From positions 18,813 through 82,812 of the forward strand of contig BJGX01000002.1 in assembly GCA_014191035.1 (NCBI GenBank): a stretch of 64,000 nucleotides of DNA, in the 5' to 3' direction. This DNA is from Candidatus Saccharimonadota bacterium (GTDB lineage Bacteria; Patescibacteriota; Saccharimonadia; CAILAD01; BJGX01). The notes beneath the pieces were generated by a model. The model saw nothing but the letters and a program-made list of their open reading frames with translations. It did not search any database and was not told where the DNA came from. Below are positions 1 through 64,000 of this stretch, piece by piece. Each line of letters begins with the position of its first letter. Position 1 is the first letter of the stretch. The translations under genes and the position numbers were made by a program.

Positions 1-1211
1 CCAGTATAGAGAAAAACGAAATATTAAGTGCATTACTAACTAAAGCGGGTGTTAAACACGAAACTCTAAATGCTAAAAACAATGAACGTGAGGCAGAAAT
101 TATTGCTCTTGCTGGTCAAAAAAAGGCTGTAACATTGGCAACCAACATCGCGGGTCGTGGAACAGATATTGTGCTTGGTGAAGGCGTCAAAGAGCTAGGA
201 GGCCTTCATGTAATTGGTACCGAGAGGCACGAATCAAGACGTATCGATAATCAGCTTAGGGGTCGTGCAGGGCGCCAGGGCGATCCAGGCTCAAGTCAGT
301 TTTTTGTGAGTGTCGAAGATGATTTAATGCGTATTTTTGGTGGTGACAGGATTGGTTCTTTAATGGCCAGCTTGAATATTCCAGACGATGTTCCAATCGA
401 GAATCAAGTTATTTCTCGCTCGCTCGAAAACGCGCAAAAGCGAGTAGAAGGACATAATTTCGATATTCGAAAGCACTTAGTCGAATATGACGATGTAATG
501 AATTCTCAACGAGAAGTAATTTACGCAAAAAGACGCAAGTACCTAGAGGGACTTGAGCTTAGATCAGAGGTTGAGGATATGTTTAAAGAAGAAGTAGCCT
601 CTGTAGTTATGGCCAACACCGATGCCAGAACGGGTGCAGTTAATCTCAAAGAGCTGCAGGAAGCTATAGACACAATTTTGCCACTACCCAAAGACTGGTC
701 CGACAAAATCACAACCAAGGTGCCTGAGCTTATTACTGAAGATATTATGGATAAGGTAAAAGCCGCACTTAATGATCGCGAAAAGACCTTGGGCGATGTC
801 ATGAATGTGGTTTATAAAATGGTATGCTTAAAGACTATCGATAGCGCCTGGTTGGCACACCTAGAAAATATGGACCATCTAAGAGATGGTATCGGACTCA
901 GGGGCTATGGTCAGCGCGACCCCCTTGTGGAGTATAAGGCTGAAGCTTTTGGGATGTTTAATCGACTGCAAGTTTCAATCCGTTCCGAAATCGTTAACAC
1001 CATATTAAAGGTTGATGTGCGCGAGCAACCTCAGGCAATTGAAACCGAGACAGAACTTACCGAAGGGGCCGAAAGGGCAAATACAGCAATGGAGCAATCA
1101 ATCAAGAAGCAGTCCAAGCAAAGTGCCGTAAAAACTCGAAAAGTATCCGCAAAGCCTTCGCTTAAGCCAATACGTAAAAAATCAAAGAAGAAGAAAAAGA
1201 AGCGTAAGTAA
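1..1211 (+). CDS. secA: Preprotein translocase ATPase SecA, C-terminal part. The gene begins upstream of the window.
   Basis: Frame is open from nt 1. SecA helicase-C motifs are present (TLATNIAGRGTDIVLG, HESRRIDNQLRGRAGRQGDPG), followed by a lysine-rich tail. Stop at 1209-1211. Confidence 0.9.
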   Translation, partial: SIEKNEILSALLTKAGVKHETLNAKNNEREAEIIALAGQKKAVTLATNIAGRGTDIVLGEGVKELGGLHVIGTERHESRRIDNQLRGRAGRQGDPGSSQFFVSVEDDLMRIFGGDRIGSLMASLNIPDDVPIENQVISRSLENAQKRVEGHNFDIRKHLVEYDDVMNSQREVIYAKRRKYLEGLELRSEVEDMFKEEVASVVMANTDARTGAVNLKELQEAIDTILPLPKDWSDKITTKVPELITEDIMDKVKAALNDREKTLGDVMNVVYKMVCLKTIDSAWLAHLENMDHLRDGIGLRGYGQRDPLVEYKAEAFGMFNRLQVSIRSEIVNTILKVDVREQPQAIETETELTEGAERANTAMEQSIKKQSKQSAVKTRKVSAKPSLKPIRKKSKKKKKKRK

Positions 1212-1270
1212 TTTTGATACAAAATTCTTTTTGATGTAAAATAAGATTAAACAATTGTACTAGGAGGGTA

Positions 1271-1642
1271 ATGTCGGCATCAATTCCGTTAAAAGTTAAT
1301 GATTTGTCAACTCCAAAGGTTTCAGCTCAGAAAAAAAGAAGAGGAAGACCAAAAAAGGACTCAACAATTAGAAAAATGGACATTTCTCCCAGAAAACATG
1401 TTTCTTTTGACTCAGTTGTAAAAGAACAAGACGAATCCATAGAAAAAAGCTTGGTTGATAAGCCAGAAGTAGAGGTTAATTCCTCAGAGCGATATCATAG
1501 TCTCCCAGTTCATGCAGACAACCTAGGCATTATCAAACAAACCGAGCCAGAGGCGCAAAAAAAGCGTGAACTGCAAGCTGATGACAAAATTGTTATTAAC
1601 TTAAGAAATACCGATAATGCAAAGTTGGTACTAACAATCTAG
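1271..1642 (+). CDS. Small basic hypothetical protein with an AT-hook motif (KKRRGRPKK).
   Basis: GGAGGG SD 6 nt upstream of the ATG. RGRP AT-hook core. No recognisable enzymatic motifs. Confidence 0.5.
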   Translation: MSASIPLKVNDLSTPKVSAQKKRRGRPKKDSTIRKMDISPRKHVSFDSVVKEQDESIEKSLVDKPEVEVNSSERYHSLPVHADNLGIIKQTEPEAQKKRELQADDKIVINLRNTDNAKLVLTI

Positions 1643-1664
1643 CTAAGCATAAGTAAAAACACTT

Positions 1665-1699
1665 GACAAAATGCTTATAATGTAGTAATATCACATCTG
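1665..1699 (+). promoter_or_regulatory. Sigma70-like promoter: TTGACA, 17 nt spacer, TAATAT.
   Basis: Near-consensus -35/-10 hexamers about 45 nt upstream of the GTG start at 1743. That start is preceded by AGGAG. Confidence 0.4.
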
Positions 1700-1742
1700 A
1701 TTCTCGCACCTTGCGGGGAAGTAGTTTTGAGAAGGAGAAGCC

Positions 1743-2135
1743 GTGCGTAGAGCTTTGAGAGAGGTGTGGTTTAAAGTGCGATTCAAGCTTTTTGGTAATT
1801 CCGAAGCTGAATGGTGGTACAAAGTAAACCAGAACAGAAAGAATGCAGATTTTTCAAACCCAAGATCTGATCTTCGACCCAGCATGGGCAAACTCGCACC
1901 AACTCAAGAGCCCGACAGCTTTATCGATATCGATGAAGAGTCTGCAGAAAGAGTCTTCTTCGAAGAAGTAGATGAGCTAATTAATTCGGGAATCAGCGAA
2001 AATGATCTAGATGAAAAGCTTCTAGATCTGGCAGAAGAACTTTCGCTGGCACTCGAGGCCAAGAAATTGGCTGATTCAGAGACTAACGAAAGCCTTGGTT
2101 CATATTTTGAAGCAATGCATAAGTTTGGATACTGA
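1743..2135 (+). CDS. Hypothetical protein with an acidic C-terminus. GTG start.
   Basis: The ORF has an AGGAGA SD 6 nt upstream of the GTG, a promoter-like element upstream and a rho-independent terminator downstream. Confidence 0.45.
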   Translation: MRRALREVWFKVRFKLFGNSEAEWWYKVNQNRKNADFSNPRSDLRPSMGKLAPTQEPDSFIDIDEESAERVFFEEVDELINSGISENDLDEKLLDLAEELSLALEAKKLADSETNESLGSYFEAMHKFGY

Positions 2136-2156
2136 ACATAAATAAATTAGGGCTAA

Positions 2157-2187
2157 CTTCGCTGTAAATGCAGCGAAGATAGTTTTT
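2157..2187 (+). terminator. Rho-independent terminator: CTTCGCTG-taaatg-CAGCGAAG hairpin followed by a T-run.
   Basis: 8-bp perfect stem followed by AGTTTTT. Confidence 0.5.
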
Positions 2188-2267
2188 AACCAGGATGTAT
2201 TAATCTGGCGACGCCCGTCGTCAGTCAGTGCACCCTCACATCAACCGGGAGGTTGAAATGCCAAACA

Positions 2268-2935
2268 ATAATGACAATCTTAGTGGCTTTATCTCAACAC
2301 AGCAGAAGGTCAACACAGACCTGTTTGCTGCACGAGACGAGGCACGAGCTCGTATCAAGCAGATCACTTACCAGATCGATGAGCTGAAGCGTGTCGGCCG
2401 GGGTACGTCCCTTGCCAACAAGCGTGCAGCTCAGCTGGAGCGCAAGCTTCAGAAGATCGAGAGTGACTTCTCGGAGTACGGTGCAAGCAAGGCCGTGCTC
2501 AGCGAGCTTGCGAGGCTAGATACCTCGACCAAGAACCTCTATCTGGAGGTGGCTGGTCATGGTGATCGAATTCGTGCGTTGGAGCAGTCCGACGCTATGA
2601 AGATCGATTTCCAGAATTCCGGTGTTGAGGTCGCTCACACGACCGATGCAAAGTTCGACACCCCCTGGGTAGAGGCTTTCATCGTTGGTGCAGTGGCTTT
2701 CCTCCTGACCGCATTCGCGCTGAATGCGTGGATCGCTCAGGACTGGAACTTCAACAAGGACTTCTGGGCTAGCATCATCGTTGGCGCTGCGGCGTTCTTC
2801 GTGATGGCAAGCTTCGAGAAGCTTCGACTCGGTCTGCAAATTCAGGCCCGCCACGTGTGGGTCATGAAGGAGCAGCCCGCTGAGAACCAGCAGCCCTCTA
2901 CGGCTACTACTCAGCAGGATCGGGTCGACGCCTAA
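2268..2935 (+). CDS. GC-rich hypothetical membrane protein: N-terminal coiled-coil plus two C-terminal TM helices, with a Q-rich tail.
   Basis: GGGAGG SD 6 nt upstream of the ATG at 2268 (the ORF track starts at 2228). About 57% GC versus about 37% genome background. Hydrophobic segments AFIVGAVAFLLTAFALNAWI and IIVGAAAFFVMASF. Confidence 0.55.
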
Positions 2936-3105
2936 GTCGTTTAAAAGGGGCATGTCAACCTCATAAAAAACTGACCGTAATTCTCAGGGGAAGTTCCTGG
3001 GGGCTGTTGATCGATAAGCCGTCACTATCGATTGGGTACACATGTGCTAGCCCGCAATCGCGAAATAGCACACCTTATCCCAACCTGGGAGAGGAGGTGA
3101 GCTGA

Positions 3106-4086
3106 ATGGCTCACGTCAACGGAAAGCGCTTGGCAGGGGGTCTCTGTACCCTACTGCTTTTGTTCCTGCTCGTGGGTGGCATCAAGCAGGTGGTTTCCGA
3201 GCCACCGGCCGATGCAAATCCGCTTCCTCCCAAGGTTGCGGATTGCCCTGGGCCCGTTCACTACTTCCGGCATGACCTGCCGGTTGAGGTGAACCATTTC
3301 GGTCCAGCAGTTGGCGATGGCAACATCGACCTCGTTTTGGAGCAGCTCCACTACCGGCGCTGTGTGGATCCGGCACTGACGGTGGCTCACCGTCAGTACC
3401 AGGCCCGGAACTACACCAGCCCGGAAGAGAGGCTCTTTCAGACGGAAGGCTTGCAGGACAATCCCGAAGCGTGGGCACTGAATGTGCTTGCTCTGGAGGA
3501 GCGTGAAGCAACCGCCGTCAAGGTCGAAATTGTCGAAATGACGGAGTCTTACCAGACTCTTTACATGGTCGACACGCCTGTGCCGACCATCTATCAGGAT
3601 GTTGTTGACAGGCCGCAGTACAAGGTGATTCGCTTCACCTATGCTGACGGCTCAGTTGACAACCTCAAGCTCGACTGTGGCTTTCAGCCTGTCGAGCCTG
3701 TGTTTCCTGGTATTCCTGGACCCCCGGTGCCTGGTGGAAGCGTGACGCCTTCGGGCGACACACCAACACCAACGCCTGGCCCTGGTCCTCGGCCCAACCC
3801 GCCGACCACCTGTGACCCTCGGGTCTGCAAGGGGCCGGCACCGGCCACCCCACCGCCCTGTATCGACAACGCAGGAGTGCGTTGTACGGTGCAGCCAGGG
3901 GCTGGTGGTGAACCCGGTAAGGGGGGAGCCATTAACAGGGGCAGCGACGGGTACTCTCCGGAGGATCCGCCGCCCCCGACCTGGGTGGCACCGGCGCCAA
4001 CGCCGACGTCTGTGGTCACCGTGCCACCGACGACGGCATCGCCACCACCAAGCCAGAACCTTAACCCGGGAATGATTCCGGGCTAA
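3106..4086 (+). CDS. GC-rich secreted protein with signal peptide, conserved cysteines and a Pro/Thr-rich C-terminal half.
   Basis: GAGGAGG SD upstream of the ATG. N-terminal hydrophobic signal (LCTLLLLFLLVGG). Long PTPTPGPGPRPNPP...PPPPTWVAPAPTPT low-complexity region. High GC. Confidence 0.55.
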   Translation: MAHVNGKRLAGGLCTLLLLFLLVGGIKQVVSEPPADANPLPPKVADCPGPVHYFRHDLPVEVNHFGPAVGDGNIDLVLEQLHYRRCVDPALTVAHRQYQARNYTSPEERLFQTEGLQDNPEAWALNVLALEEREATAVKVEIVEMTESYQTLYMVDTPVPTIYQDVVDRPQYKVIRFTYADGSVDNLKLDCGFQPVEPVFPGIPGPPVPGGSVTPSGDTPTPTPGPGPRPNPPTTCDPRVCKGPAPATPPPCIDNAGVRCTVQPGAGGEPGKGGAINRGSDGYSPEDPPPPTWVAPAPTPTSVVTVPPTTASPPPSQNLNPGMIPG

Positions 4087-4223
4087 GGTGAGGCTATTAC
4101 CTCGCTTGGCCTGGGGGAGTAAAATCCCCCGGGCACAAGCCCAAACTTCAAACTTGAACCTAGTAAGTAATTGCTTATTGAGTTCAGGGTTGCAGCCCTG
4201 CTAAAAGCTAATGCTTAAAAGTA

Positions 4224-4252
4224 TTGACAAATATAACCAAAAGTGGTATTAT
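4224..4252 (+). promoter_or_regulatory. Sigma70-like promoter: TTGACA, 17 nt spacer, TATTAT.
   Basis: Consensus-like hexamers about 95 nt upstream of the LPXTG gene start. Confidence 0.4.
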
Positions 4253-4345
4253 TCATTACCGTAATTAGCGTTTGATCTTTGAAAGCCAAATAGCCATCGT
4301 TTTTAAGAAACATCCTTATTAATTAACTGTTTCAAAGGAGAATCT

Positions 4346-5698
4346 ATGAAACTTAAATCTTTTGCCAAATTGGGTGTATTTGTCGCTGCTCTAGCTGCTG
4401 TGATAATTATTCCAATAACTGCGATTGCCGGATACGAACCAGCTAATAGGCCTACTAAGACCTATACTGGCCCAGAATCTGAAGCATTCCAATACCCAGT
4501 ATTTAACTCTTGGGTAAACACACCATATTATGGTGACGAACGTGCGTTTTTTGACGCCGCAACACAAACAAACGGACAGTATCAAGACAAGCTTGCTGTA
4601 ACTCCTGGACAAGAAGTAACCCTTAGAATGTATATTCATAACGGTGCTGCTCCAGGCCTAAATGGCACAAACTTTGATGGTCCAGGCGTTGCTAGAAATA
4701 CTCGTTTACAGGTATTCTTACCAACTGCCACTTCAACTCAACTTAGAAGTTTTGGTTATATCGTTGCCGATAACACCAATCCTGGTTGGGTAGCTGACTC
4801 AATTGACTTTAACTCTTCTGTGCCAGTAAGCATGGAATTTGTTAAAGGATCAGCTCGTTTGGCTAACCGTGCAAACCCTAACGGTGTTGCACTTCCAGAC
4901 ACAATTGTAAATAACGACACACAATTCAATGTTAATCGTCCTGGTGCCCCTGTGGGTTACCAAAACATGGACGGTAACTTCCCTGGATGTTTCGAGTATG
5001 ATGCATTTGTAACCTTGAAAGTTAAAATCAATGGACCTGCTTTGAGCGTACAGAAAAAGGTAACCACTCCTGGTTCTACAAACTGGCAGGAAAACCTTGA
5101 TGTTAACATGAACGATTCTAATTCAACTCCAACTACTAGTTGGTTGATCGAATACAAGAACACCGGTACTGCTACTGCTACTAATGCTGTAATTAGAGAC
5201 AGTTTGCCAGCAAATCTTAAGCTAGTTCCTGGATCGGTAACATTCTTTGACGGTAACAACCCTAATGGTAGTCCGGTTGCTGACGATGGATTGTTCAAGG
5301 GTGGAGTAGGTTTAGGTAATGTATTGCCAGGTTCAAACGGATTTTTCCGCTTTAGAACTACTGTTGCAACACCATTTACACCTCAAGAATGTGGCGTGAA
5401 GCCTTTGGTAAACACTGCCGAAGCTGAAGCCACTGGAGTAGCTAAGGTTAATGACACCGCTAGCGTAACTACTAAAAAGGACGCTAACTGTGCCACTCCT
5501 CCAGCTCCTCCAACTCCTCCAGCCCCAACTCCATCTGTTGTTCCTTCTACCCCTGTGAGCGCTACTTTGCCTCAAACAGGTGTTGAAGCTGGACTATTAG
5601 GAGTAATTGGTTCAAGTGCGATGGCTATTGGTGCAATTAAGTACCGACAGAGTAAAAAGGCTGTAGCCGAAACTCTTAAGAAAAAGTCAAACCGCTAA
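4346..5698 (+). CDS. Cell-wall-anchored surface protein with LPXTG sortase signal (LPQTG, hydrophobic span, KKK tail).
   Basis: N-terminal signal peptide. C-terminal PAPPTPPAPTP linker, then LPQTG, then GVEAGLLGVIGSSAMAIGAI and a basic tail. GGAG SD. Confidence 0.8.
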   Translation: MKLKSFAKLGVFVAALAAVIIIPITAIAGYEPANRPTKTYTGPESEAFQYPVFNSWVNTPYYGDERAFFDAATQTNGQYQDKLAVTPGQEVTLRMYIHNGAAPGLNGTNFDGPGVARNTRLQVFLPTATSTQLRSFGYIVADNTNPGWVADSIDFNSSVPVSMEFVKGSARLANRANPNGVALPDTIVNNDTQFNVNRPGAPVGYQNMDGNFPGCFEYDAFVTLKVKINGPALSVQKKVTTPGSTNWQENLDVNMNDSNSTPTTSWLIEYKNTGTATATNAVIRDSLPANLKLVPGSVTFFDGNNPNGSPVADDGLFKGGVGLGNVLPGSNGFFRFRTTVATPFTPQECGVKPLVNTAEAEATGVAKVNDTASVTTKKDANCATPPAPPTPPAPTPSVVPSTPVSATLPQTGVEAGLLGVIGSSAMAIGAIKYRQSKKAVAETLKKKSNR

Positions 5699-5719
5699 TA
5701 TAAATAAAATTAAGAATTA

Positions 5720-5745
5720 GACCCCATACGGGGTCTTTTTCTTTT
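5720..5745 (+). terminator. Rho-independent terminator: GACCCCATACGGGGTC followed by a T-run.
   Basis: Perfect 6-bp GC stem followed by TTTTTCTTTT. Confidence 0.7.
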
Positions 5746-5774
5746 ATAGGAAAATAAGTTATATAATAGACATT

Positions 5775-6851
5775 ATGAAAAACAATATCGAAAAGCTAAC
5801 CACCTGCCTAAATGAGGTAGAGGATGCGATAAAAAAGCTAAATATAGAAGCAGACGCAACAAAGCTAGCTGAGCTAGAGGAGGAAATGGCAAGTCCAGAT
5901 TTGTGGAATAATCAAGAAAGAGCAGAGCAAGTCACCAAAGAAGCTTCATCTCTTAAATCTTATATAGATGCATGGAATAGCTTAAAAGAAGACCTTTCGA
6001 CCACACTGGAGCTTATTGAATTAGAGCCTGATAATAATGATTATGAAAACACAATAGAGGAGCTAATTAATCGTACAAGTACGATGTTGGTAGCAGTTAA
6101 GCTAAATGGTGAGTACGATAAATCCCCAGCAATATTGCAGTTATCGGCTGGTGTTGGAGGTACAGATGCAGCTGATTGGACAGAAATGCTAATGCGTATG
6201 TATTTACGTTATGCCGAAAAAGCCGATTTGTCAGCAGAGATTTTAGAGGAAAGTCCTTCCGAAGAAGCTGGTATAAAAAGTGCTACATTAAGAATCAGCG
6301 GGCCGTTTGCGTATGGAAAGCTGAAATCTGAAAAGGGAGTCCATCGTTTGGTTCGCCTAAGCCCATTCAATTCTGATAATTTACGCCAGACTTCTTTTGC
6401 ACTGGTAGACGTAATTCCAGAAATTGAACAAGCAAAGTTTGATATCGATGAAAAAGATTTAAAGATTGATACCTATCGAAGTAGCGGTAAAGGTGGGCAA
6501 AGCGTAAATACAACCGATAGTGCAGTTAGAATAACCCATTTGCCAACCGGAACTGTGGTTTCCATTCAAAGCGAGCGGAGCCAGCTTAAAAATAAACAGA
6601 GAGCCATGAACATTTTAGTTAGTAGACTGGCTGAATTAGCCAGAGAACAGCACCAGGGCGATGTCAGCAAGCTTAAGGCTACCAAGTCGGCTGATTGGGG
6701 TAGCCAGATAAGATCATATGTACTTCATCCATATCAAAAAGTAAAAGATAACCGTAGTGGCTTTGAGACAAGTGATACGCAGGGTGTACTTGATGGTAAC
6801 CTAGAGCCAATCATAGAAGCCTATTTAAGCTCACAAGTCGGTAAGGATTAG
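5775..6851 (+). CDS. prfB: Peptide chain release factor 2.
   Basis: SPF tripeptide (RLSPFNS) and GGQ motif (GKGGQSVNTTDSAVRITHLPTG). Single uninterrupted frame with no programmed +1 frameshift site. Confidence 0.9.
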   Translation: MKNNIEKLTTCLNEVEDAIKKLNIEADATKLAELEEEMASPDLWNNQERAEQVTKEASSLKSYIDAWNSLKEDLSTTLELIELEPDNNDYENTIEELINRTSTMLVAVKLNGEYDKSPAILQLSAGVGGTDAADWTEMLMRMYLRYAEKADLSAEILEESPSEEAGIKSATLRISGPFAYGKLKSEKGVHRLVRLSPFNSDNLRQTSFALVDVIPEIEQAKFDIDEKDLKIDTYRSSGKGGQSVNTTDSAVRITHLPTGTVVSIQSERSQLKNKQRAMNILVSRLAELAREQHQGDVSKLKATKSADWGSQIRSYVLHPYQKVKDNRSGFETSDTQGVLDGNLEPIIEAYLSSQVGKD

Positions 6852-6890
6852 CTTTATATTTTTCATAAATTTTGTTAAGATAGTTATTAT

Positions 6891-7571
6891 ATGATTTTAC
6901 TCGACCGAGTTACCGTTATTTACCCAAACAAGACGGTGGCGCTTTCAGGCGCCTCACTGCACATTCAACCAAAGGAGTTCGTAACTGTGGTTGGAGCCTC
7001 GGGTGCTGGTAAAAGTACTCTAATCCGATTACTTATCAAGGAAGAAGTTCCAACTTCCGGTAAAATAATTGTAGGCAGTATCGACTACGACACAATTGAT
7101 AAGTCTAATATTCCTCATTTGCGCCGTAAAATTGGTGTAGTATTTCAAGATTTTAAATTACTACCAAACCTCACTGTATACGAAAATGTAGCCTTTGCAT
7201 TAGAAGTTTCGGGAGTTAAAAACACCGAAATCAAAAGAGCTGTTCCCAAAATTTTACAACTGGTTGGCTTAAGCGAAAAAGCCCACCATTATCCGGGTGA
7301 AATTTCAGGAGGTGAGCGTCAAAGAACTGCTATTGCTAGGGCTCTGGTAAGAAATCCTAAAATACTCATCGCTGATGAGCCCACAGGTAATCTAGACCCA
7401 AAGAATTCTTGGGATATTATTGAATTGCTATTAAAGATCAACCGTTTTGGCACTACAGTTGTACTTACCACGCACAATAAAGAAATTGTCGATGCCTTAA
7501 AGAAGCGCGTTATTACAATTAACCGTGGGCGCGTAGTTAAAGACGAAAAAGTAGGAAAATATAGTCTATGA
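6891..7571 (+). CDS. ftsE: Cell-division ABC ATPase FtsE.
   Basis: Walker A (GASGAGKST), ABC signature (LSGGERQR) and Walker B (ILIADEPTGNLD). Overlaps ftsX by 4 nt. Confidence 0.9.
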   Translation: MILLDRVTVIYPNKTVALSGASLHIQPKEFVTVVGASGAGKSTLIRLLIKEEVPTSGKIIVGSIDYDTIDKSNIPHLRRKIGVVFQDFKLLPNLTVYENVAFALEVSGVKNTEIKRAVPKILQLVGLSEKAHHYPGEISGGERQRTAIARALVRNPKILIADEPTGNLDPKNSWDIIELLLKINRFGTTVVLTTHNKEIVDALKKRVITINRGRVVKDEKVGKYSL

Positions 7572-8482
7572 TTACGCTTTGGAGGGTATTTAAAAGTGGT
7601 TTTCGCAATACTTTCAGAAATGCTTGGTTAAGTACTGCCGCAACCGCAATAATGGCAGTAACTCTGTTAATTATGACCTTTTTTGCTTTTTCGATATTTT
7701 TTGTGAGATCTCAGCTTAATGAAGTTCAGCAAAAAATTGATTTAACTGTTTTTATTTCTGACGACGCTAAAGACGAGCAAATAAAAGCGCTGCAAAATAA
7801 AGTTTTGCAGTCGGGTGGAGTTGAATCTGTTGAATTTGTTTCAAAAGCAGACGCATTAAAGCGTTTAGAAAACAGTAGCGAAGAAGGAAAAAAATTGGCC
7901 AAATCAGCCACAGAAATTGGCAATCCATTGCCAGCATCTTTGGAAGTAAAGCTCGAAAAATTAGATGATATCGGAGGTATCAACAAGCAAATCCGCGAAC
8001 TGCCAGAGGCCGTTATAATAACCGAAACTAGCTACGATAGCCGCGACGACAATCGTAAGGGTGTAATTGAGAACGTAATTAAAATAAGTAATGGAGTAAC
8101 TAGGGTTGGTGCAATTCTGAGCATAGTCTTTTTAGTAATCGCGCTTTTAATTATTTTTAATACAATCAGAATGGCTATCTTTACTCGTCGAGAAGAGATT
8201 GAAATTATGAAGCTAGTAGGAGCAACTAAGTGGTTTATTCGCGGCCCATTTATAGTTGAAGGGTCAATGTATGGTGTTTTTGGTGCAACCATTGCAACAA
8301 TTGCCTTAATTCCTATCGGAAGAGTTGCTGGCCAGTTCTTAATAGACAAGTTTAACGCTGGCCAAGCGATGGCTTATTTTGGTACAAATTTCTGGCTAGT
8401 AGTACTCTGCATATACGCGCTAGGAATATTCATAGGTGCGGTTTCAAGTTGGCTTGCTATATCAAGACATTTAAAGCTCTGA
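7568..8482 (+). CDS. ftsX: Cell-division permease-like protein FtsX.
   Basis: 4-TM topology with a large extracytoplasmic loop between TM1 and TM2. Directly follows ftsE. Confidence 0.9.
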   Translation: MITLWRVFKSGFRNTFRNAWLSTAATAIMAVTLLIMTFFAFSIFFVRSQLNEVQQKIDLTVFISDDAKDEQIKALQNKVLQSGGVESVEFVSKADALKRLENSSEEGKKLAKSATEIGNPLPASLEVKLEKLDDIGGINKQIRELPEAVIITETSYDSRDDNRKGVIENVIKISNGVTRVGAILSIVFLVIALLIIFNTIRMAIFTRREEIEIMKLVGATKWFIRGPFIVEGSMYGVFGATIATIALIPIGRVAGQFLIDKFNAGQAMAYFGTNFWLVVLCIYALGIFIGAVSSWLAISRHLKL

Positions 8483-8540
8483 AAACCTCGCATTTGAAAT
8501 TAAATTATGTTATAATAGTTATGTTACGGAGGGTAATCGA

Positions 8541-9635
8541 TTGATCTTAAATAAAACAAAATCAGCATTAATAGCAACTACAATTTTGGCGCTAATTATG
8601 TCGCTGGTTTTTACTATTTCCAGACCGGCCAAGGCCGATCAGTTCGATGAGCAGATTGCTGCCCTAAACCGCAAGGTGCGCGATGCAACTGCAGTTGCAG
8701 ATGCTAAAAAATCTGAAGTCAATACGCTAAAAGGTAAAATTGCAAGTATTGAAGCTGAAATCAGTGCTGCTCAAAACCAGCTTGACTTAACAAATCTTGA
8801 AATCAAAAAAACCCAAGCAACAATCGAAAAAAATAATCAAGAAATGGAACGCCAAAAAGAAATTTTGAAAGAAAATCTCCGAATGATATACAAACAGGGC
8901 GAGATTAGCCCACTAGAAGTTGTGGCTTCTAGTAAAAATTTAAGTGATTTTGTTTCGCAACAACAATATCTTGGAGCCATCAAAAAGAAAGTTGACGACA
9001 ATTTAGACAAAATAGAGCAGCTAAAAAAAGAGCTTGACCAGAAGAAAGGTCAACTTAATGCTCAATCGTCACAGCAAAAAGAAGTAGTTGATGGTATCGC
9101 AGTAAAAAGAGCTGAGCAAGCATCGATATTGGCCAGAACTCAGGGTGAAGAAGCAAATTATCGCAATGTGATCAAAGAAGATAATGCAAGAATTGCAGAG
9201 CTAAAGCGCCAGCAAGCAGCTATTATTAGTTCATATTCATCGAATGTTCAATACGGTGGTACTGGAAGTTACCCCTGGGCCAATGTTCCATTCCCAAATA
9301 GCATGCCAGATCCTTGGGGGATGTATAAACGTCAGTGTGTAAGCTATACTGCCTGGAAGGTTGCCTCTTCTGGAAGGAATATGCCATACTGGGGAGGCCG
9401 CGGTAACGCCAATCAGTGGGATGACAATGCCAGAGCTGCTGGCATACCAGTCGATGGAAATCCTAGAGTAGGTGATGTTGCTGTCAACAATTCCGGTCCT
9501 TATGGTCACGTAATGTATGTTGAAGCAATTCTGGGCAACGGCAAGGTTCGGGTGAGCCAATATAACGCTGGATTCGACGGCCGATATTCGGTTAGTGATG
9601 TGACAATTGCCGGCTTGCAGTTTATACACTTTTAA
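8541..9635 (+). CDS. PcsB-like peptidoglycan hydrolase: signal peptide, long coiled-coil, C-terminal CHAP domain.
   Basis: TTG start with a GGAGGG SD. Coiled-coil heptads (residues about 40-230). CHAP Cys and His (CVSYTAW ... GHVMYVEA). Sits immediately 3' of ftsEX. Confidence 0.75.
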   Translation: MILNKTKSALIATTILALIMSLVFTISRPAKADQFDEQIAALNRKVRDATAVADAKKSEVNTLKGKIASIEAEISAAQNQLDLTNLEIKKTQATIEKNNQEMERQKEILKENLRMIYKQGEISPLEVVASSKNLSDFVSQQQYLGAIKKKVDDNLDKIEQLKKELDQKKGQLNAQSSQQKEVVDGIAVKRAEQASILARTQGEEANYRNVIKEDNARIAELKRQQAAIISSYSSNVQYGGTGSYPWANVPFPNSMPDPWGMYKRQCVSYTAWKVASSGRNMPYWGGRGNANQWDDNARAAGIPVDGNPRVGDVAVNNSGPYGHVMYVEAILGNGKVRVSQYNAGFDGRYSVSDVTIAGLQFIHF

Positions 9636-9645
9636 ATAATTATCT

Positions 9646-10869
9646 ATGAAAAAAGAACCAACCAATAAAAACTCTTTAATTACAAAGAAAAACGCCCTTG
9701 TTTTGGGAGTAGGTTTTTTGCTTGGAATATTTAGCTTCTGGCTAGTAGGGATAATAACCAGCCCTTCATTAAGTAAACAGAAGCTTGATACTACCTTACT
9801 TAATAAGGTTCAGTCTATTTTGCAAAACAAATACAATGGAGATATCGATTATCAAAAAATGTCTGAAGGAGCAGCCGCAGGTGCCGTTGCTTCCTTGGGC
9901 GACCCGTACACTGTATTTTTGGATGAAAAATCTAATAAGGAGCTAAATGATGATTTAGCAGGCGAGCTTTCAGGTATAGGCATTGAGGTTGGTCAAAAGA
10001 ATGACCGACTAACCGTTATCGCTCCAATCGATGGAACTCCTGCTGACAAGGCCGGCATACGCGCGGGGGATTATATTGCTGCAATTGATGGGGTTGATAC
10101 GAGAACTCTGACCATAGATGAAGCTGTCAAAAAAATACGTGGCGAAAAGGGCACCAATGTTAAATTGACTGTAGTGAGGGGTAGTGAATCGCCAAAAGAA
10201 ATAGAAATTACACGTGACTTAATCAGTGTTCCTAGTGTAACAAGCGAAATGAAGGCCGATGGCGTTGGATACATTAAGATACGTCGCTTTGGCGATGATA
10301 CTGCGCAAGAAGTTCGTAAAGCAGGCTTAACTCTAAATACTCAAGGGGCAAAAGTTTTAGTATTAGATGTAAGAGATAATCCCGGCGGTTATCTGCAGTC
10401 GGCCGTGGATGTTGCTTCTGAGTTTTATAGTGAAGGTGTGGTCGTTGAGGAGAGATCTCGAAACTCTAAGAATAAAGTAGATACAGCTCGGCCCGGAGGC
10501 GCATTAACAGACCTACCAGTAGTTGTTTTAATAAATGAAGGAAGTGCTTCAGCATCCGAAATATTAGCAGGCGCATTAAATGACAAGGATAATGCCATCT
10601 TGGTAGGAGAAAAATCTTACGGCAAGGGTAGTGTTCAAGAAGTTATCTGCTTAAACAATGTATTATTTACAAGTAGCTGTAAGGGTCCATCTCTGAAGGT
10701 TACTATTGCAAATTGGTTTACTCCTGCAGGAGTAAATATCAGTAAAGAAGGCATTAGACCAGAGTTTGAAGTTAAATTAAGTACTGACGATGCGAATAAC
10801 AATCGCGACCCTCAGCTAGATAAGGCCCTCGAGCTTGCCAAGCAAGAAATAAATAACTTTTTATATTGA
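9646..10869 (+). CDS. ctpA: C-terminal processing (tail-specific, S41) peptidase with PDZ domain.
   Basis: N-terminal TM anchor. PDZ segment (GIGIEVGQ...GDYIAAIDGV). S41 catalytic region (VLDVRDNPGGYL ... KSYGKGSVQ). Confidence 0.85.
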   Translation: MKKEPTNKNSLITKKNALVLGVGFLLGIFSFWLVGIITSPSLSKQKLDTTLLNKVQSILQNKYNGDIDYQKMSEGAAAGAVASLGDPYTVFLDEKSNKELNDDLAGELSGIGIEVGQKNDRLTVIAPIDGTPADKAGIRAGDYIAAIDGVDTRTLTIDEAVKKIRGEKGTNVKLTVVRGSESPKEIEITRDLISVPSVTSEMKADGVGYIKIRRFGDDTAQEVRKAGLTLNTQGAKVLVLDVRDNPGGYLQSAVDVASEFYSEGVVVEERSRNSKNKVDTARPGGALTDLPVVVLINEGSASASEILAGALNDKDNAILVGEKSYGKGSVQEVICLNNVLFTSSCKGPSLKVTIANWFTPAGVNISKEGIRPEFEVKLSTDDANNNRDPQLDKALELAKQEINNFLY

Positions 10870-10926
10870 CCTGCTGCAAAACTAAGAGCTATTATATAAA
10901 CTAATAATTAAGTTGGAGGGGGAGTT

Positions 10927-12576
10927 ATAAAAAAATCAAACACAAAATATATTTTTGTTACCGGCGGCGTAATTTCTGGTCTAGGCAAAGGAATATCTGC
11001 CGCCTCACTCGGTAAAATATTATCCTCTAGAGCTCTGAGGGTCACAATGCAAAAGTGTGATCCTTATTTAAATATGGATGCCGGCACGCTCAATCCCTCC
11101 GAGCATGGAGAGGTTTTTGTTACGTGTGACGGTGGAGAGACGGACTTAGATTTGGGTCACTATGAGAGATTTATCGATAGAGAACTAACAAAAAAATCAT
11201 CCACAATGAGTGGCAAGATATACTCCAAAGTACTTTCAGATGAGCGGAAAGGTTTATTTTTGGGAAAGACAATTCAAATTATCCCCCATATAACTAACGA
11301 AATTATGAATCAAATTATATCATCAGCAGATAACAGCGATGTTCATATAGCAGAAGTTGGTGGTACAGTTGGGGATTACGAAGCAATGGCCTGGATTGAG
11401 GCAATTAGACAAATGAAGCGAAAAGTTGGAGAAGAGAATGTTTTGTATTGTCATGTTGTCTACATCCCCTACCTTGGAGTTAGTAAGGAATTTAAAACAA
11501 AGCCAGCGCAGAATAGTGTAAGAGATCTAAGAGAGGCTGGTATACAGCCAGATATTTTGTTTGTTCGTTCGGATGAGCCTGTAAATGCTGAGGCTTTTGA
11601 AAAAATGAGTTTGTATTGTGATGTAGAAAAAGATGCGATTGTTGCATTGCCCAATGCAGTTAGCGTTTATGAGGTGCCTCTAAGGATGGAGGAGGGCGGT
11701 ATTGGTAATTATATTTGCTCTAGGCTTGAAATATCTTGCAGTAAGCCAAATCTTAAAGACTGGAGCAGTTTAGTAGATAAAATAAGATCAAACAAGCCAA
11801 GCATTACGATAGGTGTTATCGCAAAATACATGTCAAATGAAGATACTTATTTAAGTGTTTTTGAAGCATTGCGTGCTGCAGCTTGGCATCATAATCTTGA
11901 TGTCGAAATAATTTGGGTAGATTCAGAACGAATAGAACTAAGTAATAAAAATTTAGAAGATCTAGATGGCATATTGGTGCCTGGCGGCTTTGGTGTGAGA
12001 GGGGTAGAAGGCAAAATAGCTGCCTCAAGGTATGCAAGAAAAAACAACATACCATATCTCGGACTTTGTCTGGGGATGCAGGTTGCTGTTATTGACTTTG
12101 CTAGAGAGGTATTGGGAGATGAAGAGGCTAATAGTAGCGAGATGAATCCAGATGCAAAAAACAAAGTAATTTATATAATGCCTGATCAAATTAATGTTGA
12201 TCTTGGAGGAAGTATGCGTCTCGGGGACTATGAAGCAAAGCTTAACAAAAAGTCTAGATCCTACTTGGCCTATGGAAAAACTAAAATTATTGAGCGCCAT
12301 CGCCATAGGTATGAGTTTAATAATGACTATAGAGAAACCCTCGAGAAAGCTGGTCTGGTTATTGCTGCTACTTCAACTGATGGCAAGTTAGTTGAAATAA
12401 TTGAACATAAGGACCATCCCTTCTTTGTTGCGAGTCAATTCCATCCTGAATACAAATCTAGACCTGATAAGCCCCACCCATTGTTTAGAGATTTTGTAGC
12501 CTCTGTGAAGCACAGAAAGTCATTGCTCTCATCTAAATCCACCAACGGTACCATTGCACAAAAAAAGCCGCAATAA
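10927..12576 (+). CDS. pyrG: CTP synthase. The apparent start is non-ATG; the first in-frame ATG is at 11047.
   Basis: Conserved N-terminus KYIFVTGGVISGLGKGI is encoded in frame upstream of the first ATG, with a TAA at 10909-10911. The glutamine amidotransferase Cys region (GLCLGMQ) and C-terminal His are present. GGAGGGGGAG SD at 10914-10923. Confidence 0.8.
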   Translation: MKKSNTKYIFVTGGVISGLGKGISAASLGKILSSRALRVTMQKCDPYLNMDAGTLNPSEHGEVFVTCDGGETDLDLGHYERFIDRELTKKSSTMSGKIYSKVLSDERKGLFLGKTIQIIPHITNEIMNQIISSADNSDVHIAEVGGTVGDYEAMAWIEAIRQMKRKVGEENVLYCHVVYIPYLGVSKEFKTKPAQNSVRDLREAGIQPDILFVRSDEPVNAEAFEKMSLYCDVEKDAIVALPNAVSVYEVPLRMEEGGIGNYICSRLEISCSKPNLKDWSSLVDKIRSNKPSITIGVIAKYMSNEDTYLSVFEALRAAAWHHNLDVEIIWVDSERIELSNKNLEDLDGILVPGGFGVRGVEGKIAASRYARKNNIPYLGLCLGMQVAVIDFAREVLGDEEANSSEMNPDAKNKVIYIMPDQINVDLGGSMRLGDYEAKLNKKSRSYLAYGKTKIIERHRHRYEFNNDYRETLEKAGLVIAATSTDGKLVEIIEHKDHPFFVASQFHPEYKSRPDKPHPLFRDFVASVKHRKSLLSSKSTNGTIAQKKPQ

Positions 12577-12584
12577 AGCGGCTT
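12565..12584 (-). terminator. Hairpin AAGCCGC-aataaa-GCGGCTT, preceded on the + strand by an A-run. It acts mainly as a terminator for minus-strand rpmA.
   Basis: 7-bp perfect stem. T-run on the minus strand. Overlaps the pyrG stop codon. Confidence 0.5.
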
Positions 12585-12603
12585 GAATGAATGACTATAT
12601 GGA

Positions 12604-12888
12604 TTAGCTAGCGTTAGCTACAACGCTAACAAGTGATCTGCGCTCTTTATTGCCAGTGAAGGCTTGCTTACGAACGGTTTTAAATTCAACCGATCCTGAT
12701 TTAAGAGCAAATAGAGTGTGGTCTTTGCCAATTCCTACGTGAGAACCGGCTATAAATTTAGTGCCTCTTTGGCGAATTATAATATCTCCGGCCTGAACAG
12801 CTTGTCCACCAGAGCGCTTAACCCCAAGTCTTTTTGATTGTGAATCTCTACCGTTTTTTGTAGAACCACCAGCTTTAGTCTTTGACAT
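12604..12888 (-). CDS. rpmA: 50S ribosomal protein L27.
   Basis: [24 protein letters not shown]... is a canonical L27 N-terminus. Confidence 0.9.
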
Positions 12889-12890
12889 AA

Positions 12891-14033
12891 TTAATTCTCC
12901 TTGTTTGGTTTAAATACAACAATCTGCCGACCTGTAAATTGACCCTCTCTGTAGTAGTTGAGAGTACTTTGTCGAGCAGATTTGAACTCCACAATAGTAT
13001 AGCCCAGATTGGCAATTTCGTCAATAAGATTGAGCCTGATCGTTTGCTCGTTTACCCTCCAGAATGGCACGCAGATACAAACAACATCAGGTAGCCTTTC
13101 CTGTAAGAGCAGGTTTTTAAAAAACTCAACATATATATTTTTTAGGTTCGATATTTGCTCATCTATTAGCTGCTTGGTTGGTTTAGAAAGAAAATTAATT
13201 CCCAAAAAGCCCTCAGTTACCACGCTATAACTTTCTTTTGGATATTTAAGCTTGGTTGCATCGTTTGATTTCAGAATTTCCACTTTTCCTTTGGCATTGA
13301 AATTATCCAAAAACCATTCGATGTTTTTTTTAGCACATTTTGTCATATCATCCGATAAATCACTGCCTATACTGTCATAGCCCATTAGAGAGGCCTCCAT
13401 AAGTAAGCCGCCGGATCCGCAAAATGGATCGCATATTACAGTATTATCATCTGGGTTGGCCAAATTGATCATTATCTGCGAAAGCTTGGGGGGCAACATG
13501 CCAACTTTTCGGTCCCTGCATGGTTTTTCATAATCTCTTTTAGAGTACATATCTATATCCTGAAAAGACAGACCGACTGCTAAAAGCATCTTATCTTTTG
13601 ACTGCACTACGATAAATTCACGTCCATCGGGGAATATCTTGTTGTGCTTTATAGAGGCAGCATTAAGTATTGCGCCATCACTAGGCATTACAAATCTCGG
13701 CTTTAAGCCAGTTGATTTAAGCTCTTTTTTTAGTTTTATCCCAATTTGATTAAAATTAATTTTCGAATTTCCATAATAGCTAATTCCATAATTAAACTTA
13801 GTCTCTATCTCAATATCCTTACAGTGGTTAATTATTTCCTTTTGAAGCTCATTTATACTTGAGACGTTATTGGCAATAATTTCACCTACTTTTATCGTGC
13901 CGCCCAGATTATTGATATCAAATAATTTTTTTGACACAGCAATCTGCTCTGTTATTAGCTCAACATTTTTATCCTTGCTCTCTAGTTCGGCCAAACACAA
14001 ATCTCTTTCTCGTCCTAATATATACAAATACAT
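12891..14033 (-). CDS. SAM-dependent RNA (guanine-N2) methyltransferase-like protein (UPF0020 / RlmL-Trm14 type).
   Basis: DPFCGSGG motif I followed by a conserved acidic loop. N-terminal THUMP-like region plausible. Stop abuts the rpmA start. Confidence 0.6.
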
Positions 14034-14072
14034 AACTATATTATAGACCTCATACCACTTAAGCGCGAGCTG

Positions 14073-15089
14073 ATGTACAATAGCTTTATGCGATTAAGAC
14101 ATGTCTTATTTTTTATTGCGTTAGTTTTTATAACTGTATTTGCGATAGTTCAGTTTGGTGAGCTTCAAAATTTTATGGATATTATAAAAAATATCAATGT
14201 ATTTTTGCTGCTGATTGTATTCGCCATTCGATACTTGGCATATTTTGCAAACGCAAAATATTTCCAGGTTTATTTAAAAAATTTCAATCATCCTATACCT
14301 TTCAAATCTATCTATAAGGATGTAATTACTATGAACTTTGCAAATACAGTATTTCCGAGTGGTGGAATTAGCGGCGTAGCATTATTAAGAGGGCAATTTA
14401 GAAAGCACAAGGTTTCGGCCCATACAACTACTGTGGCTCAGGCTTTTTGGTTCGGATTTACTGCTATTTCTTTTATTGTGTACCTGCTTCTTGCACTTTT
14501 AATGCTTTTTTTGTCACAAAAAATTGAAATGGTCAGCTTCAGGTTAATAATGATTGCTTTGGTGTTTGTTTTGGTTGGCTCTATTATCGTAGTCGGACTT
14601 TTATTAAATAGAAAAATTGCCGAGAAAATAACTTACATGTTAACCCGACCCACTAATTGGATCTTAAAAAAATTTAAAAAACACAGCCTAGAACGTGAGC
14701 AGCTACATGAACTCAACAGCAAGTTCTATGAAACGCTTTATGAATTTAAAAATAATTGGCGCATGCTAATTAAGCCATTTTTATGGTGTTTTACTTCAAT
14801 GGGCTTTGACTTGTTATCTCTTTATATGGTCTTTATTGCTTTTGGAGTTTATCCAAACCCCGGAGTAATTATTGCGGCGTACCTAATCGCCCTCGGCCTT
14901 TCTGTATTGTCAGTTTTCACTTCGGGTATTGGGGTTTTTGAAATCAGCATGGTTAGTATACTTGTTGGCCTTGGATTGAGCTTTGACTTGAGCTTTTCTG
15001 CTTCGATTGTTTTTAGGATAATAGCACTTTGGTTGTTTTTACCTGTTGGTCTTTATTTTTACAAACGGACAATGCTGGATGGGAAATGA
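14073..15089 (+). CDS. Polytopic membrane protein resembling the UPF0104 / lysylphosphatidylglycerol-synthase TM-domain family.
   Basis: About 8 TM helices. Family resemblance recalled from memory only. Confidence 0.45.
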   Translation: MYNSFMRLRHVLFFIALVFITVFAIVQFGELQNFMDIIKNINVFLLLIVFAIRYLAYFANAKYFQVYLKNFNHPIPFKSIYKDVITMNFANTVFPSGGISGVALLRGQFRKHKVSAHTTTVAQAFWFGFTAISFIVYLLLALLMLFLSQKIEMVSFRLIMIALVFVLVGSIIVVGLLLNRKIAEKITYMLTRPTNWILKKFKKHSLEREQLHELNSKFYETLYEFKNNWRMLIKPFLWCFTSMGFDLLSLYMVFIAFGVYPNPGVIIAAYLIALGLSVLSVFTSGIGVFEISMVSILVGLGLSFDLSFSASIVFRIIALWLFLPVGLYFYKRTMLDGK

Positions 15090-16278
15090 TGCTATTACAG
15101 TTTCGGAGTTTAATTCTTTATTAAATCAGACGCTTACTTTTGCTTACCCAGAAGTGGTTGTAGAGGGAGAGGTTTCGAGCTTTAAAATTAACCAAAGTAA
15201 ATGGATATTTTTTGACCTAAAGGACGAACATAATTTAGTCGGCTGTTTTATGACTATTTATCAGCTTAAAACTGAACTTGAGGATGGAATGTTGATTCGA
15301 GTTAAAGCCACACCCCAGCTTACTAAATGGGGAAAATTCAGTCTAACCGTTAAAGAAGTCGAGTTGGCTGGTGAGGGCTCTGTAAAGCGTGCCTTTGAAA
15401 TGCTCAAGTCGAAATTTGAAAAAGAAGGATTGTTTTTAGAAGATCGTAAGAGAGAACTCCCGCTCTATCCTCAGCGGGTTGGATTGGTAACATCAAATCA
15501 GGCGGCTGCATTTAATGACTTTATAACTATCTTAGAGGACCGTTGGTCGGGTTTAGACGTGGAACATATCCAAGTGCAGGTTCAGGGCCCAAGCGCACCC
15601 GATCAAATATCTAAGGCAATTGAACATATGAATATGTTTGGCAGTTATGATGTGCTGGTTGTCATAAGGGGAGGTGGCAGTGCCGAGGATTTGCAGGCTT
15701 TTAATTCGGAAGAAGTTGTAAGAGCAATTTATGCCAGCAACATACCGACTCTTGTTGCAATCGGCCACGAGGACGATATAACTCTATCTGAGCTGGCGGC
15801 AGATGTTAGGGGTGCCACACCAACCGATGCAGCCAGGAGACTAGTGCCCGATAAAAATGAGCTTCTGGAGAAGATTGGTGCCATTCAGTTAAGAAATTTT
15901 AATATGCTAGAAGGCATCTCTGCCAAGGGGCGATCCGTGCTCGACAGCTTTTACTATAGCATCGAAGCTAGGATCAATAATATGAGACATACTGCCGCAG
16001 ATAGCCATACTCGAAGCATCAATTCTATTGACAGGCATATGCAGGCTGTTTTGTCCGTAATACAATTGCAAAGAAAATTACTAAAAAGCCTTGACCCGTC
16101 GGCGATACTATCGAGAGGCTACAGCATAACAAGAGTTAATGGAAAAGTAATTAAATCATCTGATGAATACATTTCAGGCGCAGAGCTTATGATACAATTG
16201 CATAAAGGACAGATAAATATTAAGGCTGATGCAGGAGAAAAAGATGCCAAAAGACAGCAAACCGAACTCAGGTTTTAA
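15079..16278 (+). CDS. xseA: Exodeoxyribonuclease VII large subunit.
   Basis: OB-fold N-terminus (PEVVVEGEVSSFKINQSKWIFFDLKDE) and catalytic region (VIRGGGSAEDLQAFN). Start chosen at the ATG at 15079, which overlaps the upstream stop. Confidence 0.85.
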   Translation: MGNDAITVSEFNSLLNQTLTFAYPEVVVEGEVSSFKINQSKWIFFDLKDEHNLVGCFMTIYQLKTELEDGMLIRVKATPQLTKWGKFSLTVKEVELAGEGSVKRAFEMLKSKFEKEGLFLEDRKRELPLYPQRVGLVTSNQAAAFNDFITILEDRWSGLDVEHIQVQVQGPSAPDQISKAIEHMNMFGSYDVLVVIRGGGSAEDLQAFNSEEVVRAIYASNIPTLVAIGHEDDITLSELAADVRGATPTDAARRLVPDKNELLEKIGAIQLRNFNMLEGISAKGRSVLDSFYYSIEARINNMRHTAADSHTRSINSIDRHMQAVLSVIQLQRKLLKSLDPSAILSRGYSITRVNGKVIKSSDEYISGAELMIQLHKGQINIKADAGEKDAKRQQTELRF

Positions 16279-16453
16279 ATATTCAGAAGCTATAAAGGAA
16301 CTCCAGGAGATAACCGACTATTTAGAAAGTAGCGAAGTAGATCTTGATGAGGCCATAGAAAAATTCGACAGGGGAAGTAAGATAGCTAGCGAAATAGAGA
16401 ATCACCTAAAGAACGCCGAAAACAAGATCAAAACAATCAAATCTAAATCATAG
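16244..16453 (+). CDS. xseB: Exodeoxyribonuclease VII small subunit.
   Basis: The 70-aa product has the XseB helical-hairpin signature (EAIKELQEITDYLESSEVDLDEAIEKFDRG). AGGAG SD 6 nt upstream of the ATG at 16244. Overlaps the xseA 3' end. Confidence 0.8.
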   Translation: MPKDSKPNSGFKYSEAIKELQEITDYLESSEVDLDEAIEKFDRGSKIASEIENHLKNAENKIKTIKSKS

Positions 16454-16488
16454 ACTTATAGCAGTAAAAATGTTATAGTAACGCCGAT

Positions 16489-16881
16489 ATGCCAGATTAC
16501 TTTACAGCCCTAGTTGGACAGTATTGTGGAGCGGTAAACTCCAGTCAGGCCGAGAATTATGCTCGGTCATTTATAGATGCGTGGTATTTTACACTACCCC
16601 GAGCCAAGCAATCAGAACTTGTTTCTATACTTCCAGACTATTTGAGGCCACGAAAACAAAATACCTTTAATTTTAAAAGGCAGACTGAATTTAGAGGTGT
16701 ACAATCGGATATCTTTATATCTAGATTAACAATGGATTTGGGTAGATCAGCAGAAGATGAGACAAAATATATTATTTTAGGAGTCATGAAGAGCATAAAG
16801 ATTATTTCGTCACCTGAGCAAAAATTCAGCTATTCAAAACTATTTGATAAAAAGCTTTTTGATCTTTATGTGAGAGCATAG
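16489..16881 (+). CDS. Hypothetical protein.
   Basis: ORF only. No motif recognised. Confidence 0.35.
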   Translation: MPDYFTALVGQYCGAVNSSQAENYARSFIDAWYFTLPRAKQSELVSILPDYLRPRKQNTFNFKRQTEFRGVQSDIFISRLTMDLGRSAEDETKYIILGVMKSIKIISSPEQKFSYSKLFDKKLFDLYVRA

Positions 16882-16882
16882 A

Positions 16883-17674
16883 ATGAATAACATGCAATTC
16901 AGACTAGATTCATCTACTAAAGATTTTGATGAAATTTTCTTCAATCGACCAGTAAGTAAAATTCAGGCTTCATGGGTTGGTATAGTTACATCTAAAAATG
17001 TAACCATAAAAGAAGTTAGCTCAATTTACCAGATAATAAATGAGATGTCTCATAATACTGCTTTAGTAGCAGACGAGAGGCAGTTTCATGATGCTTTTGC
17101 AGTCGATGTATCCCTAAAGCCTAAAAAGACGCCTGGATACTCAAACATAGATGATGGAATAGAAAGCTTAAGAAATTGTAAAATAATTATTTTTCTAGCA
17201 GGTAAAGAATTAAACTCAGATATGGAATTATTTATGATTAAGCTTCTTGATAACTTTAAGGGGCTAATTATTACCGATTATCCCGAGATATTTTACGATG
17301 TAGATTTTGTTGGTCAGAAGATTATAATTGCCGATAAGAATAAAATAAAATCAAATTACAACTTTGGACTTAACCATACTGCCGGACTTGTTCAGTCTTA
17401 TGCTCAGGAAAATAAGAGCCCAGTAGTGTTTTTTGATAAAAATCAAATAATCTGCCTAGACAACAATCATAAAGATACAGCCTGCATAGTTAATTCAAAA
17501 GAAACCATCCTAAGAGAAGATTTTATTGGCTTTTTGGCGAGCCTAATGTCAGATAAAAAAATACCTCTTGAAGCTGATTGGCTGAGGTATTGTCAGGCAG
17601 CGGGCTATTTAACCCGAAAGATGCAAACGGAAGGATTAAGATCTGTTAAAAAGTATCTTGAAGAAAAGTTTTGA
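16883..17674 (+). CDS. Hypothetical protein.
   Basis: ORF only. Translationally coupled to the upstream ORF. Confidence 0.35.
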   Translation: MNNMQFRLDSSTKDFDEIFFNRPVSKIQASWVGIVTSKNVTIKEVSSIYQIINEMSHNTALVADERQFHDAFAVDVSLKPKKTPGYSNIDDGIESLRNCKIIIFLAGKELNSDMELFMIKLLDNFKGLIITDYPEIFYDVDFVGQKIIIADKNKIKSNYNFGLNHTAGLVQSYAQENKSPVVFFDKNQIICLDNNHKDTACIVNSKETILREDFIGFLASLMSDKKIPLEADWLRYCQAAGYLTRKMQTEGLRSVKKYLEEKF

Positions 17675-17681
17675 TAACTAA

Positions 17682-17768
17682 TGGTGCCAAAGGTGGGAGT
17701 CGAACCCACACGCCCTTGCGAGCACACGATTTTGAGTCGTGCGTGTCTGCCAATTCCACCACTCTGGC
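17682..17768 (-). tRNA. tRNA-Leu, anticodon CAA, with long variable arm and encoded CCA.
   Basis: Reverse complement reads GCCAGAGTGGTGGAATTGGCAGACACGCACGACTCAAAATCGTG...GGGTTCGACTCCCACCTTTGGCACCA. Shows the T-loop GGTTCGACTCC, anticodon loop CTCAAAA and a type-II variable arm. Confidence 0.85.
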
Positions 17769-17846
17769 TTAAAAAACATTTTTAGCAGATGAATAAGTAG
17801 TTCATATTATATATAATAGAAGTAAATCAAGCAAAAGAATTATTAT

Positions 17847-19040
17847 ATGAAGATTATACATCCAAACAACGACGATACTGAAAAACACTCAAGCCAGTTG
17901 AATGAGGGCGAAGAGATCTCTTTGGGGTTAGAGCCTAAGCAGGAGCTTAAGCATAGTTCAGTTGAGCATTCTAAACCAGGGGAAGAAAATTATCATAAGA
18001 TTACAAAAATTAATCACAATAGAATTACAGACGAATCAAACATAGCACCTCATGCGCAGGGTGATTTAAGCACCAGAGCTCAACTTGAAACACAAGACAA
18101 CACTACTGAGCATTACGAATTGTCGAATTATCCCAAAATCGACTTGAAGCCAGACGAATCTGAAGATCGTCCAGAAGATTCAAATCAAAAGAAAACTACA
18201 AGGCAAAAATTATCGGAAATAAGAAAACACAAGCATTGGCATAATGCCAAGCTGGTTGTTGGAACAGTTCTGGTGTTTTTGCTGATATTTAATTCTCAGT
18301 GGTTTATATCGCAATTTATGTTCTTGTTTAACAGACCAAAGGCTCAGACAACAACAGAACAAGCCCAAGATAAAAACCAACAGGCTTCTAAAAATACAGA
18401 AGCTGAAGTTGTTGGTCCACAAAATGAAATTATTATTCCTAAGATTGGGGTAACTGCACCTTTAGTTTTTATAAACACAACCAATGAGGCCGATGTGCTC
18501 TTCGCATTAAGAGACGGAATAGTGCACTATTATGGCACAGCACTGCCCGGAGAAGTGGGGAATTCAGTATTTTTTGGGCATTCTAGCAATGATTGGTGGG
18601 AGCCTGGTAACTACAAATTTGTATTTGTTCTGCTAGAAAAGCTAGCAGTTGGTGACACCTATGAAATACACTATAATTCCAGAAAATATGTGTATAAAGT
18701 TTCAGAAACAAAGATAGTAGCACCCAATGATCTAAGTGTGCTTAATCAAACAAGCGAACCTACCTCTACACTCATCACCTGTACGCCTCCAGGCACTAGT
18801 TGGCAAAGGTTTGTAGTTGTAGGAAAGCAAATATCTCCCGTATTCAATACTTCCACTTCTCAGTCAGAGCAAAAGACTGCAAATAATAAAACTTCTACGT
18901 CTTCGACCCTACCTAGTGCTCCTCCAAGTTTGTGGCAACAAATAACAGACTTCTTTTCGGGCCTAACTGGAGGCAGAGACAATAAAGATTCTAGCAACCA
19001 GCAACCTACCGAAGTAAAGCGATTACCTGAAATTAATTAA
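17847..19040 (+). CDS. Sortase (transpeptidase) with N-terminal acidic extension and TM anchor.
   Basis: Catalytic TLITC motif (TSTLITCTPPG), upstream His (FFGHSSNDWW) and conserved Arg downstream. Confidence 0.8.
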   Translation: MKIIHPNNDDTEKHSSQLNEGEEISLGLEPKQELKHSSVEHSKPGEENYHKITKINHNRITDESNIAPHAQGDLSTRAQLETQDNTTEHYELSNYPKIDLKPDESEDRPEDSNQKKTTRQKLSEIRKHKHWHNAKLVVGTVLVFLLIFNSQWFISQFMFLFNRPKAQTTTEQAQDKNQQASKNTEAEVVGPQNEIIIPKIGVTAPLVFINTTNEADVLFALRDGIVHYYGTALPGEVGNSVFFGHSSNDWWEPGNYKFVFVLLEKLAVGDTYEIHYNSRKYVYKVSETKIVAPNDLSVLNQTSEPTSTLITCTPPGTSWQRFVVVGKQISPVFNTSTSQSEQKTANNKTSTSSTLPSAPPSLWQQITDFFSGLTGGRDNKDSSNQQPTEVKRLPEIN

Positions 19041-20423
19041 TCCACGAGGCTGAAGGGTATAGTAGCTCAGACTACCAGAAAGGGAGTAGTAGATAGATTT
19101 ACTATCAATTTGAGTTGTAAAAGTGTAGTTATCGAGTGGGTTTGAGTTTGGCGGAATCTTTGTTAGGTTGTAACCATTAAAGTCAATTATGTATAGTCCA
19201 TCTGCCTTGGAGAGAACTATTTGGTAATTGCTTAGCCACTTCAGAGAGCTAACTGCCGCTAAGCCAGCAGAATATCTGTCTCCAGTTTCAATATCAATAG
19301 TTTTGAGGGTGTCCTTTTGTGTAAAACTTAAGAATCTCCCAGTTGGACTAAAGTTGATATTATTAGTTTCGTTGCCAATATTTGAGGTTAGATTTTTACC
19401 TTCTGCCTGCCTAAAGACTATTAAATCTCCATTTCCAGTGTCTCTAATGGCTAAAATTTTCTGGCCATTATATTCCGTCGCGGTAATGCTTCTGGTTGAA
19501 CTAGCCGGTTGTAATTGGGTAAGAACGTATCTATTATTGCCATTGTAATCATATCGTACTAGGAATTGTCCTTGCTCCAATGGGGATAGATTTTCAAGAG
19601 TATATAGATAATCTTTGTCGATTTGGTAAGAGGCAACTCCGCTAATATTAAGATCTAGAATTTGTTTATTATCAACATTTAGCCTTCGTATTTTGCCACC
19701 TTCAAGGTTATATAACTCTTTAGAGTTTCTTTGATTAAATTTGACATCTGTTGGCTTTTGGCCCAGCGATGGCTCTATATTGAAAAATTGACCATTGTTG
19801 TTATCGACCCAGAAAAACGACGGCTGGCCCTCTGGGTAATTTGCCTTAACAAACAAAGATGAGCCATCACGACTCAACTGACCTTCGGTTAATTTAACTG
19901 GGGCCTGAATGGCAGGATTAACTGGCAACTCAATAATTTTTCTGGGGCTGTTTGATTTATCAAGCTCATAAATTGTGCCGGGGCTGTTCAAGAATCCAAA
20001 AACTTTATTACGCTCTGTGCTTGAAAGTAATGTGTCAAATTTGATTTCTGTAAACTTATCATTTTGCTCAATTGCATTTGGTATTAAAAGGGCGTAGTCG
20101 GCAAAAGTTACCTGGCCAGGCCTTACAGTGTATTTTGAAAGCCAGTTTTTATAGTCATTTCTGGAATATTCAACCGTCAAATCTCCAGTCTTAAAGTTTT
20201 CGAGTCTGTGGGGAGTTTTTTGAGAAATGGTGCGTCCATTAATTTTTATTGTTGCGCCAGATGGGTTTGAGCCAAGCAGCACTAGCCCAGTGGAAAATAT
20301 CTCGCCCCTGAAAACGTCAATATTGTAGCCCGACGAAAAGGCTACTATAAGTATTGTTCCAATCGCAACAAGAATAGTTCCTATGGTTATCTTGAGCGAA
20401 GATCTTGTCTTTTGTGATATCAT
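19023..20423 (-). CDS. Membrane-anchored PEGA-domain / beta-propeller-like protein.
   Basis: N-terminal TM helix. PEGA-like segment (GATIKINGRTISQKTPHRLENFKTGDLTVEYS). Repetitive beta-rich remainder. Confidence 0.55.
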   Translation of the reverse strand: MISQKTRSSLKITIGTILVAIGTILIVAFSSGYNIDVFRGEIFSTGLVLLGSNPSGATIKINGRTISQKTPHRLENFKTGDLTVEYSRNDYKNWLSKYTVRPGQVTFADYALLIPNAIEQNDKFTEIKFDTLLSSTERNKVFGFLNSPGTIYELDKSNSPRKIIELPVNPAIQAPVKLTEGQLSRDGSSLFVKANYPEGQPSFFWVDNNNGQFFNIEPSLGQKPTDVKFNQRNSKELYNLEGGKIRRLNVDNKQILDLNISGVASYQIDKDYLYTLENLSPLEQGQFLVRYDYNGNNRYVLTQLQPASSTRSITATEYNGQKILAIRDTGNGDLIVFRQAEGKNLTSNIGNETNNINFSPTGRFLSFTQKDTLKTIDIETGDRYSAGLAAVSSLKWLSNYQIVLSKADGLYIIDFNGYNLTKIPPNSNPLDNYTFTTQIDSKSIYYSLSGSLSYYTLQPRGLINFR

Positions 20424-20489
20424 ATTTTTATTACTGAGTTGATTATAAACCAGTTTTGAATCTATCTAAATACTAACAAAGGAAAATTC

Positions 20490-21749
20490 TTGCAAAAACT
20501 TATTATCGAAGGGCCATCAAAGCTTGAGGGTTCAATAAAGACTGCTGGCAGTAAAAACCATGTTTTGCCAATGCTGGCGGCCATGCTTTTAACTACCGAA
20601 GACACCGTTTTACATAATGTTCCCGACATTGCTGATGTGGATGTAATGATAGAAATCCTAGAATCTTTTGATGTTAAAGTTGAAAGAACACGGAACAGTG
20701 TGGTTTGTAATGCCAAAAATGCTAACCCCAATTTATTAAAACCTGAGCTAACTCATAAATTAAGAGCATCGCTTCTGGTTCTTGGGCCATCACTGGCCAG
20801 ATTTGGGGAGGTAAAGATGGGCTTTCCGGGGGGTGATTTAATTGGTGCAAGGCCACTGGATTCGCATTTAAATGGTCTTAAGGCAATGGGTGCCAAAGTA
20901 GTTAATAATGATGCAGAAATTGAACTCAAAGGAAGACTTAGTTCAGCAAGAGTATTGTTAGATGAAATAAGCGTCACGGCCACAGAAAATCTTATTTTAG
21001 CTGCGGTAATTACTATGGGAACAACCGAAATAAGAATGGCAGCAACAGAACCTCATATAGTAGCTTTATGTGAATTTCTGAATGATTTAGGGGCTAGAAT
21101 TTCCGGTATAGGCAGTAACGTGTTGACGATAGAGGGGGTAGAAAAATTAAATGCAGGCGAAGGCCGAATCATTCCTGATTATTTGGAATCCGGAACATTT
21201 GCAATTGCTGCCGCTGCTTCCAGGGGAAATTTGATAATCGAGGATTTTGTTATCGACGACCATGATGCATTGTTAAATACTTTTTCAAGAATGGGAGTCA
21301 ATTTTAAAATTTTAGATAAAAATAAACTGCAAATACTGCCAACGAAAAAGCTTAGAGCAACGAGAATTAGAACGGATATATTTCCGGGCTTTAGTAGTGA
21401 TCTTCAGGCTCCAATGGCAGTTTTATGTACTCAGGCCGAGGGCGTTTCAGAGCTTTTCGAGACCATGTATGAAGGACGCTTGCAGTATTTATTTGAACTT
21501 CAAAGAATGGGGGCTCATGTAAATGTCCGTGACAGCCATGTAGGACTTGTAGAGGGGCCAAGTGTTTTGCACGGTACAGACTTAATTTCTTTTGATATCA
21601 GAGCTGGCGCTACAGTTTTGCTGGCTGCAATTATTGCTCACGGAAAAACAACAATAGATAGGATTGAACATATCGATAGAGGGTACGAGCATTTTGACGG
21701 ACGTTTGCGATCTCTAGGCGTTAAGATATCAAGAATCGGCTCAAAGTGA
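20490..21749 (+). CDS. murA: UDP-N-acetylglucosamine 1-carboxyvinyltransferase.
   Basis: TTG start with an AAGGA SD. GSKNHVLPMLAA and the catalytic Cys region (KLRASLLVLGPSLARFGE) are typical of MurA. Confidence 0.9.
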   Translation: MQKLIIEGPSKLEGSIKTAGSKNHVLPMLAAMLLTTEDTVLHNVPDIADVDVMIEILESFDVKVERTRNSVVCNAKNANPNLLKPELTHKLRASLLVLGPSLARFGEVKMGFPGGDLIGARPLDSHLNGLKAMGAKVVNNDAEIELKGRLSSARVLLDEISVTATENLILAAVITMGTTEIRMAATEPHIVALCEFLNDLGARISGIGSNVLTIEGVEKLNAGEGRIIPDYLESGTFAIAAAASRGNLIIEDFVIDDHDALLNTFSRMGVNFKILDKNKLQILPTKKLRATRIRTDIFPGFSSDLQAPMAVLCTQAEGVSELFETMYEGRLQYLFELQRMGAHVNVRDSHVGLVEGPSVLHGTDLISFDIRAGATVLLAAIIAHGKTTIDRIEHIDRGYEHFDGRLRSLGVKISRIGSK

Positions 21750-21762
21750 TAAAATATCTAGT

Positions 21763-22770
21763 ATGTTTAGTAAAAGAATCGCAATTGATTTAGGTACGGC
21801 CAACACCCGAGTATATATTCCCAAAAAGGGGCTAGTTGCTAATGAGCCTTCGGTAGTTGCAATTAGTGTTGAAGACAATAGGATTGTTGCTATTGGCAGT
21901 GACGCCAAAGAAATGCTTGGGCGAACACCAGATATTATTGCCGCTTCTAAGCCGCTAAGAAATGGAGTCATTGCCAATTACAGAATAACTGAGGCTCTAC
22001 TTAAATACTTTCTTAATAAAATTACGGGGCATATAAGACTGATTAGGCCAGAACTCATGATTACTGTACCGACGGGTGTTACCTCGACAGAGAGAAGGGC
22101 AGTAATTGATGCATCAATTGCCGCCGGAGCAAAGAAAGTGTATATAATTCGAGCTCCAATTGCAGCAGCAATAGGTGCTAATGTGCCTATTTCGGCTCCA
22201 GCTGGTAATTTAATCGTTGATATTGGAGAGGGTACAACCGAAGTTGCAATTATTTCCTTGGGTGGTATTGTTGCGCAAAATTCAGTCAGAGTGGGTGGTG
22301 CCAGAATCAGCTCGGCAATTGCCGAACACATACGTAAAAAACACGGCTTAGTCATTGGAACTCAGACTTCTGAAGAAATTAAGAAAAAAATTGGTTCTGC
22401 AACAGCGCTGGATAAACCTAGAAGGATGCAAGTTCGTGGTAGGGACGTTGTTGGGGGCCTCCCAAAAACAATTGAAGTTACAAGCACAGAAGTCACAGCG
22501 GCTATAAAAGATCGTTTAGAAGATATAATAATGGCAGTAAAATCAGTTCTAGAACAGACGCCTCCAGAACTTTCAAGCGATATTATAGACCGAGGAATGA
22601 TCATAACCGGCGGAGGAGCGTTGCTTAAAAATATCGATAAACTCATGACTAAAGTTACTGGGGTGCCAGCCTATATTGCCGAGGACCCCATGCTTTGTGT
22701 TATTAAGGGAGCTGGCACAGCCCTAGAGAACCTCGATGAGTATATAAGAAGTGTTGTGACTAACAAATGA
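21763..22770 (+). CDS. mreB: Rod-shape-determining actin homologue MreB.
   Basis: IAIDLGTANTRVY phosphate-1 motif and DIGEGTTEVAIIS phosphate-2 motif. Confidence 0.9.
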   Translation: MFSKRIAIDLGTANTRVYIPKKGLVANEPSVVAISVEDNRIVAIGSDAKEMLGRTPDIIAASKPLRNGVIANYRITEALLKYFLNKITGHIRLIRPELMITVPTGVTSTERRAVIDASIAAGAKKVYIIRAPIAAAIGANVPISAPAGNLIVDIGEGTTEVAIISLGGIVAQNSVRVGGARISSAIAEHIRKKHGLVIGTQTSEEIKKKIGSATALDKPRRMQVRGRDVVGGLPKTIEVTSTEVTAAIKDRLEDIIMAVKSVLEQTPPELSSDIIDRGMIITGGGALLKNIDKLMTKVTGVPAYIAEDPMLCVIKGAGTALENLDEYIRSVVTNK

Positions 22771-24044
22771 AATCTATAAGCAACATAGCAGAAAAAATTT
22801 CAAAAGAAGTAATCGTTTTTGGGCTTTTGGCGATACTGTTAATAATGCCCTTCCATGCATTAATTAGCACATTTATAGGCTCGTTAGGAATCAATAAGCT
22901 CTTGGTGCAGTCCTGGAAAGAAGTATTAGTGGTTATAATGTCGCTTTGCTGGGTGGTGTATCAACTGACGAAAAAAAGACTGGCAATTAAGGCTGACTCG
23001 GTTAATATTCTGTTCTTATTGATTATTTTTTTAAGCGCTATAGTAACCTTACTTATCAGGCCCAATTCAGAAGCTGTACTTTTTGGTATAAAAACAAATC
23101 TAGTTGCGTTGGCTGTGTTTTTTATTGCTCAAATACCAATTGCATCTAAATCATTTTTAAAAAAGAATCTGCAATGGATAGTAATTTTGCCAGCTATAGC
23201 TGTGTCTATACTTGCAATTTTACAGGCATTTTTGATCCCACCGGAGTTATTAGAAAAAATTGGGTATTCAGTTGAAACAATTAACCCGCGTCAAATTATT
23301 GATGGCTCAATAAATTTTTATAGATCTTTTTCAAGTCTTGGAGGGCCAAACCAGCTAGGTGCTTATCTTCTTATGCCACTAGCTTTTTCTTTAGTTTATG
23401 GAATCAAGCAAAAAAACTGGCTAGCAATCCTGTCTTCGATTCCTATTCTTGCCGGTATAGTACTGAGCTTTTCCAGAAGCGCGTGGATTGGAGCAGTTAT
23501 TACTTTTTTCCTATCAATATTTATTTCAATACCCAAAAAACAAAAAATTTACTTTCTAGTTTCTAGTTTGGCGTTGGGCAGTATAGTTGGCGTATTAGTT
23601 TTGAGTCAAATAGGAACCAATGAGCGGCTTCAAAATGTTTTATTGCACGGCAGGGTTTTTGAAGGCAGAATAGAGGGCTCGGATCAGCAAAGAATAAACT
23701 CTATAGCAAATACGGCCTCCGAAATAGTAGCCAGGCCTTTTGGGCATGGGCTTGGATCAGCTGGACCAGCTAGCTTTAGAGCAGACAAGCCGGTAATTCC
23801 AGAAAATTGGTTTTTACAAATAGCTTATGAAATTGGAATAATAGGTTTACTGCTGTATATTTTTGCCTTTGCCGCACTCTTGGGCGATTTTATTAGAAAT
23901 AGATCAAATCCACTCGCCGCTAGCCTTTTTTCTGCAACTGTAGGAATTTTAGTAATTAATATCTTTCTACAAGCTTGGGCTGATTCAACCTTAGTGCTAT
24001 GCATGTTCGCTCTCTATGGAATATATAAATCAAAAAGTTCATGA
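22767..24044 (+). CDS. O-antigen ligase/polymerase-like polytopic membrane protein (Wzy_C-type).
   Basis: About 10-12 TM helices with a large periplasmic-type loop (SFSRSAWIGAV...). Overlaps mreB by 4 nt. Confidence 0.5.
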   Translation: MKSISNIAEKISKEVIVFGLLAILLIMPFHALISTFIGSLGINKLLVQSWKEVLVVIMSLCWVVYQLTKKRLAIKADSVNILFLLIIFLSAIVTLLIRPNSEAVLFGIKTNLVALAVFFIAQIPIASKSFLKKNLQWIVILPAIAVSILAILQAFLIPPELLEKIGYSVETINPRQIIDGSINFYRSFSSLGGPNQLGAYLLMPLAFSLVYGIKQKNWLAILSSIPILAGIVLSFSRSAWIGAVITFFLSIFISIPKKQKIYFLVSSLALGSIVGVLVLSQIGTNERLQNVLLHGRVFEGRIEGSDQQRINSIANTASEIVARPFGHGLGSAGPASFRADKPVIPENWFLQIAYEIGIIGLLLYIFAFAALLGDFIRNRSNPLAASLFSATVGILVINIFLQAWADSTLVLCMFALYGIYKSKSS

Positions 24045-25138
24045 AAATAGCAATACTACACGACTGGCTTAATCAGAAAGTGGGTGGCGCAGAGAGTGTA
24101 CTCATAAAACTTTCCAATATGTATCCAGATGCAGACATATATACGATTGTTTATAACAAGAAAAAATTTGAAGGTCTTTTAGATGAGAAACGAATTAAGA
24201 CTTCCCATCTCCAGAAAATGCCAAGTTTTATAAAAAGAAGACCCAAGCTCCTGTTACCATTCATAAAAAAAGCAATACAAAAGTGGGATTTAAGTGAATA
24301 TGATTTAGTTATTAGTTCGTCTTCAGCATGGGTCAAGAATGCTAATATTCCAAATTCTGTAAGACACGTATGCTATTGCTATAGCCCTGCAAGGATGCTT
24401 TGGGATAGTTGGCCAAAATATATGTACGATTTAAAGATCGGCTCCATGGGTAGGCTGTATGTTACTAGCTTAGCCTCCAGGCTCAGGCTTTGGGACTATT
24501 ATCAGTCTCAAGATAGCATTGAATTCATAGCGATAAGTGAACATGTAAAAAATAGAATTACAAAGTTTTACCACAAAGATAGCAAAGTTATATATCCACC
24601 AGTCAGTATGCCAACTCATACAGATAATGAAAATCAAAAGAGAGATTATTACTTAATAATATCGGTCTTATCAAAGTATAAAAATATCGAGTTGGCAGTT
24701 AGGGCATTTAAAGACTCAGGCAAAAATTTAATTATTGCTGGTGACGGCCCAGACATTAAAAGACTTAAGAAGATAGCGGAAGGCTTTGAAAATATTATAT
24801 TTCTTGGAAGGGTGGACAATTCTCATAAAGACAAATTACTTAAAGAAGCGAAGGCATTTATATTTTGCAATATCGAAGATTTTGGCATTACCATGGTTGA
24901 ATCAATATCTTTAGGTACAGGAGTTATTGCGCTTCGTGGCGGTGGTGCTCAGGAGATAGTCATAGAAAATAAAACAGGTATATTTTATGACGATGCTAAC
25001 GAAGAGAGCCTAAATCGAGCAATAGTAAAATATGAAAAAAGCATAGATTTCAAATCCGTTAACGGTGAGTATGCCAGAAGCAAATTTAGTGAAGAAAAAT
25101 TTGAAGAGCACTTTAGAGGAGTAATAGATGCAAAATAG
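24041..25138 (+). CDS. Glycosyltransferase, GT-B fold (GT4-like).
   Basis: EX7E-like C-terminal region (FCNIEDFGITMVESISLGTGVIALRGGGAQEIV). Confidence 0.75.
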   Translation: MKIAILHDWLNQKVGGAESVLIKLSNMYPDADIYTIVYNKKKFEGLLDEKRIKTSHLQKMPSFIKRRPKLLLPFIKKAIQKWDLSEYDLVISSSSAWVKNANIPNSVRHVCYCYSPARMLWDSWPKYMYDLKIGSMGRLYVTSLASRLRLWDYYQSQDSIEFIAISEHVKNRITKFYHKDSKVIYPPVSMPTHTDNENQKRDYYLIISVLSKYKNIELAVRAFKDSGKNLIIAGDGPDIKRLKKIAEGFENIIFLGRVDNSHKDKLLKEAKAFIFCNIEDFGITMVESISLGTGVIALRGGGAQEIVIENKTGIFYDDANEESLNRAIVKYEKSIDFKSVNGEYARSKFSEEKFEEHFRGVIDAK

Positions 25139-25952
25139 CTCAATTTATATTTTAGGTGTCAGGATTGATGTTTATAAAATCGAAGAAATAAACAGCCTGA
25201 TAGTTGAATATATAAAAAAAGAAACTAAAAAACCGCTAATAATATTTAAACCTTATGTGGAGTTTTTATCTCTGGCCGGTAAAAACGATGACGTTAAAAA
25301 ACTTCTAAACAGTTCAGATATAAACATAGCTGATTCTTCGGCAATACAGTGGGCTGCTAGCTACCTGTACGGCAAACCAAACATTGGAAGTAATATTATT
25401 TCTACGTATTTCAGTTTGATATTTAGACTACAATCAGAAAAATGGCGCCAACAAATAGTGTCTCAAAGAATGGCGGGTGTGGATCAGACACTTCCTCTAT
25501 TAAGGCTAGCTAGCAAAAATAATCTTAAAATAGGCATATTGGGCGGGCCAAAAGATACCTTAGAAACCCAAAAGGAATTAGAAAAAAGATTTAAAAATAT
25601 TAAAGTCAATATTTGGTCTGGTTTCTATGAAGAAAGTTCCGAATCTGAACTTGTTGATGATATAGCAAGCAAGAATTTAGACGTGTTATTCTGCGCAATG
25701 GGCTTTCCAAAGCAGGAAAAATTTATTGTTAAACATCAAAATAAACTTAACGCAAAGGTGCTAATTGGTGAGGGCGGTAGTTTCGATTACGATCAACTGG
25801 GGGGCAGTATTAAAAGAGCCCCCGCCTGGATGAGAAAGTTGAGCTTAGAATGGTTATGGAGATTAATCATTCAGCCAAAAAGAATTAGGCGGCAGCTAGC
25901 AATTCCTAATTTTATAAAGCAGGTCAGAAAAGAAAAACGTAGCCAAAAATAG
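25128..25952 (+). CDS. WecB/TagA/CpsF-family glycosyltransferase (N-acetylmannosaminyltransferase-like).
   Basis: Family signature region LFCAMGFPKQEKFI...VLIGEGGSFDY...RAPAWMRKLSLEWLWRL. Confidence 0.75.
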   Translation: MQNSSIYILGVRIDVYKIEEINSLIVEYIKKETKKPLIIFKPYVEFLSLAGKNDDVKKLLNSSDINIADSSAIQWAASYLYGKPNIGSNIISTYFSLIFRLQSEKWRQQIVSQRMAGVDQTLPLLRLASKNNLKIGILGGPKDTLETQKELEKRFKNIKVNIWSGFYEESSESELVDDIASKNLDVLFCAMGFPKQEKFIVKHQNKLNAKVLIGEGGSFDYDQLGGSIKRAPAWMRKLSLEWLWRLIIQPKRIRRQLAIPNFIKQVRKEKRSQK

Positions 25953-25997
25953 CTTTACGCTTATGTTGTAATAACTTATAATGGTTATATCTAAAGG

Positions 25998-27266
25998 GTG
26001 AGTATGATAGAACTAAGCAAATGTCCAAATTGTTCAGAAGATGACCGCGTTACAATCGCGGGTAAAGATTTTTGTATGCGCTGTGGGACTCCTACAGAAG
26101 ATAATGCAATGATGGATGTTAATAATTCTCAATCCAACGCTGCAGAGCAAATGCAGACCAACAGCCCCATTAATGCTGCTCAAGAACACACGCCTCAAGC
26201 GGCCGCAGACTCTGTTCAAAAGTTTAATACACAGCCCCCAGTCTCAGACGAATTATCAGCACTTAATTCGGCTGAAATGAAATTCACCCCTCCACCTAGA
26301 ATGTCTAAGCCCGAGATGCAAGAAGCTACTGCTTTAAACCAGACTTCAGTCGACCAGGCACCTGCAGAAGCTATTTCAATTCCAGCAATTATTACAACTC
26401 ACCAGCCACAAGCGCCAGCAGCCCCTAACGAGGTTGTGGCTCCGATACCTGCCTCAAATACCATGCCTGCAGCCGCAGCGATGGGCACCATGTCGCTAGA
26501 TAAAAAAGCGGGCGTGCTTTCAGATGATCAATTTGATCAATTAAAAGCTTCGGTTAATACTGCGGTTGCACAAAACAACCCTAATCCTAATTTAAATGCC
26601 GATATTCTGACTCATCAAGCTCCGGCTGTGAATACTAGCCAAACTGCTGCTCAGCCAAATATTAGCCAACCAGGGCCACAGGATCATCAAAATAAAATTG
26701 CAATGGCTACGGATATTTATTCTGGCCCAGCAGAACAACCTAAATTACAAGAAGAACATAAGTCTAGCCAGCCTAATACAGAAAAGTCTAAAAACAAAGC
26801 CGGAAAAGTAGCCAAGCCAGTAGCCATAGCCGTAAGCATTGCTGCCCTATTCGCCACCGGTGCCTACATATGGAGAATTAACTACCCTAGCTTGGCCTTC
26901 AAAATCGCTAGCGCTAAGGCGGGAATAAGCGCCACTATGCCAGGATACGTTCCGGCTGGGTATAACTTGGGAGGAAGAATACAAACTAATCCGGGTACAG
27001 TAAGCTATAGCCTGCTTGGTGGCTCTAATGATAATCGTATTTCTGTAACTCAAAGTAAGACAGATTGGGACAGCCAAGCATTAGCCGAAAATTATGTTGC
27101 ACCAAAAGCTGAAAATTATTTAGCTCTTCAGGCCCAAGGACTAACGATCTATGTTCTTGGAAAAAATGAAGCCACCTGGGTCAATAAAGGAACCTGGTAT
27201 AAATTAGACAGCAAGGGCCAAGACCTAAACCAAGATCAAATAATTAAAATAGCTACTAGCCTATGA
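25998..27266 (+). CDS. Zinc-ribbon membrane protein (anti-sigma-factor-like architecture).
   Basis: N-terminal CPNC...CMRC zinc ribbon. Long P/Q/A-rich linker. Single TM helix (VAIAVSIAALFATGAYIW). C-terminal extracytoplasmic beta-rich domain. Confidence 0.5.
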   Translation: MSMIELSKCPNCSEDDRVTIAGKDFCMRCGTPTEDNAMMDVNNSQSNAAEQMQTNSPINAAQEHTPQAAADSVQKFNTQPPVSDELSALNSAEMKFTPPPRMSKPEMQEATALNQTSVDQAPAEAISIPAIITTHQPQAPAAPNEVVAPIPASNTMPAAAAMGTMSLDKKAGVLSDDQFDQLKASVNTAVAQNNPNPNLNADILTHQAPAVNTSQTAAQPNISQPGPQDHQNKIAMATDIYSGPAEQPKLQEEHKSSQPNTEKSKNKAGKVAKPVAIAVSIAALFATGAYIWRINYPSLAFKIASAKAGISATMPGYVPAGYNLGGRIQTNPGTVSYSLLGGSNDNRISVTQSKTDWDSQALAENYVAPKAENYLALQAQGLTIYVLGKNEATWVNKGTWYKLDSKGQDLNQDQIIKIATSL

Positions 27267-27604
27267 ACGATAGAGCCTGGGAAGAATTGGTTGATCTTAT
27301 AGACGACCAATATACTATTGATAATTCCAACCGCAAAGAAGAGGCACTTGAAGACAATAACAAACTCAAACAAATTATAGAGTCAATTGAGTTTGAAAAA
27401 GATAATATAAAGTACAAAATTGATAGAGTTACCGGCCCAAGAATAATAGATAAAAAGACATTCTACTCTGGCCACGGCTCAGCCAATCGAATGCAGTATG
27501 TTTATGACCCCGAAGAAACTAGCTCCAAGGTCGTTTTTTATAAACAGCTTGCAGACGGCAACTTCAATGAGATATCACCAGAAGACCTGATGACAAGCTC
27601 TTAA
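27263..27604 (+). CDS. Hypothetical protein, overlapping the upstream gene by 4 nt.
   Basis: ORF only. Confidence 0.35.
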   Translation: MNDRAWEELVDLIDDQYTIDNSNRKEEALEDNNKLKQIIESIEFEKDNIKYKIDRVTGPRIIDKKTFYSGHGSANRMQYVYDPEETSSKVVFYKQLADGNFNEISPEDLMTSS

Positions 27605-27622
27605 TCTGATATAATTATCAGT

Positions 27623-29038
27623 ATGAATAATCCTGTAAGAGTTAGATTTGCACCCAGCCCAACTGGGTTTTTACATATTGGCGGTATTAGAACCGCACTA
27701 TTTAATTATTTGTTTGCTAAAGCTAATAGTGGCCAGTTCATATTACGCCTTGAAGACACCGACAGAGAACGCTTTGTTGAAGAAGGGGTGGAACAGATTA
27801 TCAAATCTCTCGATTGGATTGGCCTGCATCCCGACGAAGGTGTTTGGTATGAGCAGAAGCCAGGCGAACATGGCCCATATATTCAATCGCAGAGGCTAAA
27901 CCACTATAAGGATTATGCCCAAAAGCTAATTGACAAAGGCTTGGCATATTATTCGCAAACCATACCCGAAAAGATAGAATCGCTTAAGGCAGAGGCAATC
28001 AATGAAAGGCGCCCATTTGTATATAAGCACTCTATGGAACCGACTGAAGCACCAGCTTCTACCAGAGGTATGCCTATCAGGCTTAAAGTGCCAGATGGCA
28101 AGACTATGTGGAAAGATGAGGTGCGTGGAGAATTCGAAAGTAATCATGAAATAATTGATGATTTTATTATTGTTAAAGCCGACGGCTTTCCGACCTATAA
28201 CTTCGCAAATGTGGTCGATGACCATCTTATGAATATAAGCCACGTTATTCGTGGTGATGAGTTTATCAGCAGTACAGCCAAGCATGCACTGCTTTATGAT
28301 TTATTAGAATTCGATCGCCCAGCCTGGGTGCACCTACCTTCTATTCTGGGGCCAGACGGCAAAAAGAAGCTAAGCAAGCGCGATGGTGATGTGAATGTTT
28401 TAGAATATAAAGCCAAAGGCTACCTTCCAGAAGCAATCTTGAATTTCTTGGCTCTTCTAGGATGGAACGATGGTACCACCCAAGAAGTTTTTAGCCCAGA
28501 AGAATTAATAAATAAGTTTAATATTGGTAGGGTACAAAAAAGCCCAGCAGTTTTTGATGTTAATCGCCTAGACTGGATGAACGGTGAATACATTCGAAAT
28601 AAACTCAGCGATGAAGAGCTTATTGAGCACATTAAGCCGTACCTGCCAGAAGCCTGGCTAGAAAACATGAATTATTTCAAAACCGTGCTAGCTCTAGACA
28701 AAGAACGAATCAAGCGTTTCGATGAAGCTAAGTACATAATGGAGATATTTTTTGAGACTCCAAATGTTGATAAGGCCTTGCTGTGTAAGAAAGACGACAT
28801 TGATACTATTAAATCCTGGGTATCGGAAGTGGTTAAGGCTATCGAGCCAATCGATTTTGAACACGACCAAGTGGAAAAGGCTCTTCGTGAACTTGCCGAA
28901 AAGCTAGATGTCCAATCAGGCCGACTATTCTATACTTTAAGAGTTGGTCTAACGGGCCGTACCGAGGCGCCAGGGCTTTTCGATATATTCGTAACGCTCG
29001 GCAAAGCCGAATCTTTAAAGCGTCTACAAAGTCTATAG
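27623..29038 (+). CDS. gltX: Glutamyl-tRNA synthetase.
   Basis: HIGG motif (PSPTGFLHIGGIRTALFN) and KMSKS-type motif (KLSKRDG). Confidence 0.9.
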   Translation: MNNPVRVRFAPSPTGFLHIGGIRTALFNYLFAKANSGQFILRLEDTDRERFVEEGVEQIIKSLDWIGLHPDEGVWYEQKPGEHGPYIQSQRLNHYKDYAQKLIDKGLAYYSQTIPEKIESLKAEAINERRPFVYKHSMEPTEAPASTRGMPIRLKVPDGKTMWKDEVRGEFESNHEIIDDFIIVKADGFPTYNFANVVDDHLMNISHVIRGDEFISSTAKHALLYDLLEFDRPAWVHLPSILGPDGKKKLSKRDGDVNVLEYKAKGYLPEAILNFLALLGWNDGTTQEVFSPEELINKFNIGRVQKSPAVFDVNRLDWMNGEYIRNKLSDEELIEHIKPYLPEAWLENMNYFKTVLALDKERIKRFDEAKYIMEIFFETPNVDKALLCKKDDIDTIKSWVSEVVKAIEPIDFEHDQVEKALRELAEKLDVQSGRLFYTLRVGLTGRTEAPGLFDIFVTLGKAESLKRLQSL

Positions 29039-29039
29039 C

Positions 29040-29681
29040 ATGAAATATTTATTGTTTTCGCATGGATTTGGTGTGCGCAAAGATAGTAATGGTATGTTTA
29101 GCGACATCGCAAGAGCCTTTCCTGATTACAAGCCAGTTATGTTTGATTATAACAAACATGATAGTAAATCTAATTTAACAACGGTCTATAGCTATCGAAA
29201 ACAGGCAAAGATTTTAAAAAACAAAATCACTAACATATACAGGAAAGATCCTGGCGCCATAATCACTGTAGTTGCTCATTCCCAAGGTGCAATAGTGGCC
29301 GCATTGTGTAATCAAGATACCGCAAAAGCAATTTTATTAGCCCCACCAAGTACTGTATCAGCAAAAAGATCTAAGTTGAGGCCGAACCGAAAAGTAAGAA
29401 AGAATGGCTCTGTAATGATATTCAAAAAGGATGGCAGTAGAATATTATTAACTACATCATTCATGCTTGGCTTGAAATTAACCAATCCAATAAAGATTTA
29501 TGAGAAGCTAGCGCTTCGAGAGCCCACTGTAATTATTGCAGCCAAGCAAGATGAGATGGTCAATAACGACAATCTTCACAAAGTGCGAAGTGCTGAGGTT
29601 TACGAGATAGACGGCGACCACAACTTTACCGGGGAAAATAGAAAAGGCCTCATAGAGACCCTTTCTAAAGTATTAAGCTAG
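29040..29681 (+). CDS. Alpha/beta-hydrolase-fold esterase/lipase-like protein.
   Basis: GXSXG nucleophile elbow (AHSQG) and a distal DGDH motif. Confidence 0.55.
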   Translation: MKYLLFSHGFGVRKDSNGMFSDIARAFPDYKPVMFDYNKHDSKSNLTTVYSYRKQAKILKNKITNIYRKDPGAIITVVAHSQGAIVAALCNQDTAKAILLAPPSTVSAKRSKLRPNRKVRKNGSVMIFKKDGSRILLTTSFMLGLKLTNPIKIYEKLALREPTVIIAAKQDEMVNNDNLHKVRSAEVYEIDGDHNFTGENRKGLIETLSKVLS

Positions 29682-29691
29682 TATTTCTTTT

Positions 29692-30726
29692 CTAATCCCA
29701 GTCCAGAGTTCCGCCGGTTTGGTACTCGATAACTCTAGTTTCAAAGAAGTTCTTTTCTTTGGAAAGATCGGCAGCTTCACTCATCCACGGGAATGGATTT
29801 TTGGTATGGAACTGCTTAGGTAGGCCAACCGATGCTAGGCGCCTATCGGCAACATGCTCGATGTATTGCTTGAAACCATCGGCGTTCATTCCAAAAATGC
29901 CATTAGGAAATACGTCCTGTGCGTAGCTGTATTCAAGCTTAGCAGCTTCCTTTACAAGATCTATAATGCGCTGCTGGAACTCATCGGTCCAAAGCTCGGG
30001 CTGTTCTTCTTTGATGGCATTGATCATGTTTATACCAAAGTTTAGATGCTGCGATTCGTCGCGCATGATGTATTGGATTTGCTCAGCACTACCTACTAGC
30101 TTGTTTTGACGCTGGAATCCAAAGATTACAGCAAAACTAGAGTAGAAGAATATACCTTCTAAAATTAACGAGAATACACACAAGTTCTCTAAAAATTTTT
30201 GGTCGTTTTCGAATGTACCGGTGTGGAAGTTATCATCAAAGATACCTTCGTTAAAAGTAAGGATAAACTTTGCTTTACTATAGTGTGAAGCGTTCTCGCG
30301 GTACATATTAAACACCTTGCCTCCATCAAGCCCCAAACTTTCAACGATGTATTGATAAGCATGTGTATGTATTGCTTCTTCGTAGGATTGCCGCAATAGG
30401 TACATTCGGCATTCTGGGCTTGATATGTGCTTATAGAATGCTAGCACTAAGTTATTGGCCGCAATCGAATCAGCGGTAGTGAAGAACCCTAGAGCAGTCT
30501 GGAAAGCTTGGCGTTCATCTTCGGTTAATTTATCGGACTTCCATAATTCGATATCGTCTTGCATGGCGATTTCGGTTGGTAGCCAGTGGTTGGCATTGCC
30601 AGCCAGGTAGGCGTCCCAGGCGAAATTATGCTTCATTGGGTGAAGCTGGATAACGTCTGCATCTTCGCCGTTAATTACTCTTCGTTTGTTGATGTCTGGT
30701 CGGACATCGGTCATCTTAAGTGACAT
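29692..30726 (-). CDS. nrdB: Ribonucleotide reductase class I small (beta) subunit.
   Basis: Di-iron ligand motifs (EEAIHTHAY ... EGIFFYSSFA ... RDESQHL). Confidence 0.9.
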   Translation of the reverse strand: MSLKMTDVRPDINKRRVINGEDADVIQLHPMKHNFAWDAYLAGNANHWLPTEIAMQDDIELWKSDKLTEDERQAFQTALGFFTTADSIAANNLVLAFYKHISSPECRMYLLRQSYEEAIHTHAYQYIVESLGLDGGKVFNMYRENASHYSKAKFILTFNEGIFDDNFHTGTFENDQKFLENLCVFSLILEGIFFYSSFAVIFGFQRQNKLVGSAEQIQYIMRDESQHLNFGINMINAIKEEQPELWTDEFQQRIIDLVKEAAKLEYSYAQDVFPNGIFGMNADGFKQYIEHVADRRLASVGLPKQFHTKNPFPWMSEAADLSKEKNFFETRVIEYQTGGTLDWD

Positions 30727-30747
30727 GTGTTACCCTCCTAATTTATT

Positions 30748-33459
30748 TTATTTTTCTTCGACACCTGCAGTAGTGGATTCACGCTTGTGAGTGGCTCCGA
30801 ACTCTGCTGTATCAACGGTTGATTTTTCGACTTGTGATATGGCCAAACTTCTTAGATAGTAAGTAGTCTTTAAGCCCTGTTCCCAGGCAGCCATGTAGAT
30901 ATCGCTTAGTTGCTTACCGCTAACGCCATGTACAAAGATATTAAAGCTCTGGCTTTGATCTATCCATTTACCTCGGTGGGCGGTAACTTTTACTAAGGTG
31001 AGCGGGTTAATTTCAAACACTTCCTTGTATTTGTTGCGTAACTTTTCTGGTATTTCTGTAATTTTCTGTATTGAACCATCGTGGAATTTAATCTTCTTAA
31101 CCATTGTGTCGTTCCACATGTTAAGTTTTTTAAGATCCTCAATTAGGTAAGAGTTGATTACCGTGAAGTCACCACTCATGTTGGATTTAACATATAGGTT
31201 CTTATAGATTGGCTCGATGCATGGGTAGCAGCCGGCGATGTTTGATATGGATGCGGTTGGTGCAATGGCCATGGTATTGGAGTTGCGCATACCGTGTTTT
31301 TTAACATGGGATTTAGCATATTTCCAATCTAATTTTCCACCACGCTTAACATCGATTTTGCGTCCACGCTCTTTTTCTAGCAAGTCCACGGTGTCGGCTG
31401 GGAAAATTCCGCGCTCCCATTTTGAGCCCTTAAAGCTCTTATAAGCCCCTCGCTCCTTGGCAAGCTTGCTTGAACCTAGAATTGCGTGGTAGCTAATAAG
31501 CTCCATTGATTCATCGGCAAATTCGACGGCCTTTGGCGAGTCAAAATTAATATCAAGCATATATAGGGCGTCCTGGAAGCCCATAATTCCTAAACCAACT
31601 GGGCGGTGTTTAAGGTTTGAGTTTTCACATTCCTTGGTGGTGTAGTAACAGATATCGACCACATTATCGAGCATTCTCATGGCAAGTTCGGTAGTATTTT
31701 CAATGAGCTCTTTATCTAACTTGCCAGCCTTGATGTGCTTGGCCATGTTAATCGAACCCAAGTTACACACTGCAGTTTCGTCGGCTGAGTTATTGAGGGT
31801 TATTTCGGTGCATAGGTTAGAGTTATGGATCACGCCCTGGTGGTCTTGAGGACTGCGTACGTTACATGCATCCTTGAAGGTTATCCATGGGTGGCCAGTT
31901 TCAAATAGCATTGTTAGCATTTTTCGCCATAGCTGTATTGCGGGTATTCTGCGGAATTGACTAATTTTGCCTTCATCAGCCATTTGCTCGTATTCTTCAT
32001 AACGTTTTTTAAAGGCCGCACCATATAGGTTGTGTAAGTCCGGTGTTTCGTCTGGGCTGAATAGTGTCCATGGCTCATCGTTAGACACACGATCCATAAA
32101 TAAGTCTGGCACCCAGTTGGCAGTATTCATGTCATGAGTACGACGGCGTTCGTCACCGGTGTTTTTACGAAGCTCCAAAAAGTCTTCGATATCCAGGTGC
32201 CAAGTTTCGAGATAAGCACAGGTTGCGCCCTTGCGCTTGCCAGAACGACTAATTGCAACTGTCGTATCGTTCATAATTTTTAGAAATGGTATAACGCCCT
32301 GTGATGGAATATTGACAGTCTTAATAAGTGATCCGGTAGCACGTATGTTTGACCAGTCGGTGGCGATACCGCCAGAGTATTTGCTCATTAAGGCGTTATC
32401 AAGATAAACCTTGAAGATATGTTTAAGATCATCCTCGACGGTATTTAAAAAGCATGAGCTAAGCTGAGGTTTACTAGTTCCGGAGTGAAAGAGGGTAGGA
32501 GTCGACGGAACGTAGCGAAGAGTGGAAAGTACATCATAAAATTCCATAGCCCATTTGTCCTTGTCTTTCTTTTCGGCGATTGCAAGGCCCATAGCTATGC
32601 GCATCCAGAATCCTTGTGGCACCTCGAGGCGTCGACCGCGGCCTTGTGACTGAATGAAGTAGCGGTCATGGAGCATATCTAAGCCCATAAAGTCGAGTAA
32701 TGTATCACGCTCAGGCTTGATATACTCGGCTAGTTTTTTAAGATCGAAGCTAAGCAAGCGTTTGTCTAGCCTTCCATCTTTGACGGTATCTTTAATAAAG
32801 CTAGTAAAGCTCTCTTGGTAAGTCTCGGATAGATTGCGCTTATAATCTTTACCTAAAACTTCTTTGTAGACCTTACGAAGCATCAAGCGCGCAGATAGCT
32901 GTGAATAAAGTGGATCAATCTCGATTTGTGACTTAGCAGCCATAATCATCGAGTCTTCCAGCTCATCATATGTAATGCCATCATAAATACTCCCTTTGAC
33001 CATCTGAGCGGTTTCATCTAGGTCAACGTCGTCGGCAATTTCATCAGCTGCCTCAATTAGGTCCTTTAAAAGTTTTGCATAGCTAAAGTTTTCTAAGCTT
33101 CCATCGGGCATGGTTACTTTTAGATTGCTTTGCTCAAGCTTTTCGGCTGAACGTGCAGCTTCGGCTTCACGCATAGCTTTGTGGGTGTCACGATAAATAA
33201 TAAATGCACGCACGGTCTTATAGTGGCCATCTTTCATTAGCTGTTGCTCAATAAGATCCTGAAGTGTTTCAACATCTGGAGTAGATTCGCTAAAAGCCTG
33301 TTCAGCTTGGATTATCACCTGATCTACAACTGATATTATGTCTTCTTTACTAGCTTCTCCGCCCGAACTATCACTAGCTTTGCCAATTGCTGTTTCGATT
33401 CGGCTGCGATCAAAATCAACCATTTGCCCATTACGTTTTTTTATTTGCTCAAAACTCAT
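30748..33459 (-). CDS. nrdA: Ribonucleotide reductase class I large (alpha) subunit with N-terminal ATP-cone.
   Basis: ATP-cone (KRNGQMVDFDRSRIETAI). Catalytic NLCTEI and C-terminal CYPC. Start set at the ATG at 33459, which has a perfect AGGAGG SD. The ORF track extends to 33528. Confidence 0.9.
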   Translation of the reverse strand: MSFEQIKKRNGQMVDFDRSRIETAIGKASDSSGGEASKEDIISVVDQVIIQAEQAFSESTPDVETLQDLIEQQLMKDGHYKTVRAFIIYRDTHKAMREAEAARSAEKLEQSNLKVTMPDGSLENFSYAKLLKDLIEAADEIADDVDLDETAQMVKGSIYDGITYDELEDSMIMAAKSQIEIDPLYSQLSARLMLRKVYKEVLGKDYKRNLSETYQESFTSFIKDTVKDGRLDKRLLSFDLKKLAEYIKPERDTLLDFMGLDMLHDRYFIQSQGRGRRLEVPQGFWMRIAMGLAIAEKKDKDKWAMEFYDVLSTLRYVPSTPTLFHSGTSKPQLSSCFLNTVEDDLKHIFKVYLDNALMSKYSGGIATDWSNIRATGSLIKTVNIPSQGVIPFLKIMNDTTVAISRSGKRKGATCAYLETWHLDIEDFLELRKNTGDERRRTHDMNTANWVPDLFMDRVSNDEPWTLFSPDETPDLHNLYGAAFKKRYEEYEQMADEGKISQFRRIPAIQLWRKMLTMLFETGHPWITFKDACNVRSPQDHQGVIHNSNLCTEITLNNSADETAVCNLGSINMAKHIKAGKLDKELIENTTELAMRMLDNVVDICYYTTKECENSNLKHRPVGLGIMGFQDALYMLDINFDSPKAVEFADESMELISYHAILGSSKLAKERGAYKSFKGSKWERGIFPADTVDLLEKERGRKIDVKRGGKLDWKYAKSHVKKHGMRNSNTMAIAPTASISNIAGCYPCIEPIYKNLYVKSNMSGDFTVINSYLIEDLKKLNMWNDTMVKKIKFHDGSIQKITEIPEKLRNKYKEVFEINPLTLVKVTAHRGKWIDQSQSFNIFVHGVSGKQLSDIYMAAWEQGLKTTYYLRSLAISQVEKSTVDTAEFGATHKRESTTAGVEEK

Positions 33460-33483
33460 TTCACCCTCCTTATTGGTATTTAT

Positions 33484-33531
33484 GTCTGTATATAGTGTTT
33501 TAAAGCTCTTATGCACCACTATATACATGCT
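33484..33531 (-). promoter_or_regulatory. Candidate tandem NrdR boxes upstream of nrdAB.
   Basis: Two inverted copies of a CACTATATACAG-type half-palindrome, at 33486-33497 and 33518-33530. TATATA cores are 31 bp apart, matching known NrdR-box phasing. Located 25-70 nt upstream of the nrdA start. Confidence 0.4.
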
Positions 33532-33774
33532 TATTTATGTGGTCAACGTGTTTTTTTTACTACACCCAATTTCGCACTATAAAACCCCTTTGGTGTTGGC
33601 TTGGCAAGACATTACACATAAAAATATCCCCCTTAGCACAACTATCTTCACAAAACCTGTTCGTTATTTATGATACGCTCTTCGCTTTTGTGAGTCTAGA
33701 CTTGTCAGTAATCAAAAATAATATTATAGCCTGCAAATGAGGTGCTATAATTTATATAAACTCAAGGAGGGTGT

Positions 33775-34581
33775 ATGAAAATTCAAAATAAGGTATTTGT
33801 AGTAACTGGTGCTGGAAGCGGTATTGGCCGAGAAATAACAAAGGCAATTATTGCTAGTGGCGGAAAAGTTGCTGGGGTGGATCTTCGTAAAGAGGGTCTT
33901 CAGGAATTAAAGAAAGAGCTAGGTGGGCAGGGTGATAATTTATCAATTCATGAGGCCAGTGTGGCCGACAAAAAGGCTGTCGAAGCACTACCTAAAGAAA
34001 TAATAAAAGATCAGGGCCATGTCGATGGGCTAATAAACAACGCCGGTATTATTCAGCCGTTCGTAAAAGTGAATGACCTAGATTATGACGCAATCGATAG
34101 GGTGATGGGTGTTAACTTTTACGGAACACTATATATGATAAAGGCCTTTTTACCAGAATTATTAAAGCGTCCTGAAGGAAATATTGTAAATATCTCTAGT
34201 ATGGGTGGGTTTTTGCCGGTGCCTGGCCAGAGCGTTTATGGTGCATCCAAGGCTGCAGTGAAGCTATTAAGCGAAGGCTTGTCTTCGGAATTAATTGATA
34301 CAAATGTAGGTGTAACTGTGGTATTCCCAGGAGCAACATCTACCAATATTACTAAAAACTCGGGTGTTAAATCGCCAATGAGCGAGGAGGATGCTAAAAA
34401 AGCCAAAATTCCAACGCAATCTCCTGCCGATGTTGCCAAACTTGTCGTGAGAGCTATCCAAAATAATCAATTAAGGGTTTATGCAGGTAAAGATTCTAAA
34501 TTTATGAATAAGATTTACAGACTCAGTCCAGACTATGCTACAAATCTTATAGCAAAGCAGATGAAGTCACTTTTAAAATAG
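33775..34581 (+). CDS. Short-chain dehydrogenase/reductase (SDR).
   Basis: TGAGSGIGRE Rossmann motif, NNAG, and the catalytic S...YxxxK (YGASKAA). AGGAGGG SD. Confidence 0.8.
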   Translation: MKIQNKVFVVTGAGSGIGREITKAIIASGGKVAGVDLRKEGLQELKKELGGQGDNLSIHEASVADKKAVEALPKEIIKDQGHVDGLINNAGIIQPFVKVNDLDYDAIDRVMGVNFYGTLYMIKAFLPELLKRPEGNIVNISSMGGFLPVPGQSVYGASKAAVKLLSEGLSSELIDTNVGVTVVFPGATSTNITKNSGVKSPMSEEDAKKAKIPTQSPADVAKLVVRAIQNNQLRVYAGKDSKFMNKIYRLSPDYATNLIAKQMKSLLK

Positions 34582-34786
34582 TATTTATACGAAAAAACCC
34601 CACATCAATGATGTGAGGTAGGTGATGACCCGAGGGCTTGCTTGGCGAGAGAAGTCGAACTTCTCAGCAAACCCCCGGGTCGAGCGGTGCCTGGGTCCCT
34701 GCGGAGGAGAAGGGAAGGAGCACGTCTGCAGTTGCAGGGCCCAGGCATACGCTAGCGCGTCCACTAGCGATTATATGCCGGCAAGG

Positions 34787-35218
34787 TTAGTTGCCAATGC
34801 CGGACGAAGCATGTGAGCTGTTGCACTTGCCGCTGTCCTCAGCGACAGTTTCGGTACTCCAGAGCTCATTGCCGTTCGATGGCGGGACAAGTGCTACATC
34901 GTAGCACTGAACGTTGCCCTCTGACCACCGGGCTACCAAGCTACCATCGTCGTAGTGGTAAACTCTGATGCCCTGAACGTCTGAGCCACTAAGCTCGGCC
35001 GAAGCCTTGAGCTCACGCTCAATTTGATCGACAAGCTTCAGCTCATCATTGAAGCTGTGGTTAATTTGAACTAATGCTCCACCGAAAAGCAAAGCAATCA
35101 GGCCCACAGCAATCAGAAGAAAAATGAGTTTCGGGCTGGTGCGTTTCCGGTCGATTTCGTCATCGACCCACTCGGGGGCCGTGACACCATCATCTCGCGT
35201 GGTGCTGATAAACGGCAT
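34787..35218 (-). CDS. GC-rich hypothetical membrane-anchored protein.
   Basis: Single TM helix (LIFLLIAVGLIALLFGGALV) followed by a soluble domain. GAGG SD 8 nt upstream. About 52-55% GC, atypical for this window. Confidence 0.5.
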   Translation of the reverse strand: MPFISTTRDDGVTAPEWVDDEIDRKRTSPKLIFLLIAVGLIALLFGGALVQINHSFNDELKLVDQIERELKASAELSGSDVQGIRVYHYDDGSLVARWSEGNVQCYDVALVPPSNGNELWSTETVAEDSGKCNSSHASSGIGN

Positions 35219-35322
35219 ACGTCACTCCTTGGGTACGGTCAGGGAATGACTCCCTGAATTCGCTGTAATTATAACCTTAAATAGTTTAAATGTCAATATA
35301 TAAAGTCTGTTAGAATATATTT

Positions 35323-35610
35323 ATGAAGCAAACTAAAAAACGCTCATTAATTGATTATTTGTTTAAGTGCAAAGATGGAAAATACGTGTATTTTCAGTTT
35401 CCAAATTTGCCTTTGATGATTGCAATATTAGCTTACGGCTTAAGTCTGGTGATATTTGCTAAGCCCTATAATGGTATTTTAAACATTATCTTTACTGCCT
35501 CGATTATAGTCTGGTCAATACTCGAGATATTCTGGGGAGTTAATTTGTTTAGGAGGATTTTTGGAGCCTTAATCCTTGGCTTTGTGTTATTTGGCCTGAT
35601 TATGGGTTAG
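35323..35610 (+). CDS. Small membrane protein with 2-3 TM helices.
   Basis: ORF with hydrophobic helices. Confidence 0.4.
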   Translation: MKQTKKRSLIDYLFKCKDGKYVYFQFPNLPLMIAILAYGLSLVIFAKPYNGILNIIFTASIIVWSILEIFWGVNLFRRIFGALILGFVLFGLIMG

Positions 35611-35619
35611 AATTGAGCT

Positions 35620-36171
35620 ATGAAAGAACAGGTTGTATTGGTAGACGAAAATAATAAAAAACTTGGACTAGAAGACAAATACCAGGTTCACACCGGAGAA
35701 ACTCCCTTACATCGCGGGTTCTCGATGTTTATTTTTAACAGTAAGGGCGAGCTACTTCTGCAACAACGCTCGGATAAAAAGATAACCTGGCCTAGTGTTT
35801 GGAGTAATTCTGTGTGTGGGCACCCTGCTGATGGTGAATCGCCTCAAGAAGCTGCAAAAAGACGTGCAGAGTTTGAGTTAGGCATGCAAATTGAACTAGA
35901 CGAAATAAAACTCATTTTGCCAAATTACAGATATCGATATGAACACAAGGGCGTGGTGGAAAACGAAATATGCCCGGTTATGGTGGCATTTGGAGATTAC
36001 AAGTTTAATCCGAACCCTGATGAAGTCAAAGATGTCCGATTTGTAAAATGGGGTGACTTTTTAGAGGAAATATCAAAGGCAAACGAGTACTCCGAATGGT
36101 GCCAAGAAGAAGCCATGCTTTTAAATAGCAATTCAGAATTTAAGAAGCTATTTAGCGAACACACCAAATAG
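35620..36171 (+). CDS. idi: Isopentenyl-diphosphate delta-isomerase, type 1 (Nudix fold).
   Basis: TNSVCGHP active-site Cys motif (SNSVCGHP), Nudix-like E-rich box (EAAKRRAEFELG) and conserved W/E near the C-terminus. Confidence 0.85.
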   Translation: MKEQVVLVDENNKKLGLEDKYQVHTGETPLHRGFSMFIFNSKGELLLQQRSDKKITWPSVWSNSVCGHPADGESPQEAAKRRAEFELGMQIELDEIKLILPNYRYRYEHKGVVENEICPVMVAFGDYKFNPNPDEVKDVRFVKWGDFLEEISKANEYSEWCQEEAMLLNSNSEFKKLFSEHTK

Positions 36172-36207
36172 TTGCCATTAGATAACCATAAGGTTTATTA
36201 TGGTTGT

Positions 36208-37110
36208 ATGGATAATGCAATTCAAACTGCAGGATTAAGTAAAAAATATGGTAACAAATGGGCTATTCGTGGAGTTGAAATTGAGGTCCCTAGAAAAAGT
36301 GTATACGGCTTTCTGGGCCCTAACGGCGCCGGCAAGACAACAACCATTCGTTGTCTGATGAATTTTATTAAACCCACCAAGGGCATTATTAGCGTACTGG
36401 GTATGGACTCTCAGGACGATGCCAAAATGATCCATAAAAGAGTGGGCTATTTGACTGGTGAAATGGACTACTATGAAAACCTTACCGGTCGGCAATACAT
36501 CAGCTATATGGGTCATTTGCAGGGGAATCATGATAAAACTGAGGTCAATAAGCTTGCCAAACGCCTCAAGGCTGATCTGGGTGTGAAAATTAAAACCTTA
36601 AGTAGGGGAAACAAACAAAAGATTGGCTTGATATCGGCTTTTCAGCACAAACCAGAACTACTGGTTCTTGATGAGCCAACCAGTGGGCTAGACCCGATAC
36701 TTCAACGCGAATTTGTCGATATGGTCTTCGAGCATAAAGAAGCTGGCGGAACGACTTTTATAAGTTCACACTTTTTAATGGAAGTAGAACAAATGTGCGA
36801 TATGGTATGTTTTATAAATAAAGGCCGCGTTGTCGAGGAAATGACACTCGAAAAACTTCACGAAAGATCAATTCACGAGTTCGACGTAGTGTTTAAAGAC
36901 AAAAAAGCCTCTAAAGATATGCTAGATGGAGTTAAGGGTATTAAGGAGCTTAAAGTTAGTGATAATTTTATGCATTGTCATATAGCCGGCTCGGTTGATG
37001 GGTTTTTAAAGGCTATTGCAAAACAACCTGTTAGAAGCCTTCGAACCAGGGAGCTTGACTTAGAAGAGATATTTTTGAAAATGTATGGTAGGGATGTGCC
37101 AAATGTTTAG
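36208..37110 (+). CDS. ABC transporter ATP-binding protein (ABC-2 type).
   Basis: Walker A (GPNGAGKTT), signature (LSRGNKQK) and Walker B (LLVLDEPTSGLD). Start at 36208 is uncertain; a TTG at 36172 is also possible. Confidence 0.8.
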   Translation: MDNAIQTAGLSKKYGNKWAIRGVEIEVPRKSVYGFLGPNGAGKTTTIRCLMNFIKPTKGIISVLGMDSQDDAKMIHKRVGYLTGEMDYYENLTGRQYISYMGHLQGNHDKTEVNKLAKRLKADLGVKIKTLSRGNKQKIGLISAFQHKPELLVLDEPTSGLDPILQREFVDMVFEHKEAGGTTFISSHFLMEVEQMCDMVCFINKGRVVEEMTLEKLHERSIHEFDVVFKDKKASKDMLDGVKGIKELKVSDNFMHCHIAGSVDGFLKAIAKQPVRSLRTRELDLEEIFLKMYGRDVPNV

Positions 37111-37893
37111 AACTCCCGTACTTAAAACTTTATACGATAAGCGCTGGGTAATTTTGGCTTGGTCTTTAGGCGCATTTGCGATGAATCTTTTAATAACCTG
37201 GATCTTTCCTGATTTTAAAAACCCACAGCTAGTTGAGGTCTTTAAGAGCCTTCCAGAATCATTACAGGCCTTTTCGGGCTCACTAGATATTGGAACAATT
37301 GATAAATATTTAGATAGCCAAGTGTTTTTTAACAATGGATCATTTATATTTTGGATATTAGGTATAAGCATCGGAGTAAATTTGCTCTCGACCGATGAAG
37401 ATAAAGGAACTTTGGAGACAACCTTGTCTACTAAAATATCTCGCAATCGTCTGTATGTTGAAAAATTTATAGCGATGACGTTTATATTCTTGGCTGTAAA
37501 TATTGCATCAACCTTAGGAATATGGCTGGGCTTATTTATTATTCATGAACCCGTAAGTGCAGTAAGGATTGTTCAGGCTACATTTATGCTGTTTATTTTT
37601 ACATGCCTTTTGGGCTCATTCTCATTTGGTATCGGGGCATTGTCTGGTAAAAAGAACTTATCAATAGGCATACCGACACTTACTTTAGTAGTTATGTTCT
37701 TGGTCTACACTTTCGCACAAACTGTTGACTGGATGAAAAATTGGGATAAATTTACCTGGAACTATTACTATTCGAAAGGTCAGACAGTGATAAACGGAAT
37801 CTCTTATAGGGACTTTGCCGTTTTAATTGCTTTTGTAGCGATATTTTTTATAGCTGGTTTGATATTTTTTAATAAAAGAGACCTGCGCAAATA

Positions 37894-37894
<1 letters not shown>
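37103..37894 (+). CDS. ABC-2 family transporter permease.
   Basis: 6 TM helices. Overlaps the ATPase gene by 8 nt. Confidence 0.6.
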
Positions 37895-39603
<1,709 letters not shown>

Positions 39604-39610
39604 TTAAAAA

Positions 39611-39640
39611 AGCCCCCTAACCAGTAGAGGGCTTATTTTT
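39611..39640 (-). terminator. GC hairpin flanked by an A-run and a T-run (bidirectional-type terminator) at the 3' end of the minus-strand gene 39617..40312.
   Basis: Sequence AAAAAAGCCCCC...GAGGGCTTATTTTT. The stem is imperfect (about 5 bp). Confidence 0.4.
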
Positions 39641-40312
39641 AGGATTACTAACCATAAGCTCGTACAGTATTTTAACCAGAATATTAGGTTCAAAAACCCC
39701 AATATCTGTCGACTCATACAAAGAGTCGAGAATTTGTGCGAGCTTTTTCTGCTCTTGTCTTGTTGGTATCTGCCTAGATATTTCCATAAGAAAATACTTC
39801 TTATCGAACTTAAAGGATGAAATTCTGTAATGCATCCCGCCAAGTCTAGATAGTATCAACAATAATTGCTGAGCCTCCGGAGGCGACATCATTCTGATTG
39901 ACGGCGATCTGTTAAGAATGGATTCGACTTGCCTTCTGGTTTCGCCTGGCCCCCAGGCTTCCATAAATTCAGCAACTGTCCAGTTTCCATCCTTCATGCT
40001 CTCAAAAGTCACTCGCTTGGTGCTTTGATTAATACTACCAGAGGGTCGACCAGGCTTCTTTTTTACAAAAGCAAGACCCTTTAAGACAAGGTTTTCGACC
40101 TCGCTTTTTACATAAAAGTTAGCACCTGGAAAGCCAGGCGCCTTGATTGGCATAGCGTTATGTAGCTTCATAAAGTCAGAAAAACCCGCTGGATTTTTAC
40201 GGTTCATGATTAATAGTGCTTGCTGTGTGGTTACGAGTTCAGGATTTTGAAGTGCGGCCCACTCGCGCCTTCTTTGTTCTCGTAGTTTGCTATATTCGCT
40301 GTTGTCGTTCAT
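39617..40312 (-). CDS. Hypothetical protein.
   Basis: ORF only. Basic N-terminus. Confidence 0.4.
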   Translation of the reverse strand: MNDNSEYSKLREQRRREWAALQNPELVTTQQALLIMNRKNPAGFSDFMKLHNAMPIKAPGFPGANFYVKSEVENLVLKGLAFVKKKPGRPSGSINQSTKRVTFESMKDGNWTVAEFMEAWGPGETRRQVESILNRSPSIRMMSPPEAQQLLLILSRLGGMHYRISSFKFDKKYFLMEISRQIPTRQEQKKLAQILDSLYESTDIGVFEPNILVKILYELMVSNPKNKPSTG

Positions 40313-40428
40313 AGCAATCTCCAGTCGCGGCGGGGTAGTTATTAATTTATAGCTTAAGAACGTACTATTATCAAGTTTATTTAAACTAAAATATAGGTAT
40401 AATAAGAAAAGCGAACCAAGGAGTAAAG

Positions 40429-40833
40429 GTGGGGGAATTCTACGAAGTTCACGAAGCTATCCGCTACATTTACCCAGAACAAGCAGTTCCTATCAAGCAA
40501 ATGGTGTCGGCAGTTACAAAAGACCCAACAAAAGTTAGACCCATTTTTGGGGCCATTGGTTTCGATTTTATACGGCTAGTTTACTTTGAGATTGATGATG
40601 GAGAGTTGCTTAGGCACATTGTCGCAGAGCCCGAAACATATTATTGGGGCGATGAAATTAGCCTCGAAGAAGCACTACTTATGAATGGCCTCGAGGAAAT
40701 AGACGAAGTAACTAACTCTGACCGGTTTGTTTATACCAGCTGGGGAGCATTTATTCCGCTTAAGTCTAATGAACTAGTTTTGCCTTACCCAGAACTGCCA
40801 GAATTACCGGCTGATATGAGGCTGGATTTATAG
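40429..40833 (+). CDS. Hypothetical protein, paralogue A of a duplicated family (see 41156..41566).
   Basis: GTG start with an AAGGAG SD. Shares colinear motifs with paralogue B (E-HxxIRYIY ... VPIK ... GAxGFDFI ... YF-F--G-LRHI ... EAETYYWG-E-S-EE ... SWG-IIPLK). Confidence 0.55.
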   Translation: MGEFYEVHEAIRYIYPEQAVPIKQMVSAVTKDPTKVRPIFGAIGFDFIRLVYFEIDDGELLRHIVAEPETYYWGDEISLEEALLMNGLEEIDEVTNSDRFVYTSWGAFIPLKSNELVLPYPELPELPADMRLDL

Positions 40834-40857
40834 CCCCCGCATAGGGGCTTATTTTAT
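40833..40857 (+). terminator. Rho-independent terminator: GCCCCCGCATAGGGGC followed by a T-rich tract.
   Basis: Perfect GC stem followed by TTATTTTATTAT. Confidence 0.7.
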
Positions 40858-41061
40858 TATTTGTTGCACAAAAACAATAGCCAGGCCTAAAGATAGCGGA
40901 TATATTAAAAATAGCCAGATATAAGATACGGCTGAGGTTTGTTTAGGTTTTTTTATAAAGTCGTACCAGCTCTTGATTTTTAACTTAGAGGCAATAAGGT
41001 TTAGAACTATAGCACTTAATAAAAGAACGTATCCATATAATAAAGCTTTTGCTAAAAACAT
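40849..41061 (-). CDS. Small 2-TM membrane protein (tentative).
   Basis: 70-aa ORF with two hydrophobic helices. No SD checked. Confidence 0.3.
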   Translation of the reverse strand: MFLAKALLYGYVLLLSAIVLNLIASKLKIKSWYDFIKKPKQTSAVSYIWLFLIYPLSLGLAIVFVQQIIK

Positions 41062-41155
41062 AATTATAGATTATCACACATTGCCTAACCTGCTAAAAGT
41101 ATTGCTTTTTTTAGTTTTTTGTTGTATAGTATGCGTAACCGAGAAAAGGAGCACC

Positions 41156-41566
41156 ATGGCTAACGAGCCAGAAATCTTCCGCACTGAACTTGAGGTTCAT
41201 AAGTGTGTGAGGTATATTTACCTCGATACAGTTGTGCCAATTAAGGATTTTTCAGATCGGAAGAGTGATAACCCGGCCGATGTTGAGCCAGTCAATGGAG
41301 CCGTCGGCTTTGATTTCATCAGCGTTATCTACTTCGACTTCGAGGGTCGCACCTTGCGACATATTCTTGGAGAAGCAGAAACGTATTACTGGGGTCAAGA
41401 GCTCTCTCGTGAGGAGCTCGAAACCATGCCCGACATGGGTGGGGTTCTCCGCAGGACCGAGTCCCAAAGGTTTCTCTTGAGCTCGTGGGGAGGAATCATT
41501 CCACTCAAGGCTCACGAGTTTGCCATCGCCCCTAATTTTAGCGAAGCGCTAAGAGATTTTAGCTGA
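41156..41566 (+). CDS. Hypothetical protein, paralogue B of the 40429..40833 family. Its DNA is GC-richer than that of paralogue A.
   Basis: AAGGAG SD 5 nt upstream of the ATG at 41156. The ORF track's longer 40973 start lies upstream of the SD. Colinear similarity to paralogue A. Confidence 0.55.
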   Translation: MANEPEIFRTELEVHKCVRYIYLDTVVPIKDFSDRKSDNPADVEPVNGAVGFDFISVIYFDFEGRTLRHILGEAETYYWGQELSREELETMPDMGGVLRRTESQRFLLSSWGGIIPLKAHEFAIAPNFSEALRDFS

Positions 41567-41583
41567 TTTTAAATCGGCTTTTG

Positions 41584-41611
41584 CCCCCCGTCTAACGGGG
41601 GGTTTAATTTT
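41584..41611 (+). terminator. Rho-independent terminator: CCCCCCG-tctaa-CGGGGGG followed by a T-run.
   Basis: 7-bp perfect GC stem followed by TTTAATTTT. Confidence 0.7.
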
Positions 41612-41672
41612 GTAGTAATAGCTATTCTTATGTAATATAAGAAATATATTAAATAATTAGCAGGAGAACATT

Positions 41673-42053
41673 ATGCATATAAAAGATCTCGAATCAAAAG
41701 CTATGGAAAACACAACCTTTAGAACGGTACTTGCAACATCAAAACATACACAAGTAGTAGTCATGGATGTTAAGCCAGGAGAAGACATTGGTAAAGAAAT
41801 TCATCCTAATGAAGATCAGGTATTGTATCTTATTTCAGGCAGGGGAACGATCTATATGGACGGCAAGGAAATGGATTTTAATAAAGGCGATTGTGTTTTA
41901 GTTCCAGCTGGCACCGAGCACAACTTTACTACTATTGGTGACGAGTCTATGAAAATTATTACAACCTATAGTCCTCCTCATCATCCAGATGGTACCGTTC
42001 ATAAAACTAAGGTTGATGCTGAAGCTGCCGAATTAGAGCACGATGCACACTAA
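41673..42053 (+). CDS. Cupin-domain protein.
   Basis: Cupin motifs G(X)5HxH-like (GKEIHPNEDQVLYLISGRG) and a second motif (GDCVLVPAGTEHNF). AGGAGA SD. Confidence 0.7.
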   Translation: MHIKDLESKAMENTTFRTVLATSKHTQVVVMDVKPGEDIGKEIHPNEDQVLYLISGRGTIYMDGKEMDFNKGDCVLVPAGTEHNFTTIGDESMKIITTYSPPHHPDGTVHKTKVDAEAAELEHDAH

Positions 42054-43123
42054 GTCTGGCCTACTTTGCTCATCATTGATATTTTTCTGACAAACATCAA
42101 GAGCCATCCAAAAGTAATTATAAAGCCAATAAGCTCGAAGGCAGTTAGGCTAAAGTATCCTACAAAAGCAAATAATACATAACAAAAAGCAATTAGGGCT
42201 AAGGTTAAGTATGAGTTGGTTAGAAATGTTTTATCTATTTTGGGAAATATGAATCTTAAGCTCAGCACTATAACCCCAAAAATTATCAGCATAGAGTAGC
42301 CCAAAATATCATGAACCAAAGGCGCTCTGTCGTAGGGGAATAAACCCAAGCTGGCCATGTCTATCCCTAGTATTATAAAAAGTAAGCTTAGGATATTTAA
42401 ATTAACATCCTTCTTATTAAAAATATGTTTAGAGCGCTTTAAGTCATTAGTGAATTGAGTGCTCAGGGCTATAACCAAAAGGCCAGCCATAACAATGGTC
42501 ATATTAAAGCTTATTGAGGATATTCCATTACCCCAGCCCAGATAAGAGAAGTTAACCTGCCACCAATTAGGATTGCTATTTGTAAGCATAGACAAAATTA
42601 TTCCAGACACCATTACTATCGAAAAGAGCCTCGCAACTATAGCCGTGTTCATACCTTTAGCAAGTGGAATTAGTAGGTATATCAAGACACCAGAATAAAT
42701 CCCAACAAAGGCAGAGGACACAAAGGCATCTAAAGAAAGGTTCTTAAATGAATTATTAAGAACCGAAATTATTAAAAAGCTCACCATAGCTACTGTGATT
42801 GCTACAGCTACAGTCAATACAATGCAGTTATAAACTAGAACTCCGACTTTAAGTTTGATACCACGTTCTTTGAGCCCCATTAGGTAGAAAGGGGTAAAGG
42901 TGAACAAGCAGATTGCTGCTGCTGAAATAAGCATCATAAGACCAATCGAAACATCTCCAGATAGAGTGATTGCAGGCTTGCTCCTAAAAACAATGAAGCT
43001 AATTATAGTAAAAACAACAATGCTGGGAATTAGTAAAATCTCACCAGGATTTTGCGAGGCTTTAAATGACTTTTTAATTGAATGAAGCATATTATTTCTT
43101 TCTTTTGCTTTTTTGCTTTTCAA
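42050..43123 (-). CDS. Hypothetical polytopic membrane protein with about 10 TM helices.
   Basis: ORF with many hydrophobic helices. Family not recognised. Confidence 0.45.
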   Translation of the reverse strand: MKSKKAKERNNMLHSIKKSFKASQNPGEILLIPSIVVFTIISFIVFRSKPAITLSGDVSIGLMMLISAAAICLFTFTPFYLMGLKERGIKLKVGVLVYNCIVLTVAVAITVAMVSFLIISVLNNSFKNLSLDAFVSSAFVGIYSGVLIYLLIPLAKGMNTAIVARLFSIVMVSGIILSMLTNSNPNWWQVNFSYLGWGNGISSISFNMTIVMAGLLVIALSTQFTNDLKRSKHIFNKKDVNLNILSLLFIILGIDMASLGLFPYDRAPLVHDILGYSMLIIFGVIVLSLRFIFPKIDKTFLTNSYLTLALIAFCYVLFAFVGYFSLTAFELIGFIITFGWLLMFVRKISMMSKVGQT

Positions 43124-43415
43124 TTCTTCTTTGGGCTGCTGTACGAACTATTATATTCAATGATGCAGCAATTATTCCAACTCCGATTAGTACATAAAAA
43201 ATTGTAAATATTTTTGTAATATCGTTTGTTGGGTGGATATCGCCATATCCTACGGTAGTAATTGTGATAACCGAAAAGTACAAGGCATCGAGCCACTTTA
43301 ATGGCATGAAATAATGGTAAAAAATAGTTCCAGTCCCTATTACAGACAATGCAGTAAGTACAACCCATTTAAACTTAAGAGCTTCTGATTCTGATTTTCG
43401 ACTTTTCTTGTTCAT
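43092..43415 (-). CDS. Minimal 2-TM potassium channel (KcsA/Kch-like pore domain).
   Basis: K+ selectivity filter TTVGYGD flanked by two TM helices. Basic C-terminal tail. Confidence 0.8.
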   Translation of the reverse strand: MNKKSRKSESEALKFKWVVLTALSVIGTGTIFYHYFMPLKWLDALYFSVITITTVGYGDIHPTNDITKIFTIFYVLIGVGIIAASLNIIVRTAAQRRIEKQKSKRKK

Positions 43416-43486
43416 TTATTGTAATTTATACAGTATTTTTAATCTTTAAGCTAGCTTATAGAGCTTATGTAATATATTATACCACT

Positions 43487-43882
43487 ATGGAATATGGTTC
43501 TTGGTATTCGAGACAAAAAAAGCCCTCCTGGGCGCCACCAGAAATTGCCTTTGGCCAAGTATGGAGCATTTTGTATCCTATAATATTTGCTGTCAATATT
43601 TATGTTTTCTATCTTTTAAGCAAGGGTCAAATAAGCTGGCGGGTAGCATTGCCATTCTGGCTTAATTTGTTTTTTAATTTTGCTTTTTCACCACTTCAAT
43701 TTGTGCTGAGATCGCAGATTTTATCATCTATTGATATCGTTCTAGTCTTAATAACTACCATATGGTGCATTATTGCCATTTGGCCATATAGCAAATTAGC
43801 CTCTATTGCTTTCGTTCCGTATTTGATATGGGTTACGATTGCTTCAGTTTTACAAATTTCAATAACTGTACTTAATAGATAG
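43487..43882 (+). CDS. tspO: TspO/MBR-family (tryptophan-rich sensory protein) membrane protein, short form.
   Basis: Family N-terminal signature: KKPSWAPP, then 6 residues, FGQVWSILY, then W-rich helices. Confidence 0.7.
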   Translation: MEYGSWYSRQKKPSWAPPEIAFGQVWSILYPIIFAVNIYVFYLLSKGQISWRVALPFWLNLFFNFAFSPLQFVLRSQILSSIDIVLVLITTIWCIIAIWPYSKLASIAFVPYLIWVTIASVLQISITVLNR

Positions 43883-43938
43883 TTTATAGTTGTTATGCTA
43901 AAATTATAATTATTATTTAATGGGAACTAATTAAAGTT

Positions 43939-44712
43939 ATGCAAGCAAAAACCATACAAGGTAAAAAACTTCAGAAATTAAACCTCATTATGGGTTTAAT
44001 TCATCTTGCGCAGGCAGGCATACTGTTTGTTATTCTTAACTATTCATTTAAGATACCAATCCTAACTAGGTTTTTTGATACCACCCCTGGCGGTGGATTT
44101 ACGGTAATTACTGAGCGACTTTGGGATGTGCCAATTGCAGTTATAGCGCCTATTTTCTTACTTATAGCGGCATTCTTCCACCTTTTAATTGCATCACCGC
44201 TATATATTCGTCGCTACGAACAAAACATTAAAAATGGAATTAACCCAATACGCTGGTGGGAATACTCAATTAGCTCCTCTTTGATGCTAGTCGGTTTAAT
44301 GATGATGGCCGGACTCACCGAGCTTCCAAGTGTTGTGTTTGTCTTTACCCTTAACTGGATAATGAACATGATGGGCTTAATGATGGAGCGCTATAACCAG
44401 CTGACCGATAAAACAAAATGGTTCCCGTATAACATTGGGGTGGTTGCGGGCTTGGTTCCTTGGATAATTGGATTTATATACTTCTGGGTAAATACCAATA
44501 ACATTTCCGAATCTATTCCTTCTTGGGCCAAGATCGGCTTTATTATTACTTTCCTATTCTTTAATACCTTTGCTGTTAATATGTTCTTGCAGTATAAAAA
44601 GGTCGGGAAGTGGAAAAATTACGTTTATGGAGAGCGTGGTTACATTTGGCTAAGTTTGATTGCCAAGTCTGTACTAGCCTGGATAATCGTCTTGGGAACA
44701 CTAAATCAGTAG
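43939..44712 (+). CDS. Heliorhodopsin (7-TM retinal protein with inverted topology).
   Basis: Colinear match to the prototype heliorhodopsin 48C12 as recalled. TM1: GLIHLAQAGILFV. TM3: FHLLIASP..RRYE...NPIRWWEYSISSSLM, including the counter-ion Glu. TM5: GLVPWIIGFIYF. TM6: FLFFNTFAVNMFLQYKKVGKWKNY. TM7: GERGYIWLSLIAKSVLAW, with the Schiff-base Lys. Confidence 0.85.
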   Translation: MQAKTIQGKKLQKLNLIMGLIHLAQAGILFVILNYSFKIPILTRFFDTTPGGGFTVITERLWDVPIAVIAPIFLLIAAFFHLLIASPLYIRRYEQNIKNGINPIRWWEYSISSSLMLVGLMMMAGLTELPSVVFVFTLNWIMNMMGLMMERYNQLTDKTKWFPYNIGVVAGLVPWIIGFIYFWVNTNNISESIPSWAKIGFIITFLFFNTFAVNMFLQYKKVGKWKNYVYGERGYIWLSLIAKSVLAWIIVLGTLNQ

Positions 44713-44718
44713 GGGCTT

Positions 44719-45387
44719 ATGGGTACATCAGCTAATCTAGTTCAGGCAATCTTCATAACCCTCAATATTGTTGGCTTTGGATATTTAGCCTATAAATTCA
44801 TTTCTAGTAAAAGCTCAACAGCCAAAATATTTGGTTACGGAATGGCTCTTCTAGCTTTTGTAGAATTTTGTGTGCTGGGTGTAAATATGTTGTGGACTAT
44901 ACCTGTTTTAGATTTTAAATCCTTGCAGTATCTTTTCTATCTGTATGCAATACTAGTCTTATTTGCTACGTCTGCGGCCTCTCTTAAGCCAAGAACAAGG
45001 TACTACATTAATATATTTTTAGCTTTTGCAGCCATTTTAGTTTCTGGCCTATTCTTTTTAGAAAGGACTTTGAACAACGCAACAGCATACACAATAAATT
45101 ATTATCTGTCCTTTGATAATCCTGCTACCCTAAATATTTTCAGCCTGACTGTGGCATTGTCGCTTGGTATGGCAGCTCTGGTGGTAGCACAATATTTTAA
45201 AGATCGAAGCCTTAAATTGGCTTTAGAATTGGGCTATTTGATAGTAACTATATCTTTGGTAATTAGTCTGATTGTATTTAACGACACTATAAGATTAATC
45301 AGCAGTATTGCTCAGCTCGGTTCTCTTCTGGCCATGTCGTTATACATCTATAAAAACCCAGCAGAATTCCAAAAACTCAAAAGATAA
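44719..45387 (+). CDS. Uncharacterised 7-TM membrane protein, 5 nt downstream of the heliorhodopsin gene.
   Basis: Seven hydrophobic helices predicted by eye. No Lys in the last helix and no type-1 rhodopsin motifs. The ATG start follows the HeR stop almost immediately. Confidence 0.5.
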   Translation: MGTSANLVQAIFITLNIVGFGYLAYKFISSKSSTAKIFGYGMALLAFVEFCVLGVNMLWTIPVLDFKSLQYLFYLYAILVLFATSAASLKPRTRYYINIFLAFAAILVSGLFFLERTLNNATAYTINYYLSFDNPATLNIFSLTVALSLGMAALVVAQYFKDRSLKLALELGYLIVTISLVISLIVFNDTIRLISSIAQLGSLLAMSLYIYKNPAEFQKLKR

Positions 45388-45392
45388 GCGTA

Positions 45393-45421
45393 TTGACATT
45401 AATAGCTTAATAAAATAGTAT
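45393..45421 (+). promoter_or_regulatory. Sigma70-like promoter: TTGACA, 17 nt spacer, TAGTAT.
   Basis: Consensus -35 with correct spacing to a -10-like hexamer. About 30 nt upstream of the GTG start at 45451. Confidence 0.4.
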
Positions 45422-45449
45422 ATTACGGCCACAGAACAGACTGGAGAAT

Positions 45450-45461
45450 TGTGAGCTCACA
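45450..45461. promoter_or_regulatory. Perfect 12-bp palindrome TGTGAGCTCACA, lac-operator-like (AATTGTGAGC|TCACAGAAT), overlapping the GTG start codon.
   Basis: Exact dyad symmetry. Sits at about +22 to +33 relative to the putative transcription start. Confidence 0.3.
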
Positions 45462-46053
45462 GAATCTGAAGCTTGTGACGTACTTAAAAAATGAGCAGAA
45501 ATTGGCTGATAAGTATCTCGAAGATACTTCGGCTTTTTTGACCAATACTTATAACGTCAAATTCACGATGCGTGATCTGTTAGAGATTGCTTCATCACCT
45601 CATGAAATTGCAGCTCGACGACAGTTCAATTCCATCCTTGTTATGCGTGACGTCTATGTAGACTCCGCTGAAATTAACAAGCAAATCGAATTGATTGTAG
45701 GCTCATACAATAGCTATGCCACGCTAATGGGTTTTGCAAATTGCGTAGGTGATAAGATAGCTAAAATTGCCCACGATAGAGTACTAGCAGTTAAAGACGT
45801 ATGGCCAAAGGACGCTTTCGGCTCGCTTATGAGTTCGCTTCAAGTTTACTCGACTTCAAATATTGAATTCAGACAGAGTGTCAGAGCTGAAGCAAGTAAT
45901 AAGCTAAATTTTACCAATTCTCTAGGGGCATACATAACACTCACGCCAGCAGAGCGAATCTTGTCTAATGTGTCGGTCAGCCCGGTAGAAGAGCTTTGCT
46001 CCTGGATAGACCAAGCAGGTGTTACATTCGCCACTACTCTTTCTAGCAACTAA
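45451..46053 (+). CDS. Hypothetical protein. GTG start.
   Basis: ORF with a GGAGA SD 4 nt upstream. No motif recognised. Confidence 0.4.
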   Translation: MSSQNLKLVTYLKNEQKLADKYLEDTSAFLTNTYNVKFTMRDLLEIASSPHEIAARRQFNSILVMRDVYVDSAEINKQIELIVGSYNSYATLMGFANCVGDKIAKIAHDRVLAVKDVWPKDAFGSLMSSLQVYSTSNIEFRQSVRAEASNKLNFTNSLGAYITLTPAERILSNVSVSPVEELCSWIDQAGVTFATTLSSN

Positions 46054-46070
46054 ACTAAAGTATAAAGAGA

Positions 46071-46093
46071 GCCCGCCATTTAGGCGGGTTTTT
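46071..46093 (+). terminator. Rho-independent terminator: GCCCGCC-attt-AGGCGGG followed by TTTTT.
   Basis: 7-bp stem (6 G:C, 1 A:T) followed by a T-run. Confidence 0.7.
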
Positions 46094-46132
46094 ACTATTA
46101 AAAAATTATTATTTGAGTTATGCTTATTAGAT

Positions 46133-46786
46133 ATGGGGCCAAAAAAAATTCCAGGAAGTTACGATCATGAAATCAACAAAAGCTATATGTGGAGATGGTT
46201 GTTTGTCATTATAATATTGGTAGTTGCTGTCAGCCTGGGAGCCTTTATTTTATTAAGGCCAAAACAGCAAAGCACCAAAACCGGACAAGATTTAAATAAC
46301 AGCATTAGCTCTTATGAAAATCGTTATGTCGGTAAAAAGATAGAATATAATTTGGCCAACATACAAAACGACTGGAACAAGATCAGTGGTGAGGGCGGTT
46401 CTAACTACAAATTAGATGAGTCGTCTTGCACATCAAGTTTGCTTTCTTCAGATAATGTAAAAAGCTTAATTAATTCTGGTTCTACTCTAGCAAGTGCAAT
46501 CAACAAACAGCTTGAAGAAACAAAAGATTCATCACCTGATAAAACCATCATTATAGGTAATACCTACAGTGCTAATCTATCTTCCAACAAAGGAGATCTG
46601 GAGTTCATGATAAAAGATGCTGATTATAAGGCCGCAGATGGCACGTCTCACAAAATAAAAATTTATGGTCAGTGGATCGGCGACTACCAGCTTTTTATTA
46701 GGCAAGAGTGCACAGTAGGTGATTTCAATAATTCAAAAGAAAAGCTCGAATCATTTATTGATAGATTGGCGATAATAGTAAACTAG
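46133..46786 (+). CDS. Membrane-anchored or secreted hypothetical protein.
   Basis: The ATG at 46133 follows the terminator. The ORF track's longer 46019 start would read through that terminator. N-terminal TM helix (WLFVIIILVVAVSLGAFILL). Confidence 0.5.
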   Translation: MGPKKIPGSYDHEINKSYMWRWLFVIIILVVAVSLGAFILLRPKQQSTKTGQDLNNSISSYENRYVGKKIEYNLANIQNDWNKISGEGGSNYKLDESSCTSSLLSSDNVKSLINSGSTLASAINKQLEETKDSSPDKTIIIGNTYSANLSSNKGDLEFMIKDADYKAADGTSHKIKIYGQWIGDYQLFIRQECTVGDFNNSKEKLESFIDRLAIIVN

Positions 46787-47202
46787 TTTAGTTTGCCCAG
46801 CCGATACTCTGATAGTAAAGCGTCTGCATTTGAAGAGTGCCTACCTTCGCCGCCCTTATTATTATAGGCAGAGGTGGCATCCTTTCCGCAGTAAGTCAGA
46901 ATTAAGTCAGCGCCACCTGGGTGTTCATCGAGATAGCTTGTAACATCATAAACATTGCCCCTAATTGCTACCCAGCAATCACTAGATTTATTATGTTTAG
47001 ATAGTTCGGTAGTTGATATTGTCTTTTCATCAATTGCTACTTCTTCTTCAGCTGGCTGTTGCTGTGTGTTTTGATCTACTTTTTCGTCTATTTTTTCTTC
47101 CACAGCATTTTCCTTATTCTGGCTATCGATAAATCCCCAAACAAACATTCCGCTCATAAGCACAGCAACAATAATCAAAACAACTGCAACAACCTTTTTC
47201 AT
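46783..47202 (-). CDS. Membrane-anchored cytochrome b5-like haem-binding domain protein.
   Basis: N-terminal TM helix. b5 fold signature (HNKSSDCWVAIRGNVYDVTSYLDEHPGGADLIL...GKDATSAY). Confidence 0.75.
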   Translation of the reverse strand: MKKVVAVVLIIVAVLMSGMFVWGFIDSQNKENAVEEKIDEKVDQNTQQQPAEEEVAIDEKTISTTELSKHNKSSDCWVAIRGNVYDVTSYLDEHPGGADLILTYCGKDATSAYNNKGGEGRHSSNADALLSEYRLGKLN

Positions 47203-48512
47203 GACAAGTTAAACTCCTCGGTATTTATATTCTTATTTTTTACTCTCTTTTGCTTAAGCTGTCTTTTGATAGCCTTCATCATGGCCGATGGTCCACAAAT
47301 CATAAAGTTTGCATCCTCTAAGTTTTTGCTCTTTTCAAAGATTATATCGGCGCTTAAAAAACCATCTTTGTCTTCGAAATAAGTTATCAGATTAAAATTA
47401 CTCTTCTGCTTATCTAACGCTTCAAGCTCGGCCAGGTAAAAAGCATCTTGCTTGGTTTTTAAGGCATAATATAAATCAATTTGCTGAGTTTCGTCTGCAG
47501 ATTTAGCCATTGACATAAATGGAGTTACACCTATACCGCCAGCTATCCAAATCTGCCTACTATTTTTTACAACCTTGTTAGAAAATGTACCGTATGGACC
47601 ATCTATCTTAAAGGTTGTGCCTTTTTCAGCACCCTCTAGGGCAGCTGTAAAATCACCCAGCGCCTTTATACCAAACTTTAGTTTACTTTCGTCTGGTGAA
47701 GAACTCATCGAGAAAGGATGGGATTCACCTAAAAGGCCTTTGCTGTCTTGTTTTATAAAAGCATACTGGCCCGGCACAAAATTTAATTTATCGCCGATTG
47801 GACTTAAAACAATTTCATAAATACTTCCTGATTTACGAATGTCGTCGAGTTTATATTCATAGAATTTAGCAAAATTGCCGTGGAATATTGAACGATATAC
47901 GTAAACTATTAAAGCCATCGCTATTAACACGGCAAAGTATATTTGTAAGCTCAAAATCCCATTACCTCTAAAGCCTAGGTTACTACCGCCGACAAAGACA
48001 GCATGAATCGCACCTACAAACAGTATCAAACCAAGTAGCCGCTGAGCCAAAATGAAAAACTTATAAGAAACCTTGATATACAAGGTGACTATAATTGCCA
48101 GTACCATTCCAAATAAGGCAATGCTTCCCAGGGCCCTGAATGGCGATAACAGGTTGGGTTTTAAAAATTCAAAGGCCGAATTAGGAGAAATTAAAAAATA
48201 TCGAATAGTTAAAAATAGGGGGTGCAACAATAGCAGTATAAAAGCTATCGATCCGATGTTGTGATGCGCTCGGTAGGTGTTATCTAGGCCATGAAACATT
48301 CTATTATATATTTTGAATCTGGCACTGAGTATTACGGCCCAGGCAAAAAGAGCCATACCAGCAAGACCCGCTAGCTTACCTAGACTCTGGAATATGTTTT
48401 GGGCGCCATCCCAATCTAGCGGCATCGCAATTAGCCACAGAATCACGGGGGTAAGAGCAATGATAACCGTAAGATATCCGCCCGGATTAAAGTATTTTCT
48501 TCGACTATTCAT
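47199..48512 (-). CDS. NOX/FRE-family flavocytochrome: ferric-reductase 6-TM domain plus FAD- and NAD(P)H-binding domains.
   Basis: TM His pair spaced 14 residues (AHHNIG...LLLHP). FAD motif HPFSMSS. NAD(P)H motif AGGIGVTPF. C-terminal CGP motif. Overlaps the b5 gene by 4 nt. Confidence 0.8.
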   Translation of the reverse strand: MNSRRKYFNPGGYLTVIIALTPVILWLIAMPLDWDGAQNIFQSLGKLAGLAGMALFAWAVILSARFKIYNRMFHGLDNTYRAHHNIGSIAFILLLLHPLFLTIRYFLISPNSAFEFLKPNLLSPFRALGSIALFGMVLAIIVTLYIKVSYKFFILAQRLLGLILFVGAIHAVFVGGSNLGFRGNGILSLQIYFAVLIAMALIVYVYRSIFHGNFAKFYEYKLDDIRKSGSIYEIVLSPIGDKLNFVPGQYAFIKQDSKGLLGESHPFSMSSSPDESKLKFGIKALGDFTAALEGAEKGTTFKIDGPYGTFSNKVVKNSRQIWIAGGIGVTPFMSMAKSADETQQIDLYYALKTKQDAFYLAELEALDKQKSNFNLITYFEDKDGFLSADIIFEKSKNLEDANFMICGPSAMMKAIKRQLKQKRVKNKNINTEEFNLS

Positions 48513-48562
48513 AAAAAATATTATAACAAATAAAAAACATCAAAGTATAACCTTGATGTTGT

Positions 48563-48910
48563 TTATAGTAGATCCAGCGGCCACATGAATTTGGGCTCTA
48601 GAATTTCTTCTTTGCACTTTTCGATTTCTGAATTTTTTACAATGTAGAGCTCTACAGTGGTCGGGAAAAGCAGCTTATTGTTCAGTAAAAACCTGTCATA
48701 ACATTCTTTGTAGTCTTCTCGAGAGTTAACTTCCTGAGTTAGTGGTACAAACGAATGAATATCCATCTCAAAGACCATATCAGCAATCAAAGAGTATTCT
48801 CTTGATATTTTTGGCTTCTTCTTTGGGGGATCACCCAGGTAGATTCCTAAATTCCTTACAAAGCTTTGTTCAAAAAAGGTTCTTCCATCGATTATCGTTT
48901 TTGTGTACAA
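48563..48910 (-). CDS. Hypothetical protein, first gene of the apparent NOX operon.
   Basis: ORF only. Confidence 0.4.
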   Translation of the reverse strand: MYTKTIIDGRTFFEQSFVRNLGIYLGDPPKKKPKISREYSLIADMVFEMDIHSFVPLTQEVNSREDYKECYDRFLLNNKLLFPTTVELYIVKNSEIEKCKEEILEPKFMWPLDLL

Positions 48911-49006
48911 CGAATCTCCTTGAGGGACGAGGCTTGATATTATGCTACAAAATATATATCAAGTCAATATATATTTATTTGATATAATAATAAAAAAGGA
49001 GGAAAC

Positions 49007-49165
49007 ATGAACGATAATTTAAAATACTTAAGAAATAAAAACAAACAAGAGGGCGACGCCCAAGAGGCAGAGCAAAATGTAGAGAATATGGCTAAAGACA
49101 ATATTAACGAGAATGAAGTGGCTGAATCTCAAAAACCCGAAGACCAGGATAGTCAAATCGTTTGA
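49007..49165 (+). CDS. Small acidic protein of 52 aa (tentative). Not in the ORF track.
   Basis: AAAGGAGG SD 6 nt upstream of the ATG. The frame is open to the TGA at 49163. Confidence 0.35.
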   Translation: MNDNLKYLRNKNKQEGDAQEAEQNVENMAKDNINENEVAESQKPEDQDSQIV

Positions 49166-49196
49166 ATAATTAATCCAAAAAGAGTATTCTAGCGGT

Positions 49197-49835
49197 GTGA
49201 CCGCACCTACGAACCTTCCCATAATTCGTTTTAGTACATCATGGGAGCTGTATGAAAAGATTATTCGAAATATCTACCGATATCCTGACGACTCAGTTGA
49301 TTTAGAAAAAGAAGATTTCAACGCCAGACGCATGATTTCCGATTGGCTTAATTATGAAGATGAAGTAGTCAGAGGTATCTGTTCAATCACAGGGCTGGAG
49401 TTCAGAAAGAACATTATTGATATCTGCATTGCGCCAAAAGTAATCAGCACATCCAGGCCAATAATTATCGGTGTTGATGGCTACGACAGGCGCTTTGTAG
49501 ATGAAGTAATGTTTCAGTTGATCATTCAGCTACTTATGGATAACACCTCTGTCCCGTACACTTACGACGTAATTGAAGATTGGATTGATATTTTTAGCGA
49601 TAGTCTTTACGAAGATGAAGCTTACTTTGTGCCCGCTTTTGCTCTATTAAAGGCTCTTTGTCTAGACATTCTTAACGAGCCCGACAGGTTAGTGCGAATT
49701 ACTAAAAGATGTGGAGGTCTTTTTAGGGGTGACGAAAAGGTAGCATGGGAATATGTAGACACTCATGACTACAAAGAAATAATTAATACACTTCAGAGGC
49801 TTTATCAAGCAATCGAGGAAGAGTATGATTTTTAG
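49197..49835 (+). CDS. Hypothetical protein. Apparent GTG start.
   Basis: ORF only. Confidence 0.4.
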   Translation: MTAPTNLPIIRFSTSWELYEKIIRNIYRYPDDSVDLEKEDFNARRMISDWLNYEDEVVRGICSITGLEFRKNIIDICIAPKVISTSRPIIIGVDGYDRRFVDEVMFQLIIQLLMDNTSVPYTYDVIEDWIDIFSDSLYEDEAYFVPAFALLKALCLDILNEPDRLVRITKRCGGLFRGDEKVAWEYVDTHDYKEIINTLQRLYQAIEEEYDF

Positions 49836-49876
49836 CCGGCAAAGAGCCGGCTTTTTTATGCTATACTTTTTATAGT

Positions 49877-50725
49877 ATGAAGCTTAGGAAACCAGTAAAT
49901 ATTATTCGTGGCAGAGAGGGGACCGATGGTGCCGGCGTAAAGCTGATCCGTTTGTTTTCGCACGATAACACAAATGATTTTGACCCCTTTTTAATGATGG
50001 ATGCATTCGACAGTGTCGATCCAGAAGATTACAATAAGGGCTTTCCATGGCATCCCCACAGGGGTATTGAAACTATAACCTACTTAATTGATGGTGCCAT
50101 AGAACACCAAGACAGCCTTGGAAATTTCGGTGCCATTAATGCTGGTGATGCGCAGTGGATGACGGCAGGGTCAGGCATTATTCATAATGAAATGCCAGTT
50201 GAGTCCAAGAGAATGCGCGGATTTCAGTTGTGGCTGAATCTACCCAAACAACACAAAATGACCAGCCCATCTTATAATGAGATTAAAGAACATAGCATTC
50301 CAGTAGTTAAAGAGGGCAAAAACACTATTAGGATTATTTCAGGCAACTACGGTAATAAAATGGGTGCGTTTGATCCAAAATATGTAAATCCATTATTTTT
50401 GGATATATCGCTTTCAAAAAATTCCAAATTTGAGCTGTCCACACCAAGCTCAGACACATTGTTTGTATATATTTTAGAAGGGGACGTTTCATTTTCCGAT
50501 TCAGAAGATGCTATAGCACATAAAAATGTTGTATTTTTTGGCAAAGGAGACACGCTTAGGGCAAATTCTGTAACTACAAATGCAAGGATTTTGCTTTTTT
50601 CCGCTAAACCAATAAAAGAGCCGGTTGCTTGGGCTGGACCAATAGTTATGAACACAGAAGCTGAACTAGAACTAGCTTTTTCACAGCTAAGGCGCGGAAC
50701 TTTTGTTCAAGATAATCATAAATAA
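49877..50725 (+). CDS. Pirin-family protein (bicupin).
   Basis: HPHRGIETITY motif and the second-cupin GSGIIHNE region. Confidence 0.85.
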   Translation: MKLRKPVNIIRGREGTDGAGVKLIRLFSHDNTNDFDPFLMMDAFDSVDPEDYNKGFPWHPHRGIETITYLIDGAIEHQDSLGNFGAINAGDAQWMTAGSGIIHNEMPVESKRMRGFQLWLNLPKQHKMTSPSYNEIKEHSIPVVKEGKNTIRIISGNYGNKMGAFDPKYVNPLFLDISLSKNSKFELSTPSSDTLFVYILEGDVSFSDSEDAIAHKNVVFFGKGDTLRANSVTTNARILLFSAKPIKEPVAWAGPIVMNTEAELELAFSQLRRGTFVQDNHK

Positions 50726-50757
50726 ACCTTGTTTTGGGTGTACAATTGATTTAGCTC

Positions 50758-51333
50758 ATGAAAAAAGAAATAGAATCTCTAAGAAAGGAGGTGAATAGGC
50801 TAAAAAAGCTAGCCTATCGTGATCACCTTACAGGCCTTCTAAACCGAAGAGGTTTTGAAGATTCTATTAATTTGGCCATAGATCAATACAATAGCAGTGA
50901 TAAAAAATTAACCCCACGCAGGGGTTTTATTGTTAATAGCGTAAGTTTAATCGTTATCGATATTGATAGGTTCAAAAAATTAAATGATAAATACGGCCAT
51001 CCTGAGGGAGATAAAATATTAAAACATCTTTCAAAGCACATTACTAGCCAAGTTCGATCAAATGATCTTGTTGGGCGCTGGGGTGGAGAAGAATTGGTTG
51101 TGGGCCTAATTGGAGCCGACTTAGAATCTGCTTATGAATTGGCTGAAAATGCAAGAATTGAACTAAAAAAATCAGGCTTTGAGCCGGTTTATACTTTTAG
51201 CGCCGGCGTTGCTGGTGTAAATAATCAAATCAATACCTTTCAAAAGCTTTATGAGTGTGCCGACGAGGCTCTTTACAAAGCCAAAACGTCTGGCCGAGAC
51301 AGGGTTGAAAAGTGTAAAATTAAAAGTAATTAA
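50758..51333 (+). CDS. GGDEF-domain diguanylate cyclase (GGEEL variant) with N-terminal coiled-coil.
   Basis: DHLTGLLNRRGF, IDIDRFKKLND and the RWGGEELVV active site. Confidence 0.8.
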   Translation: MKKEIESLRKEVNRLKKLAYRDHLTGLLNRRGFEDSINLAIDQYNSSDKKLTPRRGFIVNSVSLIVIDIDRFKKLNDKYGHPEGDKILKHLSKHITSQVRSNDLVGRWGGEELVVGLIGADLESAYELAENARIELKKSGFEPVYTFSAGVAGVNNQINTFQKLYECADEALYKAKTSGRDRVEKCKIKSN

Positions 51334-51346
51334 TTAGAGGGTAGAA

Positions 51347-51985
51347 ATGAAAGAACAAGTATCAAAGTTGAAGCTAGAGAGATATTCTAAAAATCGCGTT
51401 GAAAACTTAAGTGATGGAGTCTTTGGCTTCGCCATGACATTATTAGTGCTTAATATTGTAATCCCTGAAAGCAGTATAATTTCCAGCAATTCTCAGCTAT
51501 GGCAAGCAATTTCGGGCCAAGGAAGAGCTTTTCTGAGTTTTGCTATTGCGTTTTTTATACTGGCTTCTATGTGGAGCCTGCATGTCAGGCAATTTGAAAA
51601 CCTTCAAGAAATTGATAGGCGATTTGTATTTATAAATTCAATTAGGCTTTTTATGGCAATTCTTATTGCATTTAGTACTGGCATTGCTAGCAGTTACGAA
51701 AAGCTCGAGCTGGCTAGGATGATATTACCAATTAATCTTTTGTTGCTTGCGATTATCGGCACAATACAATGGCATTATGCTGCTTATAGTAAGCCACCTC
51801 TTTTAGAAGGAATTACCAGTGAAGAAAAAAACATGCACAAAATCAGAGCAATCATATTTATTATATTCTCACTATTCACCGTTGTGGCTTCATATTTTGT
51901 CGGAGAAATAGCTTTTGCCATATTTATACTTATGCCAATTATAGTAAGGTTAACTGGCGTTAAAAAGACAAAGTCCTCGGTTTAG
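51347..51985 (+). CDS. DUF1211 / TMEM175-like membrane protein (putative K+ channel family).
   Basis: Signature RVENLSDGVFGFAMTLLVLNI (family consensus RxxxFSDGVFAIAxTLLV). Confidence 0.65.
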   Translation: MKEQVSKLKLERYSKNRVENLSDGVFGFAMTLLVLNIVIPESSIISSNSQLWQAISGQGRAFLSFAIAFFILASMWSLHVRQFENLQEIDRRFVFINSIRLFMAILIAFSTGIASSYEKLELARMILPINLLLLAIIGTIQWHYAAYSKPPLLEGITSEEKNMHKIRAIIFIIFSLFTVVASYFVGEIAFAIFILMPIIVRLTGVKKTKSSV

Positions 51986-52000
51986 AATATAATTATCTAC

Positions 52001-52723
52001 ATGAAACCATACGCAGTATTTGACCTCGACGGCACTCTCATTCGCTGGCAATTATTTCATGTAATTGTCGATAGACTAGGCAAGATCGGCAAAATAGATA
52101 AGCAGATCTATCAAGATATTTTAGATTCACGTATGGCCTGGAAAAGACGCGAGCAGTCTGATGGCTTTGATAGGTATCAAATTAAACTCATTGATGCCTA
52201 TAATTCGGTAGTTACAAATCTTTCTCAAAAAGAGCTAGAGGAATTAGCCAACAGGGCATTCGAAGAACATAAAGACCAAAGCTATGTGTTTACTCGAAAT
52301 TTAATGAAGGATTTGAAAGCAAAAGGCTATATGCTGTTTGCCATTTCTGGATCGTTCACTGAAGTTGTGCAACTTATTGCCAAGCACTATGGCTTTGATG
52401 ACTCGGCCGGCACTATGCATGCCAAAAAAAGTGGTAAGTTCACTGGCGAAATAGATGTAGTGCAGTATGAGCGAAAAGTGGATATGCTAAACGATCTTAA
52501 AAAGAAATACGATCTTACTGATGAAGATAGCTATGCGGTCGGGGATTCAATGGGCGACTATGCTATACTTAAGCACGTTCAAAATCCCATAGTATTCAAC
52601 CCCGCGCGAGAGCTGTTTGAAAAAGCAAAAGAACATGGCTGGCGAATTGTAGTAGAACGTAAAAATGTAATATATGAACTTAGCAAAAAAGACGATAACT
52701 ACATCCTAAACTCTGGGGTATAA
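52001..52723 (+). CDS. HAD-superfamily hydrolase (phosphoserine-phosphatase-like).
   Basis: Motif I FDLDGTL and motif IV GDSMGD. Confidence 0.7.
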   Translation: MKPYAVFDLDGTLIRWQLFHVIVDRLGKIGKIDKQIYQDILDSRMAWKRREQSDGFDRYQIKLIDAYNSVVTNLSQKELEELANRAFEEHKDQSYVFTRNLMKDLKAKGYMLFAISGSFTEVVQLIAKHYGFDDSAGTMHAKKSGKFTGEIDVVQYERKVDMLNDLKKKYDLTDEDSYAVGDSMGDYAILKHVQNPIVFNPARELFEKAKEHGWRIVVERKNVIYELSKKDDNYILNSGV

Positions 52724-52730
52724 TATACAA

Positions 52731-54269
52731 ATGAATAAAAAACTAGTCCTTTCCAAATCCGAATATATGATGTATCTAAAGCACCCAGCCTACTTATGGA
52801 TTAAAAAGCACGATAAAAACAAGATTCCGCCAGTAAGTGCAGATTTACAGGCCATGTTTGATGCCGGAAATGAATTTGAACAATATGCCGAATCGCTTTT
52901 TCCCGATGGTGTAAGGGTGGGCTTTAATGACTATAACGAATATTTAAATATGCCTGCACGCACCCAAGAAGAGCTCGATAAAGGCACCAAAACTATTTTC
53001 CAGGGCCGATTCGAACATGAACAAACGACCTTTATTTGTGATGTTGTTCGCGTCATTGGTAAGAATGAAGTTGATTTGTACGAAATTAAGTCAAGCACCG
53101 GCGTGAAGCTGGAGCATATCTTGGATCTTGCTTACCAAACTACAGTTTTAGAAAATTGCGGCTATAGTGTTAATGATATTTATGTGGTGCATGTAGACAA
53201 TAGCTATGTACGAGCAGGCGAGATAGATCCAAAGCAAATTACTACCACCACCAACGTAACCGAAGATGTCAAAAAGGAGCTTGGCAGGACAAAACGAAAT
53301 ATCTTAGATGCAATTGCAGTTATGGAGCAGTCTGATATGCCAGATCCATCACCGGCCCGTTGTAAGCTAAATAGTCTTAAGGAATGGCTTGAAGTTTATA
53401 AAAACATTAAACCAATAGAAGAGGGTAGTATATATGAACTTTGCAGACTTAACGCTGATACCGTGCGTTTATTAGAGGAAGAAGGGGTTAGTAAGCTCAA
53501 AGATATTCCATTAAGCCTAATTGATAATGAAAAACAACGTTGGCAGCTAGAGGCACTAGAAAACGGTGAGCCAATTTACAATAAAGATAAAATCAAAAAG
53601 TTTTTAAGTAAGCTACATTACCCATTATACTTTTTTGACTATGAAACACTAAGCAGTTGCGTTCCATATTTTGATGGAACCAAGCCATATCAACAGATAC
53701 CGTTTCAGTATTCATTGCATGTTATAGAATCGCCTGGTGGCGAATTGAAGCATATGGGGTACTTGCAGGCCGACAACACAAACCCAGCCGAAGCTCTTAG
53801 TAAAACCCTTAAAGATCAAATCGGCACAACTGGAAGCATAATTGCCTGGAATATGAGCTTTGAAAAAATGTGCAATACCGCACTAGGCACTATGGCTCCA
53901 GAATACAAAGATTTTTATGAAGATCTTAATACTCGTATGGCTGATTTAATGATTCCTTTTAGTAAAGGTTATTATATAGATTCCAGTTTTCTCGGTAGTG
54001 CTAGTATCAAAAATGTCTTACCAGTATTGGTGCCAGAGCTAAGCTACAAAGATCTTGGTATTCAAGAGGGTGGAAGTGCCCAGCGAAGCTGGATGGACGC
54101 GGTTTTATACGAAAAGCGATCTGATAAAGATCAGGTACTTAAAGATCTCGAAGAATACTGCAAACTTGATACTTTAGCAATGGTAGAAATATTTAACTTT
54201 CTAACCAAGCTTGTGGCAGGCGAAGGCGGAAGTGTAGCTAAAGCCGAGCAACTAGGTTTGGGTATATAA
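52731..54269 (+). CDS. DUF2779-like protein with an N-terminal PD-(D/E)xK-type nuclease signature.
   Basis: VDLYEIKSS (hhhD-x-hE-x-K pattern) in the N-terminal third. Large C-terminal region of unknown function. Confidence 0.45.
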   Translation: MNKKLVLSKSEYMMYLKHPAYLWIKKHDKNKIPPVSADLQAMFDAGNEFEQYAESLFPDGVRVGFNDYNEYLNMPARTQEELDKGTKTIFQGRFEHEQTTFICDVVRVIGKNEVDLYEIKSSTGVKLEHILDLAYQTTVLENCGYSVNDIYVVHVDNSYVRAGEIDPKQITTTTNVTEDVKKELGRTKRNILDAIAVMEQSDMPDPSPARCKLNSLKEWLEVYKNIKPIEEGSIYELCRLNADTVRLLEEEGVSKLKDIPLSLIDNEKQRWQLEALENGEPIYNKDKIKKFLSKLHYPLYFFDYETLSSCVPYFDGTKPYQQIPFQYSLHVIESPGGELKHMGYLQADNTNPAEALSKTLKDQIGTTGSIIAWNMSFEKMCNTALGTMAPEYKDFYEDLNTRMADLMIPFSKGYYIDSSFLGSASIKNVLPVLVPELSYKDLGIQEGGSAQRSWMDAVLYEKRSDKDQVLKDLEEYCKLDTLAMVEIFNFLTKLVAGEGGSVAKAEQLGLGI

Positions 54270-54272
54270 AAA

Positions 54273-54301
54273 ACCACTTCATTACGAAGTGGTCAGTTTT
54301 T
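54273..54301. terminator. Bidirectional terminator: AAAAAA-CCACTTC-atta-cGAAGTGG-TCAGTTTTT.
   Basis: 7-bp stem flanked by an A-run and a T-run. Lies between convergent genes. Confidence 0.7.
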
Positions 54302-54496
54302 ACCATACGTTTCTTCTATGTGCTTTCTGCCTTTTCGGATAAGGTAGTCAGAAAGTATACTATAAAAGAAATAAAGAGCACCGATTATTGGTATGAATGA
54401 AAGAACTGGCAATACGTACAACAAAATTGCTGAGAAAAACAAGCAAATTACAAAAGCAATTGCAAAGCCTGTGGAGTCAGGTTGCTTTTTAGCCAT
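54293..54496 (-). CDS. Small 2-TM membrane protein (tentative; start at MAKKQ).
   Basis: Short ORF with two hydrophobic helices. Confidence 0.3.
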   Translation of the reverse strand: MAKKQPDSTGFAIAFVICLFFSAILLYVLPVLSFIPIIGALYFFYSILSDYLIRKGRKHIEETYGKN

Positions 54497-54497
54497 T

Positions 54498-54764
54498 TCA
54501 CTTACCCCCTGGGTGGTCCTCAATTTTGCAATTTTTAACAATGAATGTCCCAACGGCATATAATTCAAAACATTGATATTCTCCAGCTAAAAAGTCTTTG
54601 TAGTGCATCTCGTAGTCAAAAAAGTGGCTTACATCAATTGCTGTAACACTTTTCTTTGTTTCTAAAATTACTATCAAGCTTTGATCGGGAAGTACCCTTG
54701 GTGCGTGTCTTGGAGGATTCGGAATGTACCTACCAAGATTTTGTATCAAGCTTGGCTTATACAT
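54498..54764 (-). CDS. Hypothetical small protein.
   Basis: ORF only. Start is uncertain. Confidence 0.3.
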   Translation of the reverse strand: MYKPSLIQNLGRYIPNPPRHAPRVLPDQSLIVILETKKSVTAIDVSHFFDYEMHYKDFLAGEYQCFELYAVGTFIVKNCKIEDHPGGK

Positions 54765-54824
54765 CCGACCTCCTTTTAAGGTGCGCCGTGGCGATATTGT
54801 CCCACTTTTTAAGTTGTTTTTCAA

Positions 54825-56447
54825 TTATTCTTGTTCTTGCAGTTTTAGATCGGAAGCTTTCTGAACCTTTGTATCGGGCAAGTTTCGAGACATAAATAGT
54901 GAAATTATCGATAGAAATATCAATAGCACCATTGCTTGCTTTAGCCCCGCTAACTGCGATTCGGTGTAAAGCTCAACAATATTTTGAGTCTGCTGAGGAG
55001 AATAGCCACGATCCTGAACGGCCTTTTCAACTTCAGAGGTAGATAGTACGGGTATTCCTTTATTGGCTTGTTCTGATACGGCCTGCTTTATGTTGTCTGG
55101 AATCTGCGAATCAGCCGAAACCTTAGCGCTAAAACCACTCGAGAGCGTCATGATTAGCACCGAACCAATAATTGCTGTACCAAGCGAAGACCCTATATTC
55201 TGGGCAGTCCCTTGCATACCACCAACTTCACTTGAATGCCGCTTATCTACAGCGTTCATATTAATATTACCTAGCTGTGAGGCTAAGAGTCCAAGGCCTG
55301 CGCCGAGCAGGAACATGCCTATAAATAGCGGGGCTCCGGTTAGCTCTGGATCGATAGTTGTAGTAATAATTATCACTCCAGCAATTAGCATTAGCTGGCC
55401 AATTTTTACAATCTTTTTAGGGCTCAAATACTGGCTCGTTTTGGAGCCAAACATCGAAAAGAGTATTAATGAGACTGAAAGTGGAAGTATGCGAAGGCCA
55501 GTTTCTAGCGCATTTAGGCCAATGACCATTTGCAGATAAATTGGCAGAACAAAGAACACCGCACCAACTATTAGGTATTGAGACATAAGCACACCAAGGC
55601 CACTGCGAAGTTGAGGGATTTTTAAAACCCTCGCATCTAATAGTGGAGTTTTGCCTGCTTGTATTAAGTTCTTTTGATGATTCAAAAACCACACAATAAG
55701 AACTAAGCCTGCAAAAATCATATAGGCAACTATCGATATTCCGAATGGCGCTAATTCATAGCCAAAAATGGTTGGAATAGTCATGGGCTTAACCCAACCC
55801 CAAACCTTACTTTGTAGTATTCCAAATATCAAAAGTGCCATTCCGCCAGCTGACAAAAGGACGCTTGGAATATCAAGTTTAGTTTTAGTAGTTTTTGGAG
55901 ATTCTGGCACCAATTTATGTAGTAGTAGTATCCCAACAACAATTACCGTTTCAAATGCAAATACAAAGCGCCAGCTCAAGTAGGTAGTAACGAAGCCTCC
56001 AATCAAAGGCCCTGCAGCAGCGGCAGCACCAGCCACGGCACCTGTAATTGCATAGGCAGTTAGCCTATCTCGGCCTTCGTAGCGAGAAGCAATTAAGGCT
56101 GCAATTGCAGGAATCACCAAAATAGCACCCAAGCCTTCTACTAAAGACCAGCCAAACATCAATGTTTGAATGTTCGGGCTTAGTGCGGTAATTAGTGATC
56201 CAATTCCATAAACACCAAGGCCAATCAAAAAGGCTTTTTTACGGCCCCAAATATCTCCTAGTTTTCCGCCCGTTAACATAAATGCAGCCATAGTTAGGGT
56301 AAAGAATGTAATTGCTGCTTGCATGGCAGCCACACTTGTCCCTAAATCTTTCACTACGGTAGATATCGACACATTCATTACGGTGCTATCTAAAACCATC
56401 ACGAACTGCGCGAGCGCAAGTAAAATTATTGCAGACCACTTCTTCAT
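54825..56447 (-). CDS. MFS transporter, 14-TM drug:H+ antiporter (DHA2/EmrB-like).
   Basis: 14 TM helices. MFS motif A-like GGKLGDIWGRKK. N-terminal LAQFVMVLDSTVMNVS, typical of DHA2. Confidence 0.85.
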   Translation of the reverse strand: MKKWSAIILLALAQFVMVLDSTVMNVSISTVVKDLGTSVAAMQAAITFFTLTMAAFMLTGGKLGDIWGRKKAFLIGLGVYGIGSLITALSPNIQTLMFGWSLVEGLGAILVIPAIAALIASRYEGRDRLTAYAITGAVAGAAAAAGPLIGGFVTTYLSWRFVFAFETVIVVGILLLHKLVPESPKTTKTKLDIPSVLLSAGGMALLIFGILQSKVWGWVKPMTIPTIFGYELAPFGISIVAYMIFAGLVLIVWFLNHQKNLIQAGKTPLLDARVLKIPQLRSGLGVLMSQYLIVGAVFFVLPIYLQMVIGLNALETGLRILPLSVSLILFSMFGSKTSQYLSPKKIVKIGQLMLIAGVIIITTTIDPELTGAPLFIGMFLLGAGLGLLASQLGNINMNAVDKRHSSEVGGMQGTAQNIGSSLGTAIIGSVLIMTLSSGFSAKVSADSQIPDNIKQAVSEQANKGIPVLSTSEVEKAVQDRGYSPQQTQNIVELYTESQLAGLKQAMVLLIFLSIISLFMSRNLPDTKVQKASDLKLQEQE

Positions 56448-56473
56448 AATTTAATTATAAATCAATGCCTAAA

Positions 56474-57718
56474 TTATTGGTACTGAACTTTATATATAAG
56501 GTTTTGCTTATCATCACTTATATACATGTTGCCTGCAGGGTCAAAGCCAACACCAACCGGACGTCCCCAGGCGCCACTGCCATCTAGCCAGCCAGTAATA
56601 AAATTATATTCTTTCATTGGGTTAGATTTGGTATCTACCCAAATCACTTTATAGCCAGTCGGAACGGTTCGGTTCCAGGATCCGTGCATCGCACCAAAAA
56701 ATCCGTTTTCAAATACATTTGGCCAGGTCTGTTTGGCAGCCTCGTTTTCAAATGTAATCCCAAGAGGGGCGTAGTGAGCCTGAAGGCCAAGTACAGGGCC
56801 AGCAGTTTGGGCTTTACAATATTCAGCCTTATCTTTGTATTCAGGGTTATTTATTTTATCGCCATAACAGTAAGGCCAGCCATAATTTTTACCTTGCTCA
56901 ATAATATTTACTTCCTCTGGTGGGATATCATCGCCAATTTGGTCTCGCCCCATGTCTAAGCCCCAAAGTTTGCCTTCGTTAAATGTAAAGCCCACGGTGT
57001 TACGAAGCCCGCTAGCATAAATTTCTCCGCCAGTTCCATCGAGATTATAGCGCATTATTGTTGCTCTGCGATTGTCATTTTCAATACAGACATTACATGA
57101 TGATCCGATAGATACATACATTTTATTATCGGGCCCAATTACGACTGTACGGGTAGTGTGGCCGCCGCCCGTGAGCTTACTTCCGCCAGGCAAATTATCA
57201 ACCAAAACTTCTTTTTTAGAATATGTTCCATTGCTTTTAATGCCGCGATACACACTGACTCTTGTCTGTTCGGCTAGGTATAAATCGCCATTATAATAAT
57301 AAACCGAGTGTGGTGTGTTAAGTTTGCTCTCTATTACAACCGGCGTGCCGGCTGTGCCATTATTGTCTGGAATAGCGTATATACTATCGCCGGTGTTACT
57401 ACCAACAAACATCGTGCCATCGGGTGCAAATGTAAAGAATCTCGCGCCCTTAATGTTTGTGGCATAAATACTTATTTTAAAGCCCGCTGGGGCATATAAT
57501 GTTTTACCACCGACACTTTGGGCAACCAAATTAAATGGCGCTTCAAGTTGGTTTTGATTGTTCTCATTAACTTGCTGTTGGCTCAATTTGCCACTCAAAA
57601 ATGCCGTATTATTAATTACCCAATAAATCACATATCCAATTGCAGATAGCAAAATTATTGCTATAACTAACAGCGCAACATTTCTTTTATTGTGATTTTT
57701 GCTTTTGGATTTAGCCAT
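56474..57718 (-). CDS. Soluble quinoprotein glucose/sorbosone dehydrogenase-like beta-propeller protein with N-terminal TM anchor.
   Basis: Family-typical N-terminal blades (LYAPAGFKISIYA...FTFAPDGTMFVG). Start at the ATG at 57718 is uncertain; the ORF track uses 57754. Confidence 0.65.
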   Translation of the reverse strand: MAKSKSKNHNKRNVALLVIAIILLSAIGYVIYWVINNTAFLSGKLSQQQVNENNQNQLEAPFNLVAQSVGGKTLYAPAGFKISIYATNIKGARFFTFAPDGTMFVGSNTGDSIYAIPDNNGTAGTPVVIESKLNTPHSVYYYNGDLYLAEQTRVSVYRGIKSNGTYSKKEVLVDNLPGGSKLTGGGHTTRTVVIGPDNKMYVSIGSSCNVCIENDNRRATIMRYNLDGTGGEIYASGLRNTVGFTFNEGKLWGLDMGRDQIGDDIPPEEVNIIEQGKNYGWPYCYGDKINNPEYKDKAEYCKAQTAGPVLGLQAHYAPLGITFENEAAKQTWPNVFENGFFGAMHGSWNRTVPTGYKVIWVDTKSNPMKEYNFITGWLDGSGAWGRPVGVGFDPAGNMYISDDKQNLIYKVQYQ

Positions 57719-57775
57719 AAGTTTATTATAACATCTCAAATAAAGCCCAAGCATGAAAAATCATGTAAAGAAAAA

Positions 57776-57801
57776 GCCACACTACGTCGTTGTAGTGTGG
57801 C
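57776..57801 (-). terminator. Perfect 10-bp hairpin GCCACACTAC-gtcgtt-GTAGTGTGGC, with a T-run on the minus strand.
   Basis: Preceded on the + strand by GAAAAA. Terminates the minus-strand gene ending at 57822. Confidence 0.6.
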
Positions 57802-57821
57802 CAGGGCCGAAGCAAATCGGC

Positions 57822-58121
57822 TCAGTTCTGGTAAGAATGAGACTGAGAGAGGACGTCGCAGGAGTCCTGCAGTCTCTCAATCTGATACTTCATGTCTCTG
57901 TACAGGTAGACAACGCCACTGATGCAGCCAATCAGCATGGACACCAATGGGGCAGTATCCCAGAAGCTGACTTTTGTGTTGTCGGAGACCAGTTCGAGTG
58001 CGATTAGCACCATGAAGACGAACGAGATCATCCCCAGGGCCAGTACAGTCGAGAAGGCGTAGACAGCGAAAGACCGAGAAATGACGGACTTCCTGTCCCA
58101 GCCGAAGTACTTGTAGAGCAT
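57822..58121 (-). CDS. GC-rich small membrane protein (2-3 TM).
   Basis: GGAGG SD 6 nt upstream of the ATG at 58119-58121. About 52% GC versus the AT-rich surroundings. Confidence 0.5.
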   Translation of the reverse strand: MLYKYFGWDRKSVISRSFAVYAFSTVLALGMISFVFMVLIALELVSDNTKVSFWDTAPLVSMLIGCISGVVYLYRDMKYQIERLQDSCDVLSQSHSYQN

Positions 58122-58225
58122 GTGGCACCTCCAGTACCAGCGCAACCAACCTGGTTACGGATTGAAATTATACTACATATGGTTACTTTTGTCAATGCTA
58201 AATATGTTTTTGTTATAATATAATC

Positions 58226-58852
58226 ATGAAAATTATCGTCTTTGGTGCTAGTGGCAAAACCGGTCTAGAAGTATGCAAGCTGGCCTCAAAAAAGGGCTAC
58301 GATGTAATTGGGTTTGATATTCATAAAAACGACCAGCTAGTGGGGCTTAATAATTTTAAATTCATCAAGGGCAGTGTATTAAATGCCGATGAGGTCGATC
58401 AGGCAATGAGCGGGGTAGATGCAGTCGTCTCCGAGCTTGGGGTTAAAATCGGCAGCAAATTACCGCTACTTTCTGAGGGTAACAAAAACATAATCTCGGC
58501 AATGCACAAGCATAAAATAAAGCGGCTCATAACCCAATCAGCCTTTGGTGCGCTCGAATCTTATAAAAAGCTACCATTTTATTACAAAATAATTCACAAA
58601 CTCTTGCTTGGGCCAATGTCCAAAGACAAAAACATCATGGAGCGCGAGGTGCAAAAATCTGATATCAACTTCACAATTATCCGCCCAGTTAGACTCACCA
58701 ATGGTCCAGCCAAAGGCAAGTTCAGAACAGGGGATACCAATCTCAAACTCGGCCTTAACCCTAGAGTCTCCAGAAAAGACGTTGCCATATTTATTATGGA
58801 TGAGCTAGAAAATAACAATTTTATTAAAAAAGCCGTTACAATTACTTATTAA
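58226..58852 (+). CDS. NAD(P)H-binding NmrA/atypical-SDR-like protein.
   Basis: Rossmann motif IIVFGASGKTG. Short 208-aa form lacking the SDR YxxxK in its usual position. Confidence 0.7.
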   Translation: MKIIVFGASGKTGLEVCKLASKKGYDVIGFDIHKNDQLVGLNNFKFIKGSVLNADEVDQAMSGVDAVVSELGVKIGSKLPLLSEGNKNIISAMHKHKIKRLITQSAFGALESYKKLPFYYKIIHKLLLGPMSKDKNIMEREVQKSDINFTIIRPVRLTNGPAKGKFRTGDTNLKLGLNPRVSRKDVAIFIMDELENNNFIKKAVTITY

Positions 58853-58853
58853 T

Positions 58854-59183
58854 ATGGAGGATTACCAAAAAGGCAGCATAGTATTCGACCGTGCGGTAGA
58901 TATTGTCCGCAAGTGGGATGAAGTTAATAAAAGTCATGTCAGCCCTATAGGCTTAATGTTTGTTATGCGTATTGGCTATGCAATGGCACAAAACATTATG
59001 GATCAGCTTCGCGAAAACCACATTGTGCGTATGGAATTTATTAAGCATGACGATGGCGAGGAAGGAATCAAATACCATATTATTACCAAGGCTGAGTTAG
59101 CCAAAAAGTTCCCGGACGAGGAGTGGTACGAGCCAAAACACGAAAGTGGGTTTGATTATGATTTGGCAAAGGAGTCTTTATGA
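58854..59183 (+). CDS. FtsK-gamma-like winged-helix DNA-binding protein.
   Basis: Colinear with the E. coli FtsK gamma domain as recalled: FDRAVDIV...SHVS...L.F.MRIGYAMAQNI.DQL.ENHIV versus LFDQAVQFV...[30 protein letters not shown]. Translationally coupled to neighbours on both sides. Confidence 0.55.
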   Translation: MEDYQKGSIVFDRAVDIVRKWDEVNKSHVSPIGLMFVMRIGYAMAQNIMDQLRENHIVRMEFIKHDDGEEGIKYHIITKAELAKKFPDEEWYEPKHESGFDYDLAKESL

Positions 59184-59821
59184 AATCAGTAAATATAAAT
59201 TTAGGCAAAATAAAAAATGCTCAAAAAGATCTAAATATCGGAATTGGCGACCTATCTTACTGTTTAGTCATTGGCGGCTGGGCATCAGGCAAATCTTTTT
59301 GGCTGGACAACATTTATAATCAACTTAAAGAACAAATGAGCCCAGAAGAATTGGGCTTTGTGTTACTAAATGTGTCGGGTGGCGCTGAAGAAATAAACAA
59401 TGAGTATATTATCGAAGAACACATTAGCAACGAATGCTTAGGCCCGCTTGCCGAGTACGCCGAGCTTGCTAGGCAGCGTTCGAATGGCGACGAAGCTAAA
59501 GACAGGCACATCATCGTTCATATCGAGGGAAATGATCTGGCTTTAACAAATGAACGAAGCAAATATTTTAATTCGATTACACTACTTGCAAGCAATGCAA
59601 AGAATGCAAATATGTCATTAATAATCGTCGACAACCGAGCAAACGAACAGCAAACACCACCCGAAATTACCAAATTATGCAGGCTAATTGCATTATTTAG
59701 TAGCAACAATTATTTACCAAATGCCAAGTATATAGGGGCAGCTAAATCAAAGTTGGATAAATTCGAAAAGCAAATTATTTTGAATAATGAGACTTATATT
59801 TTAGAAAGGCTCAAAACCTAG
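59180..59821 (+). CDS. Miniature P-loop ATPase, FtsK/SpoIIIE RecA-fold-like.
   Basis: Walker A LVIGGWASGKS. Walker B-like IIVHIEG. Distal LIIVDNRANEQ resembles the FtsK HLVLATQRP segment. Confidence 0.5.
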   Translation: MKSVNINLGKIKNAQKDLNIGIGDLSYCLVIGGWASGKSFWLDNIYNQLKEQMSPEELGFVLLNVSGGAEEINNEYIIEEHISNECLGPLAEYAELARQRSNGDEAKDRHIIVHIEGNDLALTNERSKYFNSITLLASNAKNANMSLIIVDNRANEQQTPPEITKLCRLIALFSSNNYLPNAKYIGAAKSKLDKFEKQIILNNETYILERLKT

Positions 59822-59871
59822 CGCCAACAGATATAAAATGCTATGATTATTTTTAAATTAATGAGGTTATA

Positions 59872-62800
59872 ATGTCAGCCACAAACAGCCCTGAAGAAAA
59901 AAACATGGAGAGAAGAATAAAAACTACAAAAGTAGTCTACCCACAACTTTATTCTTATGTCTTGCCAGACTTAACAGCAAATGAAGGTTCTCAAAAAATA
60001 GGCTACACCGAACGTAAAGATGTAGATGAGCGAATTCGCGAACAGACGCAAACGGCAGCAATGAAGTTGCGTTACGACAAACTCTGGAGTGCGCCTTCTT
60101 TTTTTACGAATTCAAATACAGATTTTACAGATAAGATTTTCCATCAGTTTCTGGTTAGAAATGGTGTAGAAAAAAGAGATGATCTGGGAACGGAATGGTT
60201 TTATTTCAACGGCACACCGGAAAAATCAAAACAACTTTTTGATTCATTCAGAAACGAAGGTTATGCCGCTCTCCAAAATAATAATGGTAAAAAACCTTAC
60301 ACCTTAAGAGAAGAACAAGAAGCAGCGGTAAGTCAGGCTATAGAGTATTTTAACAACTATACAAATGGAGAATTCCTGTGGAATGCCAAGCCTAGATTTG
60401 GCAAGACGCTTGCGACTTATGACCTTGCCAAAAGACTAGGGGCTCAAAAGGTGCTTATAGTTACCAATAGGCCAGCAATTGCCAACTCGTGGTTTGATGA
60501 CTTTGAAAATTACATCGAGGATTTTTATTTTATATCCGAAACATCATCACTAGCAGAGAGGGGCACCTTAACCAGAGCGCAGTATGTTGATTCGGACGTT
60601 GAAAAACCACAAATAACTTTCTTGTCACTTCAAGACCTAAAAGGCTCCAGGTTTTTTGGAGGAAAGCATGATAAGTTGAAATGGATTGCTGACCTCGAAT
60701 GGGACTTGCTTGTAATTGATGAGGCGCATGAAGGGGTCGATACTGGTCGCACAGATGCAGCATTCGATGTCGTGAAGCGCAGCCATACTTTGCATCTTTC
60801 AGGTACACCATTCAAGGCACTAGCAAATAATAAATTTCCAAAGGAAGCCATATTTAACTGGACATATTTGGATGAGCAAAAAATAAAGAAATTAGAAATA
60901 TCAGAAAATGAAACTGGTGACCATACTGACCTCCCAGATTTAAAACTTTTCACTTACAGAATATCGCAAATGATAGCTGAACAAGTTAATGAAGGAATAG
61001 AACTAGAAAACGAGTCACGAGATTACGCCTTTGATTTAAATGAATTTTTTGCGACTGAGAACCAAAAATTTGTTCGAGAACAAGACGTTAGACAATTCCT
61101 GAAAAACCTCAGTGCGAATAAAAAATATCCATTTTCTACACCCGAACTTCGAGACGAACTACGCCATACGTTTTGGTACGTAGGCAATCGTGTAGATTCA
61201 GTTAAGGCCCTTGAAAAGTTACTAGCTGATGATGATGTTTTCAAAGATTATAAGGTTGTAGTGGCAGCCGGTGACGGCAAATCATTTGATGAGGAGGAAA
61301 CTGACTTCGGAGCCAATGAAAAGTCATTTGACAAAGTCAAAAAAGCCATTAAAAATCACCCAAAAACAATTACATTATCATGTGGCCAACTAACCACTGG
61401 TGTGACCATAAAAGAATGGAGCGCAGTATTAATGCTTACAGACATTAAATCGACTCCAGTCTATATGCAGGCGGCATTTAGGGCTCAAAATCCTTACAAG
61501 TACTATGAAGACGGCATGCTCAAAGTTAAAGAGTCAGCCTATCTTTTTGATTTCGCACCAATACGTGTATTGGAGATGTATGATGAATTTGCAAATGGAT
61601 TAAACCCTGATGCTACCAATGGCCTGATCACAGAGGAGGACCGCAAAGGTAACATCCGAGAACTGTTAAATTATTTCCCAGTTATATCTGAAGACACTGA
61701 AGGACAAATGGTCGAGCTAGATGCCGAAAAAGTATTGACCTTCCCGAATGCTCTCGCCGCTACCGAAATTGTCCAAGCACGCTTCATGACCAATTTGCTA
61801 TTCAATGACAACATTAAAGGGGTCTTTCATTTTCCTAAAGAAGTCGAAGATATACTCGATAAAATGCCTGTTGAAAAGAACAAGCGTGTTGAAGTGTCCA
61901 AGCAATCACTTGACCTAGAAGATGCACGAAAGGTTGAGCAAGATAAACAAGCTAAAATTAGCGAGAATACTGGCGTCATATTGGGCGAAAAGATTTATCG
62001 AGCCAATATTGATAGAGTTGTAGACAATGTTTTAGATCAAGCAACGCCTGAAGAAACCATAGACATGCTGCCTGAAAAGGTAGAAGCCCTGGTAGAGGCG
62101 CCTATAGCCAAACTAAAAGAACAATATAAGCTAACTGCCACCGAAACAGATGAATTACGCAAAGAAACAGCCGAAAAGATCAAGATTGTTGTATCAGAAT
62201 TTGAAAATAGTGATGATAAAGATCCAGATACTTTAAAACAAAGCCTTGCTAATGTTATTGAACACGATTTGGTGCAGGCAAAAGTGGAGCAACAAGAAAC
62301 CAAAGCCGTAGAAACAGTACAAAAATCTAAAGAAGAAGAGGTGCGCGAACACCTGCGTGCCTTTACTCGCACAATTCCAATGTTCGTAATGGCAAATTCT
62401 TCACGTGATACGATTACTATAGACAACTTTGACGAGCAAATAAGCGATGAAGATTTTATCGACTTAACAAATATTACCAAGGAAGAATTCCATAAGCTCC
62501 GTGACGGTTTTGATTATTCTGATGATAACGGTGAGCGCCAGCACTTTGATGGTGTGTTTCACAAGTACAAGTTCAACGCATCTATAGCAGAATTTGTGTC
62601 TGAAAAACAAAAACGAGCTAACTATTTCGAAACAGATGATGATATTTTTGAATTAATTCCTAATCAAAAGAATAATCAAATATTTACACCCCGCAAAGTT
62701 GTGAAGATGATGATTGATGGGCTCGAGAAAGAACAGCCGGAGCTATTTAAGCGAACCGACAGTACATTTATTGACTTATATATGAAATCAGGCATGTATG

Positions 62801-64000
62801 TAACAGAAATAGTTAAAAAGCTGTTTGCTGGCACTCGGCATAATTACAGCACCGACAAAGAATGCCTCAAGCATATACTAGAGAACCAAGTGTATGGCTT
62901 GGCGCCTACTGGTGTGCTGCATGGCATCACTAAAAGTTATATACTAGGATTTGATGTAGATCATAATATAAGTAGTAGAAACTTTGTGCAACACGACTTA
63001 CTGCCAGAGGCCAAAGCCGGCACTGCAGCACAAAAAATCGCAGATTTATTTAACAATGGAGATATTAATATGAAATTTGATGCAGTTGTAGGTAATCCGC
63101 CTTACCAGGTGGCGCTATCACAAAATAAAATGTCACGTAGCATTTATCCGGACTTTGTGCGAGCCGCGAAAAAAATTTCGGAGACTTTTTCGTTTGTGAT
63201 GCCTGCTCGCTGGATGAGTGGCGAGAATGGGCCTTATCGAGAAACACAAGGATTTGTAGACGAAATGCTAGATGGCAGTCATTTAAAATCATTTACATTA
63301 TTCCCAGATTCTAGTGAGCTATTCAAGGGCGTTGACATAAAAGGAGGTGTTTGTTATTTCGTATGGGACAAAAATTATAGCAAGGATTTAGTGGATTATA
63401 CACTGAGCGAACGAGGTAAAGACGTAACCGCAATTGTTCCATTCAAAATTAGTGACAATATCATCGTGCGTTTTCCGCAACTTACAAATATAGTTCAAAA
63501 AATTTCAAGGAATGCACCTAGTGATTCCATGAAGACACTGGTATCTTCATGGAATCCGTTCGGATTCATTTCAGATTTGTTCGTAAAAAATAATGAGGGC
63601 GTTCGTAGGATTAGCGAAAAGAAAATGGATACTGATGACTATAAGGTTATTGGCCTTTTAAAAGGAAGGCGTGTATACCGCTATATACCGAATGATGAAC
63701 TTAAGAAGAATAGAATTGGCGCTAAGTCATGGAAAGTATTTGTTCCAAGAGCAAATGGTAGTGGAGTATTTGGGGAGGTTTTTAGTACACCGATGCTCGG
63801 TGTACCGATGCTCGTATGCACTGATACTTTTTTACAAGTAGGTGAGTTCGACAATGAATATGAGGCAAATAGCGTATTGACGTATGTAAAAACAAAGTTC
63901 TTCAGGGCAATGGTAGGGGTGAAAAAAACAGCAGTATTTAACTATAAAGATGCTTTTACTTTCGTACCTCAACAGAATTGGACGAATAAATCCGACATAG
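59872..64000 (+). CDS. Single-polypeptide restriction-modification-like enzyme (Type ISP-like): PD-(D/E)xK nuclease, SF2 DEAH ATPase, gamma-class N6-adenine MTase (NPPY). The 3' end lies beyond the window.
   Basis: Frame is open from the ATG at 59872 to the window end. N-terminal VLPD-x14-ERK. Helicase motifs I (KPRFGKT), II (VIDEAHEG), III (LSGTPF), V (GQLTTGV) and VI (QAAFRAQN). MTase motif I-like DLYMKSGMYV and motif IV VVGNPPYQ. Confidence 0.75.
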   Translation, partial: MSATNSPEEKNMERRIKTTKVVYPQLYSYVLPDLTANEGSQKIGYTERKDVDERIREQTQTAAMKLRYDKLWSAPSFFTNSNTDFTDKIFHQFLVRNGVEKRDDLGTEWFYFNGTPEKSKQLFDSFRNEGYAALQNNNGKKPYTLREEQEAAVSQAIEYFNNYTNGEFLWNAKPRFGKTLATYDLAKRLGAQKVLIVTNRPAIANSWFDDFENYIEDFYFISETSSLAERGTLTRAQYVDSDVEKPQITFLSLQDLKGSRFFGGKHDKLKWIADLEWDLLVIDEAHEGVDTGRTDAAFDVVKRSHTLHLSGTPFKALANNKFPKEAIFNWTYLDEQKIKKLEISENETGDHTDLPDLKLFTYRISQMIAEQVNEGIELENESRDYAFDLNEFFATENQKFVREQDVRQFLKNLSANKKYPFSTPELRDELRHTFWYVGNRVDSVKALEKLLADDDVFKDYKVVVAAGDGKSFDEEETDFGANEKSFDKVKKAIKNHPKTITLSCGQLTTGVTIKEWSAVLMLTDIKSTPVYMQAAFRAQNPYKYYEDGMLKVKESAYLFDFAPIRVLEMYDEFANGLNPDATNGLITEEDRKGNIRELLNYFPVISEDTEGQMVELDAEKVLTFPNALAATEIVQARFMTNLLFNDNIKGVFHFPKEVEDILDKMPVEKNKRVEVSKQSLDLEDARKVEQDKQAKISENTGVILGEKIYRANIDRVVDNVLDQATPEETIDMLPEKVEALVEAPIAKLKEQYKLTATETDELRKETAEKIKIVVSEFENSDDKDPDTLKQSLANVIEHDLVQAKVEQQETKAVETVQKSKEEEVREHLRAFTRTIPMFVMANSSRDTITIDNFDEQISDEDFIDLTNITKEEFHKLRDGFDYSDDNGERQHFDGVFHKYKFNASIAEFVSEKQKRANYFETDDDIFELIPNQKNNQIFTPRKVVKMMIDGLEKEQPELFKRTDSTFIDLYMKSGMYVTEIVKKLFAGTRHNYSTDKECLKHILENQVYGLAPTGVLHGITKSYILGFDVDHNISSRNFVQHDLLPEAKAGTAAQKIADLFNNGDINMKFDAVVGNPPYQVALSQNKMSRSIYPDFVRAAKKISETFSFVMPARWMSGENGPYRETQGFVDEMLDGSHLKSFTLFPDSSELFKGVDIKGGVCYFVWDKNYSKDLVDYTLSERGKDVTAIVPFKISDNIIVRFPQLTNIVQKISRNAPSDSMKTLVSSWNPFGFISDLFVKNNEGVRRISEKKMDTDDYKVIGLLKGRRVYRYIPNDELKKNRIGAKSWKVFVPRANGSGVFGEVFSTPMLGVPMLVCTDTFLQVGEFDNEYEANSVLTYVKTKFFRAMVGVKKTAVFNYKDAFTFVPQQNWTNKSDI

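Follow-up and report, generated by a model that had tools for sequence, protein, structure and literature searches.

Immediately 5' of a restriction-modification gene, the 64 000-nt stretch of Candidatus Saccharimonadota DNA analyzed here (the window) carries two short open reading frames, A and B, which an earlier note on this DNA had described as a stand-alone FtsK-gamma-like winged-helix protein and a miniature P-loop ATPase. The locus thereby raises the question of what such small FtsK-like parts may be doing at the border of a restriction system, and whether they belong to it. Pumps of the FtsK family serve in chromosome segregation, conjugation, secretion and the packaging of viruses; that they were also recruited to defence has, to our knowledge, been suggested by comparative genomics alone.

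The gene pair and its immediate neighbours

ORF A (58854..59183, plus strand) was identified from the ORF list, homologues and profiles as encoding a stand-alone FtsK-gamma-like protein of 109 aa with a conserved acidic C-terminal tail, and ORF B (59180..59821, plus strand), from homologues and profiles, as encoding an FtsK/SpoIIIE-type protein of 213 aa. Both are real genes under purifying selection, with pairwise dN/dS values against relatives of 0.10–0.22 for A and 0.18–0.48 for B. The stop codon of A and the start codon of B overlap in a 4-nt ATGA (59180..59183, plus strand), pointing to translational coupling, and this arrangement was found again in the related loci L014 and L015; A is thereby joined to B genes of two lineages, window/L014 and L015, which share only about 57% identity.

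Downstream of B follows a single-chain restriction-modification (RM) enzyme (59872..64000, plus strand), the translation of which covers at least 1376 aa and runs past the window end. It contains an SF2 helicase domain (ResIII) and an Eco57I-type N6-adenine methyltransferase domain as found with Pfam, it matches the PADLOC Type IIG model, and we consider it Type ISP/IIG-like; its full-length homologue in locus L016 has 1406 aa and an additional N-terminal MUG113/T5orf172-like domain. A search against PDB sequences gave no match for this enzyme, and its classification could thus draw on no Type ISP homologue of solved structure. Since the gap between B and the RM gene amounts to 50 nt and contains a promoter-like box, the translational coupling that had been proposed for the whole block should be limited to A and B, and does not extend to the RM enzyme.

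On the other side, an SDR-type NAD(P)-binding gene (58226..58852, plus strand; Pfam NAD_binding_10, E 5.6e-36) has its stop codon 1 nt 5' of the A start, an adjacency seen again in two further contexts (L019 and contig ANapHNK0). The pair had also been thought to begin right after a GC-rich insertion at 57.8–58.15 kb. That stretch (GC 0.51) is a small gene that has a promoter and a terminator to itself, and the SDR gene separates it from the pair. It is furthermore not a recent insertion, because the alignment of the window with L019 forms one block spanning it and L019 has, at the corresponding position, a gene of 99 aa on the minus strand.

Protein A resembles the gamma domain and protein B the beta core of FtsK

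The top Pfam match of A was FtsK_gamma (PF09397) at E 1.1e-4, covering profile positions 27–49 only, with 22.3 bits against a curated cutoff of 30.6 bits. The A profile found the FtsK gamma domain 2j5p among PDB entries at E 0.14, colinear over FDQAV...RIGY..A..I, and hhalign of the A family with a gamma-domain alignment gave 92.9% and E 3.6e-7 over residues 10–59 (45 columns). This profile–profile match to true gamma domains indicates that A is a homologue at the domain level, even though it is not a member by the Pfam threshold, and the gamma likeness first noted from the central RIGY motif is thereby upheld at the level of profiles. In the A-profile/PDB and hhalign alignments the gamma-like segment (residues 10–59; 58881..59030, plus strand) reads FDRAV...RIGYAMAQNIMDQL...IVR. 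Its H1–H2 loop is lengthened by five inserted residues (KWDEV), D16 to V24 are invariant across the family, and the net charge is about 0. The C-terminal half (residues 60–109; 59031..59180, plus strand) is predicted to form a beta-hairpin followed by the acidic and aromatic tail FPDEEWYEPKH.S.FDYDLAKE, in which F86, P87, W91, H96, S98, F100 and Y102 are invariant; this half has a net charge of −7. An AF2 model of low confidence (mean pLDDT 55) placed helices at residues 3–24 and 31–55 and strands at 56–64 and 70–78, a prediction compatible with a winged-helix fold; this model had no Foldseek match at E < 0.2. The structure models were poor in general, with pLDDT values of about 50–55, and fold searches using them were uninformative.

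It had also been claimed that A aligns with the KOPS-binding domain of FtsK as such. In E. coli the KOPS-reading residues of gamma helix 3 are N1296, R1300 and E1303, and in the alignment with 2j5p a 13-residue stretch of A pairs with RIGYAMAQNIMDQ. At the corresponding positions, A has Ala or Gly for the Asn, a variable residue for the Arg and Asp or Asn for the Glu, without conservation. Because A is acidic overall (pI 5.2) and these residues are absent, KOPS-type reading of DNA is unlikely, and with a gamma-like half that has no net positive charge, DNA binding by A becomes doubtful altogether.

For B, the direct comparison with Pfam FtsK_SpoIIIE (PF01580) reached E 0.17 only, which is below threshold, and scans of Pfam, PHROGs, NCBIfam and PADLOC gave generic or sub-threshold P-loop matches; PADLOC had no model matching either A or B. 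A profile search with the B family retrieved 73 relatives, and Pfam FtsK_SpoIIIE was found in 54 of the 63 that were scanned. The B family aligned in hhalign with a canonical mini-FtsK alignment (A4) at 99.8% and E 1.7e-30, and A4 in turn matched FtsK (PDB 2iuu) at E 1e-26. An A1 profile reached FtsK among PDB sequences at E 2 only, and the intermediate family was thus required for the link; an I-CreI match given by the same profile was dismissed as spurious. Taken at the level of sequence families there is strong support for B as a divergent FtsK/SpoIIIE beta-domain-only P-loop protein, with a link to FtsK that is transitive via A4.

All 213 residues of B align to the beta/RecA-like core, without an alpha domain, in agreement with the early judgement that it is too short for a full FtsK motor. 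Its Walker A motif GGWASGKS (G32...G37 K38 S39; 59273..59296, plus strand) aligns via A4 to GTTGSGKS of FtsK and conforms to the Walker A of PF01580, with G32, G33, S36, G37, K38 and S39 invariant in 15 homologues. In the Walker-B-like motif HIEGND (59519..59536, plus strand), E116 occupies the position of the Walker B Asp in FtsK and the invariant G117 that of the catalytic Glu (FtsK VVVDEfAD, A4 IHIEEcD, B VHIEGnD), so that B departs from the hhhhDE pattern, and a distal NRAN motif aligns through the intermediate family to ATQRP of FtsK. The motifs noticed earlier in B were thus all found to correspond to those of FtsK. As to the term miniature ATPase, the assignment to the FtsK/SpoIIIE P-loop family stands, whereas a motor function does not follow, with Gly in place of the catalytic Glu; B is probably not a miniature motor, as far as can be judged from its sequence.

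In other relatives, A is followed by a protein of 267–269 aa in place of B. The PDB matches of this 269-aa partner were FtsK only (2ius, E 4e-5), and hhalign of its family alignment with mini-FtsK gave 79%; starting from a single sequence, BLAST and HMM searches were negative and hhalign gave 3%, and the FtsK link thus needed the family alignment. The partner is a putative second FtsK-beta-like protein with a dead P-loop, lacking a Walker A motif. Since B lacks the catalytic Glu and this partner lacks Walker A, translocation by either is unlikely. B was also found without A, and A without B, and neither can therefore strictly require the other.

Compared with FtsK/SpoIIIE (2ius/2iuu, and 2j5p for gamma), B retains the family-specific segment preceding Walker A (LG...DL...hhhhG), Walker A itself, the equivalent of the Walker B Asp and the Arg of ATQRP, and A retains the gamma pattern FDQAV...RIGY..A..I...IV. 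The pair differs from FtsK in having neither a membrane or linker region nor an alpha domain, in the Gly at the catalytic Glu position, in the extra acidic 50-residue tail of A, and in that gamma is no C-terminus of an FtsK/SpoIIIE chain but a separate protein encoded 5' of the ATPase. This order is, as had been observed, inverted relative to FtsK, and the mini-FtsK protein P0098 (298 aa), with beta and then gamma in one fused chain, serves for comparison; the contigs of P0098 and of P0034, another canonical mini-FtsK relative, were too short to inform on context. Closest to B in size and beta-only architecture are short FtsK/SpoIIIE-like proteins of about 190–240 aa from metagenomes and phages (PHROG 1358/3551), which have Walker A near the N-terminus as in B and match it over the full length in profile–profile comparison. 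They carry canonical GxTGSGKS and an EE or DE Walker B, whereas B has GGWASGKS and EG.

The A and B families are tiny, with about 15 clusters each among 5.8 billion proteins (14 homologue clusters for A, 72–100% identical, and 15 for B). All relatives were metagenomic; searches of GTDB representative genomes and of the phage, plasmid and IMG/VR collections gave none. Three contigs carry a frameshifted A, and in locus L017 B is truncated. With these lesions and such narrow families, A and B appear dispensable and fast-evolving, like defence genes.

Differing restriction cassettes behind a constant junction

In six of six informative arrangements, representing five cassette types, the gene set directly 3' of B (with or without A) was one for restriction or defence and contained a nuclease. 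The genes that follow it on the same strand encode the ISP-like enzyme in the window and L016, an HsdR-like protein with an HsdM/S fusion in L001 to L004, a classical Type I system in L005 and a second contig, a MazG-like protein with McrB_N-HNH and an SLFN-type helicase in L017, and Type III-like Mod and Res with a nuclease in L025. They were restriction or defence genes in every informative context, and the upstream neighbours of B varied between SOD, Pirin, SDR-A, a 360-aa minus-strand gene and a 139-aa gene of unknown function. In L021, A alone is directly followed by a Type I system, and A together with the 269-aa protein lies near Vsr/Dcm and MazG/McrB-type sets. The association with defence loci that the earlier note had proposed to survey thus recurred wherever the context was informative. 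Lying just 5' of differing restriction or other defence sets in every related genome that was readable, A and B look like a shared accessory of interchangeable restriction systems. This association is based on about ten contexts from closely related organisms with a common rearranged neighbourhood, in which Pirin, SOD, SDR and ferric reductase genes recur, so that what looks like a functional link could also come from inheritance of a position beside a defence hotspot.

The border between B and the cassettes is sharp. From a histidine kinase gene through SOD and B to the leader, L001 and L016 are 92% identical; their homology breaks off exactly where the restriction gene starts and resumes 6–7 kb further on. 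The homology between the window and L014 stops at 59843. For the lineage of the window itself, the window ends inside the restriction gene and a second available assembly ends about 180 nt past B. At this border lies the promoter-like junction box CTAGCGCC-N16-TATGAT (59818..59847, plus strand), which overlaps the B stop codon. The pattern CTRGCGCC-N16-17-TAYRAT had this sole match in the window (0.21 expected by chance), and every match in related loci flanked B, with none elsewhere in the sequences examined. The box stands at the borders of B in most lineages, preceding the restriction cassette in the window, L025, L015, L001 and L016, and in L001 and L016 also preceding B itself. It hence marks the point past which relatives carry differing restriction cassettes, and its presence both before B and before the cassettes suggests co-regulation.

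A small HTH-type protein just 5' of restriction genes, with a box in the promoter region, also recalls the controller (C) proteins of RM systems. C proteins are, however, Xre-type HTH dimers acting on palindromic C-boxes, while A is acidic and of the gamma type and is missing from many loci having B and RM genes, and the box found here is no palindrome. A further parallel is the proposed recruitment of FtsK/HerA domains with HTH partners to restriction systems, with the ATPase coming from different sources (PMC10853773). The ‘HerA/FtsK capture’ systems and DndH, put forward there as a comparative-genomic proposal, combine an FtsK/HerA-class P-loop protein, an HTH partner and a restriction module, and the same three elements are found with A and B, joined by adjacency and the shared box rather than by fusion. 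There the ATPase as a rule belongs to one particular nuclease architecture, by fusion or in a fixed operon, whereas A and B are free-standing and accompany many different complete RM systems, and the Walker B of B suggests no active pump.

A proposed split FtsK-derived accessory and its alternatives

Starting from the homologies, the pairing of A with a beta-like protein encoded behind it, the constant place 5' of varied cassettes and the private promoter-like box, our tentative preference, held at somewhat less than even confidence, is that A and B constitute a split, probably non-motor FtsK-derived accessory common to exchangeable restriction cassettes in a freshwater Saccharibacteria clade. 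The two would be the halves of a miniaturized, partly degenerate and lineage-specific FtsK-type module, with A as a gamma-like winged-helix adaptor having an acidic docking tail and B as a beta-domain-only subunit that may bind nucleotide and probably hydrolyzes it poorly. B might oligomerize in an ATP-dependent manner on DNA or on a translocating restriction enzyme, and A, where present, would dock via its tail onto the beta-like partner and steer it to a DNA or protein target. We infer that A and B form a complex, engage DNA and affect restriction, possibly by acting upstream of it, e.g. in engaging incoming DNA or gating the adjacent helicase-type restriction enzymes. Of the two readings offered earlier, that of an accessory module of the defence gene is thereby the favoured one.

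The strongest competitor, which we still regard as doubtful, is that A and B have an unrelated role, for example as regulatory ATPase and adaptor, and merely happen to stand at the constant left border of a hotspot in a defence island, in which natural transformation followed by homologous recombination exchanges the cassettes. The continuity of L001 and L016 up to the restriction gene, with its exact break there, would be expected of such a passive neighbour, as would the recurrence of Pirin, SOD, SDR and ferric reductase genes across the loci and the window and a divergence rate of B about equal to that of neighbouring orthologues. It fits poorly that the upstream neighbour of B changes while the class of its downstream partner stays constant, that A alone behaves likewise in L021, that a private box is common to the promoter regions of B and of the cassettes, and that the families are very narrow and often pseudogenized, unlike the core genes of the flank. 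Less probable, and in our view unlikely, is a small independent defence or abortive-infection system, made of A and B or of B alone and clustered with RM genes by aggregation in islands. Such a system would account for the invariable embedding in defence contexts and for the narrow, fast-evolving and dispensable nature of the genes, and FtsK/HerA-type ATPases are components of several defence systems; but neither protein has a nuclease, toxin or membrane-disrupting domain detectable with Pfam, PHROGs, NCBIfam or PADLOC, the generic P-loop match being all that PADLOC returned, and B alone, with 213 aa and an impaired Walker B, would hardly make a complete system.

The other early reading, a decayed FtsK-like translocase from a mobile element, be it a dsDNA conjugation protein of the actinomycete TraB type or an FtsK-like or packaging ATPase of a phage, we find improbable. 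The A4 relatives match FtsK/SpoIIIE-like PHROG families in 58 of 63 cases and a ‘terminase’ PHROG in 40 of 63, they share 24–30% identity with FtsK-like proteins from Mycobacterium and Bacillus phages (where proteins of the PHROG 1358/3551 type are annotated as ‘FtsK-like DNA translocase’), and they also match conjugative coupling proteins and the STIV B204 packaging ATPase; Actinobacteria are, moreover, the hosts of Saccharibacteria. B itself has no detectable phage homologues and a chromosomal defence context, and A and B persist as intact small proteins across lineages under purifying selection, which is not expected of debris. Among the annotated neighbours in the window and related loci we saw no integrase, relaxase, Rep or capsid genes, around the pair in the window there were no clt/TRS/KOPS-like arrays or flanking inverted repeats, and the sole tRNA is 41 kb away. 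Streptomyces TraB likewise combines an FtsK-type ATPase with a gamma-like wHTH, which in TraB is C-terminal and reads 8-bp TRS repeats, but it is encoded on plasmids or AICEs that have a clt repeat locus, as one large chain anchored in the membrane, whereas A and B have no annotated TM region, repeat array or mobile-element setting, and none of the Spd genes or the clt locus of that context were seen among the annotated neighbours. A PRD1/STIV-type viral packaging ATPase was considered as well and rejected, with no matches in IMG/VR or phage records and with cellular and RM genes as neighbours.

XerCD can be activated by the isolated gamma domain of FtsK, or by XafT of phage TLC. A, together with B, might by analogy activate XerD-type recombination away from the septum, with cassettes integrating and excising at dif-like sites. 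The change of cassette content immediately past a fixed junction would agree with this, the extended and invariant H1–H2 loop of A is the counterpart of the XerD-contacting loop in FtsK gamma, and a XerD–FtsK-gamma fusion (5dcf) was among the few PDB matches of the A profile. The idea nonetheless appears very improbable, as dif-like sites gave two matches in the window versus 0.78 expected, with none at the locus (using a consensus that may not be that of this lineage), as the contexts read held no tyrosine recombinase, as loci with B but without A are equally variable in their cassettes, and as the junction motif is promoter-like and unlike a 28-bp Xer site.

The split FtsK-derived accessory can also be extended to a platform, in which B with the box promoter, and sometimes A, would receive exchangeable cassettes in naturally competent Saccharibacteria; that all parts of this extension hold jointly we consider decidedly unlikely. 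The B unit would supply the promoter and an FtsK-derived cofactor serving all cassettes, and RM or defence cassettes of whatever type, lacking a promoter of their own, would be exchanged behind it by an integron-like logic without integrase. A non-hydrolyzing, nucleotide-binding mini-FtsK with its gamma-like adaptor would control whether incoming DNA is restricted, or would participate in capturing cassettes. Sample 3300059473, with two candidate contigs, may hold more than one such platform in a single genome.

The locus presents a minimal, split and probably non-motor version of FtsK that, in a naturally competent and uncultivated lineage, accompanies at least five architectures for restriction or defence. 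Should the link be only positional, the locus would still mark a well-defined hotspot for defence genes, recognizable by its diagnostic junction motif. A functional link would define a generic accessory of restriction systems, or a platform for their cassettes; it would give a small system in which to study the gamma domain and the beta core when separated, and it would help to explain the management of restriction repertoires in ultra-small epibionts that import DNA.

Layout of the locus and its restriction enzyme

The window derives from a Candidatus Saccharibacteria MAG, and 'hypothetical protein LBMAG34_2020' is the name of a protein 100% identical to the 109-aa product of ORF A. ORF A (58854..59183) and ORF B (59180..59821, 213 aa) lie on the same strand and share an ATGA overlap, with an NAD(P)-binding SDR gene (58226..58852) having its stop 1 nt ahead of A, and with a large restriction ORF of at least 1376 aa starting 50 nt 3' of B, at 59872, and running past the window end. 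Both are real genes, and pairwise dN/dS values against relatives were 0.10–0.22 for A and 0.18–0.48 for B. Translational coupling, as proposed in the earlier note, holds for A with B through the ATGA overlap, but not for B with the restriction gene, as a region carrying a conserved sequence box lies between them. The same note had placed the block right after a GC-rich insertion. The patch at 57775-58195 has a GC content of 0.51 versus approximately 0.39 in its surroundings, but the SDR gene separates it from A and it is a gene of its own on the minus strand, encoding a 107-aa hydrophobic membrane protein (57822-58145), with a perfect TTGACA-17-TATAAT promoter of sigma-70 type (58195-58167, 12/12) and a terminator made of a hairpin and a T-run (57802-57775). 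Because the related locus L019 aligns with the window as a single block across the patch and carries a 99-aa gene on the minus strand at the corresponding position, this is not a recent insertion.

The large ORF combines an SF2 helicase (ResIII) region with an Eco57I-type methyltransferase region, the latter containing an NPPY motif. Its PADLOC match is the Type IIG model; a search against solved structures gave no PDB match at E up to 1e-3. Its layout is Type ISP-like, and the homologue in the related locus L016 (1406 aa, 8077-12297) has an extra N-terminal MUG113/T5orf172-like domain sitting where the nuclease would be expected. A Pfam match to the Thoeris inhibitor Tad5 at residues 777-871 (E 0.001) was weak and probably spurious. 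The window also encodes, a few kb ahead of the locus, a 512-aa DUF2779-domain protein (52731-54269), adjoining HAD, TMEM175-like, GGDEF and Pirin genes.

Relation of A and B to FtsK

The best Pfam match of A was FtsK_gamma (E 1.1e-4; at 22.3 bits it falls short of the 30.6-bit cutoff), and a profile of 13 A homologues recovered the FtsK gamma structure 2j5p (E 0.14) together with the XerD-gamma fusion 5dcf, within a total of only seven PDB matches. When the A family was compared by hhalign with an alignment of gamma domains (an E. coli fragment plus those of the four relatives P0098, P0046, P0100 and P0060), residues 10-59 matched at 92.9% (E 3.6e-7), A having five extra residues in its H1-H2 loop. 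The alignment of A with FtsK gamma is colinear (FDQAV..V / RIGY..A..I...L...IV). The helix-3 positions that read KOPS in E. coli gamma are not conserved in A, its gamma-like half lacks a net positive charge, and the tail made up of residues 60-109 is conserved, rich in aromatic residues and strongly acidic (net charge -7; pI of the whole protein 5.2). A is thus gamma-like but atypical, and on these grounds it may serve as an adaptor to proteins no less than as a reader of DNA.

Direct scans of B gave only weak P-loop matches: AAA_16 (E 0.045), FtsK_SpoIIIE (E 0.17) and fragments of EccC and PtuA. In a word-indexed search the B family comprised only 15 clusters, all lacking Pfam domains and all of 210-251 aa except for one 121-aa fragment. 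With a profile of the family, 73 of 1.84 billion representatives were matched at E up to 1e-3, and just three of these at E up to 1e-30; among the 63 scanned for domains, 54 carried Pfam FtsK_SpoIIIE and 58 matched PHROG 1358 'FtsK/SpoIIIE-like'. Many relatives were 190-240 aa with a canonical GxTGSGKS close to the N-terminus, and an alignment of 31 of these (A4) matched the B family at 99.8% by hhalign (E 1.7e-30, 198 columns). The match of A4 to FtsK motor structures (2iuu, 2ius; E 1e-26) was confined to the beta (RecA-like) core. B keeps the pre-Walker segment specific to FtsK (NLGKIKN..KDL...DLS.CLVIGG), Walker A (G32, G33, S36, G37 and K38 invariant) and an Arg aligned with that of ATQRP, whereas the FtsK Walker B position reads VHIEG, with E116 at the Asp position and an invariant G117 replacing the catalytic Glu. 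These comparisons indicate that B is a divergent, beta-domain-only FtsK/SpoIIIE protein, and the earlier identification of A as FtsK-gamma-like and of B as a mini-FtsK was thus borne out. B would probably bind nucleotide and, with G117 in place of the catalytic Glu, would hydrolyse it poorly; it resembles a switch or scaffold more closely than a miniature motor.

A followed by B with the ATGA overlap is present in the window and L014 (87-90% identical), and also in L015, with a B of another lineage (90% DNA identity to that of L016, 57% protein identity to that of the window). At L015 740-1783 the A-like sequence makes up the last ~110 residues of a 347-aa ORF, the N-terminal ~235 residues of which matched no Pfam family; the ORF encodes a fusion protein unless an internal (GTG) start has gone unrecognised. 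A 267-269-aa protein comes after A in L012, L010, L020 and two contigs without DNA; BLAST and single-sequence comparisons of this protein were negative. The five-member alignment of that family had FtsK as its sole PDB match (2ius, E 4e-5) and matched A4 at 79% (E 1.5e-5), and the protein lacks the Walker A lysine. Taking these matches together with the A-B pairs, an FtsK-beta-like gene occurs repeatedly 3' of A, in a nucleotide-binding or a dead-P-loop version. The gamma and ATPase order is indeed inverted relative to FtsK, as had been claimed, and since a fused beta-then-gamma mini-FtsK exists (P0098, 298 aa, with Pfam FtsK_SpoIIIE and FtsK_gamma), the window arrangement is a split, inverted form. 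B also occurs without A (L001-7, L016, L025) and A without a beta-like gene (L021, L011), and in some relatives the module has decayed.

Neighbouring cassettes and the junction box

Both families are tiny, with members solely in metagenome-derived sequences and no relatives in 185,579 GTDB representative genomes, IMG/VR, phage records or plasmids. An SDR gene and then A lie upstream of B in the window, where the ISP-like enzyme follows, in L014, which diverges from the window 22 nt after the B stop codon, and in L024, which ends ~180 nt after B. SOD is found upstream of B in L016, with a homologous ISP-like enzyme, a 320-aa protein and a DpnI-like protein downstream, and in L001-4, with an HsdR-like protein (836 aa) and an HsdM/S fusion. 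L005-7 and a second contig have a 360-aa minus-strand gene upstream, and downstream one minus-strand gene and then classical Type I HsdR/M/S, while L025 has Pirin upstream and a Type III-like Mod, a ResIII helicase and a TnsA-like nuclease downstream. A lies directly 5' of a Type I system in L021, and A with the 267-aa protein is followed by MazG, McrB_N-HNH and an SLFN-type helicase. In L017, a B truncated to 121 aa (93-458, starting 93 nt from the contig end) stands directly before MazG-like, McrB_N-HNH and SLFN-type helicase genes. In three contigs (including L019 1602-1926 and L020 69-399) a frameshift leaves A as two ORFs, of 65 aa and 47 aa. A further context of A is a frameshifted copy with SDR before it, the 269-aa protein after it, and Vsr and two Dcm methylases nearby.

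L001 and L016 share 92% identity as far as the start codon of the restriction gene, differ over the following 6-7 kb and then re-converge. A second repeated intergenic element, CTACTATAACTGCCGCCCGCCGC (L001 8722-8748 and 9690-9716; L016 13720-13742, 14873-14895 and 16753-16775), lies at the borders of single genes to the right of these restriction cassettes, its sites coinciding with the re-convergence points and with the two ends of a 1.9-kb insertion in L016. The element may represent a further type of promoter or a hotspot of recombination.

All B-to-cassette junctions align on CTRGCGCC, 16-17 nt and a TATAAT-like hexamer. This CTRGCGCC-N16-17-TAYRAT box is located at 59818-59847 in the window, 3052-3082 and 3817-3847 in L001, 7235-7265 and 8002-8032 in L016, 1657-1686 in L025 and 2446-2476 in L015; it is found downstream of B in L025, L015, L024, L001-4 and L016, and in L001-4 and L016 upstream as well. 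The relaxed form GCGCC-N16-17-TAYRAT had one match in the 64-kb window (59821-59847; 0.21 expected by chance), and each match in the 25 fetched loci was at a B border. Since matches are confined to B borders in the sequences examined, the box would not be the general promoter of the organism, and it looks like a promoter or operator common to B and whichever restriction cassette comes next. The A-only locus L021 has a related CCACCAACAGATAAAAGCAG-TATAAT before hsdM. In L001 and L016 a GCGCC-containing 7-mer occurs in tandem (CTAGCGC CTAGCGCC). Between the box and the differing restriction genes lies a conserved leader of ~100 nt (L001 3840-3945, L016 8025-8080, L015 2470-2525, L005 6959-7060), in which a short uORF opens with MKNYYRIMLG and runs up to or into the start codon of the restriction gene. 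Control of restriction expression, through a leader peptide or an RNA element, would be a possible role. In the window there is only a 9-codon AT-rich uORF (59843-59872, TAATG overlap), which may have arisen by chance.

Possible roles of the module

What the comparisons show is sequence homology, gene pairing, a constant position and the junction box; the function of the module is inferred. We tentatively favour a reading in which A and B would together form a split, degenerate FtsK-derived accessory common to interchangeable restriction cassettes, conceptually near the 'HerA/FtsK capture' systems, a comparative-genomic proposal in which restriction modules have acquired FtsK/HerA domains with HTH partners (PMC10853773). 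Its main rival, that A and B are simply markers for the fixed border of a defence hotspot, in related genomes that have a neighbourhood in common, draws on the recurrence of Pirin, SOD, SDR and ferric reductase genes, and we hold it to be rather unlikely.

An independent small defence system is more doubtful again. The earlier note had left the choice between an accessory of the defence gene and a translocase remnant, and of the two the accessory is better supported; a decayed mobile-element translocase we consider improbable, and an Xer activator, for which a dif-like search was negative, highly improbable. Models of a motor or of DNA reading are opposed by the missing catalytic Glu of B, the alternative partner without a P-loop and the acidic nature of A. 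The two genes form a genuine, conserved module of the FtsK/SpoIIIE family with an unusual split architecture, seen to date solely in a narrow lineage, and its association with diverse restriction cassettes is striking.

Follow-up and report, generated by a model that had tools for sequence, protein, structure and literature searches.

The product of the open reading frame at the 3′ end of the analysed stretch of 64,000 nucleotides (the window) is probably the large subunit of a restriction–modification system that depends on ATP, and it belongs to an uncharacterized, horizontally spread protein family. The domain order, the conservation of the catalytic motifs, the hypervariability of a recognition region uncoupled from the core, and a constant partner gene in the relatives were all computed here and form the basis of this assignment. 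By analogy, the protein is best read as an enzyme that would work like the Type ISP restriction enzymes without being a member of that group. Restriction of phage or other foreign DNA is a likely function, in keeping with the phage-defense locus suggested in an earlier note on the same DNA.

The frame (59872–64000, forward strand) runs from an ATG to the end of the window over 1376 codons without interruption, which agrees with the single frame of more than 1370 codons described earlier. An in-frame stop codon (59854–59856) and a Shine–Dalgarno sequence precede the ATG. A deposited full-length protein of 1411 amino acids (P0001) is identical to the frame product, so that just 35 residues lie past the window and a pseudogene is excluded. 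The frame does run off the window, as the earlier note had stated, though by these 35 residues only, and the interruption that the note had considered beyond position 64000 does not exist. Judging from P0001, the gene with its stop codon should extend to approximately position 64107, and its product finishes at the conserved C-terminus of the family. The following features were assigned:

59863–59866, +, Shine–Dalgarno sequence GAGG, 5 nt upstream of the ATG at 59872
59872–64000, +, open frame, codons 1–1376 of a 1411-codon gene (identity with P0001)
59929–60276, +, GIY-YIG-clan nuclease-like domain (T5orf172/MUG113), aa 20–135 (Pfam, conserved residues; tentatively, predicted fold)
59947–59961, +, LYSYV with conserved residues Y27/Y29
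59995–60009, +, conserved residues K42-I-G44-x-T46
60031–60033, +, conserved residue R54
60142–60144, +, conserved residue H91
60193–60198, +, conserved residues E108-W109
60298–61806, +, SF2 helicase-like ATP motor, aa 143–645 (Pfam ResIII, invariant motifs)
60400–60408, +, motif I GKT (translation)
60718–60729, +, motif II DEAH (translation)
60799–60810, +, motif III SGTP (translation)
61468–61491, +, motif VI QAAFRAQN, with one Arg only (translation)
61807–62631, +, linker, aa 646–920 (conservation map)
62632–63351, +, gamma-class N6-adenine methylase domain (Eco57I family), aa 921–1160 (Pfam, PADLOC, invariants)
62683–62691, +, motif X FTP, aa 938–940 (translation)
62773–62799, +, motif I DLYMKSGMY, with DLYMKSG at aa 968–974 (translation)
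62893–62907, +, YGLAP, without an acidic residue after YG (translation)
63094–63105, +, motif IV NPPY, aa 1075–1078 (translation)
63112–63891, +, hypervariable region holding the target-recognition domain, aa 1081–1340 (conservation)
63892–64000, +, start of the conserved C-terminal tail, aa 1341–1411, ...DIDWSKSIxEIDQQLYKKYGLSxxEIDFIE... (homologue conservation)

The upstream neighborhood of the gene is of housekeeping character. The two upstream ORFs at 58854–59183 and 59180–59821 were dropped as system components because they are not conserved beside homologues. Close DNA relatives of the locus were not found in the phage and plasmid collections using megablast, and all relatives of the protein detected in the metagenome scan show 79% identity or less.

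The N-terminal domain belongs to the GIY-YIG clan (T5orf172/MUG113) according to Pfam matches and conserved residues and, tentatively, the predicted fold. The Pfam matches appeared when aa 1–144 were scanned alone (MUG113, 25.0 bits, gathering score 22.3; T5orf172, 21.4 bits, gathering score 20) and were absent from the scan of the full-length protein. Among the N-terminal domains of 17 homologues, 14 matched MUG113 and 10 matched T5orf172. Across 17–35 sequences, no or hardly any variation is seen at Y27, Y29, K42-I43-G44, T46, R54, H91, and E108-W109; the Tyr, Arg, and Glu presumably have the catalytic or metal-related roles known from I-TevI and UvrC. The earlier note had recognized a PD-(D/E)xK signature (VLPD...ERK) in this part of the protein. 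The letters are present (PD, 59965–59970; ERK, 60010–60018), but they are not conserved: D33 and K49 vary freely in the homologues (LPE, LPT, or LPG; ERK, EHK, EQA, ELQ, or TR-D). Together with zero matches to the Pfam PD-(D/E)xK or Mrr families even at E values up to 10, this variability rules out a nuclease of the PD-(D/E)xK/Mrr type.

The motor domain is matched by Pfam ResIII (aa 143–314, E = 2.5e-13, above the gathering score); a Helicase_C match was not found in the Pfam scan of the protein. The full SF2 motif set read from the translation earlier (GKT, DEAH, SGTP, QAAFRAQN) is real, since these motifs and NPPY are invariant in 16–35 homologues, down to 32% identity. Within the core, the lowest conservation is seen at aa 721–800, in the linker (mean pairwise identity 0.47–0.49).

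The gamma-class N6-adenine methylase with NPPY, also proposed before, is confirmed by the invariance of this motif and by a match to Pfam Eco57I (aa 1005–1151, E = 4.3e-13, 50.2 bits, gathering score 25.3), not to MmeI_Mtase. The PADLOC models REase_MTase_IIG (7.9e-35) and MTase_II (3.8e-32) were matched as well. In addition to the Pfam match, the motif order X-I-...-IV (NPPY) followed by a C-terminal variable region places the domain in the Eco57I family. Domain searches recovered the order nuclease, helicase, methylase, the failure of which the earlier note had named as evidence against its reading. The methylase domain and the hypervariable region overlap at aa 1081–1160, where the fold is partly kept in distant homologues. 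An AF2 model of the methylase and recognition part (aa 900–1411) reached a pLDDT of 49.

Mean pairwise identity is 0.16–0.43 at aa 1081–1340, compared with 0.6–0.87 in the core. Identity to P0001 in this region falls into three classes (61–83%, 27–36%, and 16–21%), which are independent of core identity: the homologue P0019 shares 79% of the core and 28% of the recognition region with P0001, the homologue P0109 60% and 65%, respectively. Judged by this pattern of module shuffling, aa 1081–1340 is the target-recognition domain. It is encoded at nt 63112–63891 and thus within the window, not beyond position 64000 as assumed earlier.

A methylase-like protein of 230–350 aa is encoded adjacent to, near, or fused with the large gene in all 92 testable loci of relatives (80 of 80, plus 12 of 12 testable further metagenome loci). 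In 12 loci, the two form one protein, with the partner at the N-terminal end. Whether located upstream or downstream, the partner matches the PADLOC model PDLC03390 (E = 1e-72 to 1e-77). It keeps the methylase motifs X, I, and YGxE and has neither NPPY nor a recognition domain. A second, complete methylase for the other strand was considered and rejected, as a (D/N/S)PP(Y/F/W/H) motif was found in none of 68 partners, a recognition domain is absent, and co-variation with that of the large protein is lacking. Partner identity tracks the nuclease, the helicase, and the N-terminal half of the methylase (Spearman 0.52–0.68), but not the recognition domain (0.06–0.14). From this coupling to the core alone, we infer an accessory subunit that is specificity-independent. 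Except for this partner, no gene is conserved around the large gene in the relatives. In every relative with at least 57% identity and room on the downstream side, the partner gene lies downstream; in the closest relative with context (L097, 79% identity), the large gene ends at 10212 and the partner covers 10224–11213, leaving a gap of 11 nt. The partner gene of this genome is therefore expected just past position 64107 and predicted from the relatives to start approximately 0–3 kb after it, in line with the downstream partners that had been suspected beyond position 64000.

A possible mechanism can be modelled on the Type ISP, Type I, and Type III enzymes. The methylase–recognition module would read a short, probably asymmetric site, at which the methylase would deposit m6A on host DNA. 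An unmethylated site would switch on ATP hydrolysis, upon which the motor would move along or loop the DNA and the GIY-YIG domain would cut away from the site. The partner might be an S-adenosylmethionine binder or might adjust how modification and restriction are balanced. Like Type I and Type III systems, the family couples a ResIII-type SF2 motor to an m6A methylase and carries swappable recognition modules on a conserved core. Unrelated defense genes are inserted between core genes in Type I loci (PMC9881135), and RhuM or DUF1016 genes likewise separate the large gene and the partner gene in some relatives. Type I and Type III systems, however, are multi-subunit enzymes (HsdR/M/S; Mod/Res) with PD-(D/E)xK nucleases, whereas all parts except the small partner are fused here.

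The methylase fold is frequently split just before NPPY in natural variants of the relatives, and in the common split variants the half with NPPY and the recognition domain is a separate protein of 345 aa, whereas it forms part of the single chain in the protein of the window. A bolder and rather improbable reading is that of an exchangeable split methylase, in which two alternative halves that bind S-adenosylmethionine are available to this one. Joined to the small partner, whose X, I, and YGxE motifs are canonical, it would form a pure methylase; joined to the degenerate half in the nuclease–motor chain (YGLAP, lacking an acidic residue), it would become a site reader that licenses ATP-driven cutting. 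If true, this would be a new way to balance modification against restriction. Its logic would resemble that of M2S versus R2M2S in Type I systems, but the means would be the exchange of two halves of a single Rossmann fold. On 12-kb Enterococcus faecalis plasmids, a stand-alone gene for NPPY and the recognition domain adjoins an IS110 transposase; it was set aside as a free C-terminal half, since this neighbor makes a remnant probable.

In domain content, the closest systems are best taken to be the three-gene DnmA(YeeA)-YeeB-YeeC systems, which likewise combine a gamma-class m6A methylase that brings its own recognition domain with an SF2 helicase and a protein of the T5orf172/GIY-YIG kind, and which occur in defense islands and mobile elements; the likeness to YeeB and YeeC is one of domain content only. 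They differ in consisting of three proteins instead of one chain, in their MmeI-like methylase (Pfam Eco57I here), and in lacking the additional half-methylase partner. Such helicase–nuclease systems were predicted by Morgan et al. in 2009 (PMC2731913). DnmA/YeeA with the SF2 protein YeeB and the T5orf172 protein YeeC is reported to protect Vibrio crassostreae from some phages (PMC9973331).

Type ISP enzymes translocate in an ATP-driven manner, cleave upon collision, and methylate one strand. The earlier note had assigned the protein to their LlaGI/LlaBIII single-chain architecture, and the N- to C-terminal order of nuclease, SF2 ATP motor, gamma N6-adenine methylase, and target-recognition domain in one chain is indeed shared. 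The size class is similar (1411 aa vs. approximately 1570 aa for LlaGI and LlaBIII), action away from an asymmetric site is probably ATP-driven in both, and plasmids of lactic acid bacteria are frequent hosts of both. Membership in this family, that is, a solitary Mrr nuclease–helicase–methylase–recognition polypeptide, is nevertheless very improbable. Type ISP enzymes carry an N-terminal Mrr-family PD-(D/E)xK nuclease (PMC2790908) instead of a GIY-YIG-clan domain, and passages in PMC3553950 and PMC12418389 describe them as single-polypeptide systems, whereas the relatives studied here always have the partner and frequently a split methylase. All PDB chains, a set that by its description includes the solved Type ISP enzymes, were searched with phmmer and with profiles; no restriction enzyme was matched by the profile of the whole protein (E up to 1) or by the helicase or methylase–recognition part (E up to 10). 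The matches obtained (feruloyl esterase, porin, P14, GGPP synthetase) were chance matches. Scarcely any weight is given to an ordinary Type IIG enzyme of the Eco57I/MmeI kind, which would cut at a fixed distance without ATP. Type IIG enzymes also fuse a methylase and recognition module to a nuclease, the Pfam Eco57I and PADLOC matches given above fit them, and JGI names the relatives "type II restriction enzyme". The REase_MTase_IIG match is limited to the C-terminal third (aa 938–1376), however, and a complete, invariant SF2 motor of approximately 500 residues, for which Type IIG enzymes have no counterpart, lies between the methylase and a nuclease of another kind than the PD-ExK domain found in Eco57I and MmeI. 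Where Eco57I is accompanied by a methylase, this is a complete enzyme, while the partner found here is a half without NPPY.

A modification-only or decayed system, whose methylase marks DNA (epigenetic or orphan) while nuclease and motor no longer restrict, is unlikely. The B. subtilis DnmA-YeeB-YeeC analogue, for which neither restriction nor phage protection was found (PMC9973331), and the housekeeping genes upstream of the frame fit such a role. The motifs of nuclease, motor, and methylase are all invariant in homologues from many phyla, however, the frame is intact to the conserved C-terminus, and recognition domains that are exchanged while the core stays conserved are what would be expected if invaders exert diversifying pressure. 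Slightly less credit is given to BREX- or DISARM-like interference without cutting, or to a different role in mobile elements, for example, methylation that protects an incoming plasmid, with T5orf172 as a DNA binder. T5orf172 is annotated as DNA-binding in BFVD descriptions, the C-terminal half has a weak PglX match (E = 0.006), and many members are found on plasmids (23 of 92 predicted to be conjugative). This reading is opposed by the invariance of Tyr, Arg, His, and Glu, residues of the GIY-YIG catalytic type, and by the lack of any other conserved neighbor gene; no PADLOC protein model of BREX, DISARM, Hma, or MADS matched the large protein. Furthermore, most members are chromosomal and spread across many phyla, and near-full-length matches occur in only three of 50,697 phage records.

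The preferred assignment, an ATP-dependent restriction enzyme with a GIY-YIG-type nuclease, would imply, if right, at least two origins of single-chain translocating restriction enzymes, whose nucleases (Mrr and GIY-YIG) are unrelated, and it would define a large family without a tested member. Relatives (E up to 1e-30) form 715 clusters at 50% identity, and at least 588 of the scanned GTDB species-representative genomes contain them. They are currently annotated as "Eco57I methylase domain protein", "DEAD/DEAH helicase", or Type IIG. The family is widespread and seems to have no tested member, as none was found in the openly accessible literature. Carriers include Listeria, Enterococcus, Streptococcus, Bacillus, plasmids of lactic acid bacteria, and Saccharibacteria. 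Such enzymes would stand in the way of transformation and of phage infection in dairy starters, enterococcal resistance plasmids, and Saccharibacteria, and their swappable recognition domains could give new specificities. Compact two-gene modules occur on small plasmids of lactic acid bacteria, for example, the 10-kb pRS5, and enterococcal resistance plasmids carry enzymes of the family, with one module approximately 1 kb from optrA. Defense functions also surround relatives: in some, an AAA_13 gene adjoins, and GmrSD, a Schlafen/AlbA_2 ATPase, and a Panacea toxin–antitoxin system are encoded near locus L001.

The frame that opens at position 59872 of the window (+ strand) is a single one, as the earlier note had claimed, and runs to position 64000 as 1376 codons without a stop. 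ATG 59872 is the first start codon past an in-frame stop (59854–59856) and is preceded by GAGG at 59863–59866. A search of a collection of 5.8 billion proteins returned one of 1411 residues (P0001) that is 100% identical to the window's product and is recorded as a hypothetical protein of the "Candidatus Saccharibacteria bacterium" metagenome-assembled genome LBMAG34. Because the identical protein has 1411 residues, no more than 35 are missing from the window, and the end of the gene is expected near 64107; the frame does leave the window, as had been noted, but by this short stretch only. The product ends in a tail common to all homologues (...DIDWSKSIxEIDQQLYKKYGLSxxEIDFIE...), and the gene is not a pseudogene.

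Motifs of the protein encoded from 59872 on the + strand (residue numbers, motor coordinates confirmed by translation)
177–179, GKT, motor
283–286, DEAH, motor
310–313, SGTP, motor
533–540, QAAFRAQN, motor
938–940, FTP, methylase
968–974, DLYMKSG, methylase
1008–1012, YGLAP, methylase
1075–1078, NPPY, methylase, followed by the variable C-terminal region

The SF2 motor proposed earlier was recovered by Pfam as ResIII (aa 143–314), and its four motifs are invariant among 16 to 35 homologues with identities down to 32%; motif VI contains a single arginine. The methylase likewise held up, with Pfam Eco57I at aa 1005–1151 over the curated cut-off and an NPPY that is invariant in the homologues. 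The order of the motifs, with the variable region last, is that of the gamma class. PADLOC matches were confined to the C-terminal third (the REBASE-derived models "REase_MTase_IIG" and "MTase_II").

The N-terminal domain had been taken for a PD-(D/E)xK nuclease, which the searches did not support. When aa 1–144 were scanned alone against Pfam, two families of the GIY-YIG clan scored above their cut-offs, MUG113 (25.0 bits; 22.3 needed) and T5orf172 (21.4 bits; 20 needed), and no PD-(D/E)xK family appeared even at E-values up to 10. Among 17 diverse homologue N-domains, T5orf172 was found in 14 and MUG113 in 10. D33 and K49 of the supposed "PD...ExK" vary freely among homologues; Y27, Y29, K42, G44, T46, R54, H91, E108, and W109 are invariant. 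For aa 1–150, the AlphaFold2 model (pLDDT 80) displayed a beta-beta-alpha-beta-alpha core; in a Foldseek comparison with viral proteins, its top matches were T5 Orf172, GIY-YIG, and Bro-N proteins, with modest E-values of about 1e-4. The domain thus appears to be nuclease-like and of the GIY-YIG clan, with cutting activity predicted in the present branch.

The recognition domain, assumed earlier to lie beyond position 64000, is located within the window. In an identity profile of 24 homologues (60–77% overall identity), mean pairwise identity is 0.6–0.87 across most of aa 41–1080, dips to 0.47–0.49 in a linker (aa 721–800), falls to 0.16–0.43 over aa 1081–1320, and rises again in the tail. Compared with the window's protein, the variable stretch falls into three identity classes (61–83%, 27–36%, and 16–21%), which are independent of core identity: the homologue P0019 has 79% identity in the core and 28% in the variable stretch, and P0109 has 60% and 65%, respectively. 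Since these classes do not track core identity, nt 63112–63891 are best read as a shuffled, putative target-recognition module.

A small methylase-like protein (230–350 aa), here termed the partner, is encoded on the same strand as the large gene in its relatives. All 80 loci with room on the relevant side contain it, as do another 12 of 12 from metagenomes. Relatives with 57% identity or more have it downstream, either adjacent (13 loci) or after a gap of up to 2.8 kb (13 further loci) that can hold, for example, RhuM, DUF1016/YhcG, or Schlafen/AlbA_2 ATPase genes. In the clade of 41–47% identity, it is located immediately upstream (41 loci), and in 12 loci of a clade of Streptococcus and Enterococcus moraviensis it is fused to the N-terminus. 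Upstream and downstream partners match one PADLOC model (PDLC03390 "MTase_II", E 1e-72 to 1e-77) and are named "N-6 DNA methylase" in RefSeq. No partner gene was found within the window itself. In L097, which at 79% identity is the closest of the relatives with context, 11 nt separate the large gene from the start of the partner; going by position, the partner is expected here just past the window end.

The partner retains motifs X (EVFTP) and I (LEITCGE) as well as "YGxE"; in the large protein's methylase, no acidic residue follows "YG". The motif X–I regions of the two proteins align weakly (hhalign E 1.8e-4, probability 48%). An NPPY-type motif was present in none of 68 partners, and a recognition domain was not found in them. 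In a purely descriptive comparison over non-independent pairs, the partner co-varied with the nuclease, the motor, and the N-terminal half of the methylase (Spearman 0.52–0.68), but not with the recognition region (0.06–0.14).

Type ISP enzymes such as LlaGI and LlaBIII are described as combining an Mrr nuclease, a helicase, an adenine methylase, and a recognition domain in one polypeptide and as cutting after translocation and collision (PMC3553950, PMC2790908). The architecture of the large protein works like theirs. However, the membership in this group that the earlier note had assigned fails on three features: the nuclease is of another superfamily, PDB-wide sequence searches returned no similarity (the PDB copy is described as including the solved Type ISP enzymes), and the partner is constantly present in the relatives. 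The nearest system by domain content is the three-gene cluster DnmA(YeeA)-YeeB-YeeC (MmeI-like methylase, SF2 helicase, and T5orf172/GIY-YIG protein), which was proposed by Morgan et al. as a helicase-dependent MmeI relative (PMC2731913) and reportedly protects Vibrio crassostreae against some phages, but is inactive in B. subtilis (PMC9973331). In contrast to that cluster, the large protein fuses the three activities, and its methylase is of the Eco57I family. In the open-access literature, no paper characterising a member of the family was found.

The data establish the anatomy, catalytic motifs that are all conserved, a recognition module that is shuffled among homologues, and an obligatory partner. 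The protein is best read as part of a two-component restriction-modification enzyme that carries a GIY-YIG domain and resembles Type ISP without belonging to it. The earlier observation was largely real and its interpretation half right. The methylase-recognition module would read a short site and methylate host DNA, an unmethylated site would switch on the DEAH motor, and the GIY-YIG domain would then cut at a distance, with the partner as a presumed accessory subunit independent of specificity.

Frequently, the large protein is cut just before "KFDVVVGNPPY" into chains of about 1100 and 345 aa (9986–13234 and 13231–14268 in L078, a 4-nt overlap); the methylase fold can therefore be built from two chains. 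Numerous cluster representatives of 1095–1150 aa in the HMMER scan suggest that this split is common. In the three-gene variant, whose genes overlap by 1–4 nt, the 1082-aa chain comprises the nuclease, the motor, and the N-terminal half of the methylase, and the 345-aa chain, which begins MIMKFDVVVGNPPYQ, holds NPPY and the recognition domain. Partner fusions occur in a Lachnospiraceae genome, in Enterococcus moraviensis, and in Streptococcus mitis, S. infantis and related species; in most of these loci the gene is additionally split within the helicase (e.g., 627 + 1084 aa, 4-nt overlap).

Variant arrangements in loci of relatives
L078, 9069–14268 (also L063, L072, L074, L079, L084): partner, 1082-aa chain, 345-aa chain
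L066, L068–L071, L073, L075–L077, L080–L082: partner joined N-terminally to the nuclease-motor chain

This is a large family that spans phyla. Among the GTDB species-representative genomes scanned, at least 588 contain a relative, and these include Saccharibacteria, Bacteroidota, Chlorobi, Bacillota (including Streptococcus mitis, S. infantis, Dolosigranulum, and Enterococcus), Actinomycetota, Planctomycetota, and one archaeal metagenome-assembled genome. When 1.84 billion cluster representatives were scanned in full with HMMER, 715 proteins matched at E-values up to 1e-30. Matches occur in 92 plasmid records (36 of them nearly full length), mostly from Enterococcus and lactic acid bacteria, whereas only three phage records contain near-full-length matches. 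The window adds one more member to a widespread family without a tested member; experimental work on this family, and on the half-methylase partner that goes with it, would be worthwhile.

The local upstream neighbours of the large gene are housekeeping genes. Two open reading frames overlapping by 4 nt lie directly upstream; they are not conserved beside the homologues, and no terminator-like site was found on the + strand in 58000–60100.

Open reading frames directly upstream of the large gene
58854–59183, 109 aa, weak FtsK-gamma-like winged helix (E 1e-4, below cut-off)
59180–59821, 213 aa, Walker A GGWASGKS, weak PtuA N-terminal match (E 0.001)

Although the identical protein carries the label of a Saccharibacteria metagenome-assembled genome, the genes in the region 49877–58852 include those for a GGDEF cyclase, a Pirin, an MFS transporter, a TMEM175-like channel, and a glucose/sorbosone dehydrogenase-like protein. 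A 512-aa DUF2779 protein (52731–54269, E 6.5e-38), the N-terminal part of which is weakly Cas4-like (PADLOC E 2.4e-4), is possibly a nuclease of the PD-(D/E)xK type with no link to the large gene. The window's only tRNA gene is tRNA-Leu(caa) at 17682–17768 (− strand). Because neither a tRNA gene nor an integrase was found near the restriction gene within the window, the visible side bears no sign of an island boundary.

Between or beside the core genes of relatives, RhuM, DUF1016/YhcG PDDEXK nucleases, Schlafen/AlbA_2 ATPases, GmrSD, and AAA_13 (PADLOC PDC-S06) were observed; in Type I loci, too, RhuM and DUF1016 have been reported to interrupt the set of core genes.

Defence-type genes in loci of relatives
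L001, 12227–17997
L011, 14346–15359
L012, 4249–5271
L029, 5280–7535
L041, 14256–15698

The two-gene module occurs on many enterococcal plasmids. On E. faecium plasmid pAT02-a (NZ_CP097062.1, L086), the N-6 DNA methylase (4247–4993) and the large gene (4986–9323) follow optrA, a gene for oxazolidinone/phenicol resistance, at a distance of approximately 1 kb downstream. A 12-kb E. faecalis plasmid (NZ_CP028840.1, L088) carries a lone reading frame with NPPY and recognition domain (1738–2817, matching aa 1067–1411) next to an IS110 transposase; this frame is probably the remnant of a disrupted system.
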